Source of the DNA: a virus
Taxonomy: Duplodnaviria > Caudoviricetes
Virus record (IMG/VR): IMGVR_UViG_3300035661_000004
Length of the DNA: 64,000 nucleotides
Reading direction: 5' to 3' (one strand)
The translations under genes were made by a program, and so were the position numbers. How positions within the stretch are numbered: the stretch's first letter is position 1; every line of letters starts with the position of its first letter. The notes under the pieces were generated by a model. It ran no database searches. It was not told the DNA's origin and worked only from the letters and a program-made list of their open reading frames with translations. Shown piece after piece: positions 1 through 64,000 of the stretch.

Positions 1-18
1 ATCATCTTTGACTATGAG

Positions 19-447
19 ATGCAGGTTCAGTTCAATGACTCGCCGTTTGACTGGGCAAAGATCACGCGGGTCATCCTGGACTCCATCGGCAACGAGGAGA
101 ACTACCCAGCAGGCACCGATCGTCGCATCATCGTCTGGAACCTCAGCTTCACCTTTGAGACTTGGATTAGCCCGCCAGCTGAAGTCAAGCAGGGCCTGAT
201 CAACACGATTACGCTCAACTTTGCAAACATGGACAGCGAAGGTGGGACCAAGATCCTCGAAGTAGGTGAGGACGGCGAGCTAGCCCCGTTTGACCCCAAC
301 CAACTCATCGGACAGGTGATCGTGCGTTCGGACATCGTTGACGGCGACATAGAATATCCTGATGACGTTCCGCACGCATCCCTAACTGAACACTACGACC
401 CGAGCACCGATCCTGAGTGCCATGTCCAGCCACCTGCTAAGCCATGA
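19..447 (+). CDS. Tail sheath stabilizer/completion protein (T4 gp15-like), C-terminal part; gene probably starts before the window
   Basis: IIVWNLSFTFETWISPP resembles the gp15 C-terminal motif; lies upstream of the tail tube gene. Confidence 0.6.
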   Translation: MQVQFNDSPFDWAKITRVILDSIGNEENYPAGTDRRIIVWNLSFTFETWISPPAEVKQGLINTITLNFANMDSEGGTKILEVGEDGELAPFDPNQLIGQVIVRSDIVDGDIEYPDDVPHASLTEHYDPSTDPECHVQPPAKP

Positions 448-1166
448 AGATCCGTGACCTGCTTGAAAAGCACATTGTGCGGGATGACCTGATCGTCTTC
501 CTCGACGCGTTCGAGCACGAGCACAGTCATGGTGAGTTTCATTGCTTGCTGAAGGCTCTCGTTGAAGCCTTCAAGCTGAAGCATGTTCACATTTCCGAGA
601 AAGATCTGTATGAGTTCTTTGCTCACAATGATTGGGACGGCTCAGGTGCTGACATCCACCCGAACGAAGTGGTTGAGGTGCTGAAGGATAAGTTCAACAT
701 TGAATTTACCTATGACTTTGTCAATGGCATGGCTGAAGCTAAAACAGCTTTAGCAAAGGAGCTGCCCCTGATCGTGTCAATTCGTTGGTCTGACTCCTAT
801 TACCTTGCTGCAAAAATCTTGCGTGACGGTAAGAGGAATGACAGCGATCATTGGTACTGGGCTCACTATCGCGAGCTAGGTGCTACGCAAGACATGGTTG
901 AGAAGGTGAAGAACGGCATCATCCCGTTCCCAAACCAAGACATGCTTGATAATTCCGAGTATGAACCTACTACGCATGCTATCTTGTGTGTCGGCTATGA
1001 GGCGGGCGACGACTGTTTCATCGTGCGCGACTTCAACCCAGGTGATCCTGACTACAATGGCTTCTTCAAGATTGAGAGCCGTTTATTCTTTGATCCTCAG
1101 CTGCGGTCAGACAAGCGCATTGCGGTTGTAGAGGCTGTTATCTCGATTGACGTGGAACAACTGTGA
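444..1166 (+). CDS. Papain-like (C39/C1-type) cysteine peptidase, putative virion protein
   Basis: Candidate catalytic Cys (GEFHCLLKAL) and His motif THAILCVGYE...FIVRD; N-terminus MKIRDLLEK. Confidence 0.55.
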   Translation: MKIRDLLEKHIVRDDLIVFLDAFEHEHSHGEFHCLLKALVEAFKLKHVHISEKDLYEFFAHNDWDGSGADIHPNEVVEVLKDKFNIEFTYDFVNGMAEAKTALAKELPLIVSIRWSDSYYLAAKILRDGKRNDSDHWYWAHYRELGATQDMVEKVKNGIIPFPNQDMLDNSEYEPTTHAILCVGYEAGDDCFIVRDFNPGDPDYNGFFKIESRLFFDPQLRSDKRIAVVEAVISIDVEQL

Positions 1167-1422
1167 AGCTTGCTGAGGTGTTCGATTTTGAGATTCCGGC
1201 CTTCGGCATAGCTTGTTGAAGCTTCAACAGCTTGTCTTGGATGACCTGGATGATAGCGACAAGCTCGAGACAAAGCTTGTCACTGAAGACAAGGAGCTGA
1301 AGCTTCAAATCAAGTTTAAGCGAGACTACAAGCCTGACGAAGGCGAGAAGAAGTGGGCGAAGGCAAATTGTGATGCCTAGTTGGTAAATATAGGGTAACA
1401 ACCCTTAAGGGAACCTAAACAA

Positions 1423-2016
1423 ATGGGAACGCTCTCACAAGTTGGTATCGCGGGCATCGGCACCGGTATCCTGCATCCAAAGCACAAGAACCGCTGGCGC
1501 GCTATCTTCTCAGGCCTGGGAGGCTCACTGGGCGCTCAAGCTGGCGTGCCTAATGACCTGTCAATGCAGGTTGTGACTTGGACTCGTCCAAGCCTCTCTT
1601 TCGAAGACATCCAGCTCGACCGCTATAACTCGCGCGCATACATCGCGGGTAAGCACAGCTTCGACTACTGCCAGATGACCGTCGAAGATGACGTCACAAA
1701 CAAGGCGGCAAACGCTGTACAGACGCAGCTGGAACGTCAGCAACGCTTGATCGGCGCTTCGGGCCCATGGCTGAACACCGAGGCAACCGCCTTCGGCTAC
1801 AAGTTCGGCATGATGCTTGAGATGCTAGATGGTAACGAAGCGGTCACCGAAACCTGGAAGTATGAAGGCTGCTTCTTGCAAGCCGTGGACTGGACGGATC
1901 TCGATGTCTCGACAGGTGAAAAGGTCATGATCAACCTGACCGTTCGTTTCGACCACGCTCGTCAAGTGCTGCTGCCTTCCGTCACCGGCTCGGCTATCGG
2001 CGGTCTGGTTCAGTAA
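1423..2016 (+). CDS. Tail tube protein (T4 gp19-like)
   Basis: HPKHKNRWRAIF, RPSLSFEDIQL, YIAGKHSF, W.YEGCFLQAVDWTDLD, V.FDHA are typical gp19 motifs; late TAAATA at 1385-1390. Confidence 0.9.
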   Translation: MGTLSQVGIAGIGTGILHPKHKNRWRAIFSGLGGSLGAQAGVPNDLSMQVVTWTRPSLSFEDIQLDRYNSRAYIAGKHSFDYCQMTVEDDVTNKAANAVQTQLERQQRLIGASGPWLNTEATAFGYKFGMMLEMLDGNEAVTETWKYEGCFLQAVDWTDLDVSTGEKVMINLTVRFDHARQVLLPSVTGSAIGGLVQ

Positions 2017-2347
2017 TAAGCCATGGCTTATTCGACAGCTAATGTCGTCAAGCTGAAGATCAGGTATTTGGCTGACAATCAACCAGCAAAGCTGGTTGAA
2101 ATTGACTTCTCTGAAAGCCAATGCAGACGTTTCCGGCGGCGTGCAAGATTGGATCAAGCATGGCAGCTTTGACCATGTAAGCGCCAGAGATGAATTCATC
2201 GATGTTTACGTGACCAACAGCGATCTGAGTGGCTTGACTCTTCAGCAACTTGTAAACCAGCTAGCTGGTGCTGTATGCTTCTGGCGCCCGACCACCTACT
2301 GGTCGTACTACGATTAAGCTCATCCACCACGTATGGGAGTGAGTAAC

Positions 2348-2381
2348 GAGGCCCCCGGCGCTGTGAAGCGCCGGGGGCCTC
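2348..2381. repeat. 15-bp perfect inverted repeat with a GTGA loop; possible bidirectional terminator or stabilizing hairpin
   Basis: GAGGCCCCCGGCGCT-GTGA-AGCGCCGGGGGCCTC, between convergent units; no U tract. Confidence 0.6.
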
Positions 2382-2581
2382 AGTCTTTCGCAGGCCTAAA
2401 GTACTCTTGCAACCCACGCCTGACTCATACCATGCAGGGTAGCCTGAGCCTTCCCAGTGTTCTTGTCACCACTTTCGATGGTTGCTCTGAGCATGATCAT
2501 CCATCATCGAAGCGATGACGAACAGCGTGGGTACTCCTAAGCCTAGGCCTACGGCCCATACCCAGTACTTCAGCAGCTTGG

Positions 2582-3076
2582 TCATTGACGGCGACGGACG
2601 AAGGCGATTGCGCCGAGACCAGCAACCAGCAGCAAGTAGGCGCTCGGCTCGGGAACCGGCGTTGCAACGACGTTGCCGCCGTAGCTGGCATTCAAGCCGT
2701 GAGCTACGCCGTTGACATTCAGCAAGTAGTTACCTGCGGCCAACGTTGTGCTGCCGGCGAGCACTTGCGTGCTGATCGTGTAGCCTGGCCCTGTGCCGGT
2801 GACCGAGTTCAAGACCAGGTCAATGCCGTTGAGCGTTGCTGAGAAGTCCGTGATGTCGCCGAACTTGAAGCCGACGAAGTCGATCGCGACGTTTGTGACA
2901 GACGAGCCGACGATCGAGTTTGAAGCGAGGGTGAAGGTGTAGCTGTCGTGGAACTCGCCGGCCACGGTGTGGCTGAACGAAGAGCTCGGGTTCAACGTGC
3001 CCAGAGGGACGGGTGCTGCAGCAGCTGAGGCTGCAGCGAAGGCCGCGAGGGCCAGGGCTGTGAGGATATGTTTCAT
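2582..3076 (-). CDS. FxDxF-family PEP-CTERM sorting-signal exported protein
   Basis: Signal peptide MKHILTALALAAFAAASAAA, FHDSYTF motif, C-terminal VPEPSAYLLLVAGLGAIAFVRRRQ. Confidence 0.9.
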   Translation of the reverse strand: MKHILTALALAAFAAASAAAAPVPLGTLNPSSSFSHTVAGEFHDSYTFTLASNSIVGSSVTNVAIDFVGFKFGDITDFSATLNGIDLVLNSVTGTGPGYTISTQVLAGSTTLAAGNYLLNVNGVAHGLNASYGGNVVATPVPEPSAYLLLVAGLGAIAFVRRRQ

Positions 3077-3156
3077 GTACTGCTCCAAAAGGTACGGCCT
3101 ATTATACTATAAATGGAAGCTGATGTACACAGCTAACATGGCTAAATACACCACTT

Positions 3157-3972
3157 ATGATCCTCAATGAGCTTCACGGCTACAAGCAGTACCTGGACAA
3201 AGACTTCTACGAGTTGATGGACCAGCTCAAGCAGCATGCGTACATCAATGACACCGGCGCGTTTAGCGTAGTCGTCATTCCTAAAGCGGGCGACGCTGTG
3301 TACAAGGTCTGGACCAATGACCCTGGCTATGAAGCCTTCTACCGTGTCGCTAGCTCGATGCAGAGCAACGTCTTCGTTCCTAAGTTTGGCCGCATTCATC
3401 GTCTGCCGATCTTCTTCAAACGGCCAGACACCGTTGACGGCTTCCTTAAGATCGTCAAGATGGAACGCTTGACGCCGATGCCTAAGCGCTCCCCCGCCGC
3501 TCACGACTTCACAGGGGCCTTGACGGTATTTCTCAAGACGTTTGTTGCTACGAAGGTCTCGATCTCAGGCTTCACACCCGAACATGCGCATCGTGACGTA
3601 GAGATCTTCACTCATCGGATGAAGGACCCGTCACCTGAAGCAATAGCTGCCGCCAAGGTGCTTGACCACTTGCTAGCCTCATCTGCTGACCTGTTCAAGG
3701 TAGCCCAAGCTCTTCGGCAAGTGCTCTTCAACAATGAGGTTGACATCGACCTTGACCTCCATGCAAGCAACCTAATGCTGCGTGGGTCACAGCCGGTCAT
3801 CATTGACCCGTTCTGCATGTCCGATGACTATGAGGGCTATCAGAAGGGTAAGGGCATGCTCTATATGAGCCACCTCGACACCAACATTGACGCAATCAAT
3901 GACGCCGTGCAGCGCGGCAAATTTGCGTCAACTGCTATCAAGAGCGGGTCACGCCCCTCACTCAAGGACTAA
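3157..3972 (+). CDS. Protein kinase-like protein (resembles the T7 gp0.7 kinase domain)
   Basis: TGAFSVV glycine-loop region, VYKVW, catalytic DLHASNLML, IIDPF; late TAAATA at 3143-3148. Confidence 0.7.
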   Translation: MILNELHGYKQYLDKDFYELMDQLKQHAYINDTGAFSVVVIPKAGDAVYKVWTNDPGYEAFYRVASSMQSNVFVPKFGRIHRLPIFFKRPDTVDGFLKIVKMERLTPMPKRSPAAHDFTGALTVFLKTFVATKVSISGFTPEHAHRDVEIFTHRMKDPSPEAIAAAKVLDHLLASSADLFKVAQALRQVLFNNEVDIDLDLHASNLMLRGSQPVIIDPFCMSDDYEGYQKGKGMLYMSHLDTNIDAINDAVQRGKFASTAIKSGSRPSLKD

Positions 3973-3973
3973 C

Positions 3974-4429
3974 ATGTCATTCTACCTGCTGCTCGAGCTG
4001 CTCGAACCCAACAACAAAGCTGTGGAGGAGTCACGCCCCTTCATCGACAAGATCTGCAAGCTCCTCTTCAGGCAGGAGGGCGCGTACTCGTCAGGCAAGC
4101 ACTACGGCATCATCAACGCCGAGTCAACGCTGGAGGACAAGAACGGCAACATGCTGAAGCTGTCCTTTGACAACAGCAACTCTCAGTTTGAGTATGAGCT
4201 CAACTCCTTGACGCCGCTCGGTATCGAGAAGGACAGTGACGTAGTCAAGGAGCTGCTGCGCATGTATGACGAGCACAGCGTCTCTTCGAAGGCGAAGCTG
4301 AAGTTTGTCAGCAAGGGTAACGCATCGGTGCTGCGCGGTGTTAACTTCGGCAAGGTCGTAAATGAGAAGATCCTGCGCATGGTTCAGGACATGCTTGTGA
4401 TGCTTAGCCATGACTTCAAGCGCAAGTAA
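3974..4429 (+). CDS. Hypothetical protein, putative internal virion protein
   Basis: ATG at 3974 directly after the kinase stop; MSFYLLLELLE N-terminus. Confidence 0.6.
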   Translation: MSFYLLLELLEPNNKAVEESRPFIDKICKLLFRQEGAYSSGKHYGIINAESTLEDKNGNMLKLSFDNSNSQFEYELNSLTPLGIEKDSDVVKELLRMYDEHSVSSKAKLKFVSKGNASVLRGVNFGKVVNEKILRMVQDMLVMLSHDFKRK

Positions 4430-5245
4430 CATGCAGCTGTTAGAGCAGCAGCTTGTTGAAGCGCTTGATAAGCGGGCAATGCTGACCGCTCAAACTAAGC
4501 TTGACATGCTAGACCCAGCATTCAACGTTGCAATCACAAAGCACGGCTTAACAGTCACGTGCCAAGATGCATGCCAGCCGATCAAGTTTAGCGTCGCCTA
4601 GCTCAGCGATCCTAAGCTAGACGTTGCAGGCAAGCTTGCTGAACACGCTTACAGCAGAGCAGTTAACGCAACGGGGCGCGCCCGTAAGAAGCGTCGGGCT
4701 ATGTGGTACCTCGAGCGCGAAGATGGCCGGGGTACACAATCTACGGCACAGTCACCGCTGAGGGTGAGCCAGCATGCGCGATCATTGGCAGGCATGGCAG
4801 GCATAGAACCGTCCCTGACACCTCGGTCTTTGTCAAAGCCCTCATCTACTCCCCGACGCTGGTCAGCAAAGCTCTTGCTGACTTTGACAAGCTTGAGCTC
4901 AAGCTTGAAACGGATGACAAGCTAATCTATAAGACAGGCTGAGCCAGTTTACACGGGATTGAGCCCGTGATACTATTCTGATTCATGACTACTGAGATAC
5001 TTAGCGACCGCATGCTGCTGCTTGATGTTCAAGCTCAGCTCATCACGCTAATGCCTGACTCGTACACCTTCAAGCTTGGCAAAAGCGAAAACGGCTCGCT
5101 CGAGCTCATCGTCTTGCATGAAGGCGAGCTGGCGCGGCCGAATTGACAACAACCCGTCTTCGGCTGACGAAAGCATCTTCATCCTGGTTGACGAGCTGAT
5201 CATCAACGGCTAATTCGTGTAGGGCCGTCGGCGTGTAAATAGCCG

Positions 5246-6499
5246 ATGTCCTCACTTCTTGAACAGGCCCTCGGGGCGGTCGGCGTCACGCCTGACACCA
5301 ACGGCGCTATCGGCGCCGCTCTCGGCCTAACCAAGGCCATCACAGACTTCGGCTCGGCTAACAATGGCCTGCCCTCCTTGGGCATCGGCGGCGCTCTCCG
5401 TGACATCATCGAGAGCAACATCCCGCCGATCTTTCGGACCAACCCAAGCCCAGGCGGCGTCAAGTTTACACCGAAACAAGGCGAGTGGACCGCGCTGCAC
5501 TATGCGGATGACCTAGTAGCCCACCATCCTAAGTTCAAGTTCATCTTCAAGGTCAAGTTCGTTGGCTTTGAGGGCATGGGCAACAGCGACTTCTTCTACT
5601 ACGTGCACCGGTGCGACAAGCCGAACATCACCTTCGAGCATGTCGATGTCAACTACTACAACTTCCGCTCTCGTGTCCTGACCAAGACCGTCTTCCAGCC
5701 TATCAGCATGACCCTGCTGGACGAGGTAGGCAACTCAGTCAATGACTTCTTCGTCAAGTACATGCTGAGCATGTCCGGCCAGGCGGGCGGCAAGTCAGGC
5801 ATCAACAGCGGCTTCGGTGATGCGTCAAGCACCAAGCCTTACAAGCGAGGCTACTCAGGCGGCAAGGCGATCATCATCAACCAGATCTTCGCCAACGGCC
5901 TCTACACCAACGAGTTCAAGTTCATCAACCCTCGGATCGAGAGCTTCTCTTTCGACGAGCTGAACATGGAAGACAATGCAGGCTCGCTGCTGACGTTGCA
6001 GTTCTCCTATGATTCCTTGGCGATGAACACTTACGCCGTCGGCCCTGAAGGCTCGAACGGTGAAGGCCTCTACACCTGGGGCAACACCGACATCCTCAAG
6101 GGTGGCGGCACGTCAGGGTTCCCTAACGCAGGCGCTACGTCCTTCGGCGAAGGCGTCAGGCAAGTCGCACAGTCAGCGAGCGGCGGCAGCATGATCGGCG
6201 GCTTGGGCTTGAGCCGGTTCTCAGACACGGTAAGTCAAGTCGTAGCGGCAGGCGTTACGCAGCTGCAACAGCTGCCTAAGGCCTTGCAAGGCGTCCTACC
6301 TGATGCAACCGGCCTCACCGCTTCGTTTAAGAACGTGGTAGGCTCAGCTGACTCGACCATCAGCCGCGACATCAGCGATACGCTGACCTCTATCAAGACC
6401 GGCGCCAATTTCAACACTTCTGCGGTCTCCTCGCTCACTAGCAAGGTTTCAGGCTTCACATCCTTGTTCTCGCCGATTAAGACCACGAGGTCTGGTTAA
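5246..6499 (+). CDS. Baseplate/tail tube initiator (gp48/gp54-like, gp19 fold)
   Basis: Central tube-fold domain (PKFKFIFKVKF...CDKPNITF...FQPISMTLLD...F.FINPRIESFSFDEL...LQFSYD); TAAATA at 5236-5241. Confidence 0.7.
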   Translation: MSSLLEQALGAVGVTPDTNGAIGAALGLTKAITDFGSANNGLPSLGIGGALRDIIESNIPPIFRTNPSPGGVKFTPKQGEWTALHYADDLVAHHPKFKFIFKVKFVGFEGMGNSDFFYYVHRCDKPNITFEHVDVNYYNFRSRVLTKTVFQPISMTLLDEVGNSVNDFFVKYMLSMSGQAGGKSGINSGFGDASSTKPYKRGYSGGKAIIINQIFANGLYTNEFKFINPRIESFSFDELNMEDNAGSLLTLQFSYDSLAMNTYAVGPEGSNGEGLYTWGNTDILKGGGTSGFPNAGATSFGEGVRQVAQSASGGSMIGGLGLSRFSDTVSQVVAAGVTQLQQLPKALQGVLPDATGLTASFKNVVGSADSTISRDISDTLTSIKTGANFNTSAVSSLTSKVSGFTSLFSPIKTTRSG

Positions 6500-6929
6500 G
6501 CTCTCGGCGTTTAGCCCAGTAGGCTTTACGAGCTTCGCTCATCTTACGCCTGGTTTCTTCAGGGTCGCTAAATTCACAAGCCTTAGGTTTTGGTTTCGCC
6601 TTAGCTTGCCTAGCTAGTAATCCAGCCTTCTGCCAATCAGCTAATTGCTTTGATTGAGCTTCTGATGGATTTTTCATTAAAGCTGAACGATGAGCTCTTT
6701 TCTGCTCTCTTTTTGCTTGTAATTCTTCTTCGCTAAGCGGTGTTCTGCGCTTATTAGGAAATCGATTTATAGCAGATAGTCTCATATTTGCCAAATGCTC
6801 AGCTGTAAATGGCCGTTTACGACCTTTATTGGCTAGGCTAATTTTAGCAATTGATTCAGCTGTATGAATTTGCTGTCTATTGCGAACACACCATTCTTCC
6901 TTGAGGCGCTGGTAAGTTCGACTGCACAT
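6477..6929 (-). CDS. NUMOD3-repeat DNA-binding protein, probably a homing endonuclease remnant
   Basis: HTAESIAKISLANKG, FTAEHLANMRLS and EETRRKMSEARK NUMOD3-like repeats; AT-rich; 5' end appears frame-broken. Confidence 0.6.
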   Translation of the reverse strand: MCSRTYQRLKEEWCVRNRQQIHTAESIAKISLANKGRKRPFTAEHLANMRLSAINRFPNKRRTPLSEEELQAKREQKRAHRSALMKNPSEAQSKQLADWQKAGLLARQAKAKPKPKACEFSDPEETRRKMSEARKAYWAKRRELNQTSWS

Positions 6930-6968
6930 CTTGATGCACGTTCGTACTTGTTCATCATAAATATCCGT

Positions 6969-7385
6969 ATGGCACGTGGATTATATACCCCGAAGCATCC
7001 TGAGAAGTACATGGGTGACCCGCGGAAGATCAGGTTCCTGTCGAGCTGGGAGCTCAAGTTCATGCAGGTCTGTGACATGAACCCAAACATCATCTCTTGG
7101 GGGTCTGAGGAGTTTCGTGTCAAGTACTTCAACCCGATTAAGGGGAAAGTTTGCGACTACATCCCTGACTTCATCATCAAGTACAAGGACAGGCAAGGTA
7201 ACCTCATTACAGAGGTGATCGAGATCAAGCCGATGAAGCAGTCCAAGATGACCAAGAAGTCATCGCTGTATGACCAGATAGCGATCGCTGTCAACATGGC
7301 CAAGTGGGCCGCCGCTAAGGCTGTGTGCGAGAGCCATGGCATCCGTTTCCGCGTCGCGACAGAGCAGGAATTGTTCCGAAAGTGA
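6969..7385 (+). CDS. Head completion nuclease (T4 gp4-like, TnsA-like fold)
   Basis: True start MARGLYTPKHPEKYMGD; FLSSWE, WGSEE, YIPDF, EIKP motifs; TAAATA at 6958-6963. Confidence 0.88.
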   Translation: MARGLYTPKHPEKYMGDPRKIRFLSSWELKFMQVCDMNPNIISWGSEEFRVKYFNPIKGKVCDYIPDFIIKYKDRQGNLITEVIEIKPMKQSKMTKKSSLYDQIAIAVNMAKWAAAKAVCESHGIRFRVATEQELFRK

Positions 7386-7444
7386 CATAAATAGCTTCAT
7401 GAAGCAACAATCGCATGCCCATCTCAGCAAGCGTGTCATCAGGC

Positions 7445-7482
7445 TTCGCCTTTGCTCCTTGTATACAAGGAGCAAAGGCGAA
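7445..7482. repeat. Perfect 38-bp palindrome
   Basis: TTCGCCTTTGCTCCTTGTA|TACAAGGAGCAAAGGCGAA. Confidence 0.9.
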
Positions 7483-7617
7483 TTTGAGCTTGCTGCTTTC
7501 ATTTGGTCCGCTCAAACAAAACGACTACAGGTTTCAGTTAAATAGCCAATCATTTTCCCGGTCAAGGATTATCACTTCAGGTGATGACTTTCGGCAGGCT
7601 TTAGCAGACACCCACGC

Positions 7618-8154
7618 ATGAGCACCGCACCTTCTACAATCTCCCACCCGATTGAGGACTTCCTCGACATTGAGCCTGGCTCGACCATGCAGGCTATTCA
7701 TGAGGCGCCCGAGCAAACAAGCGCGCTCATCGACCCAACATCGGGTGAGGTTGTAGAGCGGCCTACGACAGAGCTTGCAAAGATTGACTTCGAGCGCGAA
7801 GAGCGGATCGAGGACCTACAGGTTGACGCCCAGCTCGGCGAGGTGCACACAGCTGCAATGCAGGCCTTCTACCAGCAGTCAGCGCTCGCCCAGCAGGTTG
7901 ACCCAAAGTTCTCAGCGCGCAACTCTGAAGTCGCAGCACAGTTCCTCAACATCGCTTTGAGCACGGTCAGCGCTCGAGTAGACGCCAAGCACAAGCGGAT
8001 CAAGGCGAGGCTGGAGAAGCAGAAGCTCACCGACGGCGCTCCTAACAGCGTGCAGAACAACATCATCGTTGCGGACCGTAATTCGCTCATGCAGACCCTG
8101 TTTGCTGAGCAGCTCAAGACCGTAGCAAAAGCGGTTGGCGAGGACGAAGCGTGA
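7618..8154 (+). CDS. terS: Terminase small subunit (gp16-like)
   Basis: Helical core PKFSARNSEVAAQFL and C-terminal VQNNIIVADRNSL resemble T4-type TerS; TAAATA at 7539-7544. Confidence 0.6.
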   Translation: MSTAPSTISHPIEDFLDIEPGSTMQAIHEAPEQTSALIDPTSGEVVERPTTELAKIDFEREERIEDLQVDAQLGEVHTAAMQAFYQQSALAQQVDPKFSARNSEVAAQFLNIALSTVSARVDAKHKRIKARLEKQKLTDGAPNSVQNNIIVADRNSLMQTLFAEQLKTVAKAVGEDEA

Positions 8155-8831
8155 GGCTGAGCAGTTTGCTAGAATCGGCTAGTCGGCGTGACGCGCTCGA
8201 GCTTCAGCAAACCATCATTGACGCTTGCGACTTTGAAGTGAATGCTAAGCTTATCCTCCGCCCTACCAGCGATGTAGGCATCCTGCGCTTAACGTTTCCT
8301 GCTTGGCAGCACAGCAATGACAATTTCGCCGACGTGGACTTCAAGCGCGAAGGCGCTGATGACATCTCTGTGGGCATTGAAGGGCTTGGCAGGAGCCACT
8401 TGTTCATCCGCGGCGACACTGGGACAAGCTTCAAATCCTTAAGCGATCCTGACATCGGTGAAGTTATCAAGCGGGAGTGCTGCCGGCGTGTAGGCATTAG
8501 CGAGAAGGTTGCTTTGGGAGAGCGAGCAAAGTGGTATGCGGAGAAGGCAAAGTATAAGGGCATCAACAATATGCCTGACAGCGATGACTTCACTCCGTTT
8601 CACTATGCGCCAAGGCTGACAGGCGAGCAAGAGGTCATGATAGGCGATGCGGCTCTTAAGGGCAAGGAGGTTGTTTGCATGGCTATTCGCAAGCCTGACA
8701 AGGACGTTCTTGGCGGCAGTGACGCGCTAAACAAGTTCAATGACGAGGTGCTCCGAAAGGCTCCTAGGCCAAAGCAGCTCGCCATGGCGACTACTACCGA
8801 CTTAAAGTGGTTCCTCTATGCGCCTCAGTGA
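8151..8831 (+). CDS. Hypothetical protein, putative internal virion protein
   Basis: MRLSSLLES N-terminus; overlaps the TerS stop codon. Confidence 0.55.
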   Translation: MRLSSLLESASRRDALELQQTIIDACDFEVNAKLILRPTSDVGILRLTFPAWQHSNDNFADVDFKREGADDISVGIEGLGRSHLFIRGDTGTSFKSLSDPDIGEVIKRECCRRVGISEKVALGERAKWYAEKAKYKGINNMPDSDDFTPFHYAPRLTGEQEVMIGDAALKGKEVVCMAIRKPDKDVLGGSDALNKFNDEVLRKAPRPKQLAMATTTDLKWFLYAPQ

Positions 8832-9457
8832 AGTGCTCAATGATCATCGGCGCTTCTTGCTCGAGGTGCAGCAAGCGTACCTTGACAAGCACCCGAAGCA
8901 CGAGACAAGGCTCACCCAGCATCACGGATGCCCTACGCTCTTGGTGTGGGCAGGCGACATGCCTAGCACCCCAGGCGTGGCTACAAGCATGTTCTTCTAT
9001 GATGACCAGCTAAGCTCATTGACTCGCCGTGACGCGCCTAAGCTCAGGTTTGAGGTTAGCAGCCGTGACGGTCTTAGCAGGCTTTCTCGTGAGTTCTTCT
9101 TTGACACCACGCTCGACGACTGTCAAGCTGTGCGTCGATGCTTTGAGCAGCGCGCTGATCGAAAGCCTGGGTAACATTGTAGGAGCTGAGCATACCAGCG
9201 GCAAGAATCTCGAAGCGGTGCTGCGAAGGTACATTGAGACAGACGAGGCTTCGGTGCATGAAATGTGCGAAGTCGTGTACAAGAAGTCAGATGACATCGA
9301 GGCTGACGCCGAAGAGCACGGTTGGACGATTTGCGCTGAAACTCCTGTCTCGGGTAAAATTGCTGTCTTCTTCGTCAAAGAACGATAGCTGGTTTACACG
9401 GTCAGACCGTAAGTATACAATCATACTATTCACGGTACGGATACTTAGGAGCGCAAC

Positions 9458-10612
9458 ATGGCCGAACTCAAGACCTTCATCGCTGAAAACGCCCACACAG
9501 GCTTTGACATCATCGCGAAGCTGGACACGGTCCATGACCTGATCGATGTCAGGAAGTTCGAGCGCTACTACGAAGCTCCCATCAAGGCCTTCGAGGACGG
9601 CGCCAAGGCCGACGCTGTGTACAACACGGTTCATGTCGAAGCCAAGGACGCCGTCAACCGCATCTTCGACACGGCTTGGGAAAAGGTCGACTACGCCGCT
9701 CCGTGGTTTGGCTATCAACAGCCGAACCAGAAGGTGCTCAATGACGCCGACATCTACCCCGAGCACCACATCAACGGCACGAACTACAAGAAAGCAATCA
9801 GGACCCTCGACGCGATGGAAAAGGTCCTGAATGATGCCGAAAGCAAAGCCGCAATTGCGCAGCTCCGCCGGCTCGGTGATGCCTATAGCTACTGCATGGA
9901 CGCCTTCAAGGCCACCCAAAGCAAGGTCATCAAGGGGCGCCGCCCAAACTTGAATGCGGCGAATGAGTTCGCTTCGCGCATGGGTTCGGCTCACGCTGTG
10001 GCCACGGTGCGCACCAACCTGCTGAAGAGCATCACGCCGCCGCTCGATGACTTCGAGAAGCAAGTGCAGGCTTGGTTCGAGCGCGTGCTGGCTGGCCTTG
10101 ACGCTGCGTGCAAGGGCCAAACCGAGGTCAAGCCTTTCAAAAACCCCATCGACTCAATGGTCTTCAACAAGACGTACGACTTCAAGGCCAAGGGCTGGGA
10201 CGACAAGCGCGTGTACACCGAGCTGAAGCGTACTGCCAACGCAGATGCTTTTCCGAAGCACGAGGCTGCTATTCAGCGCAAGATAATCGAGGAGAAGTTC
10301 TTGCACAAGAACGCCCTCAAGCTGTCTGCCCTGTTGGACGCCAAGGGCAACCTGACCAGCATCGACGTGCTGCCCAGCTCGCCGGTCAAGCTGCACAACG
10401 GCGCCGGCACGCTGACCTCCGAGATGGTGGTCAAGTTTGCTGACGGCTCGAGCTTTACGGTGCGCAACAAGGTCATCATCAACCGCACCTCGCTGGGCAA
10501 TACCTTCTATCAGTTCCCGACCACCTTCCATGACGTGGTCAAGGCCGACGGCACCAAGCTCGATGCACCTTCCGAAGAGAAGATGCTGAAGGTCTTCGGC
10601 GGCAAGGCATGA
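9458..10612 (+). CDS. Hypothetical early protein
   Basis: 384-aa ORF with strong codon bias, early promoter at 9393-9421 and AGGAG RBS. Confidence 0.75.
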   Translation: MAELKTFIAENAHTGFDIIAKLDTVHDLIDVRKFERYYEAPIKAFEDGAKADAVYNTVHVEAKDAVNRIFDTAWEKVDYAAPWFGYQQPNQKVLNDADIYPEHHINGTNYKKAIRTLDAMEKVLNDAESKAAIAQLRRLGDAYSYCMDAFKATQSKVIKGRRPNLNAANEFASRMGSAHAVATVRTNLLKSITPPLDDFEKQVQAWFERVLAGLDAACKGQTEVKPFKNPIDSMVFNKTYDFKAKGWDDKRVYTELKRTANADAFPKHEAAIQRKIIEEKFLHKNALKLSALLDAKGNLTSIDVLPSSPVKLHNGAGTLTSEMVVKFADGSSFTVRNKVIINRTSLGNTFYQFPTTFHDVVKADGTKLDAPSEEKMLKVFGGKA

Positions 10613-11148
10613 GCGAACGGGCCGAGGCCCTCAAGCTGCAGCAGCGGCTTGTAGAGGTTTTTGCTCTCGGCCCGCTCCAAGCTACCATAGTTCACCTGGG
10701 CATCCTGCGAGTCAAGCTCCAGGTGCCTGGCTGTCACCGTGTCCTCGCTGTGCATCGCTCGGCGCATGAGGAAGAATCGCCGTTCCAAATTGGCATGGAC
10801 GTAGGGGATGGGTTAGAATTCATCGACTACTCGGTCTCCTTTGAAGGCTTACTCTCGGACATCGTCTTCAACTTCATGACAGACGCGTATGACTATAGTT
10901 TGTTCGAGCATGTCATGCACAATGTATATGAAGGCGCTAAGCCTGTAGACTGGAGCGATGAGCGCAGCATGCGGCTGCTCGGGCATTACTTGCTTAGCAA
11001 CAAGCTAGAGCTGCTTTGCATAGGCAACATGCAGCTCCCAGGGTTGGACTTTCTTGGACGGATTGACATTGCTAATGTTCCCATGTTCCTCTATGGCGTT
11101 GATGAGCTGCCGTCATGGTTACTATAAGTAAGTCTAGAGGAACATTCC

Positions 11149-11829
11149 ATGCCTATCCTAGACGTACTCCAACATCTCGCTGACGGCGAACCCGTCGTTG
11201 ACTTGACTCAGTTTGACGCGCCTGCTTTGCCTGAACCAGAACCGTTCGCAGCTGTCTACGGTTTTTGCCCACAGTGCGGCTCTCCGGGTGTTGCGCGCGA
11301 GAAGCGGCCGAACGGTAATGACATCTGTGACAATCAACATAAGTACCCGTCAGCTTCGGCGATCCTGCCGCCTACCGCTGTTGACCCAGAGCCTTTGCCT
11401 ACAGTTGAGCCAGAGCTGCCGCCTACTCCTGCTGGCGCTGAGTTGGCGTCGACCGCTCGTGACTTCATCTCGATCCTCTTCAGCGCTCGGGACCGTGCGC
11501 ATCAGCTGCACCTACGGACCAAGTCCTTCTCAAAGCATGTTGCCCTCGGCGACCTGTACCAAGGGCTGATCGACAAGGCTGACGAGATCGCTGAAGTTGT
11601 GCAAGGCGTTCACGGAATCATGGGCCCTGTCATGGGTGACGTGCAGAGCATGACCTCGCACGCTGACACTGTAGACGAGGAGATCAGGCTGTTCATGGAC
11701 GCGCTCACCGCTGTGTGTGCAGCAGGCCACCACGCATTTAGCCCTGCTGAAACTTTCATTCACAACCTGGTAGACGAGGTTCAAGCCCTCGTGTACAGGA
11801 CGAAATACAAGCTTGAAAACCTAGCCTAA
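11149..11829 (+). CDS. Zn-ribbon plus ferritin/Dps-like four-helix-bundle protein (DUF5856-like)
   Basis: CPQC...ICDNQH; AHQLHLRTKSFSKHVALGDLYQGL..KADEIAE pattern. Confidence 0.65.
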   Translation: MPILDVLQHLADGEPVVDLTQFDAPALPEPEPFAAVYGFCPQCGSPGVAREKRPNGNDICDNQHKYPSASAILPPTAVDPEPLPTVEPELPPTPAGAELASTARDFISILFSARDRAHQLHLRTKSFSKHVALGDLYQGLIDKADEIAEVVQGVHGIMGPVMGDVQSMTSHADTVDEEIRLFMDALTAVCAAGHHAFSPAETFIHNLVDEVQALVYRTKYKLENLA

Positions 11830-11833
11830 AAAC

Positions 11834-12676
11834 ATGAAGCATCTCATAGCTATAGCTCTCCTCGCCGTCTCAGGCTTCGCCGCAGCCCAAGGCTCAACAA
11901 CGCCGCAAACCAGCGCCGGCGTGTACTGTTCAGCCGAAAATGAAACATGCGTGTTACCGTTTGCAGGTACGTATGACGTGTCATATGGCATCGAGGGTAT
12001 GTTCACTGTCAAGCAGGGCCTGTCAGGGTCGATCGCTTGCTCCAATGACTACTTCATGGACCCGGCTCACGGAGCCGCTAAGGCTTGCTACTATAAGCAA
12101 GCCGGAGCTGTAACCCCGCCGAGCACGCCAGCATCAGGTTCCGCCGTAGCGCCCCTGCCGAAGTGCTGGCCGAAGCCGATCGGTACGGGCACTAGGCTCC
12201 GAACTAACTCGTCTGATACGGGCGTTTGGGCTTGGTGGTATTGCTCCAACAAGGTCATGTACGAGCCTCAGTTTGTCGTGGTCTCGAAGCTGACCTACTC
12301 AAACTCGACCTTCTTCAATGACATGGCAGCCGTGCTTGCGTCAACCTCGCCGGTGACCGCGCTCAACGCGCTGTGGACCGCGAAGGTCAAGGATAACCCT
12401 GACAACATCCCAGCTGAGCTCTACAGGTTGGTAGGCGTTGACATGTTCACCGGCTACACCGTGCCGCTCAACGGCACCGCCGCGACACGCCCGACATACT
12501 CATCTACGCCCCTCAATGGCAAGTTGGACCCGAAGGTGACCGGTTCGGTCAAGGTCGGAGCAGCTTGCTATTGCAACCTGTGGCGCTCCATTGATACCGG
12601 TCGTCAGTACTGTGCGATCAATGAATCGCCTAGCTACCAGTACTCAGTGTCCGTTTGTGAGCCGAAGCTGCAATGA
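11834..12676 (+). CDS. Secreted Cys-rich protein with a possible carbohydrate-binding N-terminal domain
   Basis: Signal peptide; C.AENE.C...V.YG...C.N..F.DP..G..KAC pattern. Confidence 0.5.
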   Translation: MKHLIAIALLAVSGFAAAQGSTTPQTSAGVYCSAENETCVLPFAGTYDVSYGIEGMFTVKQGLSGSIACSNDYFMDPAHGAAKACYYKQAGAVTPPSTPASGSAVAPLPKCWPKPIGTGTRLRTNSSDTGVWAWWYCSNKVMYEPQFVVVSKLTYSNSTFFNDMAAVLASTSPVTALNALWTAKVKDNPDNIPAELYRLVGVDMFTGYTVPLNGTAATRPTYSSTPLNGKLDPKVTGSVKVGAACYCNLWRSIDTGRQYCAINESPSYQYSVSVCEPKLQ

Positions 12677-13467
12677 AGGCTTGGCTCCTCTCGCTCGCGC
12701 TGTTAGTAGGAGCCGTACAAGCGGCTCCCCAGCAGCCACCTCGGCCGCTAAGCGAATGCAAGGACCAGCTACCCTACGGCGCTCCTAAGGGCCGTAAGCA
12801 GCGCACATTAGGTCAGTGCCGCAAGGCTTATGCGGTCGAGTATGACCCGCAGGCTAAGGTACCGGTGTGGGTCTCCTACGTGCTGGTGCCTACAAACAGC
12901 GTAGGCTGTGGCAAGCGGACCAATGCCTTCGCTGTTGACCAAAGCCTCAAGAAGGCTGACCGTGCATCGCTCGCTGACTACAACAAGAGCGGCTATGACA
13001 CAGGCCACATGGCTAACAACAGCGACATGCGTTGGGACGTTGAGGCAGAGCGCGAGTCGTTCTACTTAACCAACATGGCACCTCAGCTGCCGTCATTCAA
13101 CCGCGGCGTGTGGAAAGCCCTTGAAAGCACGACACGTAGCTGGTCAGTCTCACGCCTGCACCCGCTGCTTATCTACGTGGGTCCAGTCTATGGCGTGCAA
13201 GACAGCACGATCGGCAAGAACCGTGTCGTGGTGCCGCACGCCTTCTACAAGGTCATTGTGGACATCATGACCGGCGAGGCGCAGGTCTTCCTGTTCAAGC
13301 ACGAAGATGGCAAGCATGCCGGCATTGAAACCTTCAAGTCGAGCTTGCCAGAGGTCCAGCGCCAGACAAGCGTCACCTTCCCGATGCCAGCTAACGTGAG
13401 CTACCCACAGCTGTGGGCGACCCCGACATCCGCTGCCGCCCTCAAGGCGACATCGTGCCCGCAATAG
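12673..13467 (+). CDS. Secreted DNA/RNA non-specific endonuclease (NucA/EndA family)
   Basis: Signal peptide; YDTGHMA, FYLTNMAPQLPSFNRGVWKALE and VPHAFYKV motifs. Confidence 0.9.
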   Translation: MKAWLLSLALLVGAVQAAPQQPPRPLSECKDQLPYGAPKGRKQRTLGQCRKAYAVEYDPQAKVPVWVSYVLVPTNSVGCGKRTNAFAVDQSLKKADRASLADYNKSGYDTGHMANNSDMRWDVEAERESFYLTNMAPQLPSFNRGVWKALESTTRSWSVSRLHPLLIYVGPVYGVQDSTIGKNRVVVPHAFYKVIVDIMTGEAQVFLFKHEDGKHAGIETFKSSLPEVQRQTSVTFPMPANVSYPQLWATPTSAAALKATSCPQ

Positions 13468-13535
13468 GTGTTTACACGAGCTGACTCTTGGGTTACAATC
13501 TAACTAACCGTTAGTTAGAAACTTAGGAGTCAGTC

Positions 13536-13931
13536 ATGGCGCTCGAGCTGTACCCCACAGGCACCCAGGTGGTCTTCTTCTCCAAAGGTCATCCCAGAGA
13601 CCGGTGCGTCTGCAAGGTCGTCGAGTCCGCATGCGTCGAGAAGGGCAAGAACAAGTACTACAAGTACACCCTTGATCATGACGGCACGCCGTTCAAGACT
13701 GAGGACGGCGAGAACGGTGTCCGTGTCGAGAAAGTCACGGCGACCCCTGGCACCGTGCTCTACAAGAGCCCGTCAAAGGTGATGATTATCACCAAGAACT
13801 CAGGCCCTGCATTCACCCTTAGCCCGTCTACCTTCACCGATGATGAGCTTGACGCGCTGGTGCAGGATAAGCCGATCAACGTCATCCACACCGAGTTCCT
13901 GCCACGCTTCGTCACGTTTGAGGCCCTGTGA
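13536..13931 (+). CDS. Hypothetical early protein
   Basis: Early promoter at 13471-13499 and AGGAG RBS. Confidence 0.7.
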   Translation: MALELYPTGTQVVFFSKGHPRDRCVCKVVESACVEKGKNKYYKYTLDHDGTPFKTEDGENGVRVEKVTATPGTVLYKSPSKVMIITKNSGPAFTLSPSTFTDDELDALVQDKPINVIHTEFLPRFVTFEAL

Positions 13932-14150
13932 GCGAGGCTCTGTGTTTCGCTCGAGTTTACAACCGGCGGACAGACTTGGGGTGTGCGCTGTATGGCGTGC
14001 TTACTCTTACATATGGGGCACAAACACAGAGCCTTCGATGGAATTCGTAACCCTGATGAAGGCCATGAAAAGTGGGTGAAGCGCGGGTTTGAGCAAGTAG
14101 TGCTTGACGCTGCTATGTGCTCAGACTCAACCCTCAACAGTTACATTTTG

Positions 14151-14175
14151 AAAGGACCTGCGGGTCCTTTTTTTT
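14151..14175 (+). terminator. Rho-independent terminator
   Basis: AAAGGACC-TGCG-GGTCCTTT followed by a T run. Confidence 0.85.
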
Positions 14176-14195
14176 CATGCGTGCTAAATAGCCGC

Positions 14196-15806
14196 ATGAA
14201 AAGCGAGTTCATCAAGAAGCCCAACCAGGTAGAAAACTACACCCACCAGCAGGTCATGGAGCTGGCTCGTTGCATGAATGATCCGATCTACTTCATGCGC
14301 ACGTACATGAAGGTGCAGCACCCGGTCCGAGGTTCGATTCCGTTCTTGATGTACGACTATCAAGAGAAGGCCGTCAGGTCCTTCATGAACCACAAGGACA
14401 GCATCGTTATGCTGGGTCGGCAGATGGGCAAGACCACGGTTATTGCCGCTTTCCTCCTCTGGTTTGCCTGCTTCTATCGTGACCCATCGGTAGCCGCCGG
14501 CGAAGATTCCTCCAACTACATCCTGGTGGCGTCCAAGGACAATGACGCTGCTATGGACGTGCTGAACCGGATCCGGTTCTCCTATGAAGAGCTCCCGATG
14601 TGGCTCAAGCCAGGCTGCATCTACTTCAACCGCCACGAGATCGCTCTCGACAATGGCTCAACCATCAAGTCATCGGCTACCACCGAAGGCACGGGTCGCG
14701 GTCGCTCGATCTCGCTCCTGATGATTGACGAGCTGGCTTTTGTCAACCGGCAAATCCAGCAAGCGATGTGGACTTCGCTTGCGCCAACCCTGTCAACAGG
14801 TGGCCGATGCATCATCTCCTCAACGCCTAACGGCGACTCGGACATGTTTGCTCAGTTGTGGCGGCAAGGCATGGCTGAAGAGACGACGGTCGTTAATGAC
14901 GAAGAGGAGATCGACATCAACTTCCATCCGGTCTTTGCGCCGTGGTATGACCACCCGGACCGGGGCGCCGGCGATGAAACCTCTAAGGAGGGCATCCTCT
15001 ACAAGAAGCGAATGATCGCCAAGGTCGGCGAGCTGATGTTCCGCCAAGAGTACGCGTGCGAGTTCCTATCCAATGACCCGCTGCTGATTAGCTCACTAAT
15101 AGCTAACAGCTGGAAGTCCCAAGACCCGTTGTTCAAGGACAACGGCTTCAACTTCTATGAACGCATCGACCCTCGCAAGGAGTACTTGGTTGGCTGTGAC
15201 GTGGCAGAGGGCCTGGGTCAGGACTCGTCCGTCGTCGAGGTCTTTGACACTAGACTTGTGCAGGTAGCCGAGTTCCGCTCTAACAAGGTAAGTGAAGCGG
15301 AGCTGTTCGACAAGATCAAGTGGATCATCAACTACCTGACCAGCAACAAGGCTAAGCTGATGTGGTCTTACGAGAACAACTCATGCGGCAAGGTCATCTC
15401 GACCCTCTACTACAAGGATGAGAAGTTCCCAGGCGAAGGCGAGCTGATCAGCGTTGGTGAGAAGCTCGGCATGAACACCAACGCCTCCACTAAGAAGGAG
15501 GCCTCCAAAGACCTGAAGCGCCTGCTTGAGTCAGGCTCGATGACTGTCCGCTCCAAGGACCTGATCAACGAGTTCAAGAACTACGCTCAAAGCCGAACCG
15601 ACGGCATCTACGCTGCCAAACCGGGCGCGACCGATGACTGCGTCTCAGCTTGCTTGATCATCACGCGCTTGTTCAAGTACGTAACCGCTTACGACGATGA
15701 CGCCTTCGATCGGCTGTACCGCAGCCGTCAAGGCACGGGCGAGGAGCTGGGCATGGGCGAGTATGCAGGCAGGGACATGGAGCCGATGCCGATGGCGATC
15801 CTCTAA
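14196..15806 (+). CDS. terL: Terminase large subunit (T4 gp17-like)
   Basis: YFMRTY.K..HP.RG.IPF..YDYQ, Walker A GRQMGKTT, LLMIDELAFV, IISSTPNG, GCDVAEGLGQD and DDCVSA; TAAATA at 14185-14190 sets the start at 14196. Confidence 0.95.
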   Translation: MKSEFIKKPNQVENYTHQQVMELARCMNDPIYFMRTYMKVQHPVRGSIPFLMYDYQEKAVRSFMNHKDSIVMLGRQMGKTTVIAAFLLWFACFYRDPSVAAGEDSSNYILVASKDNDAAMDVLNRIRFSYEELPMWLKPGCIYFNRHEIALDNGSTIKSSATTEGTGRGRSISLLMIDELAFVNRQIQQAMWTSLAPTLSTGGRCIISSTPNGDSDMFAQLWRQGMAEETTVVNDEEEIDINFHPVFAPWYDHPDRGAGDETSKEGILYKKRMIAKVGELMFRQEYACEFLSNDPLLISSLIANSWKSQDPLFKDNGFNFYERIDPRKEYLVGCDVAEGLGQDSSVVEVFDTRLVQVAEFRSNKVSEAELFDKIKWIINYLTSNKAKLMWSYENNSCGKVISTLYYKDEKFPGEGELISVGEKLGMNTNASTKKEASKDLKRLLESGSMTVRSKDLINEFKNYAQSRTDGIYAAKPGATDDCVSACLIITRLFKYVTAYDDDAFDRLYRSRQGTGEELGMGEYAGRDMEPMPMAIL

Positions 15807-16383
15807 AGTTGCTTGGCCAAAATGGCCTCTGAGCGGGCATTTGAGTATATAATGATTCTTGGTACCCGCCCAATCAACTAGATTGGCTGCCTTAATTGGA
15901 CAAGCTCATGAGCGTTGAACTTATCAAGCCCGATTCGGGTGATCGCCGTACCCAAAAGGTTAGCAAAGACCAGAATCAGTCTCAGTCGCATAAAGGGCGC
16001 TATCAACGACTTAAGTTGCTTGGGCTGTGCGTGATGTGCGAGACGACTCCCGTTGAAGGCAGGTCATACTGTATCGCCTGTTCTAGCAAGCAGGTCATCG
16101 CATCGGCAAAGCACGGTGCTCGCAAGATGCTGGCTAAGCATGGGATCAAGGATGCGGCTATCGCCCGTTCGGCTATTGCTCAGCTGCACTTCATTCGGCC
16201 TGACATTCAAGCCGTGCTCGAGCAGCTCGTTGCCTTTTTGGCTGACATTGAAGCACGGTAAATATCCCGCTCTTTCCAAAATGCATGGGCAAACGGAAGG
16301 ATCATATAATCAACTCGGCTATAAATATAGCGTTCAGCATAACTGATATTGCTGATCTTTTTATAAGGTAACAGGTAAACATC

Positions 16384-17280
16384 ATGGCTCTCTCATTCGA
16401 CCAACTCAAGGCTGCATTCGGCAAGCGCACCACTGGCGGTGGTTCCAACGAAAACACCGGCTTCTGGGACAAGTTCTACCCATTCTACAAGATGGGCTTC
16501 GGTGAAACGGCTCTCTTCCGTTTCCTCCCTGACGCAAATGAAGAAAACCCGCTGGGCTTCATCGTCGAAAACAAGTACCACGAGTTCACGATCAACGGCA
16601 AGAAGAAGCGCATCGCTTGCCTGAAGATGCATGACGGCCACGAGGCTCACTGCCCGGCGTGCGCCGCTTCGGCGAAGTACTACAACGAGCTCGGCGACGA
16701 GAAGATGGGCAAGCTCTTCTGGCGCAAGATCGACTACATCGGCGCCGGCCTGGTGATGCATTCCCCGTTCGAGTACCCGATCAAGCCCGAAGACAACCCG
16801 GTCCGCCTGGTCTCCCTAGGCCCGAAGCTCTTCAAGCGTGTCGAGACCTCGATCGCAAGCGGCGACTTCGATGTCGCTCCGTATGACCTCCTGGAAGGCT
16901 TCGACTTCAAGATCATGAAGACGAAGCAGGGCGAGTACGCCGACTACTCCTCTTCGGAGTTCGTGCGGAAGGCTTCGGCGATCCCAGAGAACATCCTCTC
17001 CCGTCTGGAGCTGGTGGACCTTAACAAGTTCCGCTTCGCTCGTGTGGAAGCTGATGTCATGCAGGCCCAAATCGAGGCCTTCCTGACCGGCAAGTCCTAC
17101 GAGGACTCGCGCGAAGGCGACACCACCGGCTCGCCGAACGTGGACTCTCCGAAGGAAACCCCAGTGCTGTCGGCCGCAACTCCGGCCGCTGACGGCGCTC
17201 CTCCGGCTGAAGGCGGCTCTGCTTCCGATCGCGCCCGCGCCCTGCTGGCTCGCATCAACAAGGACCGCGCAGCTAAGTAA
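16384..17280 (+). CDS. Single-stranded DNA-binding protein (T4 gp32-like)
   Basis: ALFRFLP, C..CP.C zinc site, LEGFDFKIMK.KQGEYADYSSSEF, acidic tail; TATAAATA at 16320-16327. Confidence 0.85.
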   Translation: MALSFDQLKAAFGKRTTGGGSNENTGFWDKFYPFYKMGFGETALFRFLPDANEENPLGFIVENKYHEFTINGKKKRIACLKMHDGHEAHCPACAASAKYYNELGDEKMGKLFWRKIDYIGAGLVMHSPFEYPIKPEDNPVRLVSLGPKLFKRVETSIASGDFDVAPYDLLEGFDFKIMKTKQGEYADYSSSEFVRKASAIPENILSRLELVDLNKFRFARVEADVMQAQIEAFLTGKSYEDSREGDTTGSPNVDSPKETPVLSAATPAADGAPPAEGGSASDRARALLARINKDRAAK

Positions 17281-17290
17281 GCTCGCAATG

Positions 17291-17317
17291 AGGGAGGCTT
17301 CGGCCTCCCTTTCTCTT
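17291..17317 (+). terminator. Rho-independent terminator after gp32
   Basis: AGGGAGGC-TTCG-GCCTCCCT followed by a pyrimidine tract. Confidence 0.8.
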
Positions 17318-17477
17318 CTCTGGAAGCATAGCATATGAACACCCTCTCAGGAGCCTGCAATGGGCTCTCGGCTAGCCAACCTTCGGCACAGTTAACCTTT
17401 ACGCTGACGCACAGCCCGTATGGCGTGCACAGCAGCGGCCTCGCTCTCGCGGTGGCCTTCGTCAACAACCTCGCCCA

Positions 17478-18548
17478 ATGACACTGAAATTCCTCAAGGA
17501 CTTTCGCAAGAACGCCTCGAAGCTCGAGAACGTTAACCTGGACGCCAAGCCGCCGGCGTTCTGGTACAGCACCGGCAACTATGCGTTGAACCGGATTATC
17601 TCGGGAAGCTATCGCTTCGGCTTCCCGCAAGGCCGCGTGACCGCGCTGGCTGGCCCGTCTGACTCGGGCAAGTCCTTCCTGCTGACCAACGGCATGAAGC
17701 AGGCTCAGGCCGAAGGTGCATACGTGCTCGCCATCGACACCGAGAATGCGCTCGACTACAACTACCTTAAGCGCGTCGGCGTCAACGTGAGCCCGGATCA
17801 CTTCCAGCCTGTGCAGGTCGTGACGGTGAACGACGTGGTCGATGTTTTGTCCGACTTCGTAGGTCTATACCTCAAGGACTACGGGAAGTACAATCCAGAG
17901 GCGCCCAAAGTCTTTGTGGGCATCGACTCGTTGTCTATGCTTTTGACGGAAGCGGAGAACGAGAACTTCTCCAAGGGCGACCAGAAGGGCGACCAAGGTC
18001 AGCAAGCCAAGCAGATCAAGCACTTCCTGAAGACCATGGTCTCCCGGATGAAGATGACCAACATGACGCTGGTCACAACCGCGCACGTCTACTCAGCCGA
18101 CCCGCTGAAGGGCGAAGGCATGTACTCTGTGACGCCGTCCCTGCGCTACGCTTGCAGCCAGATCCCAATCATCACCAAGCTCAAGCTGCGTGACGAGGAC
18201 GCCAAGGGCAACAAGACGACGATCGGCATTCGCCTCAAGGCTGAGACCTTCAAGTCGCGCTTCTCGCTCATCGGCTCAAAGGTCGAGCTCGAAGTGCCGT
18301 ACGATGTGGGCCTGGACCCGACCAGCGGCTTGCTGGAGCGTCTCCGCGAAGACGAGGTCATCACCAAGTCAGCGGCCTGGAACACCCTGGACTATGAAGG
18401 CGTCAGCCGCAAGTTCATGGACAAAGAGCTGACGGCTGAGATCGTCGAGCTCTGCCTCAACCACCCGAAGCTCAAAGCCGTTGACGAGCGCTTCAGCTCG
18501 CTCGATCTTGACGTTGAAGACACACCCGAAGAAGGACTCGCAACATGA
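17478..18548 (+). CDS. uvsX: RecA-like recombinase UvsX
   Basis: STGNYALNRIISG, Walker A GPSDSGKS, IDTENALD, IDSLSML. Confidence 0.92.
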   Translation: MTLKFLKDFRKNASKLENVNLDAKPPAFWYSTGNYALNRIISGSYRFGFPQGRVTALAGPSDSGKSFLLTNGMKQAQAEGAYVLAIDTENALDYNYLKRVGVNVSPDHFQPVQVVTVNDVVDVLSDFVGLYLKDYGKYNPEAPKVFVGIDSLSMLLTEAENENFSKGDQKGDQGQQAKQIKHFLKTMVSRMKMTNMTLVTTAHVYSADPLKGEGMYSVTPSLRYACSQIPIITKLKLRDEDAKGNKTTIGIRLKAETFKSRFSLIGSKVELEVPYDVGLDPTSGLLERLREDEVITKSAAWNTLDYEGVSRKFMDKELTAEIVELCLNHPKLKAVDERFSSLDLDVEDTPEEGLAT

Positions 18549-18741
18549 AGACCATCGAATACAAGCCAGATGACGTGATCATCGCACGAGTGGGCGTCAT
18601 GCCCAGCGCCACGCCTTACCAAGTCAGGTCCACCCTGCAAGGCGTCCGTAGGGCCATCAAGAAGTCCTTCTACAGCAACCAGGTGCTCGTGCTGGCTGAG
18701 ATCGGCGGCCTGGGCGTGGACATCACCTTCGCGAGGAAAGT

Positions 18742-19074
18742 ATGAGCATCAACCTGCAACCTCTTAACGAGCAAGTCTGGGTCCAGCCGTTGGCCCATGA
18801 CAGCAACGAGCTCTACTCCGACGCCAAGGTGGGCCAGCAAGGCGTGCTGACTGTGATCGAGAATCAGAAGGCTCCGTCGCGCGGCATCGTGTTGGCTGTT
18901 GGGCCAGGCAAGCGTGACCAGGTCAACGGCCTGCCGATTCAAATGCCTGCGATCAAGGAAGGTGACATCATCCGCTGGACAGCTGGCTCGGCGATGCCGC
19001 TGGCCTTTGGCAAGCAGAAGATGTGGGTAGTCGCCGGCTCGGCGCTCCTCGGCATCGAGCGAGTCCCGACCTAA
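18742..19074 (+). CDS. groES: Co-chaperonin GroES/Cpn10 (gp31-like)
   Basis: LQPLNEQVWV...GIVLAVGPGK...IKEGDII. Confidence 0.85.
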   Translation: MSINLQPLNEQVWVQPLAHDSNELYSDAKVGQQGVLTVIENQKAPSRGIVLAVGPGKRDQVNGLPIQMPAIKEGDIIRWTAGSAMPLAFGKQKMWVVAGSALLGIERVPT

Positions 19075-19536
19075 ATGTCCTTCACGGGTAGCCTGAAGAA
19101 CCAACCGCTCTCAAAGATTGCTGAGCGGATGGCGACATACGAGATGGTGATTCAATCATCAGCTCCTGTTTTCGAGATGTCGGGCCGCAGGCTCGAGGAT
19201 CTCTGCAAGGCTCACCCACAGGACCTCTCGATGTACAACCTCCTGCTGCAAGAGTGCAAGACCATCGAGCAGTATGTCGAAGCCAAAGCGGAAGAGCAAG
19301 AAGGCCTGCTCTACCGCAAGTACATCGAGTCAGGGGCTCGCGCTCTCGGCGCCACGGAGCTCAAACAGTATGTGAAGAGCGACCCGTTGGCGATTGAGAT
19401 CAAGACCATCCTGATCGAAGTCAACCATGTCAAGCGCAGCCTCGAAGCAATCGTGTCGGCGCTTGAGTCAATGGGCTGGACCCTCAGCAACATCACGAAG
19501 CTGCGAGTCGCCCAAGCGGACCACGTCATCCTATGA
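19075..19536 (+). CDS. uvsY: Recombination mediator UvsY-like
   Basis: Coiled-coil, YRKYIE...ELKQYVKSDP...ALESMGWTLSNITKLR; lies between UvsX and UvsW. Confidence 0.6.
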   Translation: MSFTGSLKNQPLSKIAERMATYEMVIQSSAPVFEMSGRRLEDLCKAHPQDLSMYNLLLQECKTIEQYVEAKAEEQEGLLYRKYIESGARALGATELKQYVKSDPLAIEIKTILIEVNHVKRSLEAIVSALESMGWTLSNITKLRVAQADHVIL

Positions 19537-19986
19537 GCCACTTCTACATCCAACCTTCCTCGATCGTCGTCATCCACGTGGAGTACGGCCTCGAGCGCTC
19601 GCAAGCGGTTGTTGACCTGCAGACGCACATCACCACGGTCTTCAACGCGAAGGCTGTCGTCGTGCCGTCGTCAATCACCGGCCTTGAGATTCAAGTGCTG
19701 TCGCCTGACGGCTTGAACGTCTTCTCTGCGGCCGGTTTGAGCAACGCTCCAGTTGGGTCCGGGACCACAGCAACCCCAGGCACCGTCTTGGGCAGCAGGC
19801 CATGACTGACCAGCCTCAGGTCAATGACGCTGAGGCGGTGGTCGACAAGATCCTCGAGGACATTAGCGACTCGGTCTACATGGGCTCGATGATGCTGGCT
19901 CTCTCAAAGCCGCAACGTGACCGTATGCGTAGGCGCTGGATCAAGATCATTGAAGGCGCTCAAGTTGAGCGCGACTGGGCTAACTA

Positions 19987-21429
19987 CTAGCCTAAGCAGC
20001 GTTTCAGCTCTGCTGCGATGGTTTTGGCATAGTAGCCGGCATCACCATCAAGAACCTTGTTGCCTTTCTTGTGCTCGAACTCGTAGATGATGTTTGCATC
20101 GGCTTGATCGGGCGTTTGAAAGTTGATGATGAACTTGTCTCCGTTCGGACCTGGAATCTTGATACTCCACGGCGTCGCCGTGCACTTACTCAGCTGATCA
20201 GCTGGCAGAAGTTCGCATAGCTCTTCGTATGACCTGAGCACATAGATAATTTCGCCTAAGCCATGTGACGCCAGGCGAGTCTTATTCTTGGCACCGCTCT
20301 CGTAAACTTCAACGTCAGCGCCGCTCTCATAGTTGGGGTTGGCCCTGATGACCAGCAACCACTTGAATAGGTTGTTGGGGCCAGTCACAATCAAGCCCTC
20401 CTTCGACCGCGGAATCGTGATTTTGACATCAGTGTGCTCAGCGATCTCCTGCTGCCACTTGAGCAAAGCTTGCAGCTCTGGATCTTCGGCTTCATACAGC
20501 TCGCGTTCGGCGTCAAATTTCTGCACGTATTTCGGGTTTAGGCCCTTCTTCTTCATGAAGTTGGTCATACCGATGTTAAAAGCATGCAGCGCGTCAGGCA
20601 CCGACTTGACCTTGTCGTAGTAGGTCTTGAGGATGTTGGCGCCAATCTTGACCTGGTTCTCGATGTTGCCTTTTAGCTTGCTTGGGTCGATGCCCCAAAC
20701 ACCCGGCCGGATCTGTGTCAGGCCTACAGCCGGGTCATGCTTCAAGCCTGACACCACGTTAGGCTTGAACGAACTCTCGATGCCGATAACCGAGAGGATG
20801 TCTTCCGCCTTCGGAAAGGTCGGCTTCTCATGCTTGACGGCGAGGCGAGCGACCTTCAGGGCGAAGTCATCGGTGACCTTGTACTTGTCGACAACGATCG
20901 AAGCCAGCTCCTTAGCACGAGCCTCCTTCTTGTTGTCCTCTTGAGCCATGTGCTGCTTCATGGTCAAGCGCTTGGTCTCTGAGTCGTTCTCGGCCTTCTG
21001 TGCGGCGGAGACCGGCTCATGGGCGGGAGCCTTAAGCGTGCTGCCGGTCAGCGAAGCAGCGGCCAGGACACCGGCAGCCACGGCATGCTTGAAGCCTTCT
21101 TCGAGCTTCCCATCTTGCAGGTTACCGAAGGTCGGGAGCATTCGGCTAACATGGCGGTGAAAGCCAGCATGATCAGTCCAAGCCGAGAAACCGTTGACAG
21201 ACTTACCGTTCGCGGTCATGTCGCAAATATCGACCGTAGCTGAAAACGGCTCGTAAGCAGCAATGCTAAAGAGGATAGTTTGGGTCTCGCCTCTAAACTT
21301 GACATCGACACGGATATGCTGATCATCTACAACCTTGTAATGCAACCGCGGCTCGATCTCGATGAGCTCCTGCTGCAGACGCAACACGTCTTTTCTCGCT
21401 TCTAGGAGCTCGCTAAATAGAGGCAGCAT
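19987..21429 (-). CDS. Virion-associated lytic transglycosylase (SLT domain)
   Basis: IGIESSF, AVGLTQI, NQVKIGANIL and ALHAFNIG motifs; N-terminus MLPLFSELLEA. Confidence 0.75.
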   Translation of the reverse strand: MLPLFSELLEARKDVLRLQQELIEIEPRLHYKVVDDQHIRVDVKFRGETQTILFSIAAYEPFSATVDICDMTANGKSVNGFSAWTDHAGFHRHVSRMLPTFGNLQDGKLEEGFKHAVAAGVLAAASLTGSTLKAPAHEPVSAAQKAENDSETKRLTMKQHMAQEDNKKEARAKELASIVVDKYKVTDDFALKVARLAVKHEKPTFPKAEDILSVIGIESSFKPNVVSGLKHDPAVGLTQIRPGVWGIDPSKLKGNIENQVKIGANILKTYYDKVKSVPDALHAFNIGMTNFMKKKGLNPKYVQKFDAERELYEAEDPELQALLKWQQEIAEHTDVKITIPRSKEGLIVTGPNNLFKWLLVIRANPNYESGADVEVYESGAKNKTRLASHGLGEIIYVLRSYEELCELLPADQLSKCTATPWSIKIPGPNGDKFIINFQTPDQADANIIYEFEHKKGNKVLDGDAGYYAKTIAAELKRCLG

Positions 21430-21458
21430 ATTCCGTTCAAAAATGACTGGTGTGCTAT

Positions 21459-22166
21459 TTATGAGATACTATGTAAGTAAGAAAAGGTCTCATGATCTCT
21501 TACTCGTCTTCGAGACCATTTTAGCATTAGGGCGGCTTCTGAAACGTTTGCGTATTCAATGCCATTGACTGAGCAACGCTTAGCCATCGGGTTTGGTTTC
21601 GTTCGATCAATGCAGGCTGCTACCCTCTTCATTCGTTCCCTCCGTTCCTCAGCTGTCATCTTAGAGCATCGGGTAACAGCTGCTATTGAAACCTTACGCT
21701 TGCGTTCTTCTGTGTGCTGTTGTCCTGTTAAGCTGATCGCGATTTTGTTACCCCATGTACATTTACGGCCCTTAAACATGCTACTAAGAAGAGCCTTAGT
21801 TTCCACTGACAGCTTCTTCCCTAAATTAAGCTGTCGTAGGCGTTCAATACCTTCAGGTGTCATCCGATGACCACGACTGCCTTCACCACCAATCGACCGA
21901 TTATAAAGAATTCCTGTTCCGATGTCTTTCCTACCATGCTTAGCAATATAAGCCATCTCTAGAGCGAATGCTGTATCGCGATCAAGCTGTTCATGCAGCT
22001 TTCGTACTTGAACTTTTTCTTTTCCTTCTTTACGGATCTTATTTGCGATGTAGCTTGTAGCTCTAGGGTGAAAATGATCATCAGGCCTATTGTTCTTACC
22101 TTTTCCGAAGTACAGCGGTGTTCCGTCCAAAAGCTCGATCACGTAGACAAAATAAATAGCATCCAT
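21459..22166 (-). mobile_element. GIY-YIG homing endonuclease with NUMOD repeats
   Basis: YFVYVI...LYFGKGK..R...H motif, ILYNRSIGGEG, NUMOD3/NUMOD1 tail; AT-rich. Confidence 0.8.
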
Positions 22167-22195
22167 ACCAACTATATAGTTAGAATGTAGGCACG

Positions 22196-23638
22196 ATGTC
22201 TAAAAAATGTACCATTGTCATTGATGATGAAGTAAATTGCCGAATCGGTGGTTTGCATCCCGGACATCTTGAAGTTCTTTGGAACAAATTCGGCTTTTAT
22301 GTCGAAGGCTACCGTTATATGCCTCAATTTCAGCTGGGCAGGTGGAGTGGCAAGGTCCATTTTATGGACCAGCAAGGCAAGACCTACACAAAGCTGCTTG
22401 TCGAGATCCTCCCTTACCTTGTGGTTTGGGAGTATGACATCGACTTCGATGATCGGCGCTTGCCGGTCAAAGCCATCACCGAGGTGGCGACCGAGGACAT
22501 GTTCCAGACCGAGTTCAAGTTCAGGCCGTACCAGCTCAACGTCATCAACAAGCTGTTGCAAGAAGGCTCGGGCTTCGGCATCTGTGCTACGGGCTCAGGG
22601 AAGACTTCAATGTGCGCCGCGATGGCGTACCTGCTTGCCAAGCAGGGGTTTCAGGTCATCATCATCGTACCGTCAGGCGACCTGATCACCCAAACAGTGA
22701 CTGAGTTTGAGGAGAGGCTGGTCAACATCAAGGGTGACCTGACCATCGGCTCCTACTCAGGCAGCGAGAAGAACATCGACCACCCGATCGTTGTTGCTAC
22801 CTGGCAGTCCCTGCAGAACGCCCCGCACTACATGGCCTACTTCCAAGCGGTCATCGTAGACGAGGCTCACGGCGCTAAGGCCGATGTTATCAAGAAGCTG
22901 ATCAACGAGCACGGCAAGCACATCGCCTACCGCTACGGCGTCACCGGCACCTTCCCGAAGCCTGAGACAGACCAGTACTCGCTGCGGACCTCCATCGGGC
23001 CGATCCATGTCACGGTTGATGCGGCTTGGCTGATCAGCCAGGGCTACCTGTCAAGCATCAACATCACCGACATCGAGATTCAGGACCTGGTAGAGGAGGA
23101 GTTCCCTGACTATCAGTCAGAGCGAGCTTACCTTTCAAAGAACACCGACCGTCTTGAGCTGATCGCCAAGCTGATCATGCAGAAGCGCGACGAGGTCGGC
23201 AACACGCTGGTGCTTGTCAACAGCATTGTGCAGGGGCAGGCGCTCGAGGAGCTGATTCCAGGCGCTGTCTTCCTCTTTGGTGAGTCTGAAAATGACTTGC
23301 GGAAGCAGAACTACCAAGAGTACGCCGAGCGGGACAACATCATCCTGATCGCCTCCGTCGGCATCGCATCGACCGGCATCTCGATCGACCGCATCTTCTG
23401 CCAATGGCTTATCGACACCGGCAAGTCATTCGTTAAGTGCATCCAGTCTGTAGGTCGTGGCCTGCGAAAGAAGGGTGACAAGAAACATATCGAAGTCTAT
23501 GACGTGCACTCGAAGCTGAAGTTCAGTAAAAAGCACTTCAAGAAGCGGAAAGAGTACTACCAGGAGGCTGGATACCCCATCTCCAAGCCTGTCAAAGTCA
23601 AGTACACCGAAGCGTCCAAGCCAGGGCTGCTTAGCTAA
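22196..23638 (+). CDS. uvsW: SF2 DNA helicase UvsW
   Basis: FRPYQ, CATGSGKT, VDEAH, GVTGT, STGISI and QSVGRGLRK motifs. Confidence 0.92.
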   Translation: MSKKCTIVIDDEVNCRIGGLHPGHLEVLWNKFGFYVEGYRYMPQFQLGRWSGKVHFMDQQGKTYTKLLVEILPYLVVWEYDIDFDDRRLPVKAITEVATEDMFQTEFKFRPYQLNVINKLLQEGSGFGICATGSGKTSMCAAMAYLLAKQGFQVIIIVPSGDLITQTVTEFEERLVNIKGDLTIGSYSGSEKNIDHPIVVATWQSLQNAPHYMAYFQAVIVDEAHGAKADVIKKLINEHGKHIAYRYGVTGTFPKPETDQYSLRTSIGPIHVTVDAAWLISQGYLSSINITDIEIQDLVEEEFPDYQSERAYLSKNTDRLELIAKLIMQKRDEVGNTLVLVNSIVQGQALEELIPGAVFLFGESENDLRKQNYQEYAERDNIILIASVGIASTGISIDRIFCQWLIDTGKSFVKCIQSVGRGLRKKGDKKHIEVYDVHSKLKFSKKHFKKRKEYYQEAGYPISKPVKVKYTEASKPGLLS

Positions 23639-24012
23639 CCAAGGAAACCCACCATGTCCCTCAATCTCGACCTCCACCAACTGAAGCAAGCAGTCGCCAT
23701 CCTCGGCGGCGACTATGAGACCCAGCTCACTATCAAGCAGTTTGCCGACGGCTCCGTCCACGCCTGGGTCGCTGAGTACCCAGATGAAGGCTCTGTCCTG
23801 CTCGTGCCCGCGCCTGAGGCCATCAAGCAGATCGAGCAAGAGACGCCGTTCACCGTCATGATCAACACGCTCGCAGATCCGCTGGCTTTGGTTGGCACCT
23901 TTGCGAAGGCTGAGCCAGGCGCTGAGCGTCAGGTCTACAGCCTCGACGTCGGCCTGACGCAAGGAGAGGTAGACGCGATCTGGGCAGCGGCCATCAAGCG
24001 CCTGGTCTGACC

Positions 24013-24450
24013 ATGCAGCTCTACACAATGGTCTTCGCCTTTGACCCTAACGGACGGGTGGCTCTGATCAAGAAGAATCGTCCTGACTACCTCGCAGGTA
24101 AGTGGAACGGGATCGGCGGCAAGGTAGAACCAGGCGAAGCCATTGAGGACGCTGCCGTGCGCGAGGTGCACGAGGAATCGGGGCTCGATTTGCTGACCTC
24201 TGAGCTCACCAGGTGCGGTGTTTTCACGGTGCAGGACAAGTATGAGATTCATATCTTCAGAGCTGTCATCCCGGTGGATCAGCTTTACTCGGCTTACACG
24301 GTCACGGACGAAGAGGTGCGGACCTTCCATCCTAGCGAGGTGCACGTCATTACGATGGATCAGCATTCGCTGATGTTCTACCAAGCCGCCGTCATTAGCG
24401 TTAACCACCACGCAAACCACCGCATGAATTTTCAATTCGTTTCGTTCTAG
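24013..24450 (+). CDS. Nudix hydrolase (MutT-like)
   Basis: GGKVEPGEAIEDAAVREVHEESGL Nudix box. Confidence 0.9.
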   Translation: MQLYTMVFAFDPNGRVALIKKNRPDYLAGKWNGIGGKVEPGEAIEDAAVREVHEESGLDLLTSELTRCGVFTVQDKYEIHIFRAVIPVDQLYSAYTVTDEEVRTFHPSEVHVITMDQHSLMFYQAAVISVNHHANHRMNFQFVSF

Positions 24451-24470
24451 CGGTATAATCCAAGGACTAC

Positions 24471-24977
24471 ATGCAAATTCTTCCTGACTACGGCTTTGCG
24501 TTCGCCATCGATGACGTAACAACACCCGTTATTCCTAAGTACGCTTGGTTCTACGACGTGCAGGTAAATGACTTTCTTCTCAGGCCGATTCACATGCTTG
24601 AGGAGACAACCGGCCCGACGGTGACCGCTCGGATCAACGGCACGGTCATCTCAGTGCCTGCGAGCTGGTACATACTGATCGTTGATGACGACACGCGCAC
24701 CGTAGACACGGTGCCGATCACTCAATGCGCCTCTTCGGCCTTCAAGGCTTACTTGATGCACCCAAGGCTGAACCGCTACGAAGCTGTAGCTGTCGAGCTG
24801 ATGGACTTGGACTACAACGGCGTTGTTGTTCACCTGGCCATCCCGCGCTTGACCATGATCTGTCATCCGGTTGGGCAGACCATGTCGAGCAAGGACTTGC
24901 CGATGAACGTCCTGCTCGGCCCGCAAGACCTGGGCAAGCACATGGTCAACATGAGCGCGCAGGAGCTGCTGATTTGA
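24471..24977 (+). CDS. Hypothetical protein
   Basis: 168-aa ORF with RBS in a co-directional cluster. Confidence 0.65.
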   Translation: MQILPDYGFAFAIDDVTTPVIPKYAWFYDVQVNDFLLRPIHMLEETTGPTVTARINGTVISVPASWYILIVDDDTRTVDTVPITQCASSAFKAYLMHPRLNRYEAVAVELMDLDYNGVVVHLAIPRLTMICHPVGQTMSSKDLPMNVLLGPQDLGKHMVNMSAQELLI

Positions 24978-24988
24978 AGCCGCTGACG

Positions 24989-25579
24989 ATGAGTCATCGT
25001 GTGGCTTGCCAAAGCCTTGTGAGCCTTGTCGGCACAGCAATGCTAATTGAAGTACCCAGCGAGCTTAAGTCGAGCGTCACAGCCGCGGCTGAATCGTTGC
25101 ATAAGTGGAAGCTTGTCAGCCGGCGTAAGGAGGATCGTGACATTCCTCAGTATGAGGATGCATACCTCGAGACGGTCGCTGAAGTCAACGTCTGGCGTTA
25201 CTTGGTAGCTCATCGGTTCAACGCCCATTGGATGGGCTTTGGCAGCACTAACACCGGCGCATATGACATCATCGTAGCTACGTATGATGAGCCGATGAAG
25301 CTTGACGTTAAGTTGTCTAAGCGGTCGGTTTATGCTGGCACCACGTCTATCATGAACAGCGAGCATGCGGCGATCTTTGGCTCGTATGATTCGTTGAGCA
25401 ATCCCACCCCACCTACGGATCCAAACGTGATCCACGTGCGCGTAGTACTTGATGAATGCAGCGGTGCGAGCGCATTAACCCTCTCTCAAGTGTTTTATGC
25501 TCGACAGCAATCTTGGATTGACTCAAAGCGCGACACTATCTCAAAATTCATCAGCTTGAAAGATATTATTCCGCTATGA
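24989..25579 (+). CDS. Putative PD-(D/E)XK nuclease
   Basis: VAE...YDII...LDVK motif; start uncertain. Confidence 0.4.
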   Translation: MSHRVACQSLVSLVGTAMLIEVPSELKSSVTAAAESLHKWKLVSRRKEDRDIPQYEDAYLETVAEVNVWRYLVAHRFNAHWMGFGSTNTGAYDIIVATYDEPMKLDVKLSKRSVYAGTTSIMNSEHAAIFGSYDSLSNPTPPTDPNVIHVRVVLDECSGASALTLSQVFYARQQSWIDSKRDTISKFISLKDIIPL

Positions 25580-26154
25580 GCAACATCCTCAATTTCTTGG
25601 CCAACAAGGCTGACGCGCCCGGAGGCACGTATGTCGGCGCCAACGTCGAAGACTTCAACGCCGAGCACTGTGCACTGTTCAAGAGCCTGTCATGCATTGC
25701 AGGTTCAAGGGTAGCTAGCGAGAAGCTGCACATCACGGTTGTCTACAGCAAGGGCACGGTTGTCGAGCCCGACCTGCTCAAGCCTGCGTTCGACTCTTAC
25801 AAGCTGCCGCTCAAGGCCAAGATCATCGGAGCTGCAGCCTTTGACGCCGTGCCTCGCGAAGACGGCACCCGAGCCGATGACGTGAGCACGTTGGTGCTGA
25901 AGCTTGAATGTTCTGAGCTCATGCAGCTGCACGCTGCTTGCAAGGATCTGGGTTGCACCCACACTTACCCCGAGCTCAGCCCGCATGTCTCGCTCTGCTA
26001 CGACGTGCCGAAGGCTGAGTGCCATTCGGCGGTCGATGACCTCAACAGCAAGATTGCAAGTCTGAGCGAGCCGTTGTACGTCAACATCACCAAGCTCTTT
26101 ACCGAGCCGATCAAGACGGACTGGGTGAAGGCAAACTTCAAGAAGGCAGCATGA
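25576..26154 (+). CDS. 2H phosphodiesterase, T4 gp57B / Acb1-like (candidate anti-CBASS)
   Basis: GTYVGA, LHITVVYS and YPELSPHVSLCY (two Hx[T/S] motifs). Confidence 0.75.
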   Translation: MSNILNFLANKADAPGGTYVGANVEDFNAEHCALFKSLSCIAGSRVASEKLHITVVYSKGTVVEPDLLKPAFDSYKLPLKAKIIGAAAFDAVPREDGTRADDVSTLVLKLECSELMQLHAACKDLGCTHTYPELSPHVSLCYDVPKAECHSAVDDLNSKIASLSEPLYVNITKLFTEPIKTDWVKANFKKAA

Positions 26155-26632
26155 ACTACTTTGAGTATTTTCGCTCCGCTACCAAGCCGTTCTTCATCGC
26201 CTGCACCCCGGCTCCTAGCACCGACGGTCCTGTCACCAACCTTACCATCACGGTTTGCAAAGGTGAGCCATTAGAGCTGACCTTTGATGAACTGTGGGGC
26301 GAGTTTGAAGTCGTGCCCGAACGAGTCGCTGACTCGGTGACCACGGCCATCAGGGCCGTCAACGTGCTGCGCAACAGCATCGCCGCGCGGTCCCGGCGAG
26401 TCTTCGGCAACCTACTGTTCACGGCTGACGCTGAGTTCATTGAACTGCTGAAGACACAGCACGGCTCGCAAGATATAACCTATGTGCATGCGCCAGAGCT
26501 ACCGGTCGGTGAGCTGCGCATGGCGCTTTTTTCATCAAAGAACAGTGCCATAGAGGGTGGTATCGCCTGGCATGACGGCCAGCTGTACGCTCACGAAGGC
26601 TACTTGAATTACTTCGCTCGTATGGTGCTCTG

Positions 26633-27184
26633 ATGACTGACGCCATCCGTGCTGAGTTTGAAGAGATCGTGCAACGCCTACAGGCTAACGGCATGATCCC
26701 TAAGCCTACCTCGCCTAAGGACGAGTCAGTGCGTGACAGGGTGCTGACTCGCTTCAGGCTAGGCTCGAAGACCAAGGCGCCAGTTGGTGCAGGTAACTAT
26801 ACACCTGGCGTCAAGGTACTTATCATTGGTGAGCAGACCAGCCACCCAGAGGTCAACAAGTACCATGCGCCGTTCTGTTCGATCAAGGCTTGCTCAGGTT
26901 GGCTCAACGCTCAGCTCTGCGACGCTAAGATTGACGAGAAGGATCTCTTCTGGGTCAACGCTCTTGACAATGACGGCACGCCTGTTGACCTAGGTGCGAT
27001 GTACAGCTATCTCAAGCCGCAGTTCGTGTTTGCCCTAGGCAAGGTCGCTGAGCGTCAGCTTGAGAAGCACAAGGTCCCTTACACAGCCTTCGCTCACCCG
27101 CAATACTGGAAGCGATTTAAGAGCAAAGAGCCTTACCCCTTCATTCAGGTACTGCAAATTGCAACTAAAGGCATGCCGCAATAG
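26633..27184 (+). CDS. Uracil-DNA glycosylase superfamily protein
   Basis: VLIIGEQ..HP, FVFALGKVA and FAHPQYW motifs. Confidence 0.65.
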   Translation: MTDAIRAEFEEIVQRLQANGMIPKPTSPKDESVRDRVLTRFRLGSKTKAPVGAGNYTPGVKVLIIGEQTSHPEVNKYHAPFCSIKACSGWLNAQLCDAKIDEKDLFWVNALDNDGTPVDLGAMYSYLKPQFVFALGKVAERQLEKHKVPYTAFAHPQYWKRFKSKEPYPFIQVLQIATKGMPQ

Positions 27185-27375
27185 TTCACCTGCGGGCAAA
27201 GCTGTGTTACAATCCGAGACCATGTTTACCCTCCGCAACACCCTTCTGACGGTTGTCGTGCTCTACGGAGCGTCCGCTGTTGCTTGCCTCAGGTTGTGGC
27301 TCGCAGATGACATTGTCCTCTTGATGCTTGCGGCTGTACCCTTCCTCTACTACATGATCGTTAAGGTGCGCTGAC

Positions 27376-28524
27376 ATGGCAATTTGGACCCTCGATGACT
27401 TTAAGGGCAAGAAGGTCGGCATCGACCTCCTGCAACGACGCCTGACCGATGACGAGCACTCGCACGGCAACTCGTGGGCTCAGCTCCGATCCAACCAGAT
27501 GGTCAACCTCGGCGTTGACTGCGAGACCATCCATGAAGGCAGCAAGCCTGAAGCCGAGTACACGGCTTGGGATCAGTATGACGTCATCCTGCTCTACCAG
27601 GACATGGCGATGCAGAACTTCGTCGACAGCAACATCGTCAACGTCTACGACATCGGCTTGGACAAGTCCGCGTGGTACTTCCAGCGGATTATGTGGGACA
27701 AGCACAAGCACATCAAGATCGTGTCGCTTGATTGGCCGATGCTCGACTACGGTAAGCGTGGCCGTTACAAGTCTACACGCCCGGTCTGCTCCGACGCCTG
27801 GCGCGCCACCGACTGGGAGAAGTACCAGGAGAAGTGCGACCAGATCCTGGCCGACGAGTACGTGCTTGACCCAGGCTTCACCTACGCCAAGGGCAAGGTT
27901 AGGCACCTGGTCATGGGCGACTCGCACGCTCACTCGGCCTACAAGGCAGGCTCAATGGTGCTGCGCAAGGACGGGCGCACGCTCGCCGGCGTCATCAAGA
28001 AGGGACTTCTCAATGAGATCACCGGCGCAGGCTTTGACCTGGCTGACATCGACACGCTGACCTGCTACTACGGCAGCATCGACATTCGTCACCACCTTTG
28101 CCGTGACCCTGACCCCAAAGCCGCATGCGCCAAGCTGCTGGCCGACTACGAGCAGGCCCTCCTCCTGGCCGGGCGGCCGATTGAGCTGGTGACTCCGCTG
28201 CCCATCGAGGACGAGTCCCGCGTGGTTCCGAAGATGGGCTGGTACAAGGGCACGCCGTTCTTCGGCACCCGCCTCGAGCGTAAAGCGGTGCTGGACCAGT
28301 TCATCGCTGGGCTACATGACATCGCCGCTCGCAACAGCTGGACGGTGTTCAGCTGGCCTGAGAGCTGGTACGCCATGGACCCAGTGGACTTCATGAAGTT
28401 CATGGAGCGCCCACGTTCGGTCCACCTTGGCTGGTGCAACTACCGTTGGGACTTGAAGGGCAACAGGCCCAACCCCGTCCACCAGAAGGTAGTCCCCGTC
28501 GTTTCAAACCTCTTGGAGTTCTGA
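27376..28524 (+). CDS. Uncharacterized protein, possibly DNA-modification associated (glycosyltransferase-like N-terminus, SGNH-like C-terminus)
   Basis: LVMGDSHAHS, YYGSIDIRHHL and SVHL motifs; lies in the modification cluster. Confidence 0.45.
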   Translation: MAIWTLDDFKGKKVGIDLLQRRLTDDEHSHGNSWAQLRSNQMVNLGVDCETIHEGSKPEAEYTAWDQYDVILLYQDMAMQNFVDSNIVNVYDIGLDKSAWYFQRIMWDKHKHIKIVSLDWPMLDYGKRGRYKSTRPVCSDAWRATDWEKYQEKCDQILADEYVLDPGFTYAKGKVRHLVMGDSHAHSAYKAGSMVLRKDGRTLAGVIKKGLLNEITGAGFDLADIDTLTCYYGSIDIRHHLCRDPDPKAACAKLLADYEQALLLAGRPIELVTPLPIEDESRVVPKMGWYKGTPFFGTRLERKAVLDQFIAGLHDIAARNSWTVFSWPESWYAMDPVDFMKFMERPRSVHLGWCNYRWDLKGNRPNPVHQKVVPVVSNLLEF

Positions 28525-28715
28525 CATGGCTGAACAACGTGTGGTCATCGTCTTCCTGCCTCGCAAGGGGCAGCCGTGAGAATCACCTTTTCGCGCTGCC
28601 TTCATGGGCTTTGGCACCATCATCGAGCTCGAGGACGGCACCGTCACCTCGGTTGACATGCACAGCATGAAGTTCGAAACCTTCAACCCAGTGCTCAACC
28701 CGACTCCTGCCATGA

Positions 28716-29204
28716 TTGCGCGCGCTGCGAAACGGCCGCCCTATCCCTTCTAACATGAAATCGCTGACCAACGTTATCAAGCTGGCTTACAAGAAAGCTG
28801 CAGCTCGTAAGTGGGACCGCATCTACTGGGCGATTGACATCCACGAGACCATCCTCGTGCCGTCATATGACAGCAAGGTCCTGGGCGTTCACTACCCGCT
28901 GGTGATTGAAAGCTTGAAGCTGATCCTCAGCTTCCCTGAGTCACGGATCATCCTTTGGTCCTCCCTCAGCCCAGAAGACATGCAGCGGCACAAGGACCAC
29001 ATCTTCAAGGACATCTTCTCTCCCAAGGAGCAGGACTGCGTCTACCTCAACTGCAATCCCGAGTGCGGTGAGACCGAGTACGCAAGCTTTAACCAGAAGT
29101 TCTACTTCAACGTCCTGCTAGATGACAAGGCTGGCTTTGACGCCGAGACCGACTGGAAGACGGTCATTGACACCCTCACCGCCTACCGCCGGCCGCTACC
29201 CTAA
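28716..29204 (+). CDS. HAD-superfamily phosphatase/nucleotidase-like protein
   Basis: AIDIHETI (DxxxT), ILWSS and LLDDKAG motifs. Confidence 0.6.
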   Translation: MRALRNGRPIPSNMKSLTNVIKLAYKKAAARKWDRIYWAIDIHETILVPSYDSKVLGVHYPLVIESLKLILSFPESRIILWSSLSPEDMQRHKDHIFKDIFSPKEQDCVYLNCNPECGETEYASFNQKFYFNVLLDDKAGFDAETDWKTVIDTLTAYRRPLP

Positions 29205-29438
29205 ATAGCCAATGACTGACTGCATTTGCAAAGGCAAAGGCAACTGGCGCGCTATTGTCGCCGAAGTTGAACCGCTGCTCGACACCAAGTTCATCGACGA
29301 TGACGGCTACATCTGGGTCCTCTACGGCTTGGTGCACGGCAAGGATGACTATTACTACGGCATGCGCCGCCTTGACGGCAAGACGACGCTGCTGTCTTGC
29401 GTTGGCAACCTGCAAGCACACGGATTTGAGCCGCACCC

Positions 29439-30566
29439 ATGACAGTCCTCAACTACCTTGACCGCTCCCGCTGGGACCAGTTCTGCTACTTCCTCAAGCA
29501 GATGAACGTCCGAGGTCTTGCGGCTCACTACAACAAGACCTACAGCTACACCACGGCCCTCTCGCCGGACGTTATGTACTTCCAGCCGCTGGTCTTAGCG
29601 CCGTCTGACCGCCGGATGCTGGCGCGCGACATCATCGGCGTTCCGTCAAGCCAGCTCTCACCCGAGGACAAGGTCTGCAACGCGTCGTTGTCTTACTGGT
29701 ATGGCCCGACCTACATCCTGACCTACTTGACCGGGATCACCGACACAGCCAAGGCGCACATAGACTTTGACCGTGTCTACGATGACCAGGACTACGTCGA
29801 GTCCCTGCGAGCCAACATCGCCTTTGCCCGCAAGCACAAGCATCCCATCTGGACTACGACTGAGCTACACACGTCGATCCAGACAGAAGGCCGCAACTAC
29901 TGCAAGCAGAAGTACAACGACCCGGCCCGCAAGGCTGACTCGTTGGACATCGTCGAGTGGATGGCTCACCTCAAGCGTAACGGCTGGGTGAAGAAGGTCA
30001 TCGAGGCGAAGACCCTCGAAGACGCTTACAAGGCTTACTGCGAGCCTCGAGGTGTAGGCCCGTACTTCGGCGGCAACGCTGTCATGATGGCCGCCAACCT
30101 CAAGGAAGCCGCATACTCGCACGAAGAAAGCTTCTGCGCAGCTGGCGGCGGCGCGATCGCCACGCTTGACTGGCTGTTTGAGCCGATGAAGAGCGCCGGC
30201 GTCAAGCTGAATCCCAATAAGCTCATTAACCTCCTCGTTGAGCATCAAGACACTCTGATGCCTGATGTCAAGGTGCCGGTTGAGTTCCAAAACTTGGACG
30301 GCTGGGACGGCAAGATTCTCAAGAAGGACCAAACCTTCTATACGGCCAACAGCTTAGAGGTAGGTTTGTGCCAGTGCAGCGTCTACAACAAGTTCCTCAA
30401 GGAGCCTGAGGCGATGAAGCGGCGCAAGGACGTGACCTACGACCTGACGCCGTTTAAGCTGCGGGAGCAGGGTGTTGCGGCCGATGACATCCCAACGGGT
30501 GACTACGGCAAGACCGTGGACATGAAGCCGGAACCGCCGTTCAGGCTCGACCTGCTCGAGTTCTGA
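29439..30566 (+). CDS. alpha-glutamyl/putrescinyl thymine pyrophosphorylase-like (amino acid:DNA transferase family) protein
   Basis: HhH-like PRGVGPYFGG, AGGGAIATLDWLF and EVGLCQCSVY resemble aGPT-Pplase motifs. Confidence 0.55.
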   Translation: MTVLNYLDRSRWDQFCYFLKQMNVRGLAAHYNKTYSYTTALSPDVMYFQPLVLAPSDRRMLARDIIGVPSSQLSPEDKVCNASLSYWYGPTYILTYLTGITDTAKAHIDFDRVYDDQDYVESLRANIAFARKHKHPIWTTTELHTSIQTEGRNYCKQKYNDPARKADSLDIVEWMAHLKRNGWVKKVIEAKTLEDAYKAYCEPRGVGPYFGGNAVMMAANLKEAAYSHEESFCAAGGGAIATLDWLFEPMKSAGVKLNPNKLINLLVEHQDTLMPDVKVPVEFQNLDGWDGKILKKDQTFYTANSLEVGLCQCSVYNKFLKEPEAMKRRKDVTYDLTPFKLREQGVAADDIPTGDYGKTVDMKPEPPFRLDLLEF

Positions 30567-32357
30567 TCACTCGTCTTGGTCGCTGAAGATGGCAGTTAGC
30601 TCTGACATGAGCTTATTGAGAGCTTGCTCCCAAGTATCAAACACAGCTTCGTCCTCGCCGTCGGTGAGCGCGCCGCCGTCAACAAACATCAGGATGCGTT
30701 CTTCGTTAGGCACCCGGCGGATGATGTACGAGCATTCGGTGTCATAGTCACCGCCGCTGGCTTTCAAGGTGACCCTCAACCTGTCCCTGTTGCCTGAGTA
30801 CGGCACGTGCGATGCGCCGAATGTCCAATTGTAGTGCTGGCATCTAAGGCATGCATGCAGTACGCCGCCACTCATCTTGACGTCGTCAAACTCACGGCCT
30901 CTAGGCGTCTCAAAGCCGATGAACTTCTGCTGAAGCGAAAGCATCACGCGCTTGCTGTATTCAACCTCTTCAAAGATCTTCTCAACAGGGCCGTCGGCGA
31001 TAGTCCGTTGGATCACGTTGTCGTCGAGGTGGACTGTCTTAGAGTAAGCGATGGCCTCTCTTGTTTGCTCAACGTCACGCACTCGGACTCGCTCAACGCT
31101 GAAGCGGTCAAGCGTGCTCACATAGATTGTTAGCGGATGCTTAGTCGTTGCGATGAGCCGTCGATCATCAAGAGTAAGCTCGTACTCCTGCGTGTAGTTA
31201 ACGTGGTTCCGCTTAAAGCCTGCCGCTGTGATGATCTTCAAGAACGCAGTACGTTCCGCATAAGCAACATGTAGCTTGACCCAGTGAGGTAGAGCGGCAT
31301 CATCACCCAAGAGGTTCGCGACCCAGTGAGGTAGAGCGGCATCATCACCCAAGAGGTTCGCGATGCTTACGTCGTAGAGCTTGTCGCCGAGGTGATCATA
31401 GACGACGACCTCCTTGCCGCCATCTTCAATCTTGACATTGTGCTTAGGCAGCGCGTCAACGATAGCCTGCTGGATCAAGAGAGCCCGTGACCGCAACGTG
31501 CTGGCTTCATTGAGCTTACTTGTACACGCCTGGCGTAGCTCAGCAGGTACGACCAGCTTCTTGCTTTCCAAGCCCTCAACGGCTCGCTTCAGGATCTCCT
31601 TCAGCTGTGCCTTGTGCGGGAAGCTTGATGACATCATTAGCTTGAAGGCGTCGCCGTAGGTCATGACCTGCTTCGCGCTCACGCTTGAGCCGAAGAGGAT
31701 GGTGCAGATCTTGTCAGGGTCGCTGGTGATCAGGCTCTTGCCCGTGGTCTTGAAGGACTTCGTGATCCCGCGTTTTCCTGCCTTGTCCTGTGTTGACCTA
31801 TAGAGCCCACGGCTTAGATCGAATGCAAGCCTACTCCTTGCCGTCTCTTGGCCGTCTGCCGCCCTGGCCGTCACCTTGTACTCCGCATACTTCGCGATTG
31901 CAAACAGCAGCTCATTGCGGTGAGAGCCCTTCAAGCCTAGCTTCAGGTCGTTCGGGGCGTTGTAGTAGGCCCACTTCGCTAGCTTGAGGTTCGTTGTAGG
32001 GATGATGTCAACTTGGGCTATCTTTGACCCATGGAGCCGCGCAAAGCTGTAGACATTAAGGCCCGGCATGTGGCGGAATTGGCCGTTCAAAGCCAGCTGC
32101 TCTACGGCGGTTTTGACGAGCGTAACATCAGCCTCCACCGCGACGTCGATATCACCTGAGAGCTGGTCGGGCTCCTTCAAACCGGCGCTGCCGACAAGCG
32201 CGATAGCTGATGACGGGAGGTTAAGCTTGACCTTGAGGTCACAGATGACCTGCATGCCGATCTCCCGAGCCTCGGCTTGGGTCAGCGGGTGGGAGCCCTT
32301 GATAGCGGCGCCGCCTTCAAGGATGAGGGCTTCGGAGAGGAAGGTCTTGAAAGTCAT
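30567..32357 (-). CDS. Nucleotidyltransferase-domain virion-type protein
   Basis: LVGSAG...SGDIDVAV Pol-beta-family motif; N-terminus MTFKTFLSEA. Confidence 0.6.
   Translation of the reverse strand: MTFKTFLSEALILEGGAAIKGSHPLTQAEAREIGMQVICDLKVKLNLPSSAIALVGSAGLKEPDQLSGDIDVAVEADVTLVKTAVEQLALNGQFRHMPGLNVYSFARLHGSKIAQVDIIPTTNLKLAKWAYYNAPNDLKLGLKGSHRNELLFAIAKYAEYKVTARAADGQETARSRLAFDLSRGLYRSTQDKAGKRGITKSFKTTGKSLITSDPDKICTILFGSSVSAKQVMTYGDAFKLMMSSSFPHKAQLKEILKRAVEGLESKKLVVPAELRQACTSKLNEASTLRSRALLIQQAIVDALPKHNVKIEDGGKEVVVYDHLGDKLYDVSIANLLGDDAALPHWVANLLGDDAALPHWVKLHVAYAERTAFLKIITAAGFKRNHVNYTQEYELTLDDRRLIATTKHPLTIYVSTLDRFSVERVRVRDVEQTREAIAYSKTVHLDDNVIQRTIADGPVEKIFEEVEYSKRVMLSLQQKFIGFETPRGREFDDVKMSGGVLHACLRCQHYNWTFGASHVPYSGNRDRLRVTLKASGGDYDTECSYIIRRVPNEERILMFVDGGALTDGEDEAVFDTWEQALNKLMSELTAIFSDQDE
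31279..31362. repeat. Perfect 42-bp tandem duplication (in frame, ANLLGDDAALPHWV x2)
   Basis: Two adjacent identical 42-mers. Confidence 0.9.
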
Positions 32358-32827
32358 TTGATAATAAGCTTGGGGTCAATTGGCTTGCTGCAAACTAGCC
32401 AAAAGCCAGTAGATATTTTCTTTTGAATGCCAAAAAATATCCACGGCAAGATATCTTTGTCAATGACAGTAATGACGCGCTCAAATTCTATGCTAGACCA
32501 GCCATTCACGGTCATTAGATCGCTAATCCAATGGCTAGCGTACATGTGTTCGGGGTCGGGAAGGATGTCATCGGCGACATCACTGCCTTTCACGCTAAGC
32601 GTCACCCAGTCTTCATGCTTAAGCAGATTTACTTTATTAAAGCTAAAGAAAGAGTTCTTTACGAAACCGTTAGCCAAGATTGACTCAACGTTTTCTTTAC
32701 GTGTTTGATGATAGAGAACTCCAGCTGCAATCAATTTTTTGAATCTAAGCTTAGCATCCTGAACGCTTTTAGCGTCAGGGCTTGGAGCCTCATACTTATA
32801 AGACTCAATGATTTGCGAGAGCTTCAT
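32354..32827 (-). CDS. ADP-ribosyltransferase-fold-like protein
   Basis: LYHQT...ESILANGF N-terminal motif; TAAATA 5 nt before the ATG. Confidence 0.4.
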   Translation of the reverse strand: MKLSQIIESYKYEAPSPDAKSVQDAKLRFKKLIAAGVLYHQTRKENVESILANGFVKNSFFSFNKVNLLKHEDWVTLSVKGSDVADDILPDPEHMYASHWISDLMTVNGWSSIEFERVITVIDKDILPWIFFGIQKKISTGFWLVCSKPIDPKLIIK

Positions 32828-33959
32828 GCTCCTATTTACAAAGCCTAGATGTCGGCTGAAGGCTCGATGAAGGTTAGACCCCGCAGCTTCGCGTCCCGCA
32901 TGATCAACTTGATCTCTGCGGCATAAGCCTTGTTGGCCTCATCAGCTAGCTCCTGCGCGGCTCGTTGGGTCGGGGCGTCACCGACGCTCCCATAAGACCC
33001 AGCTGCTAGCTTGTAGACGGCGTGCCACCTGCCGCCTGCGGCTTGTAAGACAACGTGTCTCATTGGTAGCCGCTCTTGCTAAAGCGAAGCACTGGCTTAT
33101 AGCTCATGCGGCCCTGCAGATGTCAAAGGCTTCCTTGTAGGTCACCTCATAGCGGCGCAACAGCTTGCGGATTGCGTTGGGGGTTGTCATGCCTGTGCGC
33201 ATGAGATCGGCGTACTCGAGGCGGATCTTGCGCCGGTCATCCTTGCCTAGCTTGCAGCACTCTGGGTCGGCATCGCTCAGGTGATGGCGATGTGCGTTGG
33301 GAGCGATGGGTTCCTCAACGGGTTTTGCAGGGCGGCCGCGCTGACGTTTAGGCGGTTCGATGTTTTCTAAGGTTCGCTCCTGCTCAGCAGCAGTAAGTTG
33401 GTTGATGATAAAAGAAAATGGTGTGCATGACTCGGTGTGCATCTGCAAGCTTCGAGTAAAGCAACTCACCTTTTGGGTGAGACATCAGGTTTTAGGCCTG
33501 AAGAGGGGCGAAATTCATTTTACCACATACCGTTCTGCCGTGGCATTTATTAGAAGGCATAACTTTGATATTCGATTCGGCTCATCAGGAGGTTAACCAT
33601 CAGGTGCTTTCCATTGACATAGGTAAACACCTGCTCCTTCAAGCGCTTTGATTCCTCGATGTCGAGGATCCGGAAGCGACCTTCTTTCATCGGGTAGACC
33701 TTGAAGATGGCTCTTCGGTGTTGCCTGATGATAAGCGTGGGCACCTTCGGTTCAGAGACAGCCTCAATGCGTACATCGTACGAGTCATCGAGCTTGTCGA
33801 CCAGCTCTTGCTGTGCTAGCAGCAAGATTGGCCGAAGCGGTTTAATGTCCATGAGCACATTATATCCACTTCGATTCCAAAAAGAAACATCGGTTACAGC
33901 AAAAAGAACGGGCCAAGGCGCGCGTTAGGCAGCTACACCTAAGTGGATACATAGTACTC

Positions 33960-34460
33960 ATGCAAGGCTTCATCTATCTCTGGCGCGACTCGTTGCGTAA
34001 CATGTACTACATCGGCTCTCATGAAGGAGTACCGACAGACAGCTACACCTCATCGTCGCGTTGGTTCAATGGTGAATATCACTATCGACCTCAAGACTTC
34101 AAGCGTCGAATCCTTAAGATCAGCGACATTGAAGAGATTCGAAAGCTAGAATGGGATCTACTAGCCAGAATTAAGGACTGTGAGTACAATACCAAGTACT
34201 ACAATCAGAAAGTCGGTCGCAAGAAAGGTCAATTGCCATGGAATGCAGGCAAGACAATGTCTGAAGACTATTGTAAAGCTATCAGCGAAGGCCGAAAGGG
34301 GAAAGGCACGGGGAAACCTGCCTGGAACAAAGGGGTAAAGAATCCCAATGCAGCTGAAAATGGACGCAAGTCAGCTGAAAAATTGTCTAAGACAATTACA
34401 GGCAGGAAAATTGCCGTCGTTGACGGTAAGAGGACGTGGGTATATCCTGAAGGGGTGTAG
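33960..34460 (+). mobile_element. GIY-YIG (Seg-like) homing endonuclease
   Basis: GFIY...YYIGSH, YYNQK and PWNAGK/AWNKG NUMOD3 repeats; AT-rich. Confidence 0.85.
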
Positions 34461-34712
34461 CCGTTTCTGTTGCCAAGTACGGCTACGAACTCCGAAGGCT
34501 TATTAGGCCGCCATCGCGTAGACAGAGTCGTTTGCGTTTGTAATGCTTTGCGCTGCTTACGGCAGTCACCTATCGAGCGCCTATGGTCATACTACGCGTC
34601 GGTCGATCGCCAAGTCACCCCCACCGAAGAACACATGATATGTGCTTGGGTGGAGGTGCCGGGAATTGAACCCGGGTGTCGCCGCTTTTCTTACCTTCAG
34701 TTTACGCTGTTC
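34452..34712 (-). ncRNA. ssrA: Circularly permuted (two-piece) tmRNA
   Basis: Acceptor piece (CCGGG-TTCAATT-CCCGG-CACCTCC-A, ending at 34651) precedes the coding piece starting GGGGGTG at 34622; G3.U70 pair; tag GCA AAC GAC TCT GTC TAC GCG ATG GCG GCC TAA (ANDSVYAMAA, 34535-34503); outer ends approximate. Confidence 0.92.
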
Positions 34713-34993
34713 AGCTCTTATTTACTTCCACGGATTCTTGTCGAGCTCTTTGTGCAAACGCTCAACGCCGATCTTGGCGATGTAAGCAGGCCCATCCTCT
34801 GACCACACGAAGAAGATCGGGTTGCCGGTGAAGAACGCCAGCATCACCTGATCCACGGTCTCCATGAAGACAGCGTGGATCATGATCCGTGTGCCCCGCA
34901 TCACGTGCAGCTTCTTGTCCCGCAGGACCACGTCATAGTCAAGCGCAAGTCGGTCGATGAACGTTTGTTGAAGCTCCAGGAGCTTGTTCTTGC

Positions 34994-35434
34994 TCATTTC
35001 AGCACCGCTACCATCAGCACAACGCACCCGGATTGGGTATCCTCGAGGTCCATGCGGTGGGGCCGCTGATGGTTGAACTCGTAGACCTTGTCAAGCTCTA
35101 CCTGCATCGTGACGCCGTCGGCCGTGATGGTTGAGACGCCGCTAGGCAGGATGAGGGGCACAACGAGTGTGCGGTCCGTGAACCGCTCGAGGTCGAGCTC
35201 GTCAACGTGCTCCTCAGCGCCGGCGCAGACTGAGAAGTAGACGAAGTCGAGCTTCTCAACCGGCACGCCTGCGATGTAGCTCAGGTGCGTCATCAGGTGC
35301 TGAGCGGCAAGATTATGAAGCTGATGCGTTTGAAACCGCTTCGGCGTGTTGACCTTGTAGCTCAGGTACCTGATCTCGTTGGCCGCTTGGCGAAGCGGCC
35401 AGCCCACATCCACGGAGCCGATGCGGCGGATCAT
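34994..35434 (-). CDS. 2OG-Fe(II) oxygenase/cupin-like protein
   Basis: HVD...FNHQRPH metal-binding pattern. Confidence 0.5.
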   Translation of the reverse strand: MIRRIGSVDVGWPLRQAANEIRYLSYKVNTPKRFQTHQLHNLAAQHLMTHLSYIAGVPVEKLDFVYFSVCAGAEEHVDELDLERFTDRTLVVPLILPSGVSTITADGVTMQVELDKVYEFNHQRPHRMDLEDTQSGCVVLMVAVLK

Positions 35435-35702
35435 CGCGGGTCTACGCCTTCAACGCGCCCCATGGTCCAGAGGCCGTTGCGTTGGTCCCCGCGTGGGTCA
35501 TTCTGCCCTTCGGTGCCGAAGAAGTCAGCTTGGCCCAGCTCATCGAGGATGTCATTTAGCGCTTCAGAGTAAGCGAGGGCGTCATCATGATCGCTAACTA
35601 TTTGGTCCTTGATTCTAGACAGCACCGTTAGCACGCGCTTCTGGGTAAGTGTCATGACACTAGAGGGAAATTCGACGGTTTCTACTGTGCTGTCTAAGGA
35701 CA

Positions 35703-36638
35703 TCATGCGGTCTCCAAGCGCCACAGCGGGCGCGCAAATGAGTCATCGCGGATGATCGGCCGCCTGCAGATGTCATGTGTGCGCCCGTAGGCCAAGTGGC
35801 CACGATGGTCGGCAGGCAGGATGATGCCGGTCACCTCATGGATGAAGTCCATGCGATAGCGCATCGAGCCGCTGTACATGTAGGCGATCTGCAGCACCAC
35901 CATGGCAACCTCGCAGAACTTCAGCCAGTCCTCCGTCGGGAGGTCTTTCAGCCTAACATGCGGGTTGATGCCTGTCAGCCAGAAGGTTTCCGCCCGGTAG
36001 ATGTTGCCTAAGCCAGCGATGAAGCTTTGCTCGAGAGCGACATCGCCCATTCGCATGTTCTGCACCCGCTTCGGCGCGCCCTCCTTGAGCGCAACGACCG
36101 TGCCTTTGGCCACCGCCATGTCGGTCATCAGCTTCGGCAGCTCATTGAGCAGGTCAAAGCCGATGCGGCGCTTCAGCTCAGCTTCGGGCATGCCGTCAGG
36201 CCAGTACTCCATGTTGCCAAAGTTGCGCATGTCGGTGTAGACAGCGTGAACCTCGTCCTTATGCAGGCCGTAGTCGCCGCGAAGCTGGACTCTGGCATGC
36301 TTCAACGCCGAGTTGATGATGTCACGCATCGGCACTAGAGCGCCGCCGACATAGGCCTTCTGGTTGTTGTGAGCGACATGGATGCTGTCGGAGGCCGGGT
36401 ACCACCAACCGCTCATGCCCAGAGTGGACGTCAGCTCGCCGCCGTTGTCAAGCGTGAGCTTGATGAGTTTGCCGTGGGCCCGCACTTGTGTGACCACGCC
36501 TGGCTTGAATTTGTCAAGGCCTGGGATGCCTTTCTTGAGCAGCTTGCCTGAGACCAACTCGATGCGTTCGAGGGTGTTGCCGATCACTAGCTCGTCGAGC
36601 AGGTCGGCGTTGCGCTTAACCTCTGGACCTTCAGGCAT
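35703..36638 (-). CDS. Fpg/Nei-family DNA glycosylase/AP lyase
   Basis: N-terminal MPEGPEV, AHGKLI, LGMSG, DMRNFG and H2TH motif IAGLGNIYRAE. Confidence 0.9.
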   Translation of the reverse strand: MPEGPEVKRNADLLDELVIGNTLERIELVSGKLLKKGIPGLDKFKPGVVTQVRAHGKLIKLTLDNGGELTSTLGMSGWWYPASDSIHVAHNNQKAYVGGALVPMRDIINSALKHARVQLRGDYGLHKDEVHAVYTDMRNFGNMEYWPDGMPEAELKRRIGFDLLNELPKLMTDMAVAKGTVVALKEGAPKRVQNMRMGDVALEQSFIAGLGNIYRAETFWLTGINPHVRLKDLPTEDWLKFCEVAMVVLQIAYMYSGSMRYRMDFIHEVTGIILPADHRGHLAYGRTHDICRRPIIRDDSFARPLWRLETA

Positions 36639-37711
36639 GCTCACCCTCGACCGACTGTGTCATGACGGCGGCGCCGTACTTGTCGGTGATCAGCAGCCCA
36701 GCCGCCTGCTCGAGCTCAGGCGTGCTGAAGCTGAAGCTGGCATACGGGCTGCTGATCGACCGAAACCGGAAGTGCCGCTCAGTCAACAGCTCGTGAATGG
36801 CGTCGTAGAGGTTTGAGGGAACGCTGATCATGCATGCACCAGCTTGTGGTGCACGCCGTTGATGACCATGTAGGTCAGCGGCCGTTTGTGCATGTCGGTC
36901 ACCGTACGCTCGCACAGCGCCAAAGCGGTCATGATGTTCTTGTCCGTCACGCCGTCCTTGTACAGGTTGAGGAAGCCCTCGCACTGCTCGTCGGTGGCGA
37001 GCTCGAACAGCTCGTAGAGAACCGCAACCTTGGCGTACTCGATCTTCGCCATGGCCTTTGAGGTCATCGCGTGCAGGTTGTCCTTGTAGGAGCTGAGTAG
37101 CGTATCAAGCGCCAGCAGCTGTTCACGTTTCATCGTTGAGTCCTGTGAAGTGCTTGAAGTCAGGCACGTCATGCGCGCCTGGGTCACGGTCAAAGATCGC
37201 GGTTGCAAGCTCAGCGACCGTCTCGTAGTCGATGAGGAGCGGCTCTCTGTCAGGGTCATGCCCTTCATGCACACGAGCGTGCCCAGGAACCGTCACCTCG
37301 ATGCCCATGCGCCGAATGACGCCTTTGTGCGACAGCGTGAAGGTCGCGATGCTGTCGCTCAGGTACTTCAGCGAAGCGTCATCATAGCCTGCCGTCAGCA
37401 ATGCGTCTTGCAGCTGGAGGCAGAAGGCGCGGTTCACGGCCCGCTTCGCAAGGCTTTCGCCAGCTTATCGCATGCGGCGTTATACTGGCCGAGCTCCGTT
37501 TGCCAGTAGTCCTGGTCGCTCCACTGCCCGGTGTAGCTCGGCACCTTGGCTTGAGCTTGCCGGAGCTGGATGCGAGCCTGCAGCATCTCGCAGACTGCGT
37601 CCGCGATGGCGTGAGCCCCAGGCTCTTGAGGCTCGGGAGCCTTGCCGCCGAACGCGACGTATGGCGGGCTCGAAAGGTCGGCGAAGATCTCGGTGAACAG
37701 ATTGTCTCTCA

Positions 37712-37798
37712 TGGTGCGCCCGGCCGGACTCGAACCGGCACGCCACTGCTGGCGTCAGGACCTAAACCTGGTGTGTCTACCAATTTCACCACGGGCGC
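37712..37798 (-). tRNA. tRNA-Leu(TAG)
   Basis: Cloverleaf with long variable arm, anticodon loop TT-TAG-GT, encoded CCA. Confidence 0.92.
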
Positions 37799-38578
37799 GC
37801 TTTTGGAAAGTCCTGTGTCAAGCCCAGGCTTTCGCCATATACGTAAGCCCAACCATCTTTCCTGGACAGTATAAAAGATGAGTTCTCTATTGTGTGATCA
37901 TATGCATAGCTTGCGCTACATGATAGCCTCCATCGGCTGGTTACTCATCGGTTGCGTCGATGGGATGACGTGCTTGCTCAACCAGCTCGAGGATCTTTAA
38001 CCTTGCTGGCTTCAGGTAATGCTTGAACGTACGGCCGCTTGCTGAGCTCGTCGAGCGCTGTGTGGCTCTGGTGCTTCAGCACCAGCGGGTTGGTCTCAGC
38101 GTCAACGACGATGCTGAACAGCTCGTTCCCGAGCAGGGACTCGGCCATCAGGACCAGGTCCGCTTCAGGGAGAACCAACAACGCCTCTTTGAACGAGCTC
38201 ATGCGACCACCAGAATCTTGGCCTTGCTGAGCTGTGGCAGGCGGATCACGGTGTCGAGCGTGGGCTTCAGCAGCCAGCTCTTGACGGTGCCGTCATGCTT
38301 CTTGTCAACATGGCTGACATAGAACGAGGCCTCCTCGCCCGAGCCTGTCGAGATGACGTGCATGCCTTCATCGGCGGTGCGGTCATTGACAGGCTCGAAG
38401 ATCGGGAGGCCTCGAGCGGCGTGCTGCAGGACGCCAGCACGTGTTACCAGCATACCCAAGTGCTTGCTGAAGTTGAACAGGTTGCTTGGGTATTGCATGG
38501 CAGTCTCGCTGTTTGGGATTCGGTAGGATGATTGTATCACAAAGCCAAGCCTTGTAAACACATCATCCAGGCCGAAGC

Positions 38579-39001
38579 TTACTTCAGCGATTCCAGCAGG
38601 GCCTGCAGGTCCTCGACGGACATGTCGTTGATGGCGTTGGCCTTCTTGTCGTCGATGGCCTTCATCACCAGCTGGCGCTGAGCGGCGCGAGCGGCGGCGT
38701 TGGCGGCGGCCGTGCGTTCGGTCGAGATGACGTCGATGACGTACTTGACGACCTCGAGCTTCAGCGGCGTGACGACGTCAGCCGGCTTGGCGCTGGCCGT
38801 GACGAAGCTGGTCGGCTCGTCATTGTCGGCCTTGGCCTTGCGGAACAGAGACTTGGCGATGTCGTCCAGGTTGGCCTTGCCGGTGCCCGAGGTCAGCGGC
38901 AGGTCCCACAGGTCCTCGATGGCCAGCGCGCCCTTCGGCGTGTCGAAGCGCCACTTCTGGCGGGAGGCCTGCAGCAGCAGGTTGTCGATGTTGGTTGTCA
39001 T
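38579..39001 (-). CDS. Conserved phage hypothetical protein, likely partner of the upstream 693-aa protein
   Basis: QASRQKWRFDTPKGAL.IEDLWDLPL; co-transcribed pair. Confidence 0.7.
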   Translation of the reverse strand: MTTNIDNLLLQASRQKWRFDTPKGALAIEDLWDLPLTSGTGKANLDDIAKSLFRKAKADNDEPTSFVTASAKPADVVTPLKLEVVKYVIDVISTERTAAANAAARAAQRQLVMKAIDDKKANAINDMSVEDLQALLESLK

Positions 39002-39033
39002 GATGTGCTTCCTTTCAGTGTTGCACGGGTGGA

Positions 39034-41115
39034 TCAGAATGCGACTCGGATGACGCGGTTGAGAGCGCCCTTGACACGCACGACCACGGTGTCGCGTACC
39101 GTGGACGAGAAGCCCAGGCCCGACAGCTGTTCGGACGCCTTGGCGACCTTCAGCTTGGAGCCGACCATCTCCAGGACCTTGCGGTGCTTGTTCAGCTCCG
39201 GGGTCAGGAACTCGTTGTAGAAGCCACGGGCGGTGCCGTCATTGGCACAGCCTTGCAGCATGAAGAAGTAGTGCTTGTTGCCGGCGCCCTTCTGGTCATC
39301 CCAGTGGTTCGGTGACAGCATCACGACGTTGACTTGCTGGAAGGTCTGGGTCTTCAGGCCCCAGACATCCTTCGTCGTGCTCGTGCTCGGCAGCGACTCG
39401 ATGATCGTGAAGCCGTCCTTCTTCGAGTACTTGATCTTCGCCACGGTCAGGTTCGACCGAGACGGGATCGCGCGATCGTAGTAGATCGTCGTGGTCACGC
39501 CGTCGAACTCGATGTCGACGCCGAAGCCCTTGCCGTCCGTCGACCGCTTGACGAAGTTGTTGATGAACAGCTCGTAGACGCCTTCTTTCATGCGGTTGCG
39601 GTTGGCGTAGTAGATGTTCTCGCACGGCTCGTTCTTCATGCCGTCAACGCCGTTGGCGTCCAGGTCCAGCTCGCCACCGCACGGAGACAGGCTACGGCCA
39701 CCCTTCAGCCGGTAGCTGCCGTAGTAGATCTCGGAGCCGCCCGGCTCGACCATGTGGAAATCCAGGTCATCGGTGTAGTCCCAGGCCAGGCGGCAGCACA
39801 GCTCGCCGACCACTTGGCCGCCGGCGCTCTTAACACGTTCCTTGATCGAGTCCGTCACGTCGCCGGTGTAGGACCAGCTGAAGGAGTTGTCCCAAGCAAA
39901 CAGCTTGCCAGCCGTCGGGTCGGTTGGAGCGATCAGGCTGACCAGGCGGTTGGTGTGCTTGTTCTCCAACAGCAGCTCGATCGACTTGGCCGTCGGCAGG
40001 ATGTCCTTCAGGAACTTCTCGATGCCCACCTCCTCGATCTTGTCGAAGGACCTGGTCGAGACCTTGGCGTCACCCACCAGGTCATCGAACACGTCGCCGG
40101 TCATGGTCGCCTTGGCGTCGCGGTTGGCGAACAACACGTTGTTGACCGTGATGTCCGTCAGGACTGCGAAGCGGCGTTCCAGGGCCGAGACCAAGCCCAG
40201 CTTCTGCAGCTCGCCCTTGGCCTTCTCGATCATGCCCTTGGTAACCAGCGCCGTCGGACGCTTGTAGTTCTGCGGGGCGGTCTTGGACTCGTAGATCTTG
40301 ACGGCGTCATCCAGCTCCTTCATGGCCAAGTCCTCGACCAACGTGCCGATGACCGAAGTGCGGAAGCCGCACAGTGCGCCTGCTGCCTTGAACTTGGTCC
40401 AGGCGAAGAGCGCTTGTCGGTCAGCCGACAGCTTGTCGAAAGCGGCCTTCAGCTCACGGAAGGAGGTGACGGCGCCCTTGAACTGGTCACCGCGGTAGAT
40501 CGAGCCCTGCGTGATCAGCTCCAGCACCGCGTCGATGTTCTCGATGCTCAGGTCGGTCAGGCTGCGGTGCAGGGAGTCACGGGCCGAGCGGTCTTCGCTC
40601 AGCTTGGTCGCGACATGGTCCTTGCCCACCACGTAAGCGCGCGGGATGTTGACGAAGAAGTGATCCCAGGCTTGCTGACCGCCGTTGACCAGCTGCTCGA
40701 AGCTGCGGTCGGTGCCGGCCTTGTCCAGGTAGTGCAGGAACACGTCGCCGATGGCGTGAGCCTTGACGGTCGCGGACAGCGCGTTGGCAACAGTTTGGTA
40801 AGCCGGCTCCTTGGCGGCGATGTCGATGTCCCAGATGGACGTGAGCGAGCCGTCGGCGTTGATCGTCACGACGTCGCCAACGTCACGGATGAAGTGGCGG
40901 CAGCAGGTACAGTCGTGCTCCGTGCGCTCACGGTACATCGGGTTGGTGCCTTCCGGGAAGGCGCCCAAGTAGGTGTTCCAGAGCAGGTCGCTCTTGGCAC
41001 CGGTCTCATCCTTCGGGATGCTGACGCGGAACAGAGCGGCGTTGTTGGCCGTCATCTCCGCGAAGCGCTTCTGGATCGCCTTCTTGAAGACGTTGAAGTT
41101 CAGCACGTGGGTCAT
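39034..41115 (-). CDS. Large conserved phage early protein with CxCC motif and a C-terminal YfaP/DUF2135-like domain
   Basis: EHDCTCCRHFI; DDLDFHMVEP...GELDLDANG; early promoter at 41144-41172. Confidence 0.7.
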   Translation of the reverse strand: MTHVLNFNVFKKAIQKRFAEMTANNAALFRVSIPKDETGAKSDLLWNTYLGAFPEGTNPMYRERTEHDCTCCRHFIRDVGDVVTINADGSLTSIWDIDIAAKEPAYQTVANALSATVKAHAIGDVFLHYLDKAGTDRSFEQLVNGGQQAWDHFFVNIPRAYVVGKDHVATKLSEDRSARDSLHRSLTDLSIENIDAVLELITQGSIYRGDQFKGAVTSFRELKAAFDKLSADRQALFAWTKFKAAGALCGFRTSVIGTLVEDLAMKELDDAVKIYESKTAPQNYKRPTALVTKGMIEKAKGELQKLGLVSALERRFAVLTDITVNNVLFANRDAKATMTGDVFDDLVGDAKVSTRSFDKIEEVGIEKFLKDILPTAKSIELLLENKHTNRLVSLIAPTDPTAGKLFAWDNSFSWSYTGDVTDSIKERVKSAGGQVVGELCCRLAWDYTDDLDFHMVEPGGSEIYYGSYRLKGGRSLSPCGGELDLDANGVDGMKNEPCENIYYANRNRMKEGVYELFINNFVKRSTDGKGFGVDIEFDGVTTTIYYDRAIPSRSNLTVAKIKYSKKDGFTIIESLPSTSTTKDVWGLKTQTFQQVNVVMLSPNHWDDQKGAGNKHYFFMLQGCANDGTARGFYNEFLTPELNKHRKVLEMVGSKLKVAKASEQLSGLGFSSTVRDTVVVRVKGALNRVIRVAF

Positions 41116-43701
41116 CGGGATTTCCTTTCCTATTGTGGTCTAGATAGTAACACCTGCCAAGCAAGTTGTAAACAAAAAGTTGTCAGGCTTTGATGATGTA
41201 GCCGAAGTGGGTGAGGACGACGAAGGCGGCGAGCCCGGTCAACGCCCGAAGGCTACCTTGAGGATGAGGTTGAACGGGTCGCTGCGGTTCCAGATCACCA
41301 TGAGGAAGCCGAACATCACGAAGCTGAGGCAGAGGTAGAGGGACAGGAGGCTCATGATCACACCATGTGGTTGAAAGCGTGTTCCAGGATGTCGCGCGCG
41401 TTTTGCGACACGCTCGGTTGCTCGGACTCCTCGCCAGAGCAAAGCTCCTCCAAAGCGTGCCGAGGCATGGCAGAGAGCTCCTTGTCGACGTCAGCGATGA
41501 CCTTCGAGTCAAACTTGAGGCGTACAACGCCCCACATCTTGTCCAGGACCTTGCTCTCGGGCATGGACCTATTGACGCAGCCATTGTCGTAGGCGATCTC
41601 GAGAAATGCAAATTGGAGGCTCATGCCGTCTCCTTAAGTATCACTGTTGTCGATAAGATGATTGTACACCCATTCGGACCGTGATGTAAACGGCTTTCAG
41701 CTCTTTGGAGCTACGTTCCGCTTGCCGGTGAAGCCTTCAGCCGCGGCGCGTGCCGCACGGTCCAAGGAGTTCTGGTAGTCCTGACCGGTGGCTTGCCGCA
41801 GCTCGGTCAAGCGGTCGCCAAGCTCCTTGGCCTCCTTGACCTCGACATCGGTCAAGCGGCCACCCAGGGCCTTGAGGACCAGCAGCGCGTCCTTCTTGCT
41901 CAAGGTGAAGGACCAGCGCGGGATGTAGGACACCTCGGGTGCTGGGTTGATCTCGTCAAAGTCTTGGCTCATGGTGTTGCTCCTTTAGCAAGCAAAGCGA
42001 TCAAAAAGCTCAGCAGGGCGACGCAGCCCAAGAGCAGGGCGATGCCTGCATGGCGCCCGTTCAGGCGCTTGAGAGCCGTGTTGAGTCGGTCATACACAGG
42101 TCCGTCGAGAGCATCGAAGGTGATCAGGCCCATGGCAAGGAGGGAGAAGGCGGTGATAGCGCCGCAGGCTTGGTAGATCATCATGAGCTCCTTGTTTGGG
42201 TGAGCGTGAGCGCGGGAGTGCTCTGAATGTCCAGCTCCTCCCGCACGGTGTTGCCGCTGTAGGTGACATGACACGGCCGAGTTGGACCTGGAAGCCGACA
42301 CGTTTGAAGGAGCCAGCTAAAGCCTCGGCCTCCTCGCGCTGGTCCATGGAGTATTCCAGCTTGAGCTGAACCAGGTCTACGAGAGCGTGAACAACGTACG
42401 TGATGCGGTGGGTGTTGTTCATTTTGCCCTCTTCAGAGCCTTGGCAAGCTCATCAGCGTAGATCGGCTTGGTGACGCCTTTCAGGCGAGCGCGCTCGACT
42501 ACCCGGCTGGCCGCTTGGTGAGGCGTGAGCCAGTTACGACCGTCGAACACGTGGTCGCCCGCCGGCTTGTTGCCAAGCTTGCGAGCCTCGGCCAGCTGCC
42601 GGCGGGCGGTCGGGTCCCGCCGCACCTCGGCTTCGGTCTTGCCTGACTTTGCCGCAGCTGCGTCATGAGCTTGCGCTCATGCTTGTTCATGACATGCTTG
42701 GTCGGAGCCGCATTGGCCTTACGCTCGCTCACGAAAGACTTTAGCTCCAAAGTCGGAGCGCGCATGACCCTGAAGCTCCAGTCTAGCGCCCTGAGCTCAG
42801 CAGCCGCTGTGGGAACAGGATCGTACCCGACTGGATACATGCGGCTTTGGTCACCGCACTCGATGCTAAGGAAGCCTGTCTTGTAGGCCTCCCAGGTCAT
42901 CGTCAAGGTGTCGCCGGCGTTGACCACTGTGACCTTGACTGTCCGCGCTTTGACTCGTTTGAAGGTCAGCTCATGGCCATCATCGATGCAGGCTTGCTGC
43001 ATGATGAGGAGAGCTCGTCGCATGTCAGACGAATTGCTCATGCTACTTCCTGCGCCGACGAGCGCGCTTGCGCTTCGGCTTAGGGACCAGATCTGAGAGC
43101 GTTGCTTGTCGCTCGATGTAGTACTGCCGGCGAGCCAGCCGCAGCTCTTCAGTGACTTGGCCGATCATGCGCGAAGCACAGTCACGGGAGCAAGCTTTTT
43201 GGAACTCGCGCGCCGGCGTGAAGGTGTGGCCGCAGCCGCCCCGGTTAGAGGCACAGCAGATGGATGAGTAGGTCATACCAGCTCCGCAAAGCCAAACGGC
43301 TTGCACTCGTAGGCGCGGCCGTTGACCTCGATCACGTCACCGACGGACATCGAGGTGTGGTTCAGCTCCTTGCTCGTGATTAGCTCGCGGGCTTCGCCGT
43401 TCGGGGACCAGCATTCACCTTGGAGAGAGCCGAAGATAGCTTCGAGGTGGGTTTCGGCGATGGAGCCCAACAGCACGTGCGTTGCCTCCAGGTTCTTCGG
43501 GTCAACCTTGACCTCGCCGAAGGTGATGTAGCGGGCGACCGCGGGCTTGTAGTACCAGACCTTCGTGGCGCCTGCATGCAGGGCGCAAAGGTTGGAATCA
43601 TTGAGCGATTTGAGCATCTTGCATCTCCAAGTATCACTGTTGCCGATATGATGATTGTACACCAGTACGGCCTCCGTGTAAACACTCGAGAGACAAAAAG
43701 A

Positions 43702-43797
43702 TGGCGGAAGGCTGAGTACTCGAAACCCATCCCGCTTGTTGAGAGCGAGACCCTCGGATTAGCAATCCGGTCCAGGCACCTACCTGGTTAACCTTCC
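43702..43797 (-). tRNA. tRNA-Ser(GCT)
   Basis: Cloverleaf with long variable arm, G73, encoded CCA. Confidence 0.92.
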
Positions 43798-44212
43798 ATG
43801 AATTCGCGCTTTACTCAGTCGTGATGATCTTCGAGCGGGTCGTCGTAGAGCCGTACATGTAAGCGTGCGTCAGGCCGTTTGTACAGCACCTCCTCGGACA
43901 CAGCGCAACCTGTAGCCTCCTTCAGGTGGTTGAGCGTGTCGGGAGCGTCACGCAGCGTGATAAGCAAGCTTTGACCAGACGCGCGAAGCACCGTGCCGTA
44001 CTCTGCATTGATTAGCCTTGCGGCGGTTTCGGGCGAGTACTTTGCGTCAAGCCCAACACGGACAATGTACCGCTTTTCCTTGCCAAGTGCTTCTGCAGCT
44101 GGCTCTTGTTCTTCAGCCTTCTTGCCAAAGATTCGGTCCCACCCGCTACGGTAGGAGTCGGTAGTTGACTTGGACTTGAGGGCATCGCCGGTAATGTCGT
44201 TGTGTGCTATCA

Positions 44213-44307
44213 TGGCGGATAGTTGAGTACTCGAAACCCAATCCCTCGTTACCGAAGAATCCCACTGCTTTCCAAGCAGGTCCGGTCACCTAACCGGTTA
44301 ACTATCC
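44213..44307 (-). tRNA. tRNA-Ser(GGA)
   Basis: Cloverleaf with long variable arm, G73, encoded CCA. Confidence 0.92.
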
Positions 44308-44310
44308 ATG

Positions 44311-44396
44311 TGTCCCGTACCGGACTCGAACCGGTACGCCTCTTCCGAGGCGGCAGAGTTTAAGCCTGCTGCGTCTACCAATTTCGCCAACGGGGC
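44311..44396 (-). tRNA. tRNA-Leu(TAA)
   Basis: Loop CT-TAA-AC, long variable arm, one acceptor-stem mismatch, no encoded CCA. Confidence 0.88.
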
Positions 44397-44487
44397 GGTG
44401 GAAGACGGAGGACTTGAACCCCAAGCCACATCTCTGTGACTCCCACTGCTTTCGAAGCAGGTCCGGACCCTGTCCGGTTCATCTTCC
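44397..44487 (-). tRNA. tRNA-Ser(CGA)
   Basis: Loop TT-CGA-AA, long variable arm. Confidence 0.88.
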
Positions 44488-44490
44488 GTA

Positions 44491-44635
44491 AGGTGACAGT
44501 AGGACTCGAACCTACGATGCATAGTCTGTCATGCTAGCTTATGCCATCGGTTCCTGCCATGGGCATGCGAGGGTGATAAGGCCTCTCCGTCTTGACTTGA
44601 CCGCGACGCTGTCTACCAATTTTCAGCATGTCACC
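44491..44635 (-). ncRNA. tRNA-like RNA with an oversized (about 90-100 nt) central region
   Basis: Acceptor GGTGACA/TGTCACC, Leu-type D loop and perfect T arm GTAGG-TTCGAGT-CCTAC, but no canonical anticodon arm. Confidence 0.7.
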
Positions 44636-44636
44636 T

Positions 44637-44719
44637 TGGTGCCCTCGGCGGGACTCGAACCCGCAAAAATCTAGCATCTCAAGCTAGTAGCTGTACCAAT
44701 TTGCATTTATCACGAGGGC
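44637..44719 (-). tRNA. tRNA-Leu(GAG), atypical (short variable loop, long D region)
   Basis: CTAGC-TT-GAG-AT-GCTAG; variable region ATTTTT; encoded CCA. Confidence 0.75.
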
Positions 44720-44767
44720 GTGATGTGTTTGCATTATATTACCTTTTCGGCCAAGGTGATATAAAGC

Positions 44768-44860
44768 GGCGGATGACAGAGGACTCGAACCCCAGCCCGG
44801 GTACTAGCCGAACCGTACCGCTTTCAAGGCGGCCCCGGACGCCCGCCCGGTTTATCATCC
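44768..44860 (-). tRNA. tRNA-Ser(TGA)
   Basis: Loop CT-TGA-AA, long variable arm, G73. Confidence 0.88.
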
Positions 44861-45415
44861 GATGATGAGGTGCTGCAGCTTAGCTACAGCTTCGTTCCAA
44901 GAGGCCCCAATGACGCTGTCAGGAACCCTTACGCTAATGCACCACCGAGGCTCAGCCTCCACGTCAATGGAGTGCGGAACGTCCGTGCGCACGAGCGTAA
45001 GCTCTTGCTTGACCTCATGGCTGTCAATAAGCGTGAGCTCCGTCTTAGGCCATGAGAGGTAGTCTGTCTCGACCATGGTCAGGCTTGCGGCACCTGCTTT
45101 GCCCTCATGCCCTGTGTACCACAGCATCTTGCTCCCCTTGCCGCCTAGGACCCAGTTAAAAGCAAATGCTTTCGGCCTAGTCGGCGTGCTCATGTCGATG
45201 TGCGCGATGGGGCTTCGAGCCCAAGGCTGCTTGTAGAACAAGATAGCCTGGCAGACCGGCAGGCCGATCAAGGTCATCCAGCGTAACCAATCATCGGTGA
45301 AGATGTCGGTCAGCGTAGGGTCATAGATAGCCCAGGGCTTGGGGTCAGCGGGGAGCGTCCAACCAGGTCTTAGGGCGCCCGCTGTCGGGATAGTCAGTTC
45401 ATGCCAGCACTTCAT
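44855..45415 (-). CDS. 2OG-Fe(II) oxygenase-like protein inside the tRNA array
   Basis: AHIDM (HxD), VPHSI, RWCISVR; TAAATA 5 nt before the ATG at 45415. Confidence 0.6.
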   Translation of the reverse strand: MKCWHELTIPTAGALRPGWTLPADPKPWAIYDPTLTDIFTDDWLRWMTLIGLPVCQAILFYKQPWARSPIAHIDMSTPTRPKAFAFNWVLGGKGSKMLWYTGHEGKAGAASLTMVETDYLSWPKTELTLIDSHEVKQELTLVRTDVPHSIDVEAEPRWCISVRVPDSVIGASWNEAVAKLQHLIIG

Positions 45416-46255
45416 GCTGGTATTTAGTCGCCACCGTGCCTCGCGATCCGGACGATGTCCTGGCTGGTCACGATCCGGCACTTCGCTTCGATCTCAGCGA
45501 TGCGGCGCTTGGGAATGTCGTAGTGGTCCTTGTGGAACCAGCAGCGAGCGATGTTGAGCTCCTGCGCCATCAGGTGCAGGTTCTCGATTGAGTAGGGCAA
45601 GCAGATGAGGTGCCTTGCCTTATCGGTCAGGTACTCGAGCTTCACCGCTTGAAGTTTCGGATGGCGTCGGACAGCGGCCCGAGCTCTGCGATCTCTTGGT
45701 CCTTGCGGTGGAAGGTGCAGCTAGGTTGTGAGCGCTTCCGTCCCTTGACAACCGGGTACAGCACGACAACCGGCTGATCGCACCCTGTGCGGTGGCACTT
45801 GTAGGGTGTCAGTTCGGTGCTTGAGCCATGACCGATGCGAGCCTTGCTCTTGTGCGCAAAGATGCCGCAGCTTGGGCAGCGGTAGACGGCGCGGACGCCT
45901 TCGACCGGCTTGTAGTTGTGAACGCAGCTCATTGAATCACCTTGTCGGCGCCGGCTTCCGTGATGGTCGTAATGTAACCCATGCGGGCGATGCGCTCAGC
46001 GGCTTCGATGTAACTGGTGTAGTGGTAAGCGCAACCAATGAGTGGGCTTGCAAAGCAGATGAAGCCTCGCGCAGCAGAGTCCTCGCAGCCTGGGTAGGTC
46101 AGCGGTTGGCCGCGATGAATTCCTGCGACCGCGTTGAACACCTCGACGCCGTCTTTTGTGACTACAATTTGTGTCGGGAAGGTCATGCTGTGCTCCTAAG
46201 TATCGGTTGGCAGAATGGAATGATTGTACATCATCACGATCCGCTTGTAAACACT

Positions 46256-46340
46256 TGGTGCGCCCGGTCGGACTCGAACCGACACGCCTTGCGGCAACAG
46301 ATTTTGAGTCTGCCGCGTCTACCCATTCCGCCACGGGCGC
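46256..46340 (-). tRNA. tRNA-Leu(CAA)
   Basis: Canonical cloverleaf, loop CT-CAA-AA, encoded CCA. Confidence 0.95.
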
Positions 46341-46344
46341 GTGA

Positions 46345-46854
46345 CTAAGTACGTTTCTTAAAACCCCACGTTGGAGTTTGTGTGTGACAGTTGGGACAGA
46401 TCATGCGTAAGTTTTCACGCCGATTGTCCTTGTTATCACCATTAGCGTGATCAAGCTGAAACACTAAGGGCTTGCCATTCCAAGTTTGTCCAAGGCCGCA
46501 TTCTTTACAAATGCCGCCTTGCTCTAACAACACGCGCTCATGGAAGCAGCTCTTAGGAACTTCGTGCCATGGTGCATCTGTTAAGTGGTGCTGCCGTTTG
46601 TCTTTTGCAATACGTGCGGCCATTAAACCGCCCTTGATTCTATCTTCGCGCATCGGCCCTGCAGTAGGTCTTCCTGCTTGATAGCCAGCTCTCAATGTAG
46701 CACTGCTTCTAGCTCGATTTGCTAAGCATTGATTAGCGCTCTTGCAGCAAATGTACTTTCCACTTGCACTAATGAATAGGGCAGTTTGCCCACAGTCGTA
46801 AGCACACATGTGTGCCGTTGAAATTGGTGTAGCTGGTTTAGGTCCGCGTTTCAT
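46345..46854 (-). mobile_element. HNH homing endonuclease inserted in the tRNA array
   Basis: CKEC...QLDHANGDNKDNRRENLRMICPNCHTQT; TAAATA at 46861-46866. Confidence 0.88.
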
Positions 46855-46866
46855 GCTGCCTATTTA

Positions 46867-46951
46867 GGTGCACACGGGGGAGACTTGAACTCCCAATCCC
46901 GAAGGCCACAGTGTCTGAGGCTGTGATGTATACCAATTCCATCACGTGTGC
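46867..46951 (-). tRNA. tRNA-Leu(CAG), with variable arm
   Basis: ACAGC-CT-CAG-AC-ACTGT; Leu-type D loop. Confidence 0.85.
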
Positions 46952-46954
46952 ATA

Positions 46955-47033
46955 TGGTGCCCTAGGCGGGACTCGAACCCGCAGAATTCCGCTTCTGAGG
47001 CGGACATGTTTACCAAGATTTCATCACCAGGGC
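46955..47033 (-). tRNA. tRNA-Leu(CAG), short variable loop
   Basis: TCCGC-CT-CAG-AA-GCGGA; variable region ATTCT; encoded CCA. Confidence 0.85.
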
Positions 47034-47039
47034 GGTGGG

Positions 47040-47120
47040 TGGAGGTAGAAGGAATCGAACCTTCATGACCGAAGTACCGGGGTTACAGTCCGGGCGCTCT
47101 CCATAGGCGTCTATACCTCC
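47040..47120 (-). tRNA. tRNA-Tyr(GTA)
   Basis: Loop CT-GTA-AC, long variable arm, A31.C39 mismatch. Confidence 0.85.
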
Positions 47121-47134
47121 AAGGGTCTTACGGG

Positions 47135-47215
47135 TGGATCAGGATAGGAGTCGAACCTACGTAGCTTTCGCGGGAGCCCAAACTGGCTCCTGGGCTCGTC
47201 TCACCCAGCTGATCC
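47135..47215 (-). ncRNA. Atypical cloverleaf tRNA-like RNA
   Basis: GGATCAG/CTGATCC acceptor, 5-bp D-like stem, GAGCC/GGCTC stem with a 6-nt loop, canonical TTCGA T loop. Confidence 0.65.
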
Positions 47216-47223
47216 ATTACTTT

Positions 47224-47308
47224 TGGTGGGGCCGCAAGGAATCGAACCTTGTTGGTCAGGGACACCGGGTTTACAGGCCGGGCAGAAGCCATTACTGTCT
47301 ACGACCCC
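47224..47308 (-). tRNA. tRNA-Tyr(GTA)
   Basis: Loop CT-GTA-AA, long variable arm, encoded CCA, C31.C39 mismatch. Confidence 0.88.
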
Positions 47309-47350
47309 AAAAGTAAAGCGCGAATTGTTAAAGAGCGTCACACCAATGAG

Positions 47351-47383
47351 AAAAAGCCTCGGACCTTTCGGTCGGAGGCTTTT
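47351..47383 (-). terminator. Attenuator terminator (3:4 hairpin) upstream of the first tRNA
   Basis: AAAAGCCTC-C-GACC-GAAA-GGTC-C-GAGGCTTTTT. Confidence 0.92.
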
Positions 47384-47410
47384 GCTAGGTGTGAAGGTAG
47401 AAGTTCTGTC

Positions 47411-47485
47411 TTACCCGATCATGCAAAAGCCTCCATCGCTATAAAGCGATGAGGAGCTCAAATATGATAGGGAGGTGTTCTTCAT
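47411..47485 (-). CDS. Attenuator leader peptide MKNTSLSYLSSSSLYSDGGFCMIG
   Basis: Codons 5-16 are all Ser/Leu/Tyr; contains antiterminator segment GGAGGCTTTTGC, complementary to 47374-47385. Confidence 0.88.
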   Translation of the reverse strand: MKNTSLSYLSSSSLYSDGGFCMIG

Positions 47486-47494
47486 GATGGTAGA

Positions 47495-47523
47495 ATTGTA
47501 TTTACAGTCGAAGTCGTTGTAAA
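47495..47523 (-). promoter_or_regulatory. Sigma70-type early promoter of the attenuated tRNA operon
   Basis: TTTACA-N17-TACAAT, same consensus as about 11 other copies in the window. Confidence 0.88.
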
Positions 47524-47791
47524 CCGGCTAAAGTGTAACAATCCTACTTGTACCGTTACTTGTTGTCCAACTTGGACTTAGCGAGAGCGGCCAGGCCGTT
47601 CGCTTCTTGAGCCCACTGCTCGAGCTTTGCTGGGTTACGCTTCAGCATCCAGCGGTAGAACCAGGCGCCGACTGCAGCGCCGACGAATGCGCCCACCAGG
47701 AACGGGTGGGTGAGGAAGTTAAGGATGAAGGTGAGGATGTCCCACATGGCGGTCTCCGAACGGCGAGCTTGCCGTGCCTAGTATTTAGCTG

Positions 47792-48475
47792 TCAGAACCG
47801 CTTATATGGCTTTAGGTTGTGGCTTGGATCTTGCATGTCGTCAGGCGTCATTTGCTTGATCGCCTCCGCGGCCTCTTTTAGCGCTTCATGGAGGTCGGTT
47901 GCTTCGGCTTTTGCGGCGTCATCGCCGTTGACATCATAGATCCAGACTCGGACCGTCGAATGGGTGGTGATGTTGATGTTGATGTGAGAGACGATGTACT
48001 GGTCATACACCTGGTGACCTGGCAGGTTGAACGGCGGGAAGATGTCCCAGTGCGCAACGTAGTCGTTGTCCTCACCGATGCCTTGCCGTTGGTCAATTGA
48101 TGTCACACCTAAGGCTGACTTCAGCTGCTGCTCAAACACCTTGAACATGAAGTCTCGCTGCATGACCTTGAAGATTTTCGGAATGTCAAACTTCTCCCCC
48201 GAAAAGACGCTACCGCTCGCAGCCGCCACGACGACATACTCTTCGGGTAGAGTCGGTGACGGTAGCAGGTCAACCCAGCCTTTGACTAAGCCGTGTGTGT
48301 CTGTGTAGGAGAGCCGTACGCCAGCCTTACCGGCTTCCTTAGCCTTGCCGTACACCTCTGTGGGGGCGAGGGTGATGTGAAGGTCAAGCGGGTAGTCAGC
48401 CATCGCCTGCTGAAGCTTTAGCGCAGCGGTGCGGGGTGACCTATCTCGGTTGGTGAACACATCTTCGACTAGCAT
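47792..48475 (-). CDS. Hypothetical late protein
   Basis: TAAATA at 48505-48510; starts MLVEDVF. Confidence 0.65.
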   Translation of the reverse strand: MLVEDVFTNRDRSPRTAALKLQQAMADYPLDLHITLAPTEVYGKAKEAGKAGVRLSYTDTHGLVKGWVDLLPSPTLPEEYVVVAAASGSVFSGEKFDIPKIFKVMQRDFMFKVFEQQLKSALGVTSIDQRQGIGEDNDYVAHWDIFPPFNLPGHQVYDQYIVSHININITTHSTVRVWIYDVNGDDAAKAEATDLHEALKEAAEAIKQMTPDDMQDPSHNLKPYKRF

Positions 48476-48523
48476 AGAATAAAGGGGGTGGCAAATGCCA
48501 CCCTTATTTAGCCGAGCTTGAAC

Positions 48524-49153
48524 TCAGCTCGTGATGAACTTCGGAGCCAAGTCACGGTACACGCGGCTGCGGTCCTTGTTGGCGATCCGTCCCAACAAGA
48601 AGGCCATCTGATCAGCCTGGATGTTGCGGTTGCGCATGATCATGGCTTCGGCCTTGCACGGGATGTACGGCAGGTAGAGCGGATCCATGGTCCGAGTGCC
48701 TTGCGGGCTGTACTGTCCATGCGGCAGCGGCTTGCCTGGCAGCAAGTCACCCTTCAGGTTGTTGCAGGCCTTGCAGGCCGTGACCACGTTCATCCACACG
48801 TCCGGGCCGCCCTTCGACACCGGCATGATGTGGTCACGAGTCAGGTCATGGCTCGTGAACAAGCCAGAGCAGTAGGCGCACATGTAGCGGTCACGCTGGA
48901 ACAGTGAGGAGTTCGTCAGCGCAGACGGCTTAACCCGCTTGACCGTTGACTCGCCCTTGATGACGATGATCGAAGCCGTCATCAGCTCGGACTGGGACTT
49001 GGTCACGGAGTTGTCACCACCACGGTAGGTGATGAGGTCATCGCCCAGGTGATCCAGGACTTGGCCCTTGGCTTCGCACATGATGGCCTCGTCACGGGTG
49101 ATCCACTCGTGAGGGGTCCAAGACTTGTCGAGTACCAGAACTTGATGCTGCAT
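48524..49153 (-). CDS. HNH endonuclease (McrA-like)
   Basis: VLVLD N-terminus; LFQRDRYMCAYC...TRDHIMPVSKGG...WMNVVTACKACNNLKG. Confidence 0.9.
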   Translation of the reverse strand: MQHQVLVLDKSWTPHEWITRDEAIMCEAKGQVLDHLGDDLITYRGGDNSVTKSQSELMTASIIVIKGESTVKRVKPSALTNSSLFQRDRYMCAYCSGLFTSHDLTRDHIMPVSKGGPDVWMNVVTACKACNNLKGDLLPGKPLPHGQYSPQGTRTMDPLYLPYIPCKAEAMIMRNRNIQADQMAFLLGRIANKDRSRVYRDLAPKFITS

Positions 49154-49277
49154 GATGTTCTCCTCTAGTTTCCAGCAGGTGCGGCTAAACCTATCTTCCT
49201 ACGTCCGCTTTGGCGCCTTGCAGGCGGTATTTATGATTGTACCCGGACCTCTACAGAATGTAAACCAAGCGCGCAAG

Positions 49278-49308
49278 AAAAAACCGCCCAGCTGTTAGGC
49301 CGGGCGGT
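49278..49308 (-). terminator. Rho-independent terminator downstream of the rIIB region
   Basis: ACCGCCC...GGGCGGT followed by a T tract on the minus strand. Confidence 0.7.
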
Positions 49309-49846
49309 GAAAGCGTCGTTGCATGACGCCGGAGGGAGGATCAGTAGTAGCGGCGGCTGCGCGTACGGTCAACCCATGTAGGCAGCTCGGTACGGTCGGA
49401 GAAGTCCACGCGGAAGCACATCTTGCCGGACCAGGACTCCCAGAGCTTGGTCAAGAAGTCGGGCTCGTAGGGCTCGGGCTCCACGGCTTTCTTGGCCTTT
49501 CGCTTGGCCTTCTTCCACTCGCCATAGTGGTAGCTGCCGAAGACAAAGCCGACAACGAAGAGGGAGACCGCTGCCATGAGCGGCAGGACCAGGACGATTG
49601 CGAGCAAGTCGCCGGCGTCAGGCAAAGCTCTGAGTTTCACAAGCGCTGCAACCCAAGCTATGTCATGACCTGCAAGGAAGGCGATGAGGCCGCCGTAGGC
49701 TGTAATGAGCAGAGCCTTGACCGTACCCCAGAACACCCAGTGTGAGTAGGTGCAGATGTCCACCTGCACCTCAGGGTGTAGGTTGGCGCTGTGGTAATAG
49801 AAGGCGAGACGCCCGTGCCAGCTGTTGGCTTTCACAGAGCGTCTCC

Positions 49847-51019
49847 TTAGGCGCGGCCGCGGCGCTTGGCCACGGCGCGGACCATTGCAGAGCGGACCGA
49901 CTTGGTCTCGACCGACAGCTGTTTCAGGTCGCTCTTCGGCACCGGCTTGCCAGTGATCGAGGAGATGTAGGTGCCGTCTTGCTCGAAGGCGATCGTGTAC
50001 TTCTCAGCCGGCAGCGGCCCCTTGGAGTCCTGGAAGCGGACCCAGGCCTTGCCGTTCTTTGCCAGGCCGTAGCCTTCGGCCAGGACCTTCAGCGAAGGCT
50101 TCAGGTTGCCGATGGAGACGGTCTCCTTCGGCTGCGCCACGTTCTTGCGGGCCTTCTGCTTGGCGCCTTCCGGACCTTGCTCCACGAACTTGACTTGCGG
50201 TGCGGCGTCCTTCATGTTCTCGTCGAAGATGAAGGGCTGCAGGAACAGCTCGTCCTTGGCCGCATCGCCCAGAGCTTCGCCGACGACGAAGTACTCGGAG
50301 GCACGACCCTTGGTGTTCTGGTAGTCCGTCGGGATGGCGAACACGAAGCGCGGGTTGACCTTGACGATGACGGTGCGTGAGCTGACATCGCTGCGGTACT
50401 GGCTCAGGTAGGAGCGCGAGCAGAAGTGCAGGCCCACGGAGCAGGTCTGGTGACGGTTGACGTCGACCTTGTCCGGGTCCATGGCGACCAGCTTGCCGGG
50501 GCTGTTGTCCAGCGTGCCGGTGTAGATGTCCTTGAAGTTTCGCGCGACCTTCTTGTAGGCCAGGAAGCAACCGTCCTTCGTGATGGGCATCTTGCCGCTC
50601 ATCAGGAACTGGTACAGCTCCTCGCGGAGGTCCTTCTTCTTGTTACGGCTGATGTTCTGCAGCAGCAGGACCAGCGGCTGAATGGACTCGGCCGTGCTGC
50701 CGTTGCGGACAGAGGCGATGATGCGGTCCACGAGTGGACCGGCGATCTTCTCGGGGCCCTTCGGGCCTTCCCAGTAGAGCTCACCATCAACGAAGCGCAC
50801 GCGAGCGTTAGCGTTGGTGATCGCTTCGGCGACCGTACGCTTGACATTGGCGAGAGCCAGGACTCGGTCGTACTTGCCGGCGCGCAGCTCCTGCTCGATC
50901 AGGTCGAAGTTCGGGTTGGTCGTGTCAACGACCGCCGGCACTCCGTTGACGATCAGGGTCAGACCGACTGCGTTCTTGGTCCAGAAGACCTGCGGCGCGC
51001 TCTTTGCATCGATTGCCAT
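49847..51019 (-). CDS. rIIB: rIIB protein
   Basis: LYQFL...MPITKDGCFLAYKKV...HQTCSVGLHFCS...VKVNP; downstream of rIIA. Confidence 0.9.
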   Translation of the reverse strand: MAIDAKSAPQVFWTKNAVGLTLIVNGVPAVVDTTNPNFDLIEQELRAGKYDRVLALANVKRTVAEAITNANARVRFVDGELYWEGPKGPEKIAGPLVDRIIASVRNGSTAESIQPLVLLLQNISRNKKKDLREELYQFLMSGKMPITKDGCFLAYKKVARNFKDIYTGTLDNSPGKLVAMDPDKVDVNRHQTCSVGLHFCSRSYLSQYRSDVSSRTVIVKVNPRFVFAIPTDYQNTKGRASEYFVVGEALGDAAKDELFLQPFIFDENMKDAAPQVKFVEQGPEGAKQKARKNVAQPKETVSIGNLKPSLKVLAEGYGLAKNGKAWVRFQDSKGPLPAEKYTIAFEQDGTYISSITGKPVPKSDLKQLSVETKSVRSAMVRAVAKRRGRA

Positions 51020-51090
51020 GGCTCTCTCCGTGTTGTGGTATGTGAATTGTATACTGAAGCGGATCCGGTGTAAACAAGTCCGTGATGTAT

Positions 51091-53691
51091 TTAAGCGGTC
51101 AGCAAAGCTTCGGCCCAGTAAGCAGCTTCGGTGTCGCGTCGTGCTTGGGCTTCAGCTTCAGCGATCGTGCGGTCAACACCCACCAAGTAGGCAACAACTT
51201 GGTGGAAGAAGGGCTCCTTGCGATCGTAGAGCTCATCGCCCAGGTGCTCGAGCAGCGGGTAAGCCTTGAGCACGTCGGCAAGGCGCACCTTGCCTTCTAG
51301 CAGGGTTCGCATGTCATCGAACTGACGCTCGATCGTGTGGACCACGTACACGAGCGCCGAGCGCTTCGTGTTGCCGATCAGCGCGCTCTTGACCACGTTT
51401 GTGATGCCCCGCAGCTTAACAAAGACGTTGTTCGGGCCGAGCGGCCCCATCGCCTTGACAAACTTGGATTCATTGATGAAGGCCTTAGCGATCCGCGCGC
51501 CGTCCGACCGGTCAAGGGCGTTTAACCGGCTTTGCATTGCCTTGAGCAAGCCGGCGTCGGCTGTTACCATGTCCTTGATCGGCTTGAGCAGCTCAGCCAT
51601 GTCGACAAGCTCTACGCCTTTGTTCTTGCATTCCTCTTGCTGCCGGTCAGACAGCAAGCCGATCATCAATGGCTTGCCGTCTGTCATGAAAGGCTCGAGC
51701 AAGCCGAGCGTGAACAAGGCGCCGACCAGCTCGTTCTCGATCAACTGCTTGTGCACGCCCAGCGGTTGACCGTGCACGGTGGGCACGTACAGCATTGGCC
51801 GCTTCAGCTCGTGACGTGCATAGTCACGGCTGTGGGTGGGCTTGTAGAAGCTCAGGTTGATCAGGCCATCCAGCTTGTAGAGCTCGCGCTGAATGTGCTT
51901 GCCGGCTTGGTCAACGGGGAAGGTGTACATGTCGAAGCGCTGCTCGATCGTGCCCTTCTGCGCAGGCTTCTTTGCTGCTACGAAGTCACGCTTCGGTGGC
52001 TCAGGGAACTTGAACTTCGGCAGCGTGCTCAGCAGCACGACCTTAGCGCCGTCCGCGATCGTGCCCTTGACATGCTCGCTGAACTTGACCAGAGTGTCCG
52101 CTGCGCTCAAGCCGCCGCCGAAGCCGTCGATGAAGTACAGAGCGGCGCTCTGGTAGGCTCGGATCAGGTCAGGGTCGTTGAACTGTTCAGCGTAGAAGCG
52201 GATGCCTTCCGAGCCACGCTCGCCTAGGTCATTGATGATGAAGGCGATGTTGCCTTCGCGCGTGTACAGGTCAAAGTTGGTGTTTGTGACCTTGTGGCCT
52301 TCATGCAGGTAGTTCGCCGCCCGCCGCTTCATGTTGACGTTCAGCAACGGCTTCGGCTCGAGCGCCGGCGAGAACCAGTCGATCGTGTTGTTCTGGGCAC
52401 CGACCGTGCGCTTGGTCTTCGGGTCAACCGTGCCAGGATGCTCCACCATCACGAAGGAGATCGCCGTCAGGCCGAAGCGCTGCGGCCCCTTGACGTATAT
52501 CTTGTAGTCCGCGGAGATCAACTGGACATTGAATAGCAGGTGCTCTCCCTTGCTGACATGAATGCGGTCGGTGCGCAGCTTGCTCGGCACGACCTCGCGG
52601 CCGTCGGCCAGCTTGAAGGTCTCGCCCATGATGATTTGAGCGACAAACGGGAAGCTTTCGTACAGCAGGCGGTACTTCTCGTTGAACTTCTTGAGGAAAG
52701 CGTTCGGCGAGTCCATGTTGTGCAGGTCCGACTTGGACTTTTCAACCAGCTCGCCAGCGATCCGGTCAAATGCAACGCTCAAGACCTTGCACGTCGGCTC
52801 GTCATAGCTGAGCTCCTCGCGCGAAGCCTGGAAGCTCAAGGCGCCAATGGGGAAGGTGATCGTGATCGGCTGGTTCAGGATGGCGCGAGCGCGATCTGAA
52901 ACACGGGGCAAGGACTGGGCCGTGATGCGGTAGGGCACGCCGCCCATGACGGCGACCGGGCCGGCGTTGTCATGGCTGTACTTGCGGAGGTTCCAGTCGC
53001 TGCCGGTAGAGATCGGGTTGCCGCGGGCCTCTTCGATGGCCTTGACCACCGAGGTATCGCCTTGGAAGGTGGGCAGGTCAGCGGGGTTCCAGTAGCTGTA
53101 GAAGCGGATGATCCGTTGGCGGAAGGCTTTGATGTCATCGATGCGAACCGCGAGCTCGACACGGACGCCGTTAGGCAAGTCAGTAGGAGCTTGGAAGACC
53201 AGCTTGCCGTCCGGCACGCCGCCTTCGTTGATGAAGCAGAAGTACTTGTACTCGACGCCGTTGTATCGGTTGATGACGAGGAACGAGCTCTTCGTGTAGG
53301 CGAACGGGCTCTTCGAGCCGAGGCCGAGAGCGCCGATGGCGTCATTCGTGTGGGTCTTGGTCGATGCGCCGTAGGTCCAGAAGATGTCGACGATGTGGTC
53401 GGGGTCGATGCCCAGGCCGACGTCCTCGACCCAGAAGTTGTTGTCGAGCGTGGTCGGCACGTTGACCATGAAGCCGAACTTGCGAGCAGGATCCGGGTCG
53501 GCGATGGCAGCCATGACCGCGGAGTCACGAGCGTTGCAGCTCAGCTCGCGGATGACGGCCATAATCTTGTCGGTGTAGATGCCGTCCGACAGGATCGCGA
53601 ACATCTTCGGGTTGGACTTCAGCTTGAAGGTCAAGCGGTCATCCTGGGGGAGGTTGCCTTCGAACTTGATCTCTTCCTCGAGCAGCTTCAT
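51091..53691 (-). CDS. rIIA: rIIA protein (N-terminal GHKL ATPase)
   Basis: IRELSCNARDS, VEDVGLGI, YGASTK and IGALGLGSKSPFAYT. Confidence 0.9.
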   Translation of the reverse strand: MKLLEEEIKFEGNLPQDDRLTFKLKSNPKMFAILSDGIYTDKIMAVIRELSCNARDSAVMAAIADPDPARKFGFMVNVPTTLDNNFWVEDVGLGIDPDHIVDIFWTYGASTKTHTNDAIGALGLGSKSPFAYTKSSFLVINRYNGVEYKYFCFINEGGVPDGKLVFQAPTDLPNGVRVELAVRIDDIKAFRQRIIRFYSYWNPADLPTFQGDTSVVKAIEEARGNPISTGSDWNLRKYSHDNAGPVAVMGGVPYRITAQSLPRVSDRARAILNQPITITFPIGALSFQASREELSYDEPTCKVLSVAFDRIAGELVEKSKSDLHNMDSPNAFLKKFNEKYRLLYESFPFVAQIIMGETFKLADGREVVPSKLRTDRIHVSKGEHLLFNVQLISADYKIYVKGPQRFGLTAISFVMVEHPGTVDPKTKRTVGAQNNTIDWFSPALEPKPLLNVNMKRRAANYLHEGHKVTNTNFDLYTREGNIAFIINDLGERGSEGIRFYAEQFNDPDLIRAYQSAALYFIDGFGGGLSAADTLVKFSEHVKGTIADGAKVVLLSTLPKFKFPEPPKRDFVAAKKPAQKGTIEQRFDMYTFPVDQAGKHIQRELYKLDGLINLSFYKPTHSRDYARHELKRPMLYVPTVHGQPLGVHKQLIENELVGALFTLGLLEPFMTDGKPLMIGLLSDRQQEECKNKGVELVDMAELLKPIKDMVTADAGLLKAMQSRLNALDRSDGARIAKAFINESKFVKAMGPLGPNNVFVKLRGITNVVKSALIGNTKRSALVYVVHTIERQFDDMRTLLEGKVRLADVLKAYPLLEHLGDELYDRKEPFFHQVVAYLVGVDRTIAEAEAQARRDTEAAYWAEALLTA

Positions 53692-53899
53692 TTCGCTTCC
53701 TTAAGTATCCGAGTTTCGATAGGAATGATTGTATCCCTTTCAAATGTCCAGGTAAACAGGTCTTGGCTAAATACTTCTATGAAAGACCTGCTGACGCTCC
53801 AGAGCGCAGTGATTGCGCTGCATGAACTCGCTCGGAACATTGATGATCCGGGCGTGGAGGCGCGCATTCGTCGGATCGCCGACAAGCTGCACGAAGTGG

Positions 53900-54352
53900 T
53901 TAAGGAGCTTCGGGAGACGCTCGCTTACTTGCCAGATCAGCCCTGATTCCCATCAGCAGCCGACCTAGCCAGTTTTGACCGACGCCGTCACAGACGCCCC
54001 AGAAGGTGTCACCCCAGTGGTTTCCCTCCACAAGCTCCTCATCACCCGTGGTTAGCAGCATCGCCGCAAGGCCGGTGTTTGAGAACTTGCTTTCAAGGAT
54101 GTCACGCATCACCTGCACCTTGACCAGGTCCCAGTCAGGTCGAAGCGGCAGCTTGCGCCCGAGCCGCTTGACTTGACCCGCTGTCTTTGCTTCAAGGACC
54201 AGGTCCAAGACCGCGGGCCAAAGGTGCGGCTCGACTTTGGCCATGACATAAGCATGCTCCGATGACGGGAAGAGCACGTCCTTGTACTTGACGGTGCAAG
54301 GCCAAAAGTTGCTCAGCCAACGGTGTTCACCCTTGAACTCAGCGATCATCAT
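53900..54352 (-). CDS. NADAR (YbiA-like) ADP-ribose/N-glycosidase
   Basis: WLSNFW, SEHAYVMAK, LVEGNHWGDTFWG and NWLGRLLM. Confidence 0.92.
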   Translation of the reverse strand: MMIAEFKGEHRWLSNFWPCTVKYKDVLFPSSEHAYVMAKVEPHLWPAVLDLVLEAKTAGQVKRLGRKLPLRPDWDLVKVQVMRDILESKFSNTGLAAMLLTTGDEELVEGNHWGDTFWGVCDGVGQNWLGRLLMGIRADLASKRASPEAP

Positions 54353-54773
54353 GCACCTGCTTGTTAAAGTAAGCGTCGAGAGCTTTCTGATGAAGCGGGA
54401 AGCACAGCTTTGACTCGCGTGTCAGCACGCAAAAGCGCCGCACCTCTCGGTTAGGCTTGAGCTCAGCGATCTTCGGCTCGGGAATGCATACTATTGCCTC
54501 GCAGAAGATCAGCACACGGTTTGTAGCCGTAATCTCAGAGTGAGACAGCCTCCACATACTAGGGGAGAAGGAGATGCCTACCTCCTCCGCAAATTCGCGC
54601 GAAGCGGCTTGCTCGATGGACTCAAGCTTGTCGACGTAGCCACCAGGCATCGCCAGCCCGCCTAGCTGTGGCTCGATGCCCCGTTCGATCCCCAGCAGGC
54701 CGATGACATTGAGGTCACTGTCAAGGACTCTTACCATGTTGACCGCGACAGGTGTGGGATTCTCGTAGTTCAT
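54339..54773 (-). CDS. Nudix hydrolase
   Basis: AMPGGYVDKLESIEQAASREFAEEVG. Confidence 0.9.
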   Translation of the reverse strand: MNYENPTPVAVNMVRVLDSDLNVIGLLGIERGIEPQLGGLAMPGGYVDKLESIEQAASREFAEEVGISFSPSMWRLSHSEITATNRVLIFCEAIVCIPEPKIAELKPNREVRRFCVLTRESKLCFPLHQKALDAYFNKQVHDDR

Positions 54774-54915
54774 GCTTGCAGCCTTTGGAGCTTGACGATG
54801 TCCTCGCGGAGCTGTCGAAGCAGCTCCTTGAGCTCATACGCCTGCTTGAGCTGTTGCTCTCGTAGGCGCATCTCCTTGCGGCACAATCTACTCAACCTAT
54901 CGGCCATCACGACGC

Positions 54916-56493
54916 TCAGAATGTAAACACGCCCCAGCCGATATCGATGCTGTTCTCAACCCTTGCGCCGTTGAGGGCCATGATGACATGCGGCACGCTG
55001 GTTTCACCGTCGCCGTCATCGATGTACATCGTCAGCTTGACCGTGCCGCCCCAAAGGTAGGAGGCATGCGCGATCACGTCATTGGCTTGCTCTTCGTTGA
55101 GGGGGCGGTTGTTGACAACGAAGTGCTTCAACCTTAGCACGTCATCGTCGTTTCCGATGACCTGGATGTCAGGCTTGTAGCGCGAGATGTGGTACTGTGC
55201 GGCCAGCTTAGCGCGCAGTTCACGGAAGGACTCAGGACGAGCCACCTCGGTGATTAGGTACTCTTCGTCATAGAGTCCGTGGTCACGGATCGCAAACATC
55301 TCGAGCTTCTTCGCTACCGACGGCGCCAAGAACTGCAGGATGAAGGTCTCATCGGTATAGTTCATCATGGCTTCTTGCAAGACATCCTGCCACGGTTGCC
55401 CCTTCAAGTGGCCGTGGTACGGCTCGTCATCGGGGTCCTTGCAGCCATCCTCGCAGGCAGCCTTGAGGGACATGAAGATCTCAAAGCCGAGCTTGTACGG
55501 GTTGAAGGCGGCTTGCGCACGCTGCGCGATGACGCCCGAGTGCATTCGGAAGAACTCATGCATCGAACCTTCGTCGATTAGGCCCTTGTCATACAGCCTG
55601 TTGAGGATGTAGTAGTGAGTGAAGGTAGCGTAGCCCTCATTCAGCACCTTGGTCTTGCGTTGTGGGTCAAAGTACTGAGCGATCATCCGGTTGATGCGGA
55701 TGAGCTCCTTCTTCCACGCTGGGATCTTGCCGTGCTTCTCGATGAAGTAGAGGAGGTTCTCTTGCGGCTCTGCGAGCAAGCCTTCTTCGTCATCCTCGGC
55801 AGGCGGTGCTTGGTCAGCCTTTGCCTTGTCGACCAAGCCTTTGCCGACCTTCTGCCACACAGCGTCATAGTCATACAGCTGCTGAGCAAAGCGCTCGATG
55901 GCCTTCTTCTCCTCTTGCTCAGAGTTCAGAGCGCGGTTCCGCTTAGCGCTGTCTGTGCCGTACAGGCTCAGTGCATGGCACGCGTCAAGCACCGCTTCGA
56001 CTTCGTCAACGCCGTAGCGCTCTTCGCACATCAAGATGTAACGGCGAGCGAAGCTCAGGTAGCTGACGATGCCCGCCGCGTCCGTGTAGTTCTTGAACAT
56101 GAAGTTGTTCTTGAAGACAGCGGAGTGGCCGATCGATGCGTGCGCGATGACCAACAGTTGGACCAACGCGTTGTTCTCCTCCATCAGGTAGGCGATGCAG
56201 GGATTCGAGTTGATGACGATCTCGTACGCCAGGCCCATGAGGCCCTTCTTGTAGTCTGCCTCCGACTTGACCAGCTCCTTGCCGTATGACCAGTGCGAGT
56301 ACCAGACCGGCAAGCCGCTTGAGGTATAAGCTTCGAGCATCTGTGCGGCCGAGACCACTTCAATCTGAGGCTCGTAGTAGGTCTGGCGCATGTCCTCTTG
56401 CGCGATGACCTTGCACTCCTCCCAGCAGCGTCGGAGGAGCTCTTCATTCCAGTCGGCGCCCGACGTGAACAGGAGCTTGCTATCTTCAGACAT
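54916..56493 (-). CDS. spoVR: SpoVR / YcgB family protein
   Basis: GLP..YSHWSYGK, GLAYEIVINSNPCIAYLME, HASIGHSAVFKNN and KVLNEGYATF. Confidence 0.93.
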   Translation of the reverse strand: MSEDSKLLFTSGADWNEELLRRCWEECKVIAQEDMRQTYYEPQIEVVSAAQMLEAYTSSGLPVWYSHWSYGKELVKSEADYKKGLMGLAYEIVINSNPCIAYLMEENNALVQLLVIAHASIGHSAVFKNNFMFKNYTDAAGIVSYLSFARRYILMCEERYGVDEVEAVLDACHALSLYGTDSAKRNRALNSEQEEKKAIERFAQQLYDYDAVWQKVGKGLVDKAKADQAPPAEDDEEGLLAEPQENLLYFIEKHGKIPAWKKELIRINRMIAQYFDPQRKTKVLNEGYATFTHYYILNRLYDKGLIDEGSMHEFFRMHSGVIAQRAQAAFNPYKLGFEIFMSLKAACEDGCKDPDDEPYHGHLKGQPWQDVLQEAMMNYTDETFILQFLAPSVAKKLEMFAIRDHGLYDEEYLITEVARPESFRELRAKLAAQYHISRYKPDIQVIGNDDDVLRLKHFVVNNRPLNEEQANDVIAHASYLWGGTVKLTMYIDDGDGETSVPHVIMALNGARVENSIDIGWGVFTF

Positions 56494-56896
56494 TGGGACC
56501 CTCCTTGGGGCAGGCGAGATTGAGCTGAGCTTCGCTGATAGAGCCAGGCTCCATCACGATCTTGGTGTTCATCGTGGACTCTTGCACCGCATTTGAGTCG
56601 GCGTCATAAGCCACGAGGAACTTGATGGTAGAGGTGCGGGCCTTGCAGTCATGCTCAGTCCGCGAGACGTAGCTGGTCTTGTCGTCAAGGTTCTCGAGCA
56701 ACGTGAACGTAATGGGAACCTTACCGCCTCGAGCTACCGTGACGTGAGCCAAGAGGTTGTCCTTGCGAAGCTCGACGATGCCATTGCGAACGGTAGCTTG
56801 CGGAGCTGCAACGATCGGATGACTTTCAACATTGATGCTGGCCTCGCAGCCAACAAGGAGCGCTAGGCACCAAAGCCATACTGCGCGACGACGCAT
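56486..56896 (-). CDS. Putative lipoprotein
   Basis: Basic-hydrophobic N-terminus with lipobox LLVGC. Confidence 0.65.
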   Translation of the reverse strand: MRRRAVWLWCLALLVGCEASINVESHPIVAAPQATVRNGIVELRKDNLLAHVTVARGGKVPITFTLLENLDDKTSYVSRTEHDCKARTSTIKFLVAYDADSNAVQESTMNTKIVMEPGSISEAQLNLACPKEGPNV

Positions 56897-57068
56897 TGAA
56901 GTACCTCTTGGGCGTTGATGATCTCGTAATCGGACTTCTTAATCTCGTTGAGGTATGAAGCGAGCGGCTGTTCAGCTCCGAGCATCTTGCCGTTCTCGTC
57001 CCTGGGAACACAAGTGACAAGGGAGCGACCGAAGATGTGCTTGACGGTCAATGCGGTGAGTTGGATTT

Positions 57069-58379
57069 TCATGTCTTGGTGGTGGAGAAGAATGCGTGGA
57101 AAACGCCGAAGATGTCCCGCTCATGGTAGACTTGCTTGGAAGCGTGGTTGGGGTGCGCATCGCTGAGCGCCGAGTAGGTTGACCAGAGGCTATTGCGCGA
57201 GTAGTAGGACGGCGAGCTGTTCTGTGCTCCTTCCTGCTCTACCTGCACGTAGGCGAAGTAGTTGACATACGGCAGGATGTCATCGATCAGCAGCTCGCTG
57301 CAAGTGCCGTTGTCGGTGCCTGTGTTGTCGCCGTCGGAGACCTGCGCAACGTAGATGTTGGTCTTGCCTCTCAGGGACTCGATGCACTTAATTAGCAGGT
57401 CGAGCGCCGACGACACGATCGTGCCGCCGTTCTTGTGGGTGTTGAAGAACTCATCCTCGGGCAGCTCTTCGGCTTCAGTCGTGTGTGAGATGAAGCGCAG
57501 GTCGATCTGATCGTAGTTGCGGTCGAGGAAGAGGTACAGCAGGATGAAGAACTTGCGGGCGATGGTCTTCTCGCGTTCACCCATTGAGCCCGAGTTGTCC
57601 ATCAGCATGAACATCGTAGCATGCGTCTTCGGCACCTTCTTCTCGATTCGAGTCCGAAAGCGGAGGTCAGATGAGTCAAAGAGCGGCAAGACGGTTTTAC
57701 GGCGCAACAGCTCAGCGATCTGGTCACGTAGCTCGAACACGCGCTTCGATGTCGGATGGTCAAGCGGTAGGTCGTTATCGACCATTTCAGCCGTGAGCCT
57801 GTTGAATTCCTCTTCGAGCTCCTTCAACTCAGCGCCGATCATAGCGCCCGAGCTCAAGCGGCGGGCCTTCGAGTTCTTGTAGGAGCGGATCACCGACAGC
57901 CGGTTGGGCGAGCCTGCAACTTGGAAGCCTGCGTTCTCATGCACGGTTTCCGTCTGCTTAGCCAGCAGGGTCTCGAGCATAAACGGCAGCTCGCAGTCCT
58001 CGAAGAGCATGTTGAGGAACTCGTCACGGGACAGCACTATGCTAAACTCGTCCATGCCGTCAGGACCGTCACCTGCCCCACCGCTTTCGCCGCTCTCAGG
58101 CTTAGGCACTGTGTCGTACTCGACCCAGTCCTTGTTGCCTGGCAGGACCGTGTCTTTCATGCCGCCTTCACCGTAAGTGAACTGGGGCTCAGAGAGGTCA
58201 CGCTTGGGAACGGTGACCTTGCCGCCGCCTCCCTTGATCGAGTCGAGCAGCTTGCGATCGCCTAGGATCTTCGGCAGCTGCTCTTTGATTGCACCCTTGT
58301 AGCGCCGCAGCAGCCTGCCGCGATTTTCAGAGGTTCGGTCGCGGTTTGCGGCCTTCCTGCGATCGATGATGATTGCCAT
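57069..58379 (-). CDS. yeaH: YeaH/YhbH (DUF444) VWA-domain protein
   Basis: IIDRR...NR.R.LRRYK, LMDNSGSMG (MIDAS), FISHTTEA, GGTIVSSAL and VSDGDN. Confidence 0.93.
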   Translation of the reverse strand: MAIIIDRRKAANRDRTSENRGRLLRRYKGAIKEQLPKILGDRKLLDSIKGGGGKVTVPKRDLSEPQFTYGEGGMKDTVLPGNKDWVEYDTVPKPESGESGGAGDGPDGMDEFSIVLSRDEFLNMLFEDCELPFMLETLLAKQTETVHENAGFQVAGSPNRLSVIRSYKNSKARRLSSGAMIGAELKELEEEFNRLTAEMVDNDLPLDHPTSKRVFELRDQIAELLRRKTVLPLFDSSDLRFRTRIEKKVPKTHATMFMLMDNSGSMGEREKTIARKFFILLYLFLDRNYDQIDLRFISHTTEAEELPEDEFFNTHKNGGTIVSSALDLLIKCIESLRGKTNIYVAQVSDGDNTGTDNGTCSELLIDDILPYVNYFAYVQVEQEGAQNSSPSYYSRNSLWSTYSALSDAHPNHASKQVYHERDIFGVFHAFFSTTKT

Positions 58380-58416
58380 GGTCTTCCTATTCCTCTGGTA
58401 TGATTGTATCTATTGC

Positions 58417-59097
58417 TTAGACAATCAGTCCCCTTAACCCACGGGGATCAAGCTCACCGTGGTAGTCAAAGTTGTCATTCAGCGCCTGCGTGAGGTGACC
58501 GTCTTGGAAGTAGCGCTGTACAAGAACCTGAATCGGTTGTGCGGCCTCGGCGTCAACCTTCAGCGCAGCGGCTTCAAAAATCTTGAGCAAGTGAAGGAAC
58601 GCTGGGATGAAGATGCCTGAGCAAGTCAGCGAGCTGTTGCCAGCAACGTTGAGCGTGAAGTCCTCGCGATCGGCGATCTCAGCAAGCAGCCAAGCGACAG
58701 CGGCGTTGACCGTGTCTTGCTTGACCATTGTTCGCCACCCGTCACCACCTAGCACGAGCTTGTAGATCGGCTTCTGCGAGGTCTCTGCTGCGGCGATTGT
58801 TAGCCTTGTGCCGCTCGACTCCATGTCGTGCGCGATGATAAGCGTTGCGTCGCTCTCCTGCACGTTCTTGCGAGTGCGGTAGCTATAGCCACCGTGGCAT
58901 TCGGTCAGGCCGAATGTCTTTGCCAGCGCAGGCTTGCCGCCGGCTGTGGTTTTAAAGCCAGTCGGGGCGAGGCCACCTGTGCGAAGGCCTACGCATTGTG
59001 CGGCTCGCAGGCCTGCGAGGTCAACCCCGGTTTGGCCGCCAGTTACGACGCGGAGATTGTGCTTCGTCGAGAGGGGGTTGTGCATGCGCGAGTCCAT
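58417..59097 (-). CDS. SLOG-superfamily protein (putative molybdenum carrier / cpYpsA-like)
   Basis: VVTGGQTGVDLAGLRAA, RTRKNVQESDATL and LNVAGN; start uncertain. Confidence 0.8.
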   Translation of the reverse strand: MDSRMHNPLSTKHNLRVVTGGQTGVDLAGLRAAQCVGLRTGGLAPTGFKTTAGGKPALAKTFGLTECHGGYSYRTRKNVQESDATLIIAHDMESSGTRLTIAAAETSQKPIYKLVLGGDGWRTMVKQDTVNAAVAWLLAEIADREDFTLNVAGNSSLTCSGIFIPAFLHLLKIFEAAALKVDAEAAQPIQVLVQRYFQDGHLTQALNDNFDYHGELDPRGLRGLIV

Positions 59098-60115
59098 TGT
59101 TCCAATTTTCGATTGCTGCTGTACGCGTGGGTCCTCGAGCTTCAACGTCACAGCCACCTTCTGGAAAGGAACAGCAGACAAGCCAAGTGCCGTCACGGCC
59201 AGCAGGGTAGGTAGTGTCAGAGAGGTCCTCGCTGGGCACACGCCCACAGTGCGAGCAGGGTGCGATCAGCTCAGCCTCAAGCTCGTCGAGCTCAGCGAGC
59301 AACGATTCTAGCTGGCTATTCATGCCCTCGAGCTGCAGTTCATGCAACCGAGGGTCTACGTCTTCTGGGCAGCTAGCTTGACAGTCGGCGATGGCTAGCT
59401 TGAAGCTCCTAGCCGCGTCAACGGTTAGGTAATGCCGGTCGTACTTTACATCTGAGTGCATTGAGCGATGCGAACTTGGGAGCCGGTGCCTTCGATGTTC
59501 AGCCTCAGCTGCTTGAGAGCGGCTTCGCATCGGTCCTTGGACCCATGCTGTTGCTGAATCGTGGCCGTGGTCAGCTGACTGTTGGACGGACCTTGAACGG
59601 TAGACATGAAGGTGACGACAAAGATGAGGATGTACATGGCGATCTCCTAAGACATTGCCAATTGTATCACATCCTCAATCTCCAGAGCCGTCGTAGCTTT
59701 TGTAACGGCCAAGCATGATGTTGACACATGCGGCGAGGGCGCCGACTATGATGACGCCTAAGGCGGCGACGGTGAGGAGGGTTGTGTTGCTCATTTCCAG
59801 AGTCCTTCTTTGATGTAGTGATCCCTCAAGTCCTCATAGGTCTTGTAGGGGCTTGCATAGAGGTACTCCTCCAGCTTGTCGCGGAGCGGAATCGTTTCGA
59901 TCCGCAGCTCAGTGGTAGCCTTGCCGTTCTTCCACTGGCGTGGATAGTTCGTGTCATCCATCAGCACGTAGCTGCCGTAGGGGACTACGTTCGCCTTAGT
60001 GCAAGCGATGTAGGCCCTACGAGCAAGGTCGCTCGTAGGGAAGACAAGGGCAGGCCACTCCCGAGAGCCTGTGCCCCAGCTGCCTGGGACGTCGTCATAC
60101 TGGAGTGGCATAGCT

Positions 60116-62047
60116 TTAGCTCGACTTGCGCACGCGCATGAACCACTCGCACAGGATGCGAGTTTGACGCTCGGTGTAGCCGCGGGTCCGCATGCGAGAC
60201 AGGAAGTCGCGATGCTTCTTCGTGTCCTCTTCGGTGCGCTTCGGCGCGAACGAGATGACGGGCAGCAGCTCGTCGATGTTGCCGATCACGCGCTTCTCGA
60301 TTGCGCTGCGGATCTTCTCGTAGGAGTTCCAAGCCGGCAGCTTCCCACCATGTTGCGCTTGGTAGCGGATGATGAAGTTGACGATGTCGTTCCGGAAGTC
60401 CTTGGGGTTGGAGATGCTTGCGGGCTTCTCCGTCTTGCTCAGCTCGCGGTCGAGGTCTTCGCGCTCGAGGACCGAGTTGGTCGACGGGTCACGGTAGTCG
60501 TCCTTGCCTTGCACCCAAGCGTCAGCGTAGTAGTAGTACTGCTCGAGCATGTTCTGGCACAGCTCGCTGTAGCTGTCCAGGAAGGCCGTGGTGATGTCCT
60601 TCTCCAGGAACTCGAGGTACTTCTCCTGCAGCACGCCGTCGATCAGCTCGATCAGGCCTTGCTCCTTCTCCTTCGGGAACTGCTCCTGCGGGATCTGGGT
60701 CTTCAGCACGTACATCAGGTGGATTGGGTTGGCTGCCTTCTCCTCGTTGTCGAACGCCAGGGTCTTCGACAGCATCTTGAAGGCGAAGCGGGTGCTCAGG
60801 CCCTCCATGCCTTCCTTGACGCCCGCATCATCGCGGTACTCTTGGATGGGCTTTGCCTTCGGGTCCTCGGCCTTGATGTTGATGCCGTCATAGACGCGCA
60901 GCTTCGAGAAGAGCGTGCTGTTCTGCGGCACAATCAGGCGGGACATGACGCAGAACTCAGCCAACATCTTCAGGGTGCCTGGAGCGATGCTGGCGGTGCG
61001 GCCGACTTCGGAGTTGCGGATGAGCTTCTCGTAGATCTGCTGCTCTTCGGTGACGCGCAGGCAGTACGGGACCTTGACGATGCAGACGCGGTCCAGGAAG
61101 GCCTCGTTGTTCTTATTGTTGCGGAAGGTGGACCACTCGCTCTCGTTGCTGTGGGCCAGGATGATACCGTCGAACGGGATGGAGCCGATGGCTTCGGTGC
61201 CGGCGTACATGCGCTCCTGGGTCGCGGTCAGCAATGGGTGCAGCATCTTGATCGGCGCCTTGAACATCTCGACCATCTCGACGATGCCGTTGTTGCCGCG
61301 GTTCAAGCCGCCTGAGAAGCTGTAGGCGTATGGGTGGTCCTGCTCGAACTTCTCAATCATGCGAATGTTCAGCTTGCCGACCATCGCGCTGACGTCCTGA
61401 TTGTTCTCGTCGCCCGGCTCGACGCGCATCGAAGCTTGCTGACGCAGCTGCGACGGGTAGAGCTTGCGGACCTTCAGCCTGCCGATGCTGCCGACCTCTT
61501 CGAGCTTTTTGATCAGCCACGGAGACGGAATGGTGCGGATGGCCGTGCGCGAGATGTTAAAGTCAGCTTCGAGCTTGTCTTGCAGCTCAGGGGTGTTGAA
61601 GATGGACAGTGGGCTCTCGAAGACAGGCGAGCCGTCAATGACGTAGACAGGCTCCTGCTCCATCAGCTCGCGGAGGCGAGTCGCAATCGAGCTCTTGCCG
61701 CCGCCGACCGGGCCCAGCAGGTACAAGATCTGCTTGGACTCTTCGAGGCCGTCAGCCGCCGACCGGAAGTAGGCCACGATCTGTTCGACCGCGTCCTCCA
61801 TGCCGTAGAAGTTGGCGAAGGCGGGATAGACCTTGATGGTCTTGTTGGAGAAGATCTGGCTCAGCCGCGGGTCGTTGCGGGTGTCAATCAGGGAGGGCTC
61901 TCCGATAGCCTTCAGCATCCGTTGCGCCGGCGAAGCATAGACCGATGGGTCCTTCTTTGCCAGTTGGAGGAACTCGGTGAAGGTAAGGGTCTCCTCTTTC
62001 CGGGACTTGCTGAAGGATGTGTCGAAGTCTTCTAGAAGGGTCGTCAT
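60116..62047 (-). CDS. prkA: PrkA / YeaG AAA+ family protein
   Basis: LLGPVGGGKSS, GGLNRGNNG.VEMVEMFKA, LAHSNESE, AFLDR and VPYCLR. Confidence 0.95.
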   Translation of the reverse strand: MTTLLEDFDTSFSKSRKEETLTFTEFLQLAKKDPSVYASPAQRMLKAIGEPSLIDTRNDPRLSQIFSNKTIKVYPAFANFYGMEDAVEQIVAYFRSAADGLEESKQILYLLGPVGGGKSSIATRLRELMEQEPVYVIDGSPVFESPLSIFNTPELQDKLEADFNISRTAIRTIPSPWLIKKLEEVGSIGRLKVRKLYPSQLRQQASMRVEPGDENNQDVSAMVGKLNIRMIEKFEQDHPYAYSFSGGLNRGNNGIVEMVEMFKAPIKMLHPLLTATQERMYAGTEAIGSIPFDGIILAHSNESEWSTFRNNKNNEAFLDRVCIVKVPYCLRVTEEQQIYEKLIRNSEVGRTASIAPGTLKMLAEFCVMSRLIVPQNSTLFSKLRVYDGINIKAEDPKAKPIQEYRDDAGVKEGMEGLSTRFAFKMLSKTLAFDNEEKAANPIHLMYVLKTQIPQEQFPKEKEQGLIELIDGVLQEKYLEFLEKDITTAFLDSYSELCQNMLEQYYYYADAWVQGKDDYRDPSTNSVLEREDLDRELSKTEKPASISNPKDFRNDIVNFIIRYQAQHGGKLPAWNSYEKIRSAIEKRVIGNIDELLPVISFAPKRTEEDTKKHRDFLSRMRTRGYTERQTRILCEWFMRVRKSS

Positions 62048-62209
62048 GTGATGTGGTCTTCCTATGAGATTACGGCCTATTACAAGCGGGTGTTGCCGCT
62101 ATTGCAAGGGGTTTGGCATACCTTGCTGGAAATACGATTTTGATCTTAACACAAAAAGCTCTTAGAGAGCATTTAGCTCTTAAATATCAACACGAGAAGG
62201 GAGTCCCTC

Positions 62210-62497
62210 ATGGAATGGGTCACAGAACTAATTCATCAAATCTTCACTGATGGTGCAGGAGCCATCAAGGCGATCCTGCTTCTCGTCTCAGCTGGTCTCG
62301 GCTACATGTACTTCACAGGCCAAAAGTCGGCTAAGGAGGAACGTAAGGAGCTGATCGAATTGTTTCAGAAGCAGATCGAGTCCGACCACCGCGAGCTGAT
62401 TGACATCATTGAGCGCTACCAAGAAAGTAACCTAAAAACGGTAGAGGCTATAAATGAGATCAAGGTGCTTGTCGCCACGATCGGCGCAAAGCTCTAA
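62210..62497 (+). CDS. Small single-pass membrane protein with a coiled-coil tail (holin-like candidate)
   Basis: Hydrophobic AIKAILLLVSAGLGYMYF; TAAATA at 62181-62186. Confidence 0.5.
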   Translation: MEWVTELIHQIFTDGAGAIKAILLLVSAGLGYMYFTGQKSAKEERKELIELFQKQIESDHRELIDIIERYQESNLKTVEAINEIKVLVATIGAKL

Positions 62498-62563
62498 AAA
62501 GGTTTTGCTTAGCATAAGGGCCTCAGCTGAGGCCCTTTCCTACTGATACACACTGGAGATGAC

Positions 62564-63244
62564 ATGATCTTTAAGAAAGACCGCAGCGCAAAGCTGCAAG
62601 ACCTAGCGGTTAGCGCAACGATGGCTCAACAACGTCAACGTTTGCAAGTGCTGAAGCAAGCTCTGCTTGCCGATAACGCTGCGTTGAATAAGTCTACTGA
62701 AGAGACCATTGCCGTTATCGCTGAAGTTTCTGAGAAGCTTAAGTCTGGCCTCAAAAAGCTCGATCAAAGCATCGGGCTATTCACCACAATGAAGGACGAA
62801 GGCGTAGCCTTTGTCGACTTTAAGGGTGATATCATCCATGTCAATCACGCGGGCGCCGAGCTACTAAACAGGCCCATTACCGAAATCATCGGGAAGCGCA
62901 TTGACCACATCCTGACAGGCTCCCGCCGCAAGCGGATCTCAATCGCTGAATGCTCTAAGCTGATCATCAGCAAGGTCAAGGAAAGCGATGTCTGCACCTA
63001 CAATGAGCTATGCGACACCGCTCGCACGGCGTACCTGCTAAAGACGCAGGAGGTAGCGATGCACCTTGACGAGCCTGTCTGCATCGTGCTCAAGTCAGGC
63101 GACTCAATCCACCCGCTGCGCGTCATCATCTCCTTGCTAGACACACAGCCTAAGGAGCTTGAGGACGTGACCTTCCTCTGCAAGATCGCGCAGATCGCTG
63201 GCTCACCTGCCCCAACTTACGAGCACGCACGCGTAGAAATCTGA
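62564..63244 (+). CDS. Coiled-coil plus PAS-domain protein
   Basis: EGVAFVDFKGDIIHVNHAGAELLNRPITEIIGKRI is a PAS signature. Confidence 0.75.
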   Translation: MIFKKDRSAKLQDLAVSATMAQQRQRLQVLKQALLADNAALNKSTEETIAVIAEVSEKLKSGLKKLDQSIGLFTTMKDEGVAFVDFKGDIIHVNHAGAELLNRPITEIIGKRIDHILTGSRRKRISIAECSKLIISKVKESDVCTYNELCDTARTAYLLKTQEVAMHLDEPVCIVLKSGDSIHPLRVIISLLDTQPKELEDVTFLCKIAQIAGSPAPTYEHARVEI

Positions 63245-63603
63245 TGTTTCAGCTGTTACAACAGCTCAGCGAAAGCTTCGAGAAGCAGAAGTTCAAGTCG
63301 CTAATGCTGCGTGTCCAGCAAGAATGCGAGGACGCTGACATCGATGTCAAGCTGACCAAGTTCGGCGACGAGGATGGCCCGAGCTCAAACTTCACTGCGT
63401 CAAAGGCAGATACTAGCCTCAAGATGTGCATGCATGCACCAAACGAGTGGTTAGGCGGGCGGGCAGAGAACCTAGTCGTGCTGGCCATTGACTGGGACGG
63501 CGATAATAACTACGACGTTGACGGCGACTGCGTCTTTGAGCCTGCTGTTGCAGCTGACATCGTGAAGATGATCAAGCTCAACCTAGACTCGCTGGAGGAA
63601 TGA
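63244..63603 (+). CDS. Hypothetical protein, first of three tandem paralogs
   Basis: Shares (L/F)QQL...(I/L)DVKLTK with the ORFs at 63603 and 63815. Confidence 0.65.
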   Translation: MFQLLQQLSESFEKQKFKSLMLRVQQECEDADIDVKLTKFGDEDGPSSNFTASKADTSLKMCMHAPNEWLGGRAENLVVLAIDWDGDNNYDVDGDCVFEPAVAADIVKMIKLNLDSLEE

Positions 63604-63814
63604 TGTTTTGCCCTGCTACAACAGCTCGTCGAGTCTCAGGCGTTCAACGCACGCAAGTTTATGCTGAAGTTTCAACAGCTCGCGGAGGATGCCGAGCTCG
63701 ATGTCAAGCTAACCAAGATGCTCACCGATCATGCTGACGGCGGGCATCATGTAAATGCCTTCTTCGTGTTAAAAGGGAGAGTTCGGTGAGGAAAAATACC
63801 TATACGGGAGCGCC

Positions 63815-64000
63815 ATGAAGCTTAGCCAACTGCTCGAAGAGGCCTTCAACATCAGACGGCTCATGCTCAAGTTTCAACAGCTAGCAAGCGACGTTGACAT
63901 CGATGTCAAGCTGACAAAGCATGACGAGCAAGATGACAAGACTCAATTGCGCTACTTTGAAGCCAACGGGGAGCCGTTTGTTGCTTGCTTCTATTGGGTA
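63815..64000 (+). CDS. Hypothetical paralog, truncated by the window end
   Basis: MKLSQLLEEAFNIRRLMLKFQQLASDVDIDVKLTK; GGGAG RBS. Confidence 0.65.
   Translation, partial: MKLSQLLEEAFNIRRLMLKFQQLASDVDIDVKLTKHDEQDDKTQLRYFEANGEPFVACFYWV

Follow-up and report, generated by a model that had tools for sequence, protein, structure and literature searches.

The window analysed here, a stretch of phage DNA of 64,000 nucleotides, carries on its minus strand a complete circularly permuted (two-piece) tmRNA gene, which is most probably (probability about 0.8) a working ssrA gene, stably carried in the genome of a jumbo, T4-like phage, whose product would act as an ordinary trans-translation RNA. It lies downstream of an Fpg-like glycosylase gene, at a position that is conserved among related phages and that holds both the one-piece and the two-piece form of the gene, which is the new result of this work. 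Phages of a clade with genomes of roughly 360-390 kb keep their tmRNA at this fixed place, in most cases downstream of TAAATA, a shared late-type motif. The fixed position and the shared motif argue that the tmRNA is selected cargo on the phage's own schedule, and not an accidental pick-up.

The identification as a tmRNA is far beyond chance. The original prediction had read a circularly permuted tmRNA from the letters of the minus strand; all of its coordinates match that strand base for base, and the complete gene was recovered by ARAGORN, by Rfam and by direct reading of the sequence. ARAGORN called a tmRNA* at 34412-34741 (minus strand) with the tag ANDSVYAMAA followed by two stops. The Rfam permuted-tmRNA model RF04321 (tmRNA_permuted) matched at 96.7 bits (cut-off 47, E 1.5e-17) over its full length, model positions 1-213 of 213. 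The betaproteobacterial model RF01850 (beta_tmRNA) was also matched over its full length and was the best in the tmRNA clan (E 1e-24), at 86.7 bits for a cut-off of 84, a margin of 2.7 bits only. The minimum-energy fold of the 264-nt precursor (z = -1.98) recovered the T arm and the 3' hairpin, as well as an acceptor stem that the spacer ends lengthen.

The permuted order is directly legible as T arm - CACCUCCACC - 26-28 nt - GGGGGUG (coordinates in Table 1). The acceptor piece, whose 5' end would lie near 34713 to judge from the promoter position, carries the 5' strands of P2 (AGCG, GGU and GCGGCG in the Rfam alignments), the T arm and the acceptor 3' strand, which pairs at 7/7 positions with the acceptor 5' strand of the coding piece, G3.U70 included. 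The two C's that follow the discriminator A73 would be the start of the CCA end, the final A of which is not encoded, as is likewise the case in the bacterial members. The spacer between the two pieces amounts to 28 nt (34650-34623) when these two C's are counted and to 26 nt without them, and is too short for any ORF. It forms a hairpin, and its ends, CAAG / CUUC-GGU, lengthen the acceptor stem in the precursor, with one C.C mismatch in the fold.

Apart from the acceptor 5' strand, the coding piece also holds a D-loop analogue, ACUUGGCGAUCGAC (UGG...UCGAC), and the 3' strands of P2. The latter helix comprises about 12 canonical pairs in three segments (AGCG/CGCU, GGU/ACC and GCGGCG/CGACGC) together with three non-canonical positions; the P2a helix CGACGC/GCGGCG of the original prediction is thus present, with one internal G.A mismatch. 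The hairpin of the PK1 region, CGAU-AGGUGACU-GCCG, is weak, with 2 Watson-Crick pairs and 1 wobble out of 4 in the Rfam alignment, and an alternative PK1 (CUGC/GCAG with GUAA/UUAC) was drawn by eye only. An A-rich stretch precedes the resume codon GCA, which opens the frame GCA AAC GAC TCT GTC TAC GCG ATG GCG GCC TAA TAA, that is, ANDSVYAMAA and a double stop. The tag ends in MAA where LAA is usual, and keeps the hydrophobic-Ala-Ala pattern. The 3' hairpin after the tag is homologous to the 3' hairpin of the beta_tmRNA model. The weak terminator-like site beyond it is contained in the antisense end of the adjoining endonuclease ORF; in the related phage G001, a far stronger terminator is found at the corresponding place.

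Table 1. Positions, in the numbering of the window, of the two-piece tmRNA gene, its parts and the flanking elements discussed in the text.
Feature	Position	Strand	Basis
Fpg/Nei-like DNA glycosylase gene, synteny anchor	35703..36644	-	Pfam PF01149 (E 1.4e-14) and H2TH
TAAATA, candidate T4-type late promoter (-10 element, no usable -35)	34719..34724	-	sequence
Acceptor piece (3' part of the tRNA-like domain)	34649..34713	-	Rfam RF04321 and RF01850 alignments, ARAGORN, fold
T arm	34675-34659	-	
T arm, 5' strand CCGGG	34675-34671	-	
T loop TTCAATT (UUCAAUU)	34670-34664	-	
T arm, 3' strand CCCGG	34663-34659	-	
Acceptor 3' strand CACCTCC (CACCUCC)	34658-34652	-	
Discriminator A73	34651	-	
CC, putative start of the CCA end	34650-34649	-	
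Intervening segment, predicted to be removed on maturation	34623..34648	-	sequence, minimum-energy fold
Spacer hairpin CACAU-AUC-AUGUG (CACAT/ATGTG)	34644-34632	-	
Coding piece (3' end predicted)	34450..34622	-	Rfam alignments, ARAGORN
Acceptor 5' strand GGGGGTG (GGGGGUG)	34622-34616	-	
Tag reading frame	34500..34535	-	ARAGORN, sequence
Resume codon GCA	34535-34533	-	
Double stop TAA TAA	34505-34500	-	
3' hairpin after the tag, GUAGCCG-16 nt-CGGCUAC (7 bp)	34457..34486	-	RF01850 alignment, fold
Weak intrinsic-terminator-like site, CCGUC-AAC-GACGG then CAAUUUUCCU	34404..34426	-	terminator scan, consensus match only

This anatomy places the phage tmRNA, by its best score on the corresponding model, as a divergent member of the betaproteobacterial type, a two-piece lineage for which PMC9004378 cites Sharkady and Williams (2004). 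Among 185,579 species genomes, 90 stretches show the layout CACCTCCACCYAAG - spacer - GGTGGGGGTG, nearly all of them from Rhodocyclales (Rhodocyclaceae, Thauera, Accumulibacter, Propionivibrio and kin), and the phage tmRNA fits this layout, CCACCYAAG ... CUURGGUGGGGG. It shares with the Rhodocyclales tmRNA covered by RF01850 the gene order, the loss of pseudoknots 2-4, the 3' hairpin, and spacer ends that lengthen the acceptor stem (ACCYAAG/CUURGGU). By contrast, it differs in a score barely above the cut-off, in the presence of TAAATA in place of a sigma-70 promoter, and in its tag. Nearly all of the roughly 88 bacterial Rhodocyclales tmRNAs called by ARAGORN indeed carry the tag ANDERFA[L/I/V]AA, from which ANDSVYAMAA departs at four of ten positions. 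The gene had also been described as very compact, a view that did not survive this comparison: its ARAGORN span of 330 nt is to be set against roughly 325-345 nt in nearly all of these same bacterial tmRNAs.

The divergence is also visible at the sequence level. Global identity to 163 other permuted tmRNAs is 55% at most, so that no recent donor can be named among the permuted tmRNAs sampled. In five Rhodocyclales genomes searched by BLAST, the match was limited to about 35 nt in the T arm and acceptor, and the exact T-arm-plus-acceptor pattern gave 0 matches in the 185,579 species genomes. A scan of viral sequences requiring CCACCCAAG, GGGGGTGA and GCNAAYGAY likewise gave 0 matches. With RF01850, G001 reached 116 bits and eight tested viral contigs 108-182 bits, and the score of the present tmRNA is the lowest among the viral examples tested.

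The DNA that surrounds this gene is that of a phage. Its source (G000) is a virus record of IMG/VR that comprises 90,151 bases and is rated about 25% complete, a size that would correspond to roughly 360 kb for the whole genome; it is a fragment of a jumbo, T4-like phage with a genome of about 360-390 kb. The same DNA is present in four DNA sequencing runs, from sediment and microbial mat metagenomes, and no RNA run is among those listed. A neighbouring protein of 693 aa shows about 50% identity to proteins from jumbo phages (phiCbK-like and RSL1), and a protein of 536 aa is 47% identical to one encoded by a 389-kb, 98%-complete viral record (G002). BLASTN of a 601-nt region against 50,697 phage records gave no match, and hence no close copy in cultured phages.

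Since tmRNA genes are common prophage integration sites, the gene could in principle be the host's own ssrA, brought in by a prophage flank or by a chimeric assembly, and it is indeed the case that IMG/VR labels G002 a provirus and trims it just short of its own tmRNA. Such an origin is nevertheless extremely improbable for the gene considered here. Some 40 kb separate it from the nearer end of the record, it shares the strand of the upstream genes, and it is flanked on either side by phage-type genes and by tRNA genes of the phage. This mid-record place, shared strand and phage gene content indicate phage cargo and not a prophage border. The Fpg-like gene and the 596-aa gene which flank it have homologues in G001, in the same order and on the same strand. 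Moreover, its tag and its sequence match no bacterial genome scanned, and the gene follows the phage TAAATA, not a sigma-70 promoter.

The Fpg-like gene lies about 1 kb upstream of the tmRNA, on the same strand, and this arrangement is shared by relatives. In all four relatives with a glycosylase identity of 30% or more (G001, L220, L221 and L341), a tmRNA is found 0.7-1.5 kb downstream, again on the same strand; more distant glycosylase homologues, mostly marine, showed no link to a tmRNA. The tmRNA of G001 is a two-piece gene of beta type (116 bits, tag ANEAFFGKFALVA), and the 596-aa gene downstream of it is shared. L220, L221 and L341 carry standard one-piece tmRNAs, with RF00023 scores of 124, 130 and 95 bits and the tags ASNDATWAIAA, ANDSNYAVALAA and AASNDSSYALAA, respectively. 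The five tmRNAs at the Fpg position are thus three one-piece and two two-piece genes, all with different tags. The presence of both forms at one position offers a natural system in which to study how gene form relates to function and to the match with the host, and how permuted genes spread.

Conservation of this kind bears on whether the gene still works. A copy acquired from a host or from another phage might have become a passenger that drifts without current function, and its long branch, the lowest beta_tmRNA score of the viral examples (86.7 versus 108-182 bits), the mismatches in P2, the weak PK1 hairpin and the adjoining gene for a mobile, GIY-YIG-like (homing) endonuclease would all fit such a copy. 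Yet all the elements of charging and tagging are intact, and the paired positions change in a compensatory manner relative to G001. The P2a helix reads CGACGC/GCGGCG in this phage and AGGCUA/UAGUUU in G001, and covaries fully between the two; the T stem reads CCGGG/CCCGG in the former and AAGGG/CCCUU in the latter. A tmRNA is, in addition, retained across five phages in spite of anchor proteins in the relatives that are only 30-37% identical to that of this phage, and the TAAATA motif is kept in four of the five. A drifting passenger is therefore distinctly unlikely, and a functional gene remains the reading that we prefer.

How two gene forms came to occupy one position was addressed by phylogeny, with a tree of the modules common to both forms. 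In the comparison with betaproteobacterial ssrA, the one-piece phage genes are found on the same side as those of Burkholderiales, which are likewise one-piece, and G001 groups with Rhodocyclales and with viral beta-type copies (SH-aLRT 89). Bacterial Rhodocyclales form a clade of their own (SH-aLRT 99), which excludes the present tmRNA and all viral copies. This tmRNA falls on the two-piece side, on a long branch and without supported placement (UFBoot 25-38 in the 169-row tree), and the 48-row tree gave the same outcome. In AU tests, a clade of all five Fpg-position tmRNAs was not rejected (p = 0.48), nor was a sister relationship between this phage and G001, a constraint whose likelihood was better than that of the free search.

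These trees comprise about 185 alignable columns with long branches, and as such cannot decide between transfer and permutation in place. Replacement of one form by the other through transfer is favoured, as the two-piece copies conform in full to the architecture of the beta type. An alternative is that the two-piece form arose, or became fixed, within the phage lineage at a tmRNA position that it already owned, instead of being captured from a Rhodocyclales host. The retention of a tmRNA at this position in five related phages, the five-gene clade that was not rejected, and the bacterial crown group that leaves out the beta-type copies of viruses are all compatible with this possibility, which we regard as doubtful. 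If it were true, phages would be a place of tmRNA permutation and possibly a vehicle that spreads the permuted form. More likely than this in-place origin is a cassette-like swap of gene forms at a fixed position, perhaps helped by the homing endonuclease.

The timing of expression was approached through the TAAATA motif, which the original prediction had taken for a late promoter. T4 late promoters are of the form TATAAATA and are read by gp55, gp33 and gp45. Like them, the present motif is an A/T-rich, -10-type element without a -35, located close upstream of late-type genes. By contrast, it corresponds only to their last six bases and not to the full TATAAATA, and many of its copies stand just 4-8 nt before a start codon. 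TAAATA occurs 30 times in the 90 kb, versus 1-12 times for each of fourteen other A4T2 hexamers. With ORFs of at least 45 aa taken into account, 11/30 copies are located 4-8 nt before an ORF start (10/100 for pooled controls) and 12/30 are located 9-37 nt before one (19/100), so that 23/30 lie within 37 nt upstream of a start, versus 29/100 controls. One copy, at 47504, precedes the leader of a Ser/Leu/Tyr tRNA operon. The original prediction had linked the tmRNA with a tRNA attenuator in a translation-rescue programme for ribosomes stalled on cleaved RNA; this is a conjecture, for which the one link observed is a TAAATA ahead of both units.

The motif is also conserved before the tmRNA gene itself, in four of the five phages. 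G001, L220 and L221 keep it in the form [G/A]TAAATA, within flanks that otherwise cannot be aligned between these relatives. G001 has AATAAATA before its two-piece gene, while TGTAAATA in L221 and CGTAAATA in L220 each end 7 nt before G1 of the one-piece gene. The most distant relative, L341, has CATAAT in its place. A scan for sigma-70 promoters found none on the tmRNA strand, the nearest -35-like element, TCGACA, being only 13-14 nt from the A/T-rich element.

The late-promoter claim thus gained support from the motif, which is enriched, proximal to genes and kept in relatives. As regards gp55, searches with the T4 protein, phrog_234 and phrog_12791 as queries found no homologue in the 90 kb of the record, or some 25% of the genome; G002 does encode a gp55-family late sigma factor (phrog_234, E 7e-28). 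The "late" label accordingly draws on the motif and on a relative, and a record that is about 25% complete is no evidence that gp55 is absent from the phage. The same applies to the CCA-adding enzyme (PF01743), which was not found in the same 90 kb. We consider transcription of the tmRNA from a T4-type late promoter to be somewhat probable, with lower confidence in this late timing than in function. The transcript would then start about 5-7 nt downstream of TAAATA, near 34713. Read-through from the upstream genes is also possible, since the TAA stop of the upstream ORF overlaps the TAAATA motif.

From a mechanistic point of view, the features described above suggest the following course of events. 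A phage-modified RNA polymerase would start a few bases past TAAATA and yield a single precursor of about 260-300 nt, whose acceptor stem, lengthened by the spacer, would present it to host RNase P for a cut 5' of G1. Trimming of the 3' end and CCA addition by host enzymes would complete the acceptor piece. The two mature pieces, of about 65 nt (acceptor) and about 170 nt (coding), would stay joined by the 7-bp acceptor stem and P2. Host AlaRS would charge this RNA by way of G3.U70 and A73, and host SmpB would bring it to ribosomes that have stalled on mRNAs which are broken or lack a stop codon. Translation would resume at GCA, append ANDSVYAMAA and stop at UAAUAA, the ribosome being recycled late in infection. 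In such a course, the RNA would rely on host SmpB, AlaRS, RNase P and CCA-adding enzyme. The original prediction had seen no SmpB gene, in agreement with the 90 kb of the record, where none was found, and a search of the 98%-complete G002 found none either.

The sharing of host SmpB would also open the way to a different role, that of a modifier or decoy which competes with the host tmRNA for SmpB and for stalled ribosomes. Rescued products would in this case bear the phage tag, ANDSVYAMAA in place of ANDERFALAA, and host adaptors and proteases would read it differently, thereby sparing or redirecting the tagged proteins. Such a role would be in line with a tag that departs from the bacterial ANDERFA[L/I/V]AA at four of its ten positions and with the five different tags of the Fpg-position tmRNAs, and a phage tmRNA reduced to the tRNA domain (DS6A) has been reported to resemble a tmRNA-inhibiting molecule (PMC4131195). 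However, the tag of the present phage keeps an N-terminal AND and a C-terminal AA after a hydrophobic residue, which is the general degron pattern, and a complete tag frame with a double stop has been retained. We therefore consider a decoy unlikely, and ordinary trans-translation the better account of this RNA.

This work also places the gene among the tmRNAs already described in phages. The original prediction had started from the premise that phage tmRNAs are one-piece and had seen novelty in the permuted form. This premise is contradicted by the published two-piece phage tmRNAs (PMC9004378) and by the betaproteobacterial-type ones that are common in IMG/VR, and the novelty claim falls with it. 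Of the 133 unique phage tmRNAs in a survey that covered 18,146 phage genomes, 53 were two-piece according to ARAGORN; these were mostly from aquatic phages, and the one carried by Melnitz, a T4-like phage, was described (Buchholz et al., 2022; PMC9004378). A 2025 tmRNA database lists 79 bacteriophage sequences (PMC11915505). In our pattern scan of IMG/VR, the permuted layout was present in 118 viral contigs at least, and in several of the tested contigs with a beta-type tmRNA, the gene lies beside phage tRNA arrays. The tmRNA considered here is thus one more divergent example of a published and abundant class.

Its closest parallels are Melnitz, Pelagibacter phage Mosig and cyanophages (PMC9004378), with which it shares a permuted ssrA in a lytic T4-like phage, the lack of an integrase context, a complete tRNA-like domain with its tag frame, and an aquatic or sediment setting, alongside which no phage smpB was found here. 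The tmRNA of Melnitz, however, is of alphaproteobacterial type and is associated with an early promoter and a glutamine riboswitch (PMC9004378). By contrast, the present tmRNA scores best as betaproteobacterial type, stands behind a late-type TAAATA without a usable -35, and belongs to a jumbo phage of about 360-390 kb; Rfam gave no riboswitch match in its tmRNA region. Mycobacteriophages such as Bxz1, Cali and Catera, and Bacillus phage G, likewise carry ssrA in large, tRNA-rich lytic genomes, but their tmRNAs are one-piece whereas that of the present phage is permuted (PMC4131195). With regard to annotation, the provirus-trimming step appears to have cut the record of the relative G002 at its own tmRNA, a lesson for the processing of such records.

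Two-piece tmRNA genes matching the betaproteobacterial (Rhodocyclales) model RF01850 were found at eight viral loci (L105, L124, L083, L056, L084, L101, L014 and L007), scoring 108-182 bits and encoding either long tags or tags of which ANDEVYALAA and ANDNHYVLAA are examples. Because these viral copies formed a grade external to the bacterial Rhodocyclales clade in the tree, their placement suggests that beta-type two-piece tmRNA genes constitute a pool of long residence in phages.

Among the IMG/VR matches listed (L007-L124, loci with the permuted layout), TAAATA lay 30-85 nt 5' of the T arm in 33 of 85 unique genes, compared with 3-11 for control hexamers. Many of these sites read TTGACA-N17-TTAAAT(A), a promoter of sigma-70 type and probably an early one; others were TATAAATA-like, devoid of a -35 element and of the late type. 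Since both kinds of site precede viral tmRNAs, promoter class seems to vary among phages, the gene apparently being driven from either class. In the window, TAAATA also precedes the leader ORF of the tRNA operon (see table), and this upstream motif is therefore common to the operon and the tmRNA.

Features of the window
Feature	Position	Strand	Evidence
GIY-YIG-like ORF, 166 aa	33960-34460	+	phrog_314 (homing endonuclease) match, E 2e-10; motif in N-terminal sequence
Fpg/Nei-like DNA glycosylase	35703-36644	-	PF01149, E 1.4e-14; H2TH
TAAATA before leader ORF of Ser/Leu/Tyr tRNA operon	47504	-	13 nt 5' of leader ATG

The GIY-YIG-like ORF (N-terminus MQGFIYLW...YYIGS; no match in a Pfam search) is convergent with the tmRNA, overlapping its 3' tail and a terminator-like site. 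The product resembles free-standing endonucleases of the Seg type, a category to which segB, in the tRNA cluster of T4, belongs. Such an enzyme could drive co-conversion of the adjoining tmRNA allele. No homologue was present in the tmRNA neighbourhoods of the related contigs G001, L220 and L221.

Regarding the glycosylase, whose H2TH match (34.0 bits) fell slightly below the 34.7 cut-off, homologues with 23-31% identity are common in aquatic phage and giant-virus contigs, and linkage to a tmRNA was restricted to those with at least 30% identity. In the related phage G002 (L216; IMGVR_UViG_3300021057_000274, labelled 'provirus' in IMG/VR), the record ends about 450 nt past its glycosylase gene; the untrimmed metagenome contig L220 (Ga0196981_1000006) runs on into a one-piece tmRNA at 6877-7251. 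The G002 phage's own tmRNA was probably taken for a host/prophage border and removed by trimming. In L220, a T-arm-like sequence, GGTAGGTTCGAGTCCTACC, was also observed at about 6800-6870, immediately 5' of the TAAATA of the one-piece tmRNA; ARAGORN did not call a tRNA there, and the sequence may represent either the remains of one or an atypical tRNA.

Follow-up and report, generated by a model that had tools for sequence, protein, structure and literature searches.

A phage tRNA array restricted to complete Leu, Ser and Tyr families and preceded by a predicted attenuator in the same codons

Results

tRNA genes of the array

The array lies in a 64,000-nucleotide stretch of DNA (the window) taken from a 90,151-bp record of a large, uncultured, T4-like phage. 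Twelve tRNA genes, all on the minus strand, are spread over positions 37712-47308 (Table 1): six for Leu (anticodons TAG, TAA, GAG, CAA and two CAG), four for Ser (GCT, GGA, CGA and TGA) and two for Tyr (both GTA). An earlier note on this DNA had listed these genes and anticodons, and all were present as claimed. Together they represent the full bacterial anticodon complement of the three families (five Leu, four Ser and one Tyr; ten species) and read all 14 Leu, Ser and Tyr codons, with the two species present in two copies being the two most used, CAG (for CTG) and GTA (for Tyr). The array sequence was without any difference among four DNA runs, and no RNA run containing it was found.

The earlier note had also held that no class I family is represented and had asked for a scan of the whole genome. 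By walking along contigs carrying identical proteins, with overlaps between joined contigs of 99.8-100% identity, the record was extended by 58.9 kb to 149,055 contiguous bases; no tRNA beyond the Leu/Ser/Tyr set was found across these bases, leaving tRNA-free flanks of ~72 kb on one side of the array and ~67 kb on the other. The claim therefore holds for the sequence scanned. The genome is incomplete: CheckV estimates the 90-kb record to be ~25% complete, and contigs that share an identical protein with it reach 201,540 bp. A class I array may therefore sit elsewhere in the genome.

Table 1. Positions of the leader, the tRNA genes and intervening features in the window
Feature	Position	Strand	Description
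Promoter-like site	47495-47523	-	TTTACA-N17-TACAAT
Leader ORF	47411-47485	-	24 codons; codons 5-16 all Ser, Leu or Tyr
Predicted attenuator	47350-47434	-	MFE -57.8 kcal/mol, z -6.55
Perfect 15-nt inverted repeat	43801-47326		arms 47312-47326 and 43801-43815
tRNA-Tyr GTA	47224-47308	-	long arm, A73, C31-C39 mismatch, weak D stem, 31.3 bits
tRNA-like RNA X1	47133-47215	-	four arms, ~13-nt variable region, 6- or 8-nt anticodon loop
tRNA-Tyr GTA	47036-47121	-	long arm, A73, A31-C39 mismatch
tRNA-Leu CAG	46955-47033	-	79 nt, 5-nt variable loop (class I body), A73, 59.5 bits
tRNA-Leu CAG	46867-46952	-	long arm, C31-A39 mismatch, extra C before 3' acceptor strand, 35.8 bits
169-aa ORF	46345-46854	-	weak HNH endonuclease match; inserted in array
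tRNA-Leu CAA	46256-46340	-	canonical, long arm, 60 bits
Four ORFs between sub-arrays	44855-46186	-	85 aa, 96 aa, 73 aa (DUF4031), ~140-186 aa (cupin-like viral family)
tRNA-Ser TGA	44768-44860	-	8/4 cloverleaf, G73
tRNA-Leu GAG	44637-44719	-	6-nt variable loop, irregular D arm, A73, 25.1 bits; weakest member
tRNA-like RNA X2	44488-44636	-	acceptor stem, Leu-type D arm and T arm around ~95-nt insert
tRNA-Ser CGA	44397-44487	-	8/4 cloverleaf, A73
tRNA-Leu TAA	44310-44396	-	long arm, C2-A71 mismatch, 46.8 bits
tRNA-Ser GGA	44213-44307	-	8/4 cloverleaf, G73
tRNA-Ser GCT	43702-43797	-	8/4 cloverleaf, G73; ARAGORN default
tRNA-Leu TAG	37712-37798	-	canonical, long arm, 51.7 bits; 6 kb downstream, separate transcription unit

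ARAGORN at default settings detected eight of the twelve genes, with the other four (Ser TGA, Ser CGA, Ser GGA and Leu GAG) recovered at relaxed settings with the loops read by eye; six genes reached the Rfam tRNA gathering score. Every gene has a Leu, Ser or Tyr anticodon in a 7-nt loop with U33, including the two that ARAGORN miscalled, Ser GGA (loop TTGGAAA) and Leu GAG (stem CTAGC/GCTAG, loop TTGAGAT; called as act). The tRNA-like RNAs X1 and X2 fail this anticodon test and were left out of the tRNA count. The variable region is at least 10 nt in all but the 79-nt Leu CAG and Leu GAG. The discriminator is A73 in every Leu and Tyr gene and G73 in three of the Ser genes, with A73 in Ser CGA, and the 31-39 pair is mismatched in both Tyr genes and one Leu CAG. 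Several of the low-scoring tRNAs may be weak or inactive. The description of the set as canonical thus goes too far, given the eight-gene default detection, the 8/4 Ser cloverleaf described below, the short-loop Leu tRNAs, the mismatches and the extra bases.

Ser cloverleaf and paralogy

All four Ser tRNAs combine an 8-bp acceptor stem with a 4-bp T stem (12 bp in all). For the eighth acceptor pair the four genes show UA, UA, AU and GC, and across both helices 100% of cells pair. Matches to the Rfam tRNA-Sec model fell below threshold; an 8/4 cloverleaf combined with Ser anticodons accounts for them, and selenocysteine identity was rejected. Among the four Ser paralogues 96% of pairs are kept and eight pairs have changed on both sides; because of this, the array tRNAs are, as judged from their substitutions, under selection as tRNAs.

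Identity within families is 64-73% for the four Ser genes, 74-77% for Leu TAG, CAA and TAA, 76% for the 79-nt Leu CAG and Leu GAG, and 68% for the two Tyr genes. Such paralogy, together with the presence of repeat families, is what would be expected if a few long-arm founders had duplicated in place and their anticodons had drifted within families, the set itself never having been selected. We consider this neutral growth very improbable, as drift predicts no exact set with one copy per anticodon species and accounts neither for preserved pairing with compensatory changes nor for a leader in the same three amino acids.

Short-arm Leu tRNAs and codon usage

CTG and CTC/CTT, the codons served by the two short-arm Leu tRNAs, account for 77.7% of the Leu codons of the phage. 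At 36 other phage loci, tRNAs of 79 nt or less account for 27 of 49 Leu, none of 50 Ser and none of nine Tyr tRNAs. Because two Leu tRNAs are without the long arm, the set is defined by anticodon family and not by shape; the statement that every long-arm family is covered is right as to completeness, and the long arm itself is absent from these two members.

A long-standing explanation for such genes would be codon-usage compensation, with the phage adding to the host tRNA supply wherever its own use of a codon exceeds that of the host. Of all phage codons, 19% specify Leu, Ser or Tyr, and the duplicated CAG and GTA genes match heavily used codons. However, a tRNA is also present for TTA, which is 2.5% of Leu codons, the commonest codons would already be served by any host of similar G+C, and the array holds every isoacceptor of three amino acids and none of the other seventeen. 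Compensation is therefore an improbable account of this array.

Leader ORF, attenuator and array layout

Upstream of the first Tyr gene is a promoter-like site and a short ORF with its ATG 9 nt downstream of the -10 hexamer, so that the mRNA would be nearly leaderless. The run of 12 consecutive Ser, Leu or Tyr codons in this ORF comprises eight codon types that are read by eight of the ten anticodon species of the array, which upholds the match between array and leader peptide drawn by the earlier note. The Leu codons used are the minor ones only (CTA, TTG and CTT) and the Tyr codon is TAT. A scan of ~139 of the 149 kb found windows with ten of ten Ser, Leu or Tyr codons in the leader ORF alone.

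The predicted attenuator has four pairing regions. Region 1, inside the leader ORF, pairs with region 2 (47423-47434), which is also complementary to region 3 (47374-47385) over 12 nt without a mismatch; region 3 forms the 5' arm of a terminator hairpin with a U tract (47350-47383). The 1:2 and 3:4 hairpins are both in the minimum free energy fold, and 2:3 pairing is mutually exclusive with them. Judged from sequence, both the Ser/Leu/Tyr leader ORF and the attenuator hold up, the regulation itself being predicted.

The promoter-like sequence recurs at 46223-46251, 43654-43682, 41661-41690 and 38531-38558, with 11 such sites found versus 3.3 expected. The arms of the inverted repeat each lie 3 nt before a tRNA gene, one before the first Tyr and the other before Ser GCT. 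Three points of layout count against a single demand-gated module: the genes immediately behind the attenuator are limited to Tyr, X1, Tyr, the two Leu CAG genes and Leu CAA; a second promoter lies ahead of the Ser-rich sub-array; and Leu TAG is 6 kb away from the rest of the array.

Neighbouring genes

We looked for a tRNA-directed enzyme among the neighbouring genes. The four ORFs between the sub-arrays have no known tRNA function, and no tRNA-related function was found for ORFs in and beside the array by Pfam, PHROGs or Atlas. Pfam lists for the added flanks include RNA ligases, NUDIX and a metallophosphatase and no tRNase, and a search of the 90-kb record for the AbiEii family gave no match; in all, these searches turned up no phage-encoded class II-directed enzyme. 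Counter-defence genes are abundant nearby (rIIA/rIIB, Acb1 and NADAR).

tRNA arrays of other phages

Leu, Ser and Tyr tRNAs account for 14 of 55 and 108 of 405 tRNAs in other phage arrays (25-27%). At this share, 12 of 12 has p ~1e-7, and the eight of eight found by ARAGORN at default settings p ~3e-5. The set is non-random as well as complete.

Close relatives were not found: for the conserved DUF8224 protein, the top homologue among 5.8 billion proteins is 57% identical, and an rIIB search gave no related locus. The earlier note had pointed to class I tRNAs within the homologous array of relatives as evidence against its reading: distant relatives do carry mixed arrays, which goes against it, and no homologous array from a close relative was found.

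Informative in this respect was G017, a complete 171-kb genome of an unrelated phage with four tRNA sub-arrays, each of which sits behind a mini-ORF whose amino acids mirror its tRNAs. Its leader residues are served to 65-73% by their own unit versus 34% at most by any other unit. Tyr and Ser form one unit and Leu is placed with class I tRNAs (Pro/Gln/His/Asn/Lys); of the four units, three have a class I or a mixed content. Since these leaders also serve class I tRNAs, and Leu is grouped with those, grouping need not reflect shape. A strict screen of 36 other phage loci found no Ser/Leu/Tyr leader next to tRNAs; leaders found after it were of Tyr/Ser and other types. The arrangement in G017 suggests that leader gating is a general and apparently undescribed regulation of tRNA genes by the speed at which their own codons are decoded.

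The G017 units bear directly on an alternative in which our array is one leader-gated regulon of several, with class I units either lost or located beyond the assembled sequence. Grouping would then reflect regulatory history and a general buffering of tRNA supply (for instance against host shut-off, decay of host tRNAs or high late-gene demand) and not an attack on shape. The fragmentary state of the record also favours this, as does the finding that mixed arrays in relatives with the DUF8224 gene are 35-85 kb from that gene. However, the long tRNA-free flanks speak against further units; in G017, G014 and G015 the tRNAs are confined to one or two compact regions, and the region expected to be syntenic with the G015 array is covered in our 149 kb and is empty of tRNAs. 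On balance we regard several regulons as unlikely, though the likeliest of the alternatives. The earlier proposal that the array was selected as a structural class is supported in part: the non-random and complete nature of the set stands, while the placing of Leu with class I tRNAs in G017 and the two short-arm Leu tRNAs tell against structure.

Discussion

Why phages carry tRNAs has been debated for decades, with codon compensation set against the substitution of host tRNAs that have been destroyed. Codon bias does not readily account for a set confined to three entire families, and such a set with a sensor in the same three amino acids points to a specific shortage in infected cells. Given the full set and a leader in the same codons, the phage probably makes its own tRNA supply when host Leu, Ser and Tyr tRNAs run short.

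In the switch we propose, the near-leaderless 24-codon ORF would be translated during transcription. Ribosomes running through the leader would allow the terminator to form; ribosomes stalling without charged Leu, Ser or Tyr tRNA would favour the 12-bp antiterminator, and RNA polymerase would enter the tRNA genes. Maturation would be by host RNase P, RNase Z and CCA-adding enzyme, with charging by host LeuRS, SerRS and TyrRS. The Leu tRNAs that serve the commonest Leu codons of the phage have lost the long arm, a change that bacterial LeuRS accepts and SerRS and TyrRS do not.

The cause we hold less firmly than the switch: the families may be grouped because the host runs short of its Leu, Ser and Tyr tRNAs at the same time, these being the long-variable-arm tRNAs, whose shape would be the target of a disabling enzyme at work during infection. 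Such an enzyme would most likely be a nuclease or a toxin from a host abortive-infection system, like AbiEii or MenT, with the phage's own host shut-off a less likely cause. Candidate changes at a site that such an enzyme would recognise are the loss of the long arm in two Leu tRNAs and the 31-39 mismatch in three tRNAs. Overall, we give roughly even chances to the array being a self-sufficient, demand-gated Leu/Ser/Tyr decoding module that replaces host long-arm tRNAs, probably under class-directed attack. More tentatively, and with some doubt, long-arm tRNAs may be a shared battlefield on which class-wide bacterial toxins and nucleases face complete, leader-switched phage sets, with Leu arms stripped where the synthetase allows and arrays built of leader-named regulons. 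The set and its sensor together yield a concrete prediction about toxins that attack one class of tRNA, AbiEii and MenT among them. If leader gating of tRNA genes were confirmed, leader peptides could reveal the tRNAs whose loss a phage anticipates.

Comparison with known systems

The enterobacterial amino-acid operons thr, ilvGMEDA, leu and his are controlled by multivalent leader-peptide attenuators. The phage leader resembles these in having a promoter, a short ORF in which regulatory codons stand in a row, hairpins that exclude one another and an intrinsic terminator; unlike in those operons, the tRNAs themselves and not biosynthetic enzymes would be regulated. Our literature search found no published case of leader-peptide control of tRNA genes.

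The (8/4) tRNA-Ser is known from phages and proteobacteria (Mukai et al., NAR 2017, PMC5389517). The Ser genes share its 8-bp acceptor and 4-bp T stems, long variable arm, Ser anticodons and location in a phage tRNA cluster, and differ in that the 8/4 form extends to all four isoacceptors and that A73 takes the place of G73 in one of them. Streptomyces coelicolor has a natural short-loop (type I) tRNA-Leu that is charged by an ordinary LeuRS (PMC6614811), and the short-arm Leu tRNAs are likewise bacterial-type tRNA-Leu with a short variable loop; here, however, they are phage-encoded and lie beside long-arm Leu tRNAs, with charging only putative.

The existence of bacterial enzymes favouring long-arm tRNAs is supported. 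MenT3 acts on tRNA-Ser and weakly on one Leu (PMC7450476), and AbiEii, from the abortive-infection system AbiE, has been reported as likely to prefer class II tRNAs (bioRxiv 10.64898/2026.01.19.700257). Mammalian SLFN11 prefers type II tRNAs (as cited in PMC13056530), and characterised bacterial Schlafens cleave tRNAs and are not class II specific (PMC13056530, PMC13462974). P2 OLD was considered and rejected as a long-arm-directed enzyme, its paper making no mention of long-arm tRNAs. MenT3, AbiEii and SLFN11 share a preference for long-variable-arm tRNAs; they are candidate opponents and not homologues of anything in the window, and none of them was found in the phage.

The idea that phage tRNAs replace destroyed host tRNAs has been put forward previously (eLife 2023, PMC10264068), and in T5 an extra phage tRNA overcomes a tRNA-directed defence (PMC11555353). 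In the T5 family, phage tRNA-Tyr acts against retron-Eco7 PtuAB and tRNA-Lys against PrrC and PARIS (PMC11555353, PMC11464382). As in the T5-family tRNA region, the Tyr family is involved and phage tRNAs would replace destroyed host tRNAs, as is proposed here; there, supply is raised by strong expression from a constitutive strong promoter. The T5 cases each concern a single isoacceptor in a broad mixed set, whereas the present array comprises three whole families only, behind a predicted codon-sensing attenuator.

The tRNA array

Eight tRNAs, all on the minus strand, were called in the array by ARAGORN under default settings, and a further four were recovered from relaxed settings and anticodon arms read by eye. 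ARAGORN miscalls Ser GGA and Leu GAG because the loop is mis-registered; the Ser GGA loop reads TTGGAAA, and Leu GAG has a perfect 5-bp stem closed by the loop TTGAGAT. The twelve anticodons given in the earlier note (Leu TAG, TAA, GAG, CAA and two CAG; Ser GCT, GGA, CGA and TGA; two Tyr GTA) were thereby found to be correct, as was the claim of complete isoacceptor coverage, the ten anticodon species being the typical bacterial readers of the 14 codons for Leu, Ser and Tyr. By its sequence, the array should be able to decode all Leu, Ser and Tyr codons by itself and would lie behind a codon-sensing switch. Codon compensation does not explain such an array, as it leaves the all-or-nothing coverage of families unaccounted for and the array includes a tRNA for a codon that the phage hardly uses.

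Sediment and microbial mats yielded four DNA runs in which the array showed zero differences, and it is therefore no assembly artefact. Two tRNA-shaped RNAs inside it, X1 and X2 (Table), are predicted to be incapable of normal decoding. About ten-fold higher contig depth is seen over Leu CAA and over the 3' part of Leu TAG, and the assembly graphs branch there, indicating that canonical Leu TAG and Leu CAA share 31-mers with abundant members of the community, possibly the host.

The window corresponds to bases 11041-75040, minus strand, of an IMG/VR virus record of 90,151 bp that is rated linear and about 25% complete, and its phage is T4-like. Structural and replication genes in the window and its flanks include those for terminase, tail tube, gp32, a RecA/UvsX-like protein, gp23, portal and sheath, and rIIA, rIIB and a Fapy-DNA glycosylase are also encoded. 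Several counter-defence and modification genes are found close to the array (Table), Acb1 and NADAR being counter-defence genes. A tmRNA encoded by the phage, with ANDSVYAMAA as its tag, is located 3 kb from Leu TAG. The two HNH endonuclease ORFs are likely to be homing elements that split the array.

Table. Positions of the array and of features in and near it
Feature	Position	Strand	Remarks
Acb1, counter-defence (anti-CBASS)	25576-26154	+	near array
5-hmdU DNA kinase helical domain (match)	29439-30566	+	near array
tmRNA, phage-encoded	34412-34741	minus	two-piece (permuted); 96.7 bits, permuted tmRNA model; ARAGORN defaults
tRNA array	37712-47308	minus	12 tRNA genes
Leu TAG, 3' part	37712-37744		raised depth
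Inverted repeat, arm	43801-43815		3 nt ahead of Ser GCT tRNA
X2, tRNA-shaped RNA	44488-44636	minus	insert of ~95 nt where anticodon arm belongs; Leu-type D arm, T arm and acceptor stem kept
Leu CAA, part	46294-46334		raised depth
HNH endonuclease ORF	46345-46854	minus	inside array
X1, tRNA-shaped RNA	47133-47215	minus	6- or 8-nt anticodon loop
Inverted repeat, arm	47312-47326		3 nt ahead of first Tyr tRNA
Leader ORF	47411-47485	minus	24 codons
Promoter-like TTTACA-N17-TACAAT	47523-47495	minus	four further copies downstream
HNH endonuclease ORF	48524-49153	minus	just upstream of array
NADAR domain protein	53900-54352	-	near array
PrkA/DUF444/SpoVR trio	54916-62047	-	near array

Structure of the array tRNAs

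The twelve tRNAs had been described as canonical, which does not hold for all of them. Each of the four Ser tRNAs has an acceptor stem of 8 bp and a T stem of 4 bp, a form already described in phage clusters (PMC5389517); 96% of cells pair across the four, with both-sided changes in eight pairs, and the eighth acceptor pair is UA, UA, AU and GC. Sub-threshold Rfam hits to tRNA-Sec are accounted for by this (8/4) form. Leu TAG, CAA and TAA are ordinary long-arm tRNAs, and the variable loop is 5 nt in the 79-nt Leu CAG and 6 nt in Leu GAG, giving both a class I body; the D arm of Leu GAG is also poor. The 31-39 pair is mismatched in both Tyr tRNAs and in the 86-nt Leu CAG, and in some genes the T stem is separated from the acceptor strand by an extra base. 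Given the two Leu tRNAs with a class I body, the proposal that the set was selected as a structural class stands only in part: the anticodon family defines the set and shape does not do so strictly.

Short Leu tRNAs are common elsewhere, as 27 of 49 tRNA-Leu genes in the 36 IMG/VR contigs sampled (L081-L116) are 79 nt or shorter (74-78 nt), and thus without a long variable arm, while none of the 50 Ser and none of the nine Tyr tRNAs in the same contigs is that short. A natural short-loop tRNA-Leu is charged by a bacterial LeuRS (PMC6614811). The codons of the two short-arm Leu tRNAs of the array (CTG and CTC/CTT) make up 77.7% of the Leu codons of the phage, and loss of the arm from its most-used Leu tRNAs fits, but does not prove, the arm being a liability.

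Leader and putative attenuator

The leader ORF begins nine bases past the promoter-like site, and its codons 5-16 all specify Ser, Leu or Tyr. Eight codon types occur among these twelve, each with its own tRNA species in the array (TTA and CTG alone are absent), in agreement with the earlier claim that the peptide composition matches the array. The three Leu codons used are all minor ones, and Tyr is encoded both times by TAT, where the phage prefers CTG, CTC and TAC; in a six-frame scan of about 139 kb of the 149 kb of assembled sequence described below, the leader was the only stretch with windows of ten Ser, Leu or Tyr codons in ten. Within the ORF and behind it lie a 1:2 hairpin and a region 2 that is perfectly complementary over 12 nt to the 5' arm of the terminator, which comes next and has a U tract (fold z-score -6.55). 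Read from sequence, this is the textbook layout of an attenuator.

Directly behind the predicted attenuator are Tyr, X1, Tyr, two Leu CAG, an HNH-like ORF and Leu CAA. Ahead of the Ser-rich sub-array are a second copy of the promoter-like site and four ORFs, and Leu TAG is 6 kb distant. A perfect 15-nt inverted repeat, of a kind expected by chance about 0.01 times in 4.1 kb, brackets 3.5 kb of the array. It would allow the ends of one long precursor to pair as a processing stalk, which is conjecture, or it could mark where a mobile cassette begins and ends. A neutral origin of the array by duplication would leave the exact coverage, the compensatory changes and the matching leader unaccounted for.

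Leader-preceded tRNA units in a second lineage

Among 36 loci, four contigs of one lineage (L091, L106, L102 and L094) carry Tyr GTA, Ser GCT, Ser GGA and Ser TGA as a block of their own, and directly upstream of it a conserved promoter-like element is followed after about 7 bases by an ORF of 16-17 codons with a terminal run of Tyr and Ser codons and no Leu codon. G017 (IMGVR_UViG_3300025310_000004), a complete 171-kb member of this lineage, has all 37 of its tRNAs within 13 kb (bases 77577-90917; L117:1078-14418) in four units; every unit is headed by this upstream element and by a mini-ORF that is probably leaderless. A Tyr/Ser peptide precedes Tyr and three Ser tRNAs in unit 1; a peptide rich in Arg, Glu, Asp, Pro and Trp precedes Glu, Asp, Glu, five Arg and one Pro tRNA in unit 2, where sister contigs also carry a Trp tRNA; a Met/Ala/Cys/Thr/Gly/Val peptide precedes Met, Ala, Gly, Val, Cys and Thr tRNAs in unit 3; and a Leu/Pro/Gln/His/Asn/Lys peptide precedes four Leu and then Pro, Gln, His, Asn and Lys tRNAs in unit 4. 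For each leader, 65-73% of the residues are served by its own unit, and no other unit serves more than 34% (binomial p from 6e-9 to 3e-4). The hairpins behind these mini-ORFs are without U tracts.

Leader composition thus really does track the tRNAs behind the leader, and this match strengthens the functional reading of the leader in the window. Three of the four units are class I or mixed, and in this lineage Leu is grouped with class I tRNAs, showing that the leader-matching logic is not special to class II.

The four-unit layout favours the main rival explanation, in which the array is one regulon of several and the other units, including a class I array, lie off the assembly. No other tRNA was found in the 90-kb record by ARAGORN or the Rfam model. 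By exact-protein look-ups onto other contigs of the same phage, with successive overlaps 99.8-100% identical, the sequence grew by 19,603 bases at one end and by 39,301 at the other, and the added flanks held no tRNA by ARAGORN and no Rfam family at gathering score. The separate class I array that the earlier note had proposed to look for is therefore absent from 149,055 contiguous bases (ARAGORN, Rfam) of an incomplete genome. Against the rival, 67-72 kb on either side of the array are without tRNA, and tRNA regions are compact in other phages; yet the genome is only part-assembled, and a class I array may lie in its unseen part. Contigs that encode an identical protein reach up to 201,540 bp, and the whole genome may be even larger.

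Chance was assessed against two background samples: phages carrying a conserved DUF8224 gene, with 14 of 55 tRNAs being Leu, Ser or Tyr, and 36 viral contigs with a common Ser tRNA motif, with 108 of 405. These tRNAs were mostly interspersed with class I tRNAs in both samples. At a background share of 26.7%, the probability of 12 in 12 is about 1e-7, and of 8 in 8 about 3e-5.

Proposed mechanism and relation to known systems

We propose that ribosome stalling on the leader would increase transcription of the array tRNAs, which the host would process and charge, so restoring translation. With less confidence, we suggest that the three families are kept together because the host Leu, Ser and Tyr tRNAs, being its long-arm tRNAs, may be disabled as a group by something in the infected cell. 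An AbiEii family search of the 90-kb record found no class II-directed enzyme in the phage itself. Among Schlafens, which the earlier note brought in by way of mammalian SLFN11, the characterised bacterial ones are not class II specific (PMC13056530, PMC13462974). Other candidates for such an agent are known: MenT3 lengthens tRNA-Ser at its 3' end and does so weakly with one tRNA-Leu, its authors having remarked on the long arms (PMC7450476); for the abortive-infection toxin AbiEii, a class II preference has been reported as likely (bioRxiv 10.64898/2026.01.19.700257); and tRNA-Tyr is depleted by PtuAB of retron-Eco7, from which T5 escapes by over-producing its own tRNA-Tyr (PMC11555353).

Our literature search found neither a phage tRNA complement that comprises every isoacceptor of the three long-arm families and nothing else nor tRNA genes controlled by a leader peptide in their own codons. 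Phage tRNAs that replace depleted host tRNAs, (8/4) Ser tRNAs, short-loop Leu tRNAs and leader-peptide attenuators are each already known, and the broader principle here would be that of leader-gated tRNA regulons.

Follow-up and report, generated by a model that had tools for sequence, protein, structure and literature searches.

The DNA that we analyzed (the window) is a 64,000-nt section of a 90-kb IMG/VR fragment from an uncultured jumbo phage, whose host is probably proteobacterial. On the minus strand, a promoter, a short open reading frame, an intrinsic terminator, and a boxA sequence precede an array of class II tRNA genes. In the order of transcription, the features are:

47528..47541, minus strand: the motif TTGTTACACTTTAG, directly 5' of the −35 hexamer and nearly invariant in five homologs
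47495..47523, minus strand: sigma-70-type promoter TTTACA-N17-TACAAT (−35 at 47523-47518, −10 at 47500-47495)
47411..47485, minus strand: leader ORF of 24 codons plus stop, MKNTSLSYLSSSSLYSDGGFCMIG, with its ATG at 47485
47438..47473, minus strand: putative control codons, 12 consecutive Ser/Leu/Tyr codons (codons 5-16 of the leader ORF)
47445..47459, minus strand: segment 1, the 5' arm of the 1:2 hairpin (from the minimum free energy and centroid folds and the RNAalifold consensus)
47423..47434, minus strand: segment 2, GGAGGCTTTTGC, which can pair with segment 1 or with segment 3 (antiterminator)
47388..47393, minus strand: 5' strand of an outer helix, CACACC, which encloses the terminator
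47374..47385, minus strand: segment 3, GCAAAAGCCTCC, common to the antiterminator (2:3) and the terminator (3:4)
47351..47379, minus strand: intrinsic terminator (GCCTC-C-GACC, GAAA loop, GGTC-C-GAGGC, TTTTT)
47339..47344, minus strand: 3' strand of the outer helix, GGTGTG, which can form this helix only after read-through
47325..47337, minus strand: rrn-type boxA, CGCTCTTTAACAA, with an exact GCTCTTTAACAA at 47336-47325, between the terminator and the first tRNA
46256..47308, minus strand: first transcription unit, putatively gated by the leader (from ARAGORN, Rfam, and, for an HNH ORF, PHROGs)
43702..46251, minus strand: the rest of the class II tRNA array, behind its own promoter (46251-46223)

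Most of this anatomy had been proposed in an original prediction that was made from the letters of the DNA. The promoter, the near-leaderless ATG, the leader ORF with its 12 consecutive Ser/Leu/Tyr codons, the three alternative helices, and the U-tailed terminator are all present on the minus strand where they had been placed, and the first tRNA gene (a tRNA-Tyr) does start 43 nt past the terminator, at 47308. Together, these features at these coordinates are far beyond chance. The boxA and the outer helix had been missed.

The first transcription unit contains tRNA-Tyr, an odd tRNA-like gene, a second tRNA-Tyr, two genes for tRNA-Leu(CAG), an HNH endonuclease ORF, and tRNA-Leu(CAA). The second part of the array contains tRNA genes for Ser(TGA), Leu(GAG)-like, Ser(CGA), Leu(TAA), Ser(GGA)-like, and Ser(GCT), with small ORFs between them. 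The tRNAs of the array are for Ser, Leu, and Tyr only and make up a full set of isoacceptors. It had been proposed that the leader is an attenuator that gates this tRNA operon. For the first transcription unit this claim holds up, but the remainder follows internal promoters: two more promoters of the same class as the leader's lie within the array (46251-46223 and 43682-43654), so strict gating would be limited to the first unit. Given these two promoters, a large part of the array need not depend on the leader for its expression, which counts against the attenuator reading.

Six additional distinct versions of this locus are found in related uncultured phages, whose rIIB protein, encoded next door, is 48-80% identical. 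The seven versions that we compared are the window, L002, L005, L007, L010, L011, and L013; L011 and L013 are more diverged than the other five. All seven have the same layout, with a promoter, ATCATG, a short ORF, a terminator, a boxA or boxA-like sequence, and class II tRNAs, in that order. Nucleotide identity is 76-88% in the leader region, versus 52-67% in the adjoining gene, which encodes 227 amino acids. In L006, the single relative we examined that lacks a tRNA array at this locus, the leader is also missing. (Two contigs, L008 and L012, stop short of the leader position and lie outside the comparison.) Scans of IMG/VR with single proteins (the 227-aa neighbor or rIIB) found no relatives, scans with DNA patterns (the helices, the leader core, or the terminator plus boxA) found only the window's own record, and blastn against cultured phages gave a 66-nt tRNA-like sequence as its sole match. 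The nearest cultured relative by rIIB is Ralstonia phage RsoM2USA (40% identity), for which no tRNA genes are annotated in the 18 kb on either side of its rIIB gene. One pattern match in a metagenome (L009) was on an unrelated AT-rich contig without tRNAs and was rejected as a chance match. Separately, a metatranscriptome contig (X8) extends from tRNA-Tyr, by way of boxA and the terminator, as far as a leader spacer that has diverged. X8 is compatible with a read-through transcript but also with DNA carry-over, and we do not count it as evidence.

The leader promoter matches the consensus at 10 of 12 positions, and its exact hexamers and spacing have nine occurrences in the 90-kb record. In the homologs, the hexamers are retained and the spacer has diverged. 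The motif TTGTTACACTTTAG, which occurs once in the window, is kept in the five homologs while the spacer diverges and is possibly an UP-like element or a factor-binding site. Where promoters of this class precede other genes, the 5' UTR is about 30-40 nt long and contains GGAG. At the leader, the −10 hexamer is followed after 9-10 nt by the conserved ATCATG/ATG in all seven versions, and in none of the seven is there a Shine-Dalgarno sequence (GGAG) upstream of the ATG, so that initiation led by such a sequence does not apply. Because of the short spacing and the missing Shine-Dalgarno sequence, we propose that the leader ORF is probably leaderless or nearly so, with its ATG probably about 3-4 nt from the 5' end of the transcript and not exactly at the end. 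This near-leaderless start is a weak point for the attenuator reading, as its efficiency in the host is uncertain.

Across the seven versions, ATCATGAA is conserved, the frame stays open, and the stop keeps its position. The ORF is 22-25 codons long, its ATG is conserved, its indels preserve the frame, and the stop codon lies 1-4 codons past segment 2. The 12-codon run is the longest run of Ser/Leu/Tyr codons in the six frames of the window, and none of 200 windows simulated with a Markov-2 model reached this length. Related phages had been named as the place to look for conservation of the run. In all seven versions its composition is kept while the order and the codons vary, with swaps among Ser, Leu, and Tyr (Y/L/S, S/Y) and with entire codons inserted. 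The runs in the homologs are 12-14 codons long, 91 of 91 run codons encode Ser, Leu, or Tyr, 13 of the 14 possible codons for these amino acids are used somewhere among the seven versions, and each locus has a single run of at least 10 codons. Also, the amino acids of the run are those of the downstream tRNAs in all seven versions, as had been claimed for the window.

One explanation for the run that does not involve decoding is that the element acts purely as RNA, as a Nus-loading boxB/boxA or as a place where RNase III, for example, processes the pre-tRNA transcript, and that the codon bias is a by-product of pyrimidine-rich arms that pair with GGAGG. A hairpin followed by boxA is the order of the boxB-boxA-boxC of rrn leaders (PMC6614797), and boxA directly adjoins the outer helix, which surrounds the terminator. 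However, composition fails to explain a run that is specific to one frame. None of 20,000 dinucleotide shuffles of the window's run had a frame with Ser/Leu/Tyr codons throughout, and in total 1 of 140,000 shuffles did; the remaining two frames over the run contain stop codons. Also against this explanation, helices take up only about half of the run, and the ATG, the stop position, and, across indels, the frame are conserved. We consider this explanation very improbable.

The type of selection seems to differ between the parts of the ORF. L007 has an additional G that puts segment 2 in another frame (GGFC becomes GRPL), yet the nucleotides of segment 2 are retained, as is the stop three codons later. 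Comparison of the versions thus suggests selection on peptide composition in the run and on RNA in segment 2. (A second mini-ORF, ATG ATC GGG TAA, for which the GGAGG of segment 2 could be the Shine-Dalgarno sequence, was rejected, as it is not conserved in L005, L010, or L007.)

Segment 1 falls within the control codons. The 1:2 hairpin that had been described as CATCGCT/AGCGATG (47451-47434) extends in our folds to 13 bp (47459-47427), and a hairpin of this type that sequesters segment 2 is present in all seven versions. Segment 2, which always comes directly after the run (7 of 7 versions), is in the window a perfect 12-bp complement of segment 3, with a duplex energy of about −24 kcal/mol. 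This duplex is stronger than those of 499 of 500 shuffles of the ORF, and in every version no other part of the ORF pairs as well with the terminator's 5' arm as segment 2 does (z of −3.0 to −5.2). The terminator, with segment 3 as its 5' arm, has a stem (47379-47356) with one C.C mismatch, a TTTTT tract (47355-47351), and a hairpin energy of −16.5 kcal/mol. In the five closer versions its loop alternates between GAAA and GCAA and the single C.C mismatch is kept; in L011 and L013 the stem is rebuilt around GGCC, and in L011 segments 2, 3, and 4 have all been rebuilt in this way. The TTTTT tract is present in the window, L002, L005, and L011 and is interrupted in L007, L010, and L013, which counts against the attenuator reading. 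The 151-nt leader as a whole has a folding z of −5.97 relative to shuffles.

Covariation of the 2:3 and 3:4 helices had been suggested as a check, and we found compensatory changes in these helices, among them a C-G pair of segments 2 and 3 that becomes U-A in L002 and a U-A pair that becomes C-G in L007. The proposal that the three pairings are mutually exclusive is supported by these changes along with the folds and the duplex z-scores. RNAalifold on the five closest versions shows only one doubly changed pair. As the seven sequences are related, they offer few independent substitutions, which counts against the attenuator reading.

Another check that had been suggested was to fold the region with and without the leader masked. 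In our partition-function model, in which a ribosome covers part of the leader, the terminator is predicted to be lost for A-site positions inside the run and for no others, its probability dropping from about 1 to about 0-0.4. This result covers six of the seven versions (the window, L002, L005, L010, L011, and L013), and in L011 and L013 just 2-3 stall positions open the terminator. L007 is ambiguous: the equilibrium model favors the antiterminator even if no ribosome is stalled. This behavior of L007 and the few stall positions in L011 and L013 weigh against the attenuator reading. For a leader without any ribosome, termination is predicted in 6 of 7 versions. This last prediction would also suit a general sensor of translation status, that is, an attenuator that reports whether any ribosomes are following the polymerase (depending on ribosome availability, host shut-off, or coupling) instead of how well Ser, Leu, and Tyr tRNAs in particular are supplied, with codon composition being secondary. 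A leaderless start would respond to the pool of free 70S ribosomes, and a phage tmRNA is encoded near the locus. We nevertheless judge such a sensor to be improbable, because it could do without a run of 12-14 codons for just those three amino acids that the downstream tRNAs carry, a limit that all seven versions respect with 0 exceptions among 91 codons.

The boxA behind the terminator, of which the exact copy is unique in the window, includes GCTCTTTAACA, which fits the published consensus GYTCTTTAANA (PMC5725501). It is exact and invariant in the window, L002, L005, L010, and L007, and L011 and L013 have one mismatch each, at position 8. We presume from its sequence that it is a loading site for NusB/NusE. 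As there is no space for a promoter between the terminator and boxA, boxA would be transcribed by read-through only. (A promoter candidate that overlaps boxA, TGACGC-N17-TTTACT, is weak and fell under the threshold of our scan.) The two strands of the outer helix covary among the versions (CACACC/GGTGTG, GCATC/GGTGC, and CCCATC/GGTGGG).

The arrangement of terminator and boxA also bears on whether the leader could be an independent gene for a micropeptide or a small RNA, with the tRNAs expressed because the terminator leaks constantly or because other promoters serve them. The leader does have its own promoter and a strong terminator, other promoters do exist in the array, and there is a precedent from Sinorhizobium, where sRNAs derived from attenuators and leader peptides are known to have functions in trans (PMC6614838, PMC7968998). 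But a boxA right behind the terminator requires read-through, and the conserved 2:3 alternative pairing would have no role in a simple gene. Furthermore, the peptide keeps its composition only and not its order, its C-terminal residues change by frameshift while the RNA is retained, and the element is missing where the array is missing (L006). We give this explanation little credence.

The explanation that we favor, and that we consider probable, is that the leader is a ribosome-mediated leader-peptide attenuator that provides demand-driven feedback on the synthesis of the phage's Ser, Leu, and Tyr tRNAs. What argues for it is the anatomy, its conservation, the covariation, and thermodynamic plausibility. 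Host RNA polymerase would initiate at the sigma-70-type promoter, about 3 nt before the AUG, and a ribosome would load without a Shine-Dalgarno sequence and translate the 24-codon ORF. If decoding is fast, the ribosome would reach the stop codon and cover segment 2, so that 3:4 would form and transcription would terminate at the U tract. If there is no ribosome, 1:2 would pair and the terminator would form as well. If decoding is slow, a ribosome that stalls in the first two-thirds of the run would melt segment 1 and leave segment 2 free to pair with segment 3, which would block the terminator and let the polymerase read through. It would then transcribe boxA, probably recruiting NusB/NusE and other Nus factors, and the Nus-loaded polymerase could make a long untranslated tRNA transcript that escapes Rho. 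The tRNAs so produced decode the control codons themselves, which would make the circuit a negative feedback loop in which supply follows demand.

Leaderless translation, the efficiency of termination, Nus binding, and the physiological trigger are parts of this scheme that we infer. As to the trigger, one can only speculate that it is a defence tRNase such as PtuAB. If stalling were due to amino-acid starvation and not to a shortage of tRNA, extra tRNA would be no help, which is an argument against the attenuator reading. A more far-reaching idea, which we regard as unlikely, is that the phage replaces the cell's class II tRNAs wholesale: host Ser, Leu, and Tyr tRNAs would be depleted by a phage shut-off factor or by a defence nuclease, stalling in the leader would be the trigger for the complete phage set, and a boxA-loaded polymerase would traverse the array.

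Leader peptides in enterobacteria include trpL, hisL, leuL, pheL, and pheM (the leader of pheST), as well as the multivalent leaders of ilvGMEDA and thr. The phage leader resembles these attenuators in having a short promoter-proximal ORF with the relevant codons and exclusive 1:2, 2:3, and 3:4 pairings, with 3:4 being an intrinsic terminator, and it resembles the ilv and thr leaders in that one leader would sense several amino acids. It differs in that its targets are tRNA genes, where the enterobacterial leaders act on biosynthetic or synthetase genes, so that the loop would close on decoding capacity. It is also encoded by a phage, lacks a Shine-Dalgarno sequence, and has a boxA after the terminator. 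T-boxes, which control synthetase and amino-acid genes in Firmicutes, bind uncharged tRNA directly and without translation. The phage element likewise has a terminator/antiterminator switch that would answer to tRNA status, but it has no specifier loop and no T-box sequence. An Rfam search at E ≤ 1 found no leader family and no T-box in it, and gave only weak, chance-level matches (SurA and Rev39).

Antitermination by rrn-type boxA and Nus factors is known from rrn leaders, suhB, and lambda nut. As in rrn leaders, the phage boxA is promoter-proximal, comes after a hairpin, and precedes a long untranslated RNA operon (PMC6614797, PMC10250234). Unlike the boxA of rrn leaders, it lies 3' of a conditional terminator, so that its loading would depend on the decision of the attenuator, and it fronts a phage tRNA array instead of rRNA. 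In contrast to the rrn and lambda nut systems, we identified no N-like protein and no boxC here. Leaderless mRNAs are common in mycobacteria. Canestrari et al. (bioRxiv 10.1101/834739) describe attenuators in mycobacteria that consist of leaderless polycysteine short ORFs. Like the phage leader as we interpret it, these have at the 5' end of an operon a leaderless ORF in which a run of codons for one class of amino acid ties downstream expression to supply. The mycobacterial elements control cysteine-related protein-coding operons, whereas the element described here precedes a phage tRNA array and has an explicit intrinsic terminator and antiterminator.

In the literature, we found no published case of leader-peptide attenuation that controls tRNA genes. 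To our knowledge, this type of regulation has so far been known for biosynthetic, synthetase, and resistance genes. If our interpretation is correct, leader-peptide attenuation extends to tRNA genes and to viruses, and the leader would be a compact, portable sensor for codon-specific translation capacity. A leader coupled to boxA suggests that the decision is made in two steps, attenuation first and then processive elongation. Why phages carry tRNAs and how their expression is timed has been debated for decades, and compensation for codon usage is one proposal. A more recent proposal is that phage tRNAs allow escape from tRNA-cleaving defences (PMC10264068). The attenuator that we propose would mean that a phage's tRNA supply is regulated by demand, via the decoding speed of the codons that are served downstream. 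Also, that the set of class II tRNAs is both exclusive and complete points to some biological pressure on class II tRNAs, and if the phage does replace these tRNAs wholesale, then the leader would be a virus-encoded sensor of tRNA depletion.

The element ahead of the phage tRNA genes is quite probably a leader-peptide attenuator, judging from comparative and thermodynamic evidence. The tRNAs that it controls would relieve its own inducing signal, giving demand-driven feedback on phage tRNA synthesis. The parts described by the original prediction (promoter hexamers with 17-nt spacing, the ATG and 12-codon run, the perfect complementarity of segments 2 and 3, the U-tailed terminator, and the position of the first tRNA) are all present, at these coordinates:

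Upstream of the leader, minus (same strand): rIIA and rIIB homologs, an HNH endonuclease, and two small genes
47523-47495, minus: promoter TTTACA-N17-TACAAT
47485-47411, minus: leader ORF of 24 codons, ATG at 47485
47473-47438, minus: 12 consecutive Ser/Leu/Tyr codons
47451-47434, minus: centre of the sequestering (1:2) hairpin
47434-47423 and 47385-47374, minus: segments 2 and 3 (2:3, antiterminator), perfectly complementary over 12 nt
Ending at 47351, minus: terminator (3:4) hairpin with GAAA loop and TTTTT
47393-47388 with 47344-47339, minus: outer helix (CACACC with GGTGTG) around the terminator, abutting boxA
47337-47325, minus: boxA CGCTCTTTAACAA, ~10 nt past the U tract
47308, minus: start of tRNA-Tyr, the first tRNA
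43702-47308 and 37712-37798, minus: class II tRNA genes
46251-46223 and 43682-43654, minus: additional promoters of the same class, inside the array

Positions 11041-75040 of a 90-kb IMG/VR virus record (G000), read on the reverse strand, make up the window, and as CheckV estimates this record to be about 25% complete, a jumbo phage is implied. The window's DNA is also present in sediment and microbial-mat metagenomes, and two contigs, L003 and L004, simply duplicate the window. A neighbouring 227-aa protein has a single non-identical relative (56% identity) among 5.8 billion proteins searched. The relatives of rIIB are numerous, and their contigs supplied six additional, distinct versions of this locus (rIIB identity: L002, 80%; L005, 62%; L010, 61%; L007, 60%; L011, 50%; L013, 48%). 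All seven versions have, in order, a sigma-70-like promoter, 9-10 nt, ATCATGAA, an ORF of 22-25 codons, a terminator, a boxA-like motif, and tRNAs that serve no amino acids other than Leu, Ser, and Tyr. L006 shares the upstream genes but has neither tRNA array nor leader at the locus. From the −35 hexamer to boxA, L002, L005, and L010 are 76-88% identical to the window, versus merely 52-67% nucleotide identity for the 227-aa gene. (One HNH endonuclease ORF sits within the array at 46345-46854 and another just upstream of it at 48524-49153, both minus; gene conversion associated with homing could be one contributor to the region's high nucleotide identity between phages.) Upstream of rIIA-rIIB, L005-L008, L011, and L013 carry a PrkA/DUF444/SpoVR trio plus cpYpsA and NADAR genes, with an intein within SpoVR in L008. 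The phage also encodes a permuted (two-piece) tmRNA (34448-34759, minus; tag ANDSVYAMAA) that fits the Rfam models of permuted and of betaproteobacterial tmRNA, and L005 has a tmRNA as well (L005:18440-18843).

No other Ser/Leu/Tyr stretch in the 64-kb window, in whichever frame, is as long as the 12-codon run, and none of 200 Markov-2 simulated windows contained one of that length. The control runs are SLSYLSSSSLYS in the window and L002, SLSLLSYSSLYLS in L005, SLSSLSYSSLYLSS in L010, LLSLSYSYSSLLSS in L007, LSYSYSSLSLLSS in L011, and LSLSSLYLSSLSS in L013. All 91 run codons specify Ser (49), Leu (29), or Tyr (13), and 13 of the 14 possible codon types are used. Between versions, order and codons vary, residues interchange among Ser, Leu, and Tyr, and whole codons are inserted, so that composition is kept in seven of seven versions while order is not. 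The other two frames over these stretches contain stops and merely 1-5 Ser/Leu/Tyr codons; dinucleotide-preserving shuffles were all Ser/Leu/Tyr in 1 of 140,000 trials; and a run of at least 10 such codons occurs once per locus, across six frames, at every locus. A composition that is constant despite changing order and codons, and that is specific to one frame, suggests that the leader ORF is read as codons. A purely RNA-level element is very unlikely, as it would leave unexplained this frame-specific run and the conserved ATG and stop. Past the run, selection targets the RNA and not the peptide: in L007, one extra G in segment 2 changes DGGFC to AGRPL, and the nucleotides and the stop three codons later are kept.

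The leader promoter is credible because the 90-kb record has nine sites with its hexamers and spacing (those in the window are at 47523, 46251, and 43682, minus), with GGAG and then ATG about 20-40 nt downstream of most other copies. Sites of this class (G-TTTACA-N17-TACAAT) usually precede a 5' UTR some 20-40 nt long that ends in ...CTTAGGAG...ATG, and they are probably the phage's host-polymerase (early) promoters. Across versions of the leader promoter, the hexamers are retained and the spacer has diverged. Only the leader copy, among the nine, has an ATG 9 nt past the −10 hexamer and lacks a Shine-Dalgarno. Transcription likely starts at the A of the conserved ATCATG, and with the resulting 3-nt leader, translation would be of the leaderless type. 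The mycobacterial polycysteine attenuators offer a parallel in their leaderless short ORF (10.1101/834739). Directly 5' of the −35 hexamer is TTGTTACACTTTAG (47528-47541, minus), which occurs once in the window and is retained in five relatives.

The 1:2 hairpin was predicted at the right place and extends further in the MFE fold, to 13 pairs (47459-47427), so the control-codon region itself would sequester most of segment 2. As a whole, the 151-nt leader folds far more stably than shuffled sequences (z = −5.97). In all seven versions, the segment 2 site is the best partner that the whole ORF offers to the terminator's 5'-arm region; it runs from codons 17-19 to codons 22-25, directly after the run and ahead of the stop (2:3 duplex energies of −19 to −32 kcal/mol; z = −3.0 to −5.2, 500 shuffles per version). 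Compensatory changes in these helices were found. In L002, the last 2:3 pair changes from C-G to U-A: TGC becomes TGT, which is synonymous, and a G beyond the terminator stem becomes A; in L007, an internal pair changes from U-A to C-G and one G-C pair is added. The 2:3 helix is longer by one G-C pair in L005 and L010, segments 2, 3, and 4 are rebuilt around GGCC in L011, and GGAGGCUUUGG pairs with CCAAGGCCUCC in L013. The terminators of the five closer versions (window, L002, L005, L010, and L007) keep a single C.C mismatch and a loop of the GNRA type, either GAAA or GCAA, and an A-U to G-C change in L010 keeps the A tract/U tract pairing. RNAalifold on these five recovers the 1:2 hairpin, the terminator, and the outer helix, with a single doubly changed pair (low statistical power).

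As a thermodynamic sketch, we modeled the ribosome as a 28-nt mask, moved its A site codon by codon, and calculated for each placement how probable the lower terminator stem is. For the window, L002, L005, and L010, this probability was about 0.9-1.0 without a ribosome, 1.0 with the ribosome beyond the run or at the stop, and 0-0.4 only with the A site at roughly codons 5-15. L011 and L013 had fewer sensitive positions, all inside the run. In L007, the antiterminator was favoured at every position of this equilibrium model, so this version is ambiguous unless folding kinetics matter. Thus, in six of seven versions, the modeled terminator is lost solely with the A site inside the run, as expected from the original prediction. 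Multivalent enterobacterial attenuators follow the same logic. A general sensor of ribosome availability seems improbable, as the exclusive Ser/Leu/Tyr codon set would be left unexplained.

Two parts, boxA and the outer helix, had been overlooked. The exact sequence GCTCTTTAACAA has its sole copy in the window at the boxA site, and boxA is invariant in the five closer versions, with diverging flanks, and has one mismatch each in L011 and L013. It fits GYTCTTTAANA, the consensus derived for gamma-proteobacteria (PMC5725501), and includes the rrn core UGCUCUUUA except for its first base (PMC6614797). The terminator and boxA lie too close together for a promoter to fit between them, so boxA can enter the RNA only through read-through; this argues for read-through as a designed outcome. 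The outer helix covaries between versions and can only form after read-through; the rrn leader has a similar hairpin-then-boxA layout (PMC10250234). The helix may act in Nus loading or in processing. We also doubt that the leader is a free-standing micropeptide or sRNA gene, which would explain neither boxA, nor the conserved 2:3 pairing, nor the absence of peptide-order conservation. One wastewater metatranscriptome run yielded a 198-nt contig (X8), matching 47234-47384 of the window, which covers a close relative's tRNA-Tyr, boxA, and terminator and then runs into its leader spacer. It is compatible with a read-through transcript or, alternatively, with DNA carry-over.

The array contains Tyr(GTA), Leu(CAG, CAA, GAG-like, TAA, TAG), and Ser(TGA, CGA, GGA-like, GCT) by relaxed-threshold ARAGORN and Rfam, and seems to hold every isoacceptor of the class II (long variable arm) tRNAs. 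The same searches found no tRNAs of any other amino acid in the 90-kb record, and L005, L010, L011, and L013 are likewise restricted to class II. The proposed match between control codons and downstream tRNAs therefore holds. Gating of the whole tRNA operon does not: each of the two internal promoters is followed by an ordinary Shine-Dalgarno-led gene, so the attenuator would strictly gate only the first unit (tRNA-Tyr, a tRNA-like gene, tRNA-Tyr, two tRNA-Leu(CAG), the HNH ORF, and tRNA-Leu(CAA)). The tRNA-like gene (47133-47215, minus) has an irregular anticodon loop, called as the 4-base anticodon 'gttt' by ARAGORN at the relaxed threshold only. The first genes past boxA in L005 (13066-13150) and L010 (4655-4742) look like tRNA-Tyr (GTA anticodon loop, T arm, CCA end), with an aberrant D region, a very long variable region, and no ARAGORN call.

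As for what induces the attenuator, a defence tRNase, as originally proposed, is a possible trigger. The leader matched no leader or T-box family in Rfam, and in full-text literature, with subscription journals largely outside coverage, we found no description of a leader-peptide attenuator that controls tRNA genes or is encoded by a phage. Leader-peptide attenuation is a known mechanism, and here it would act on a new class of target, tRNA genes.
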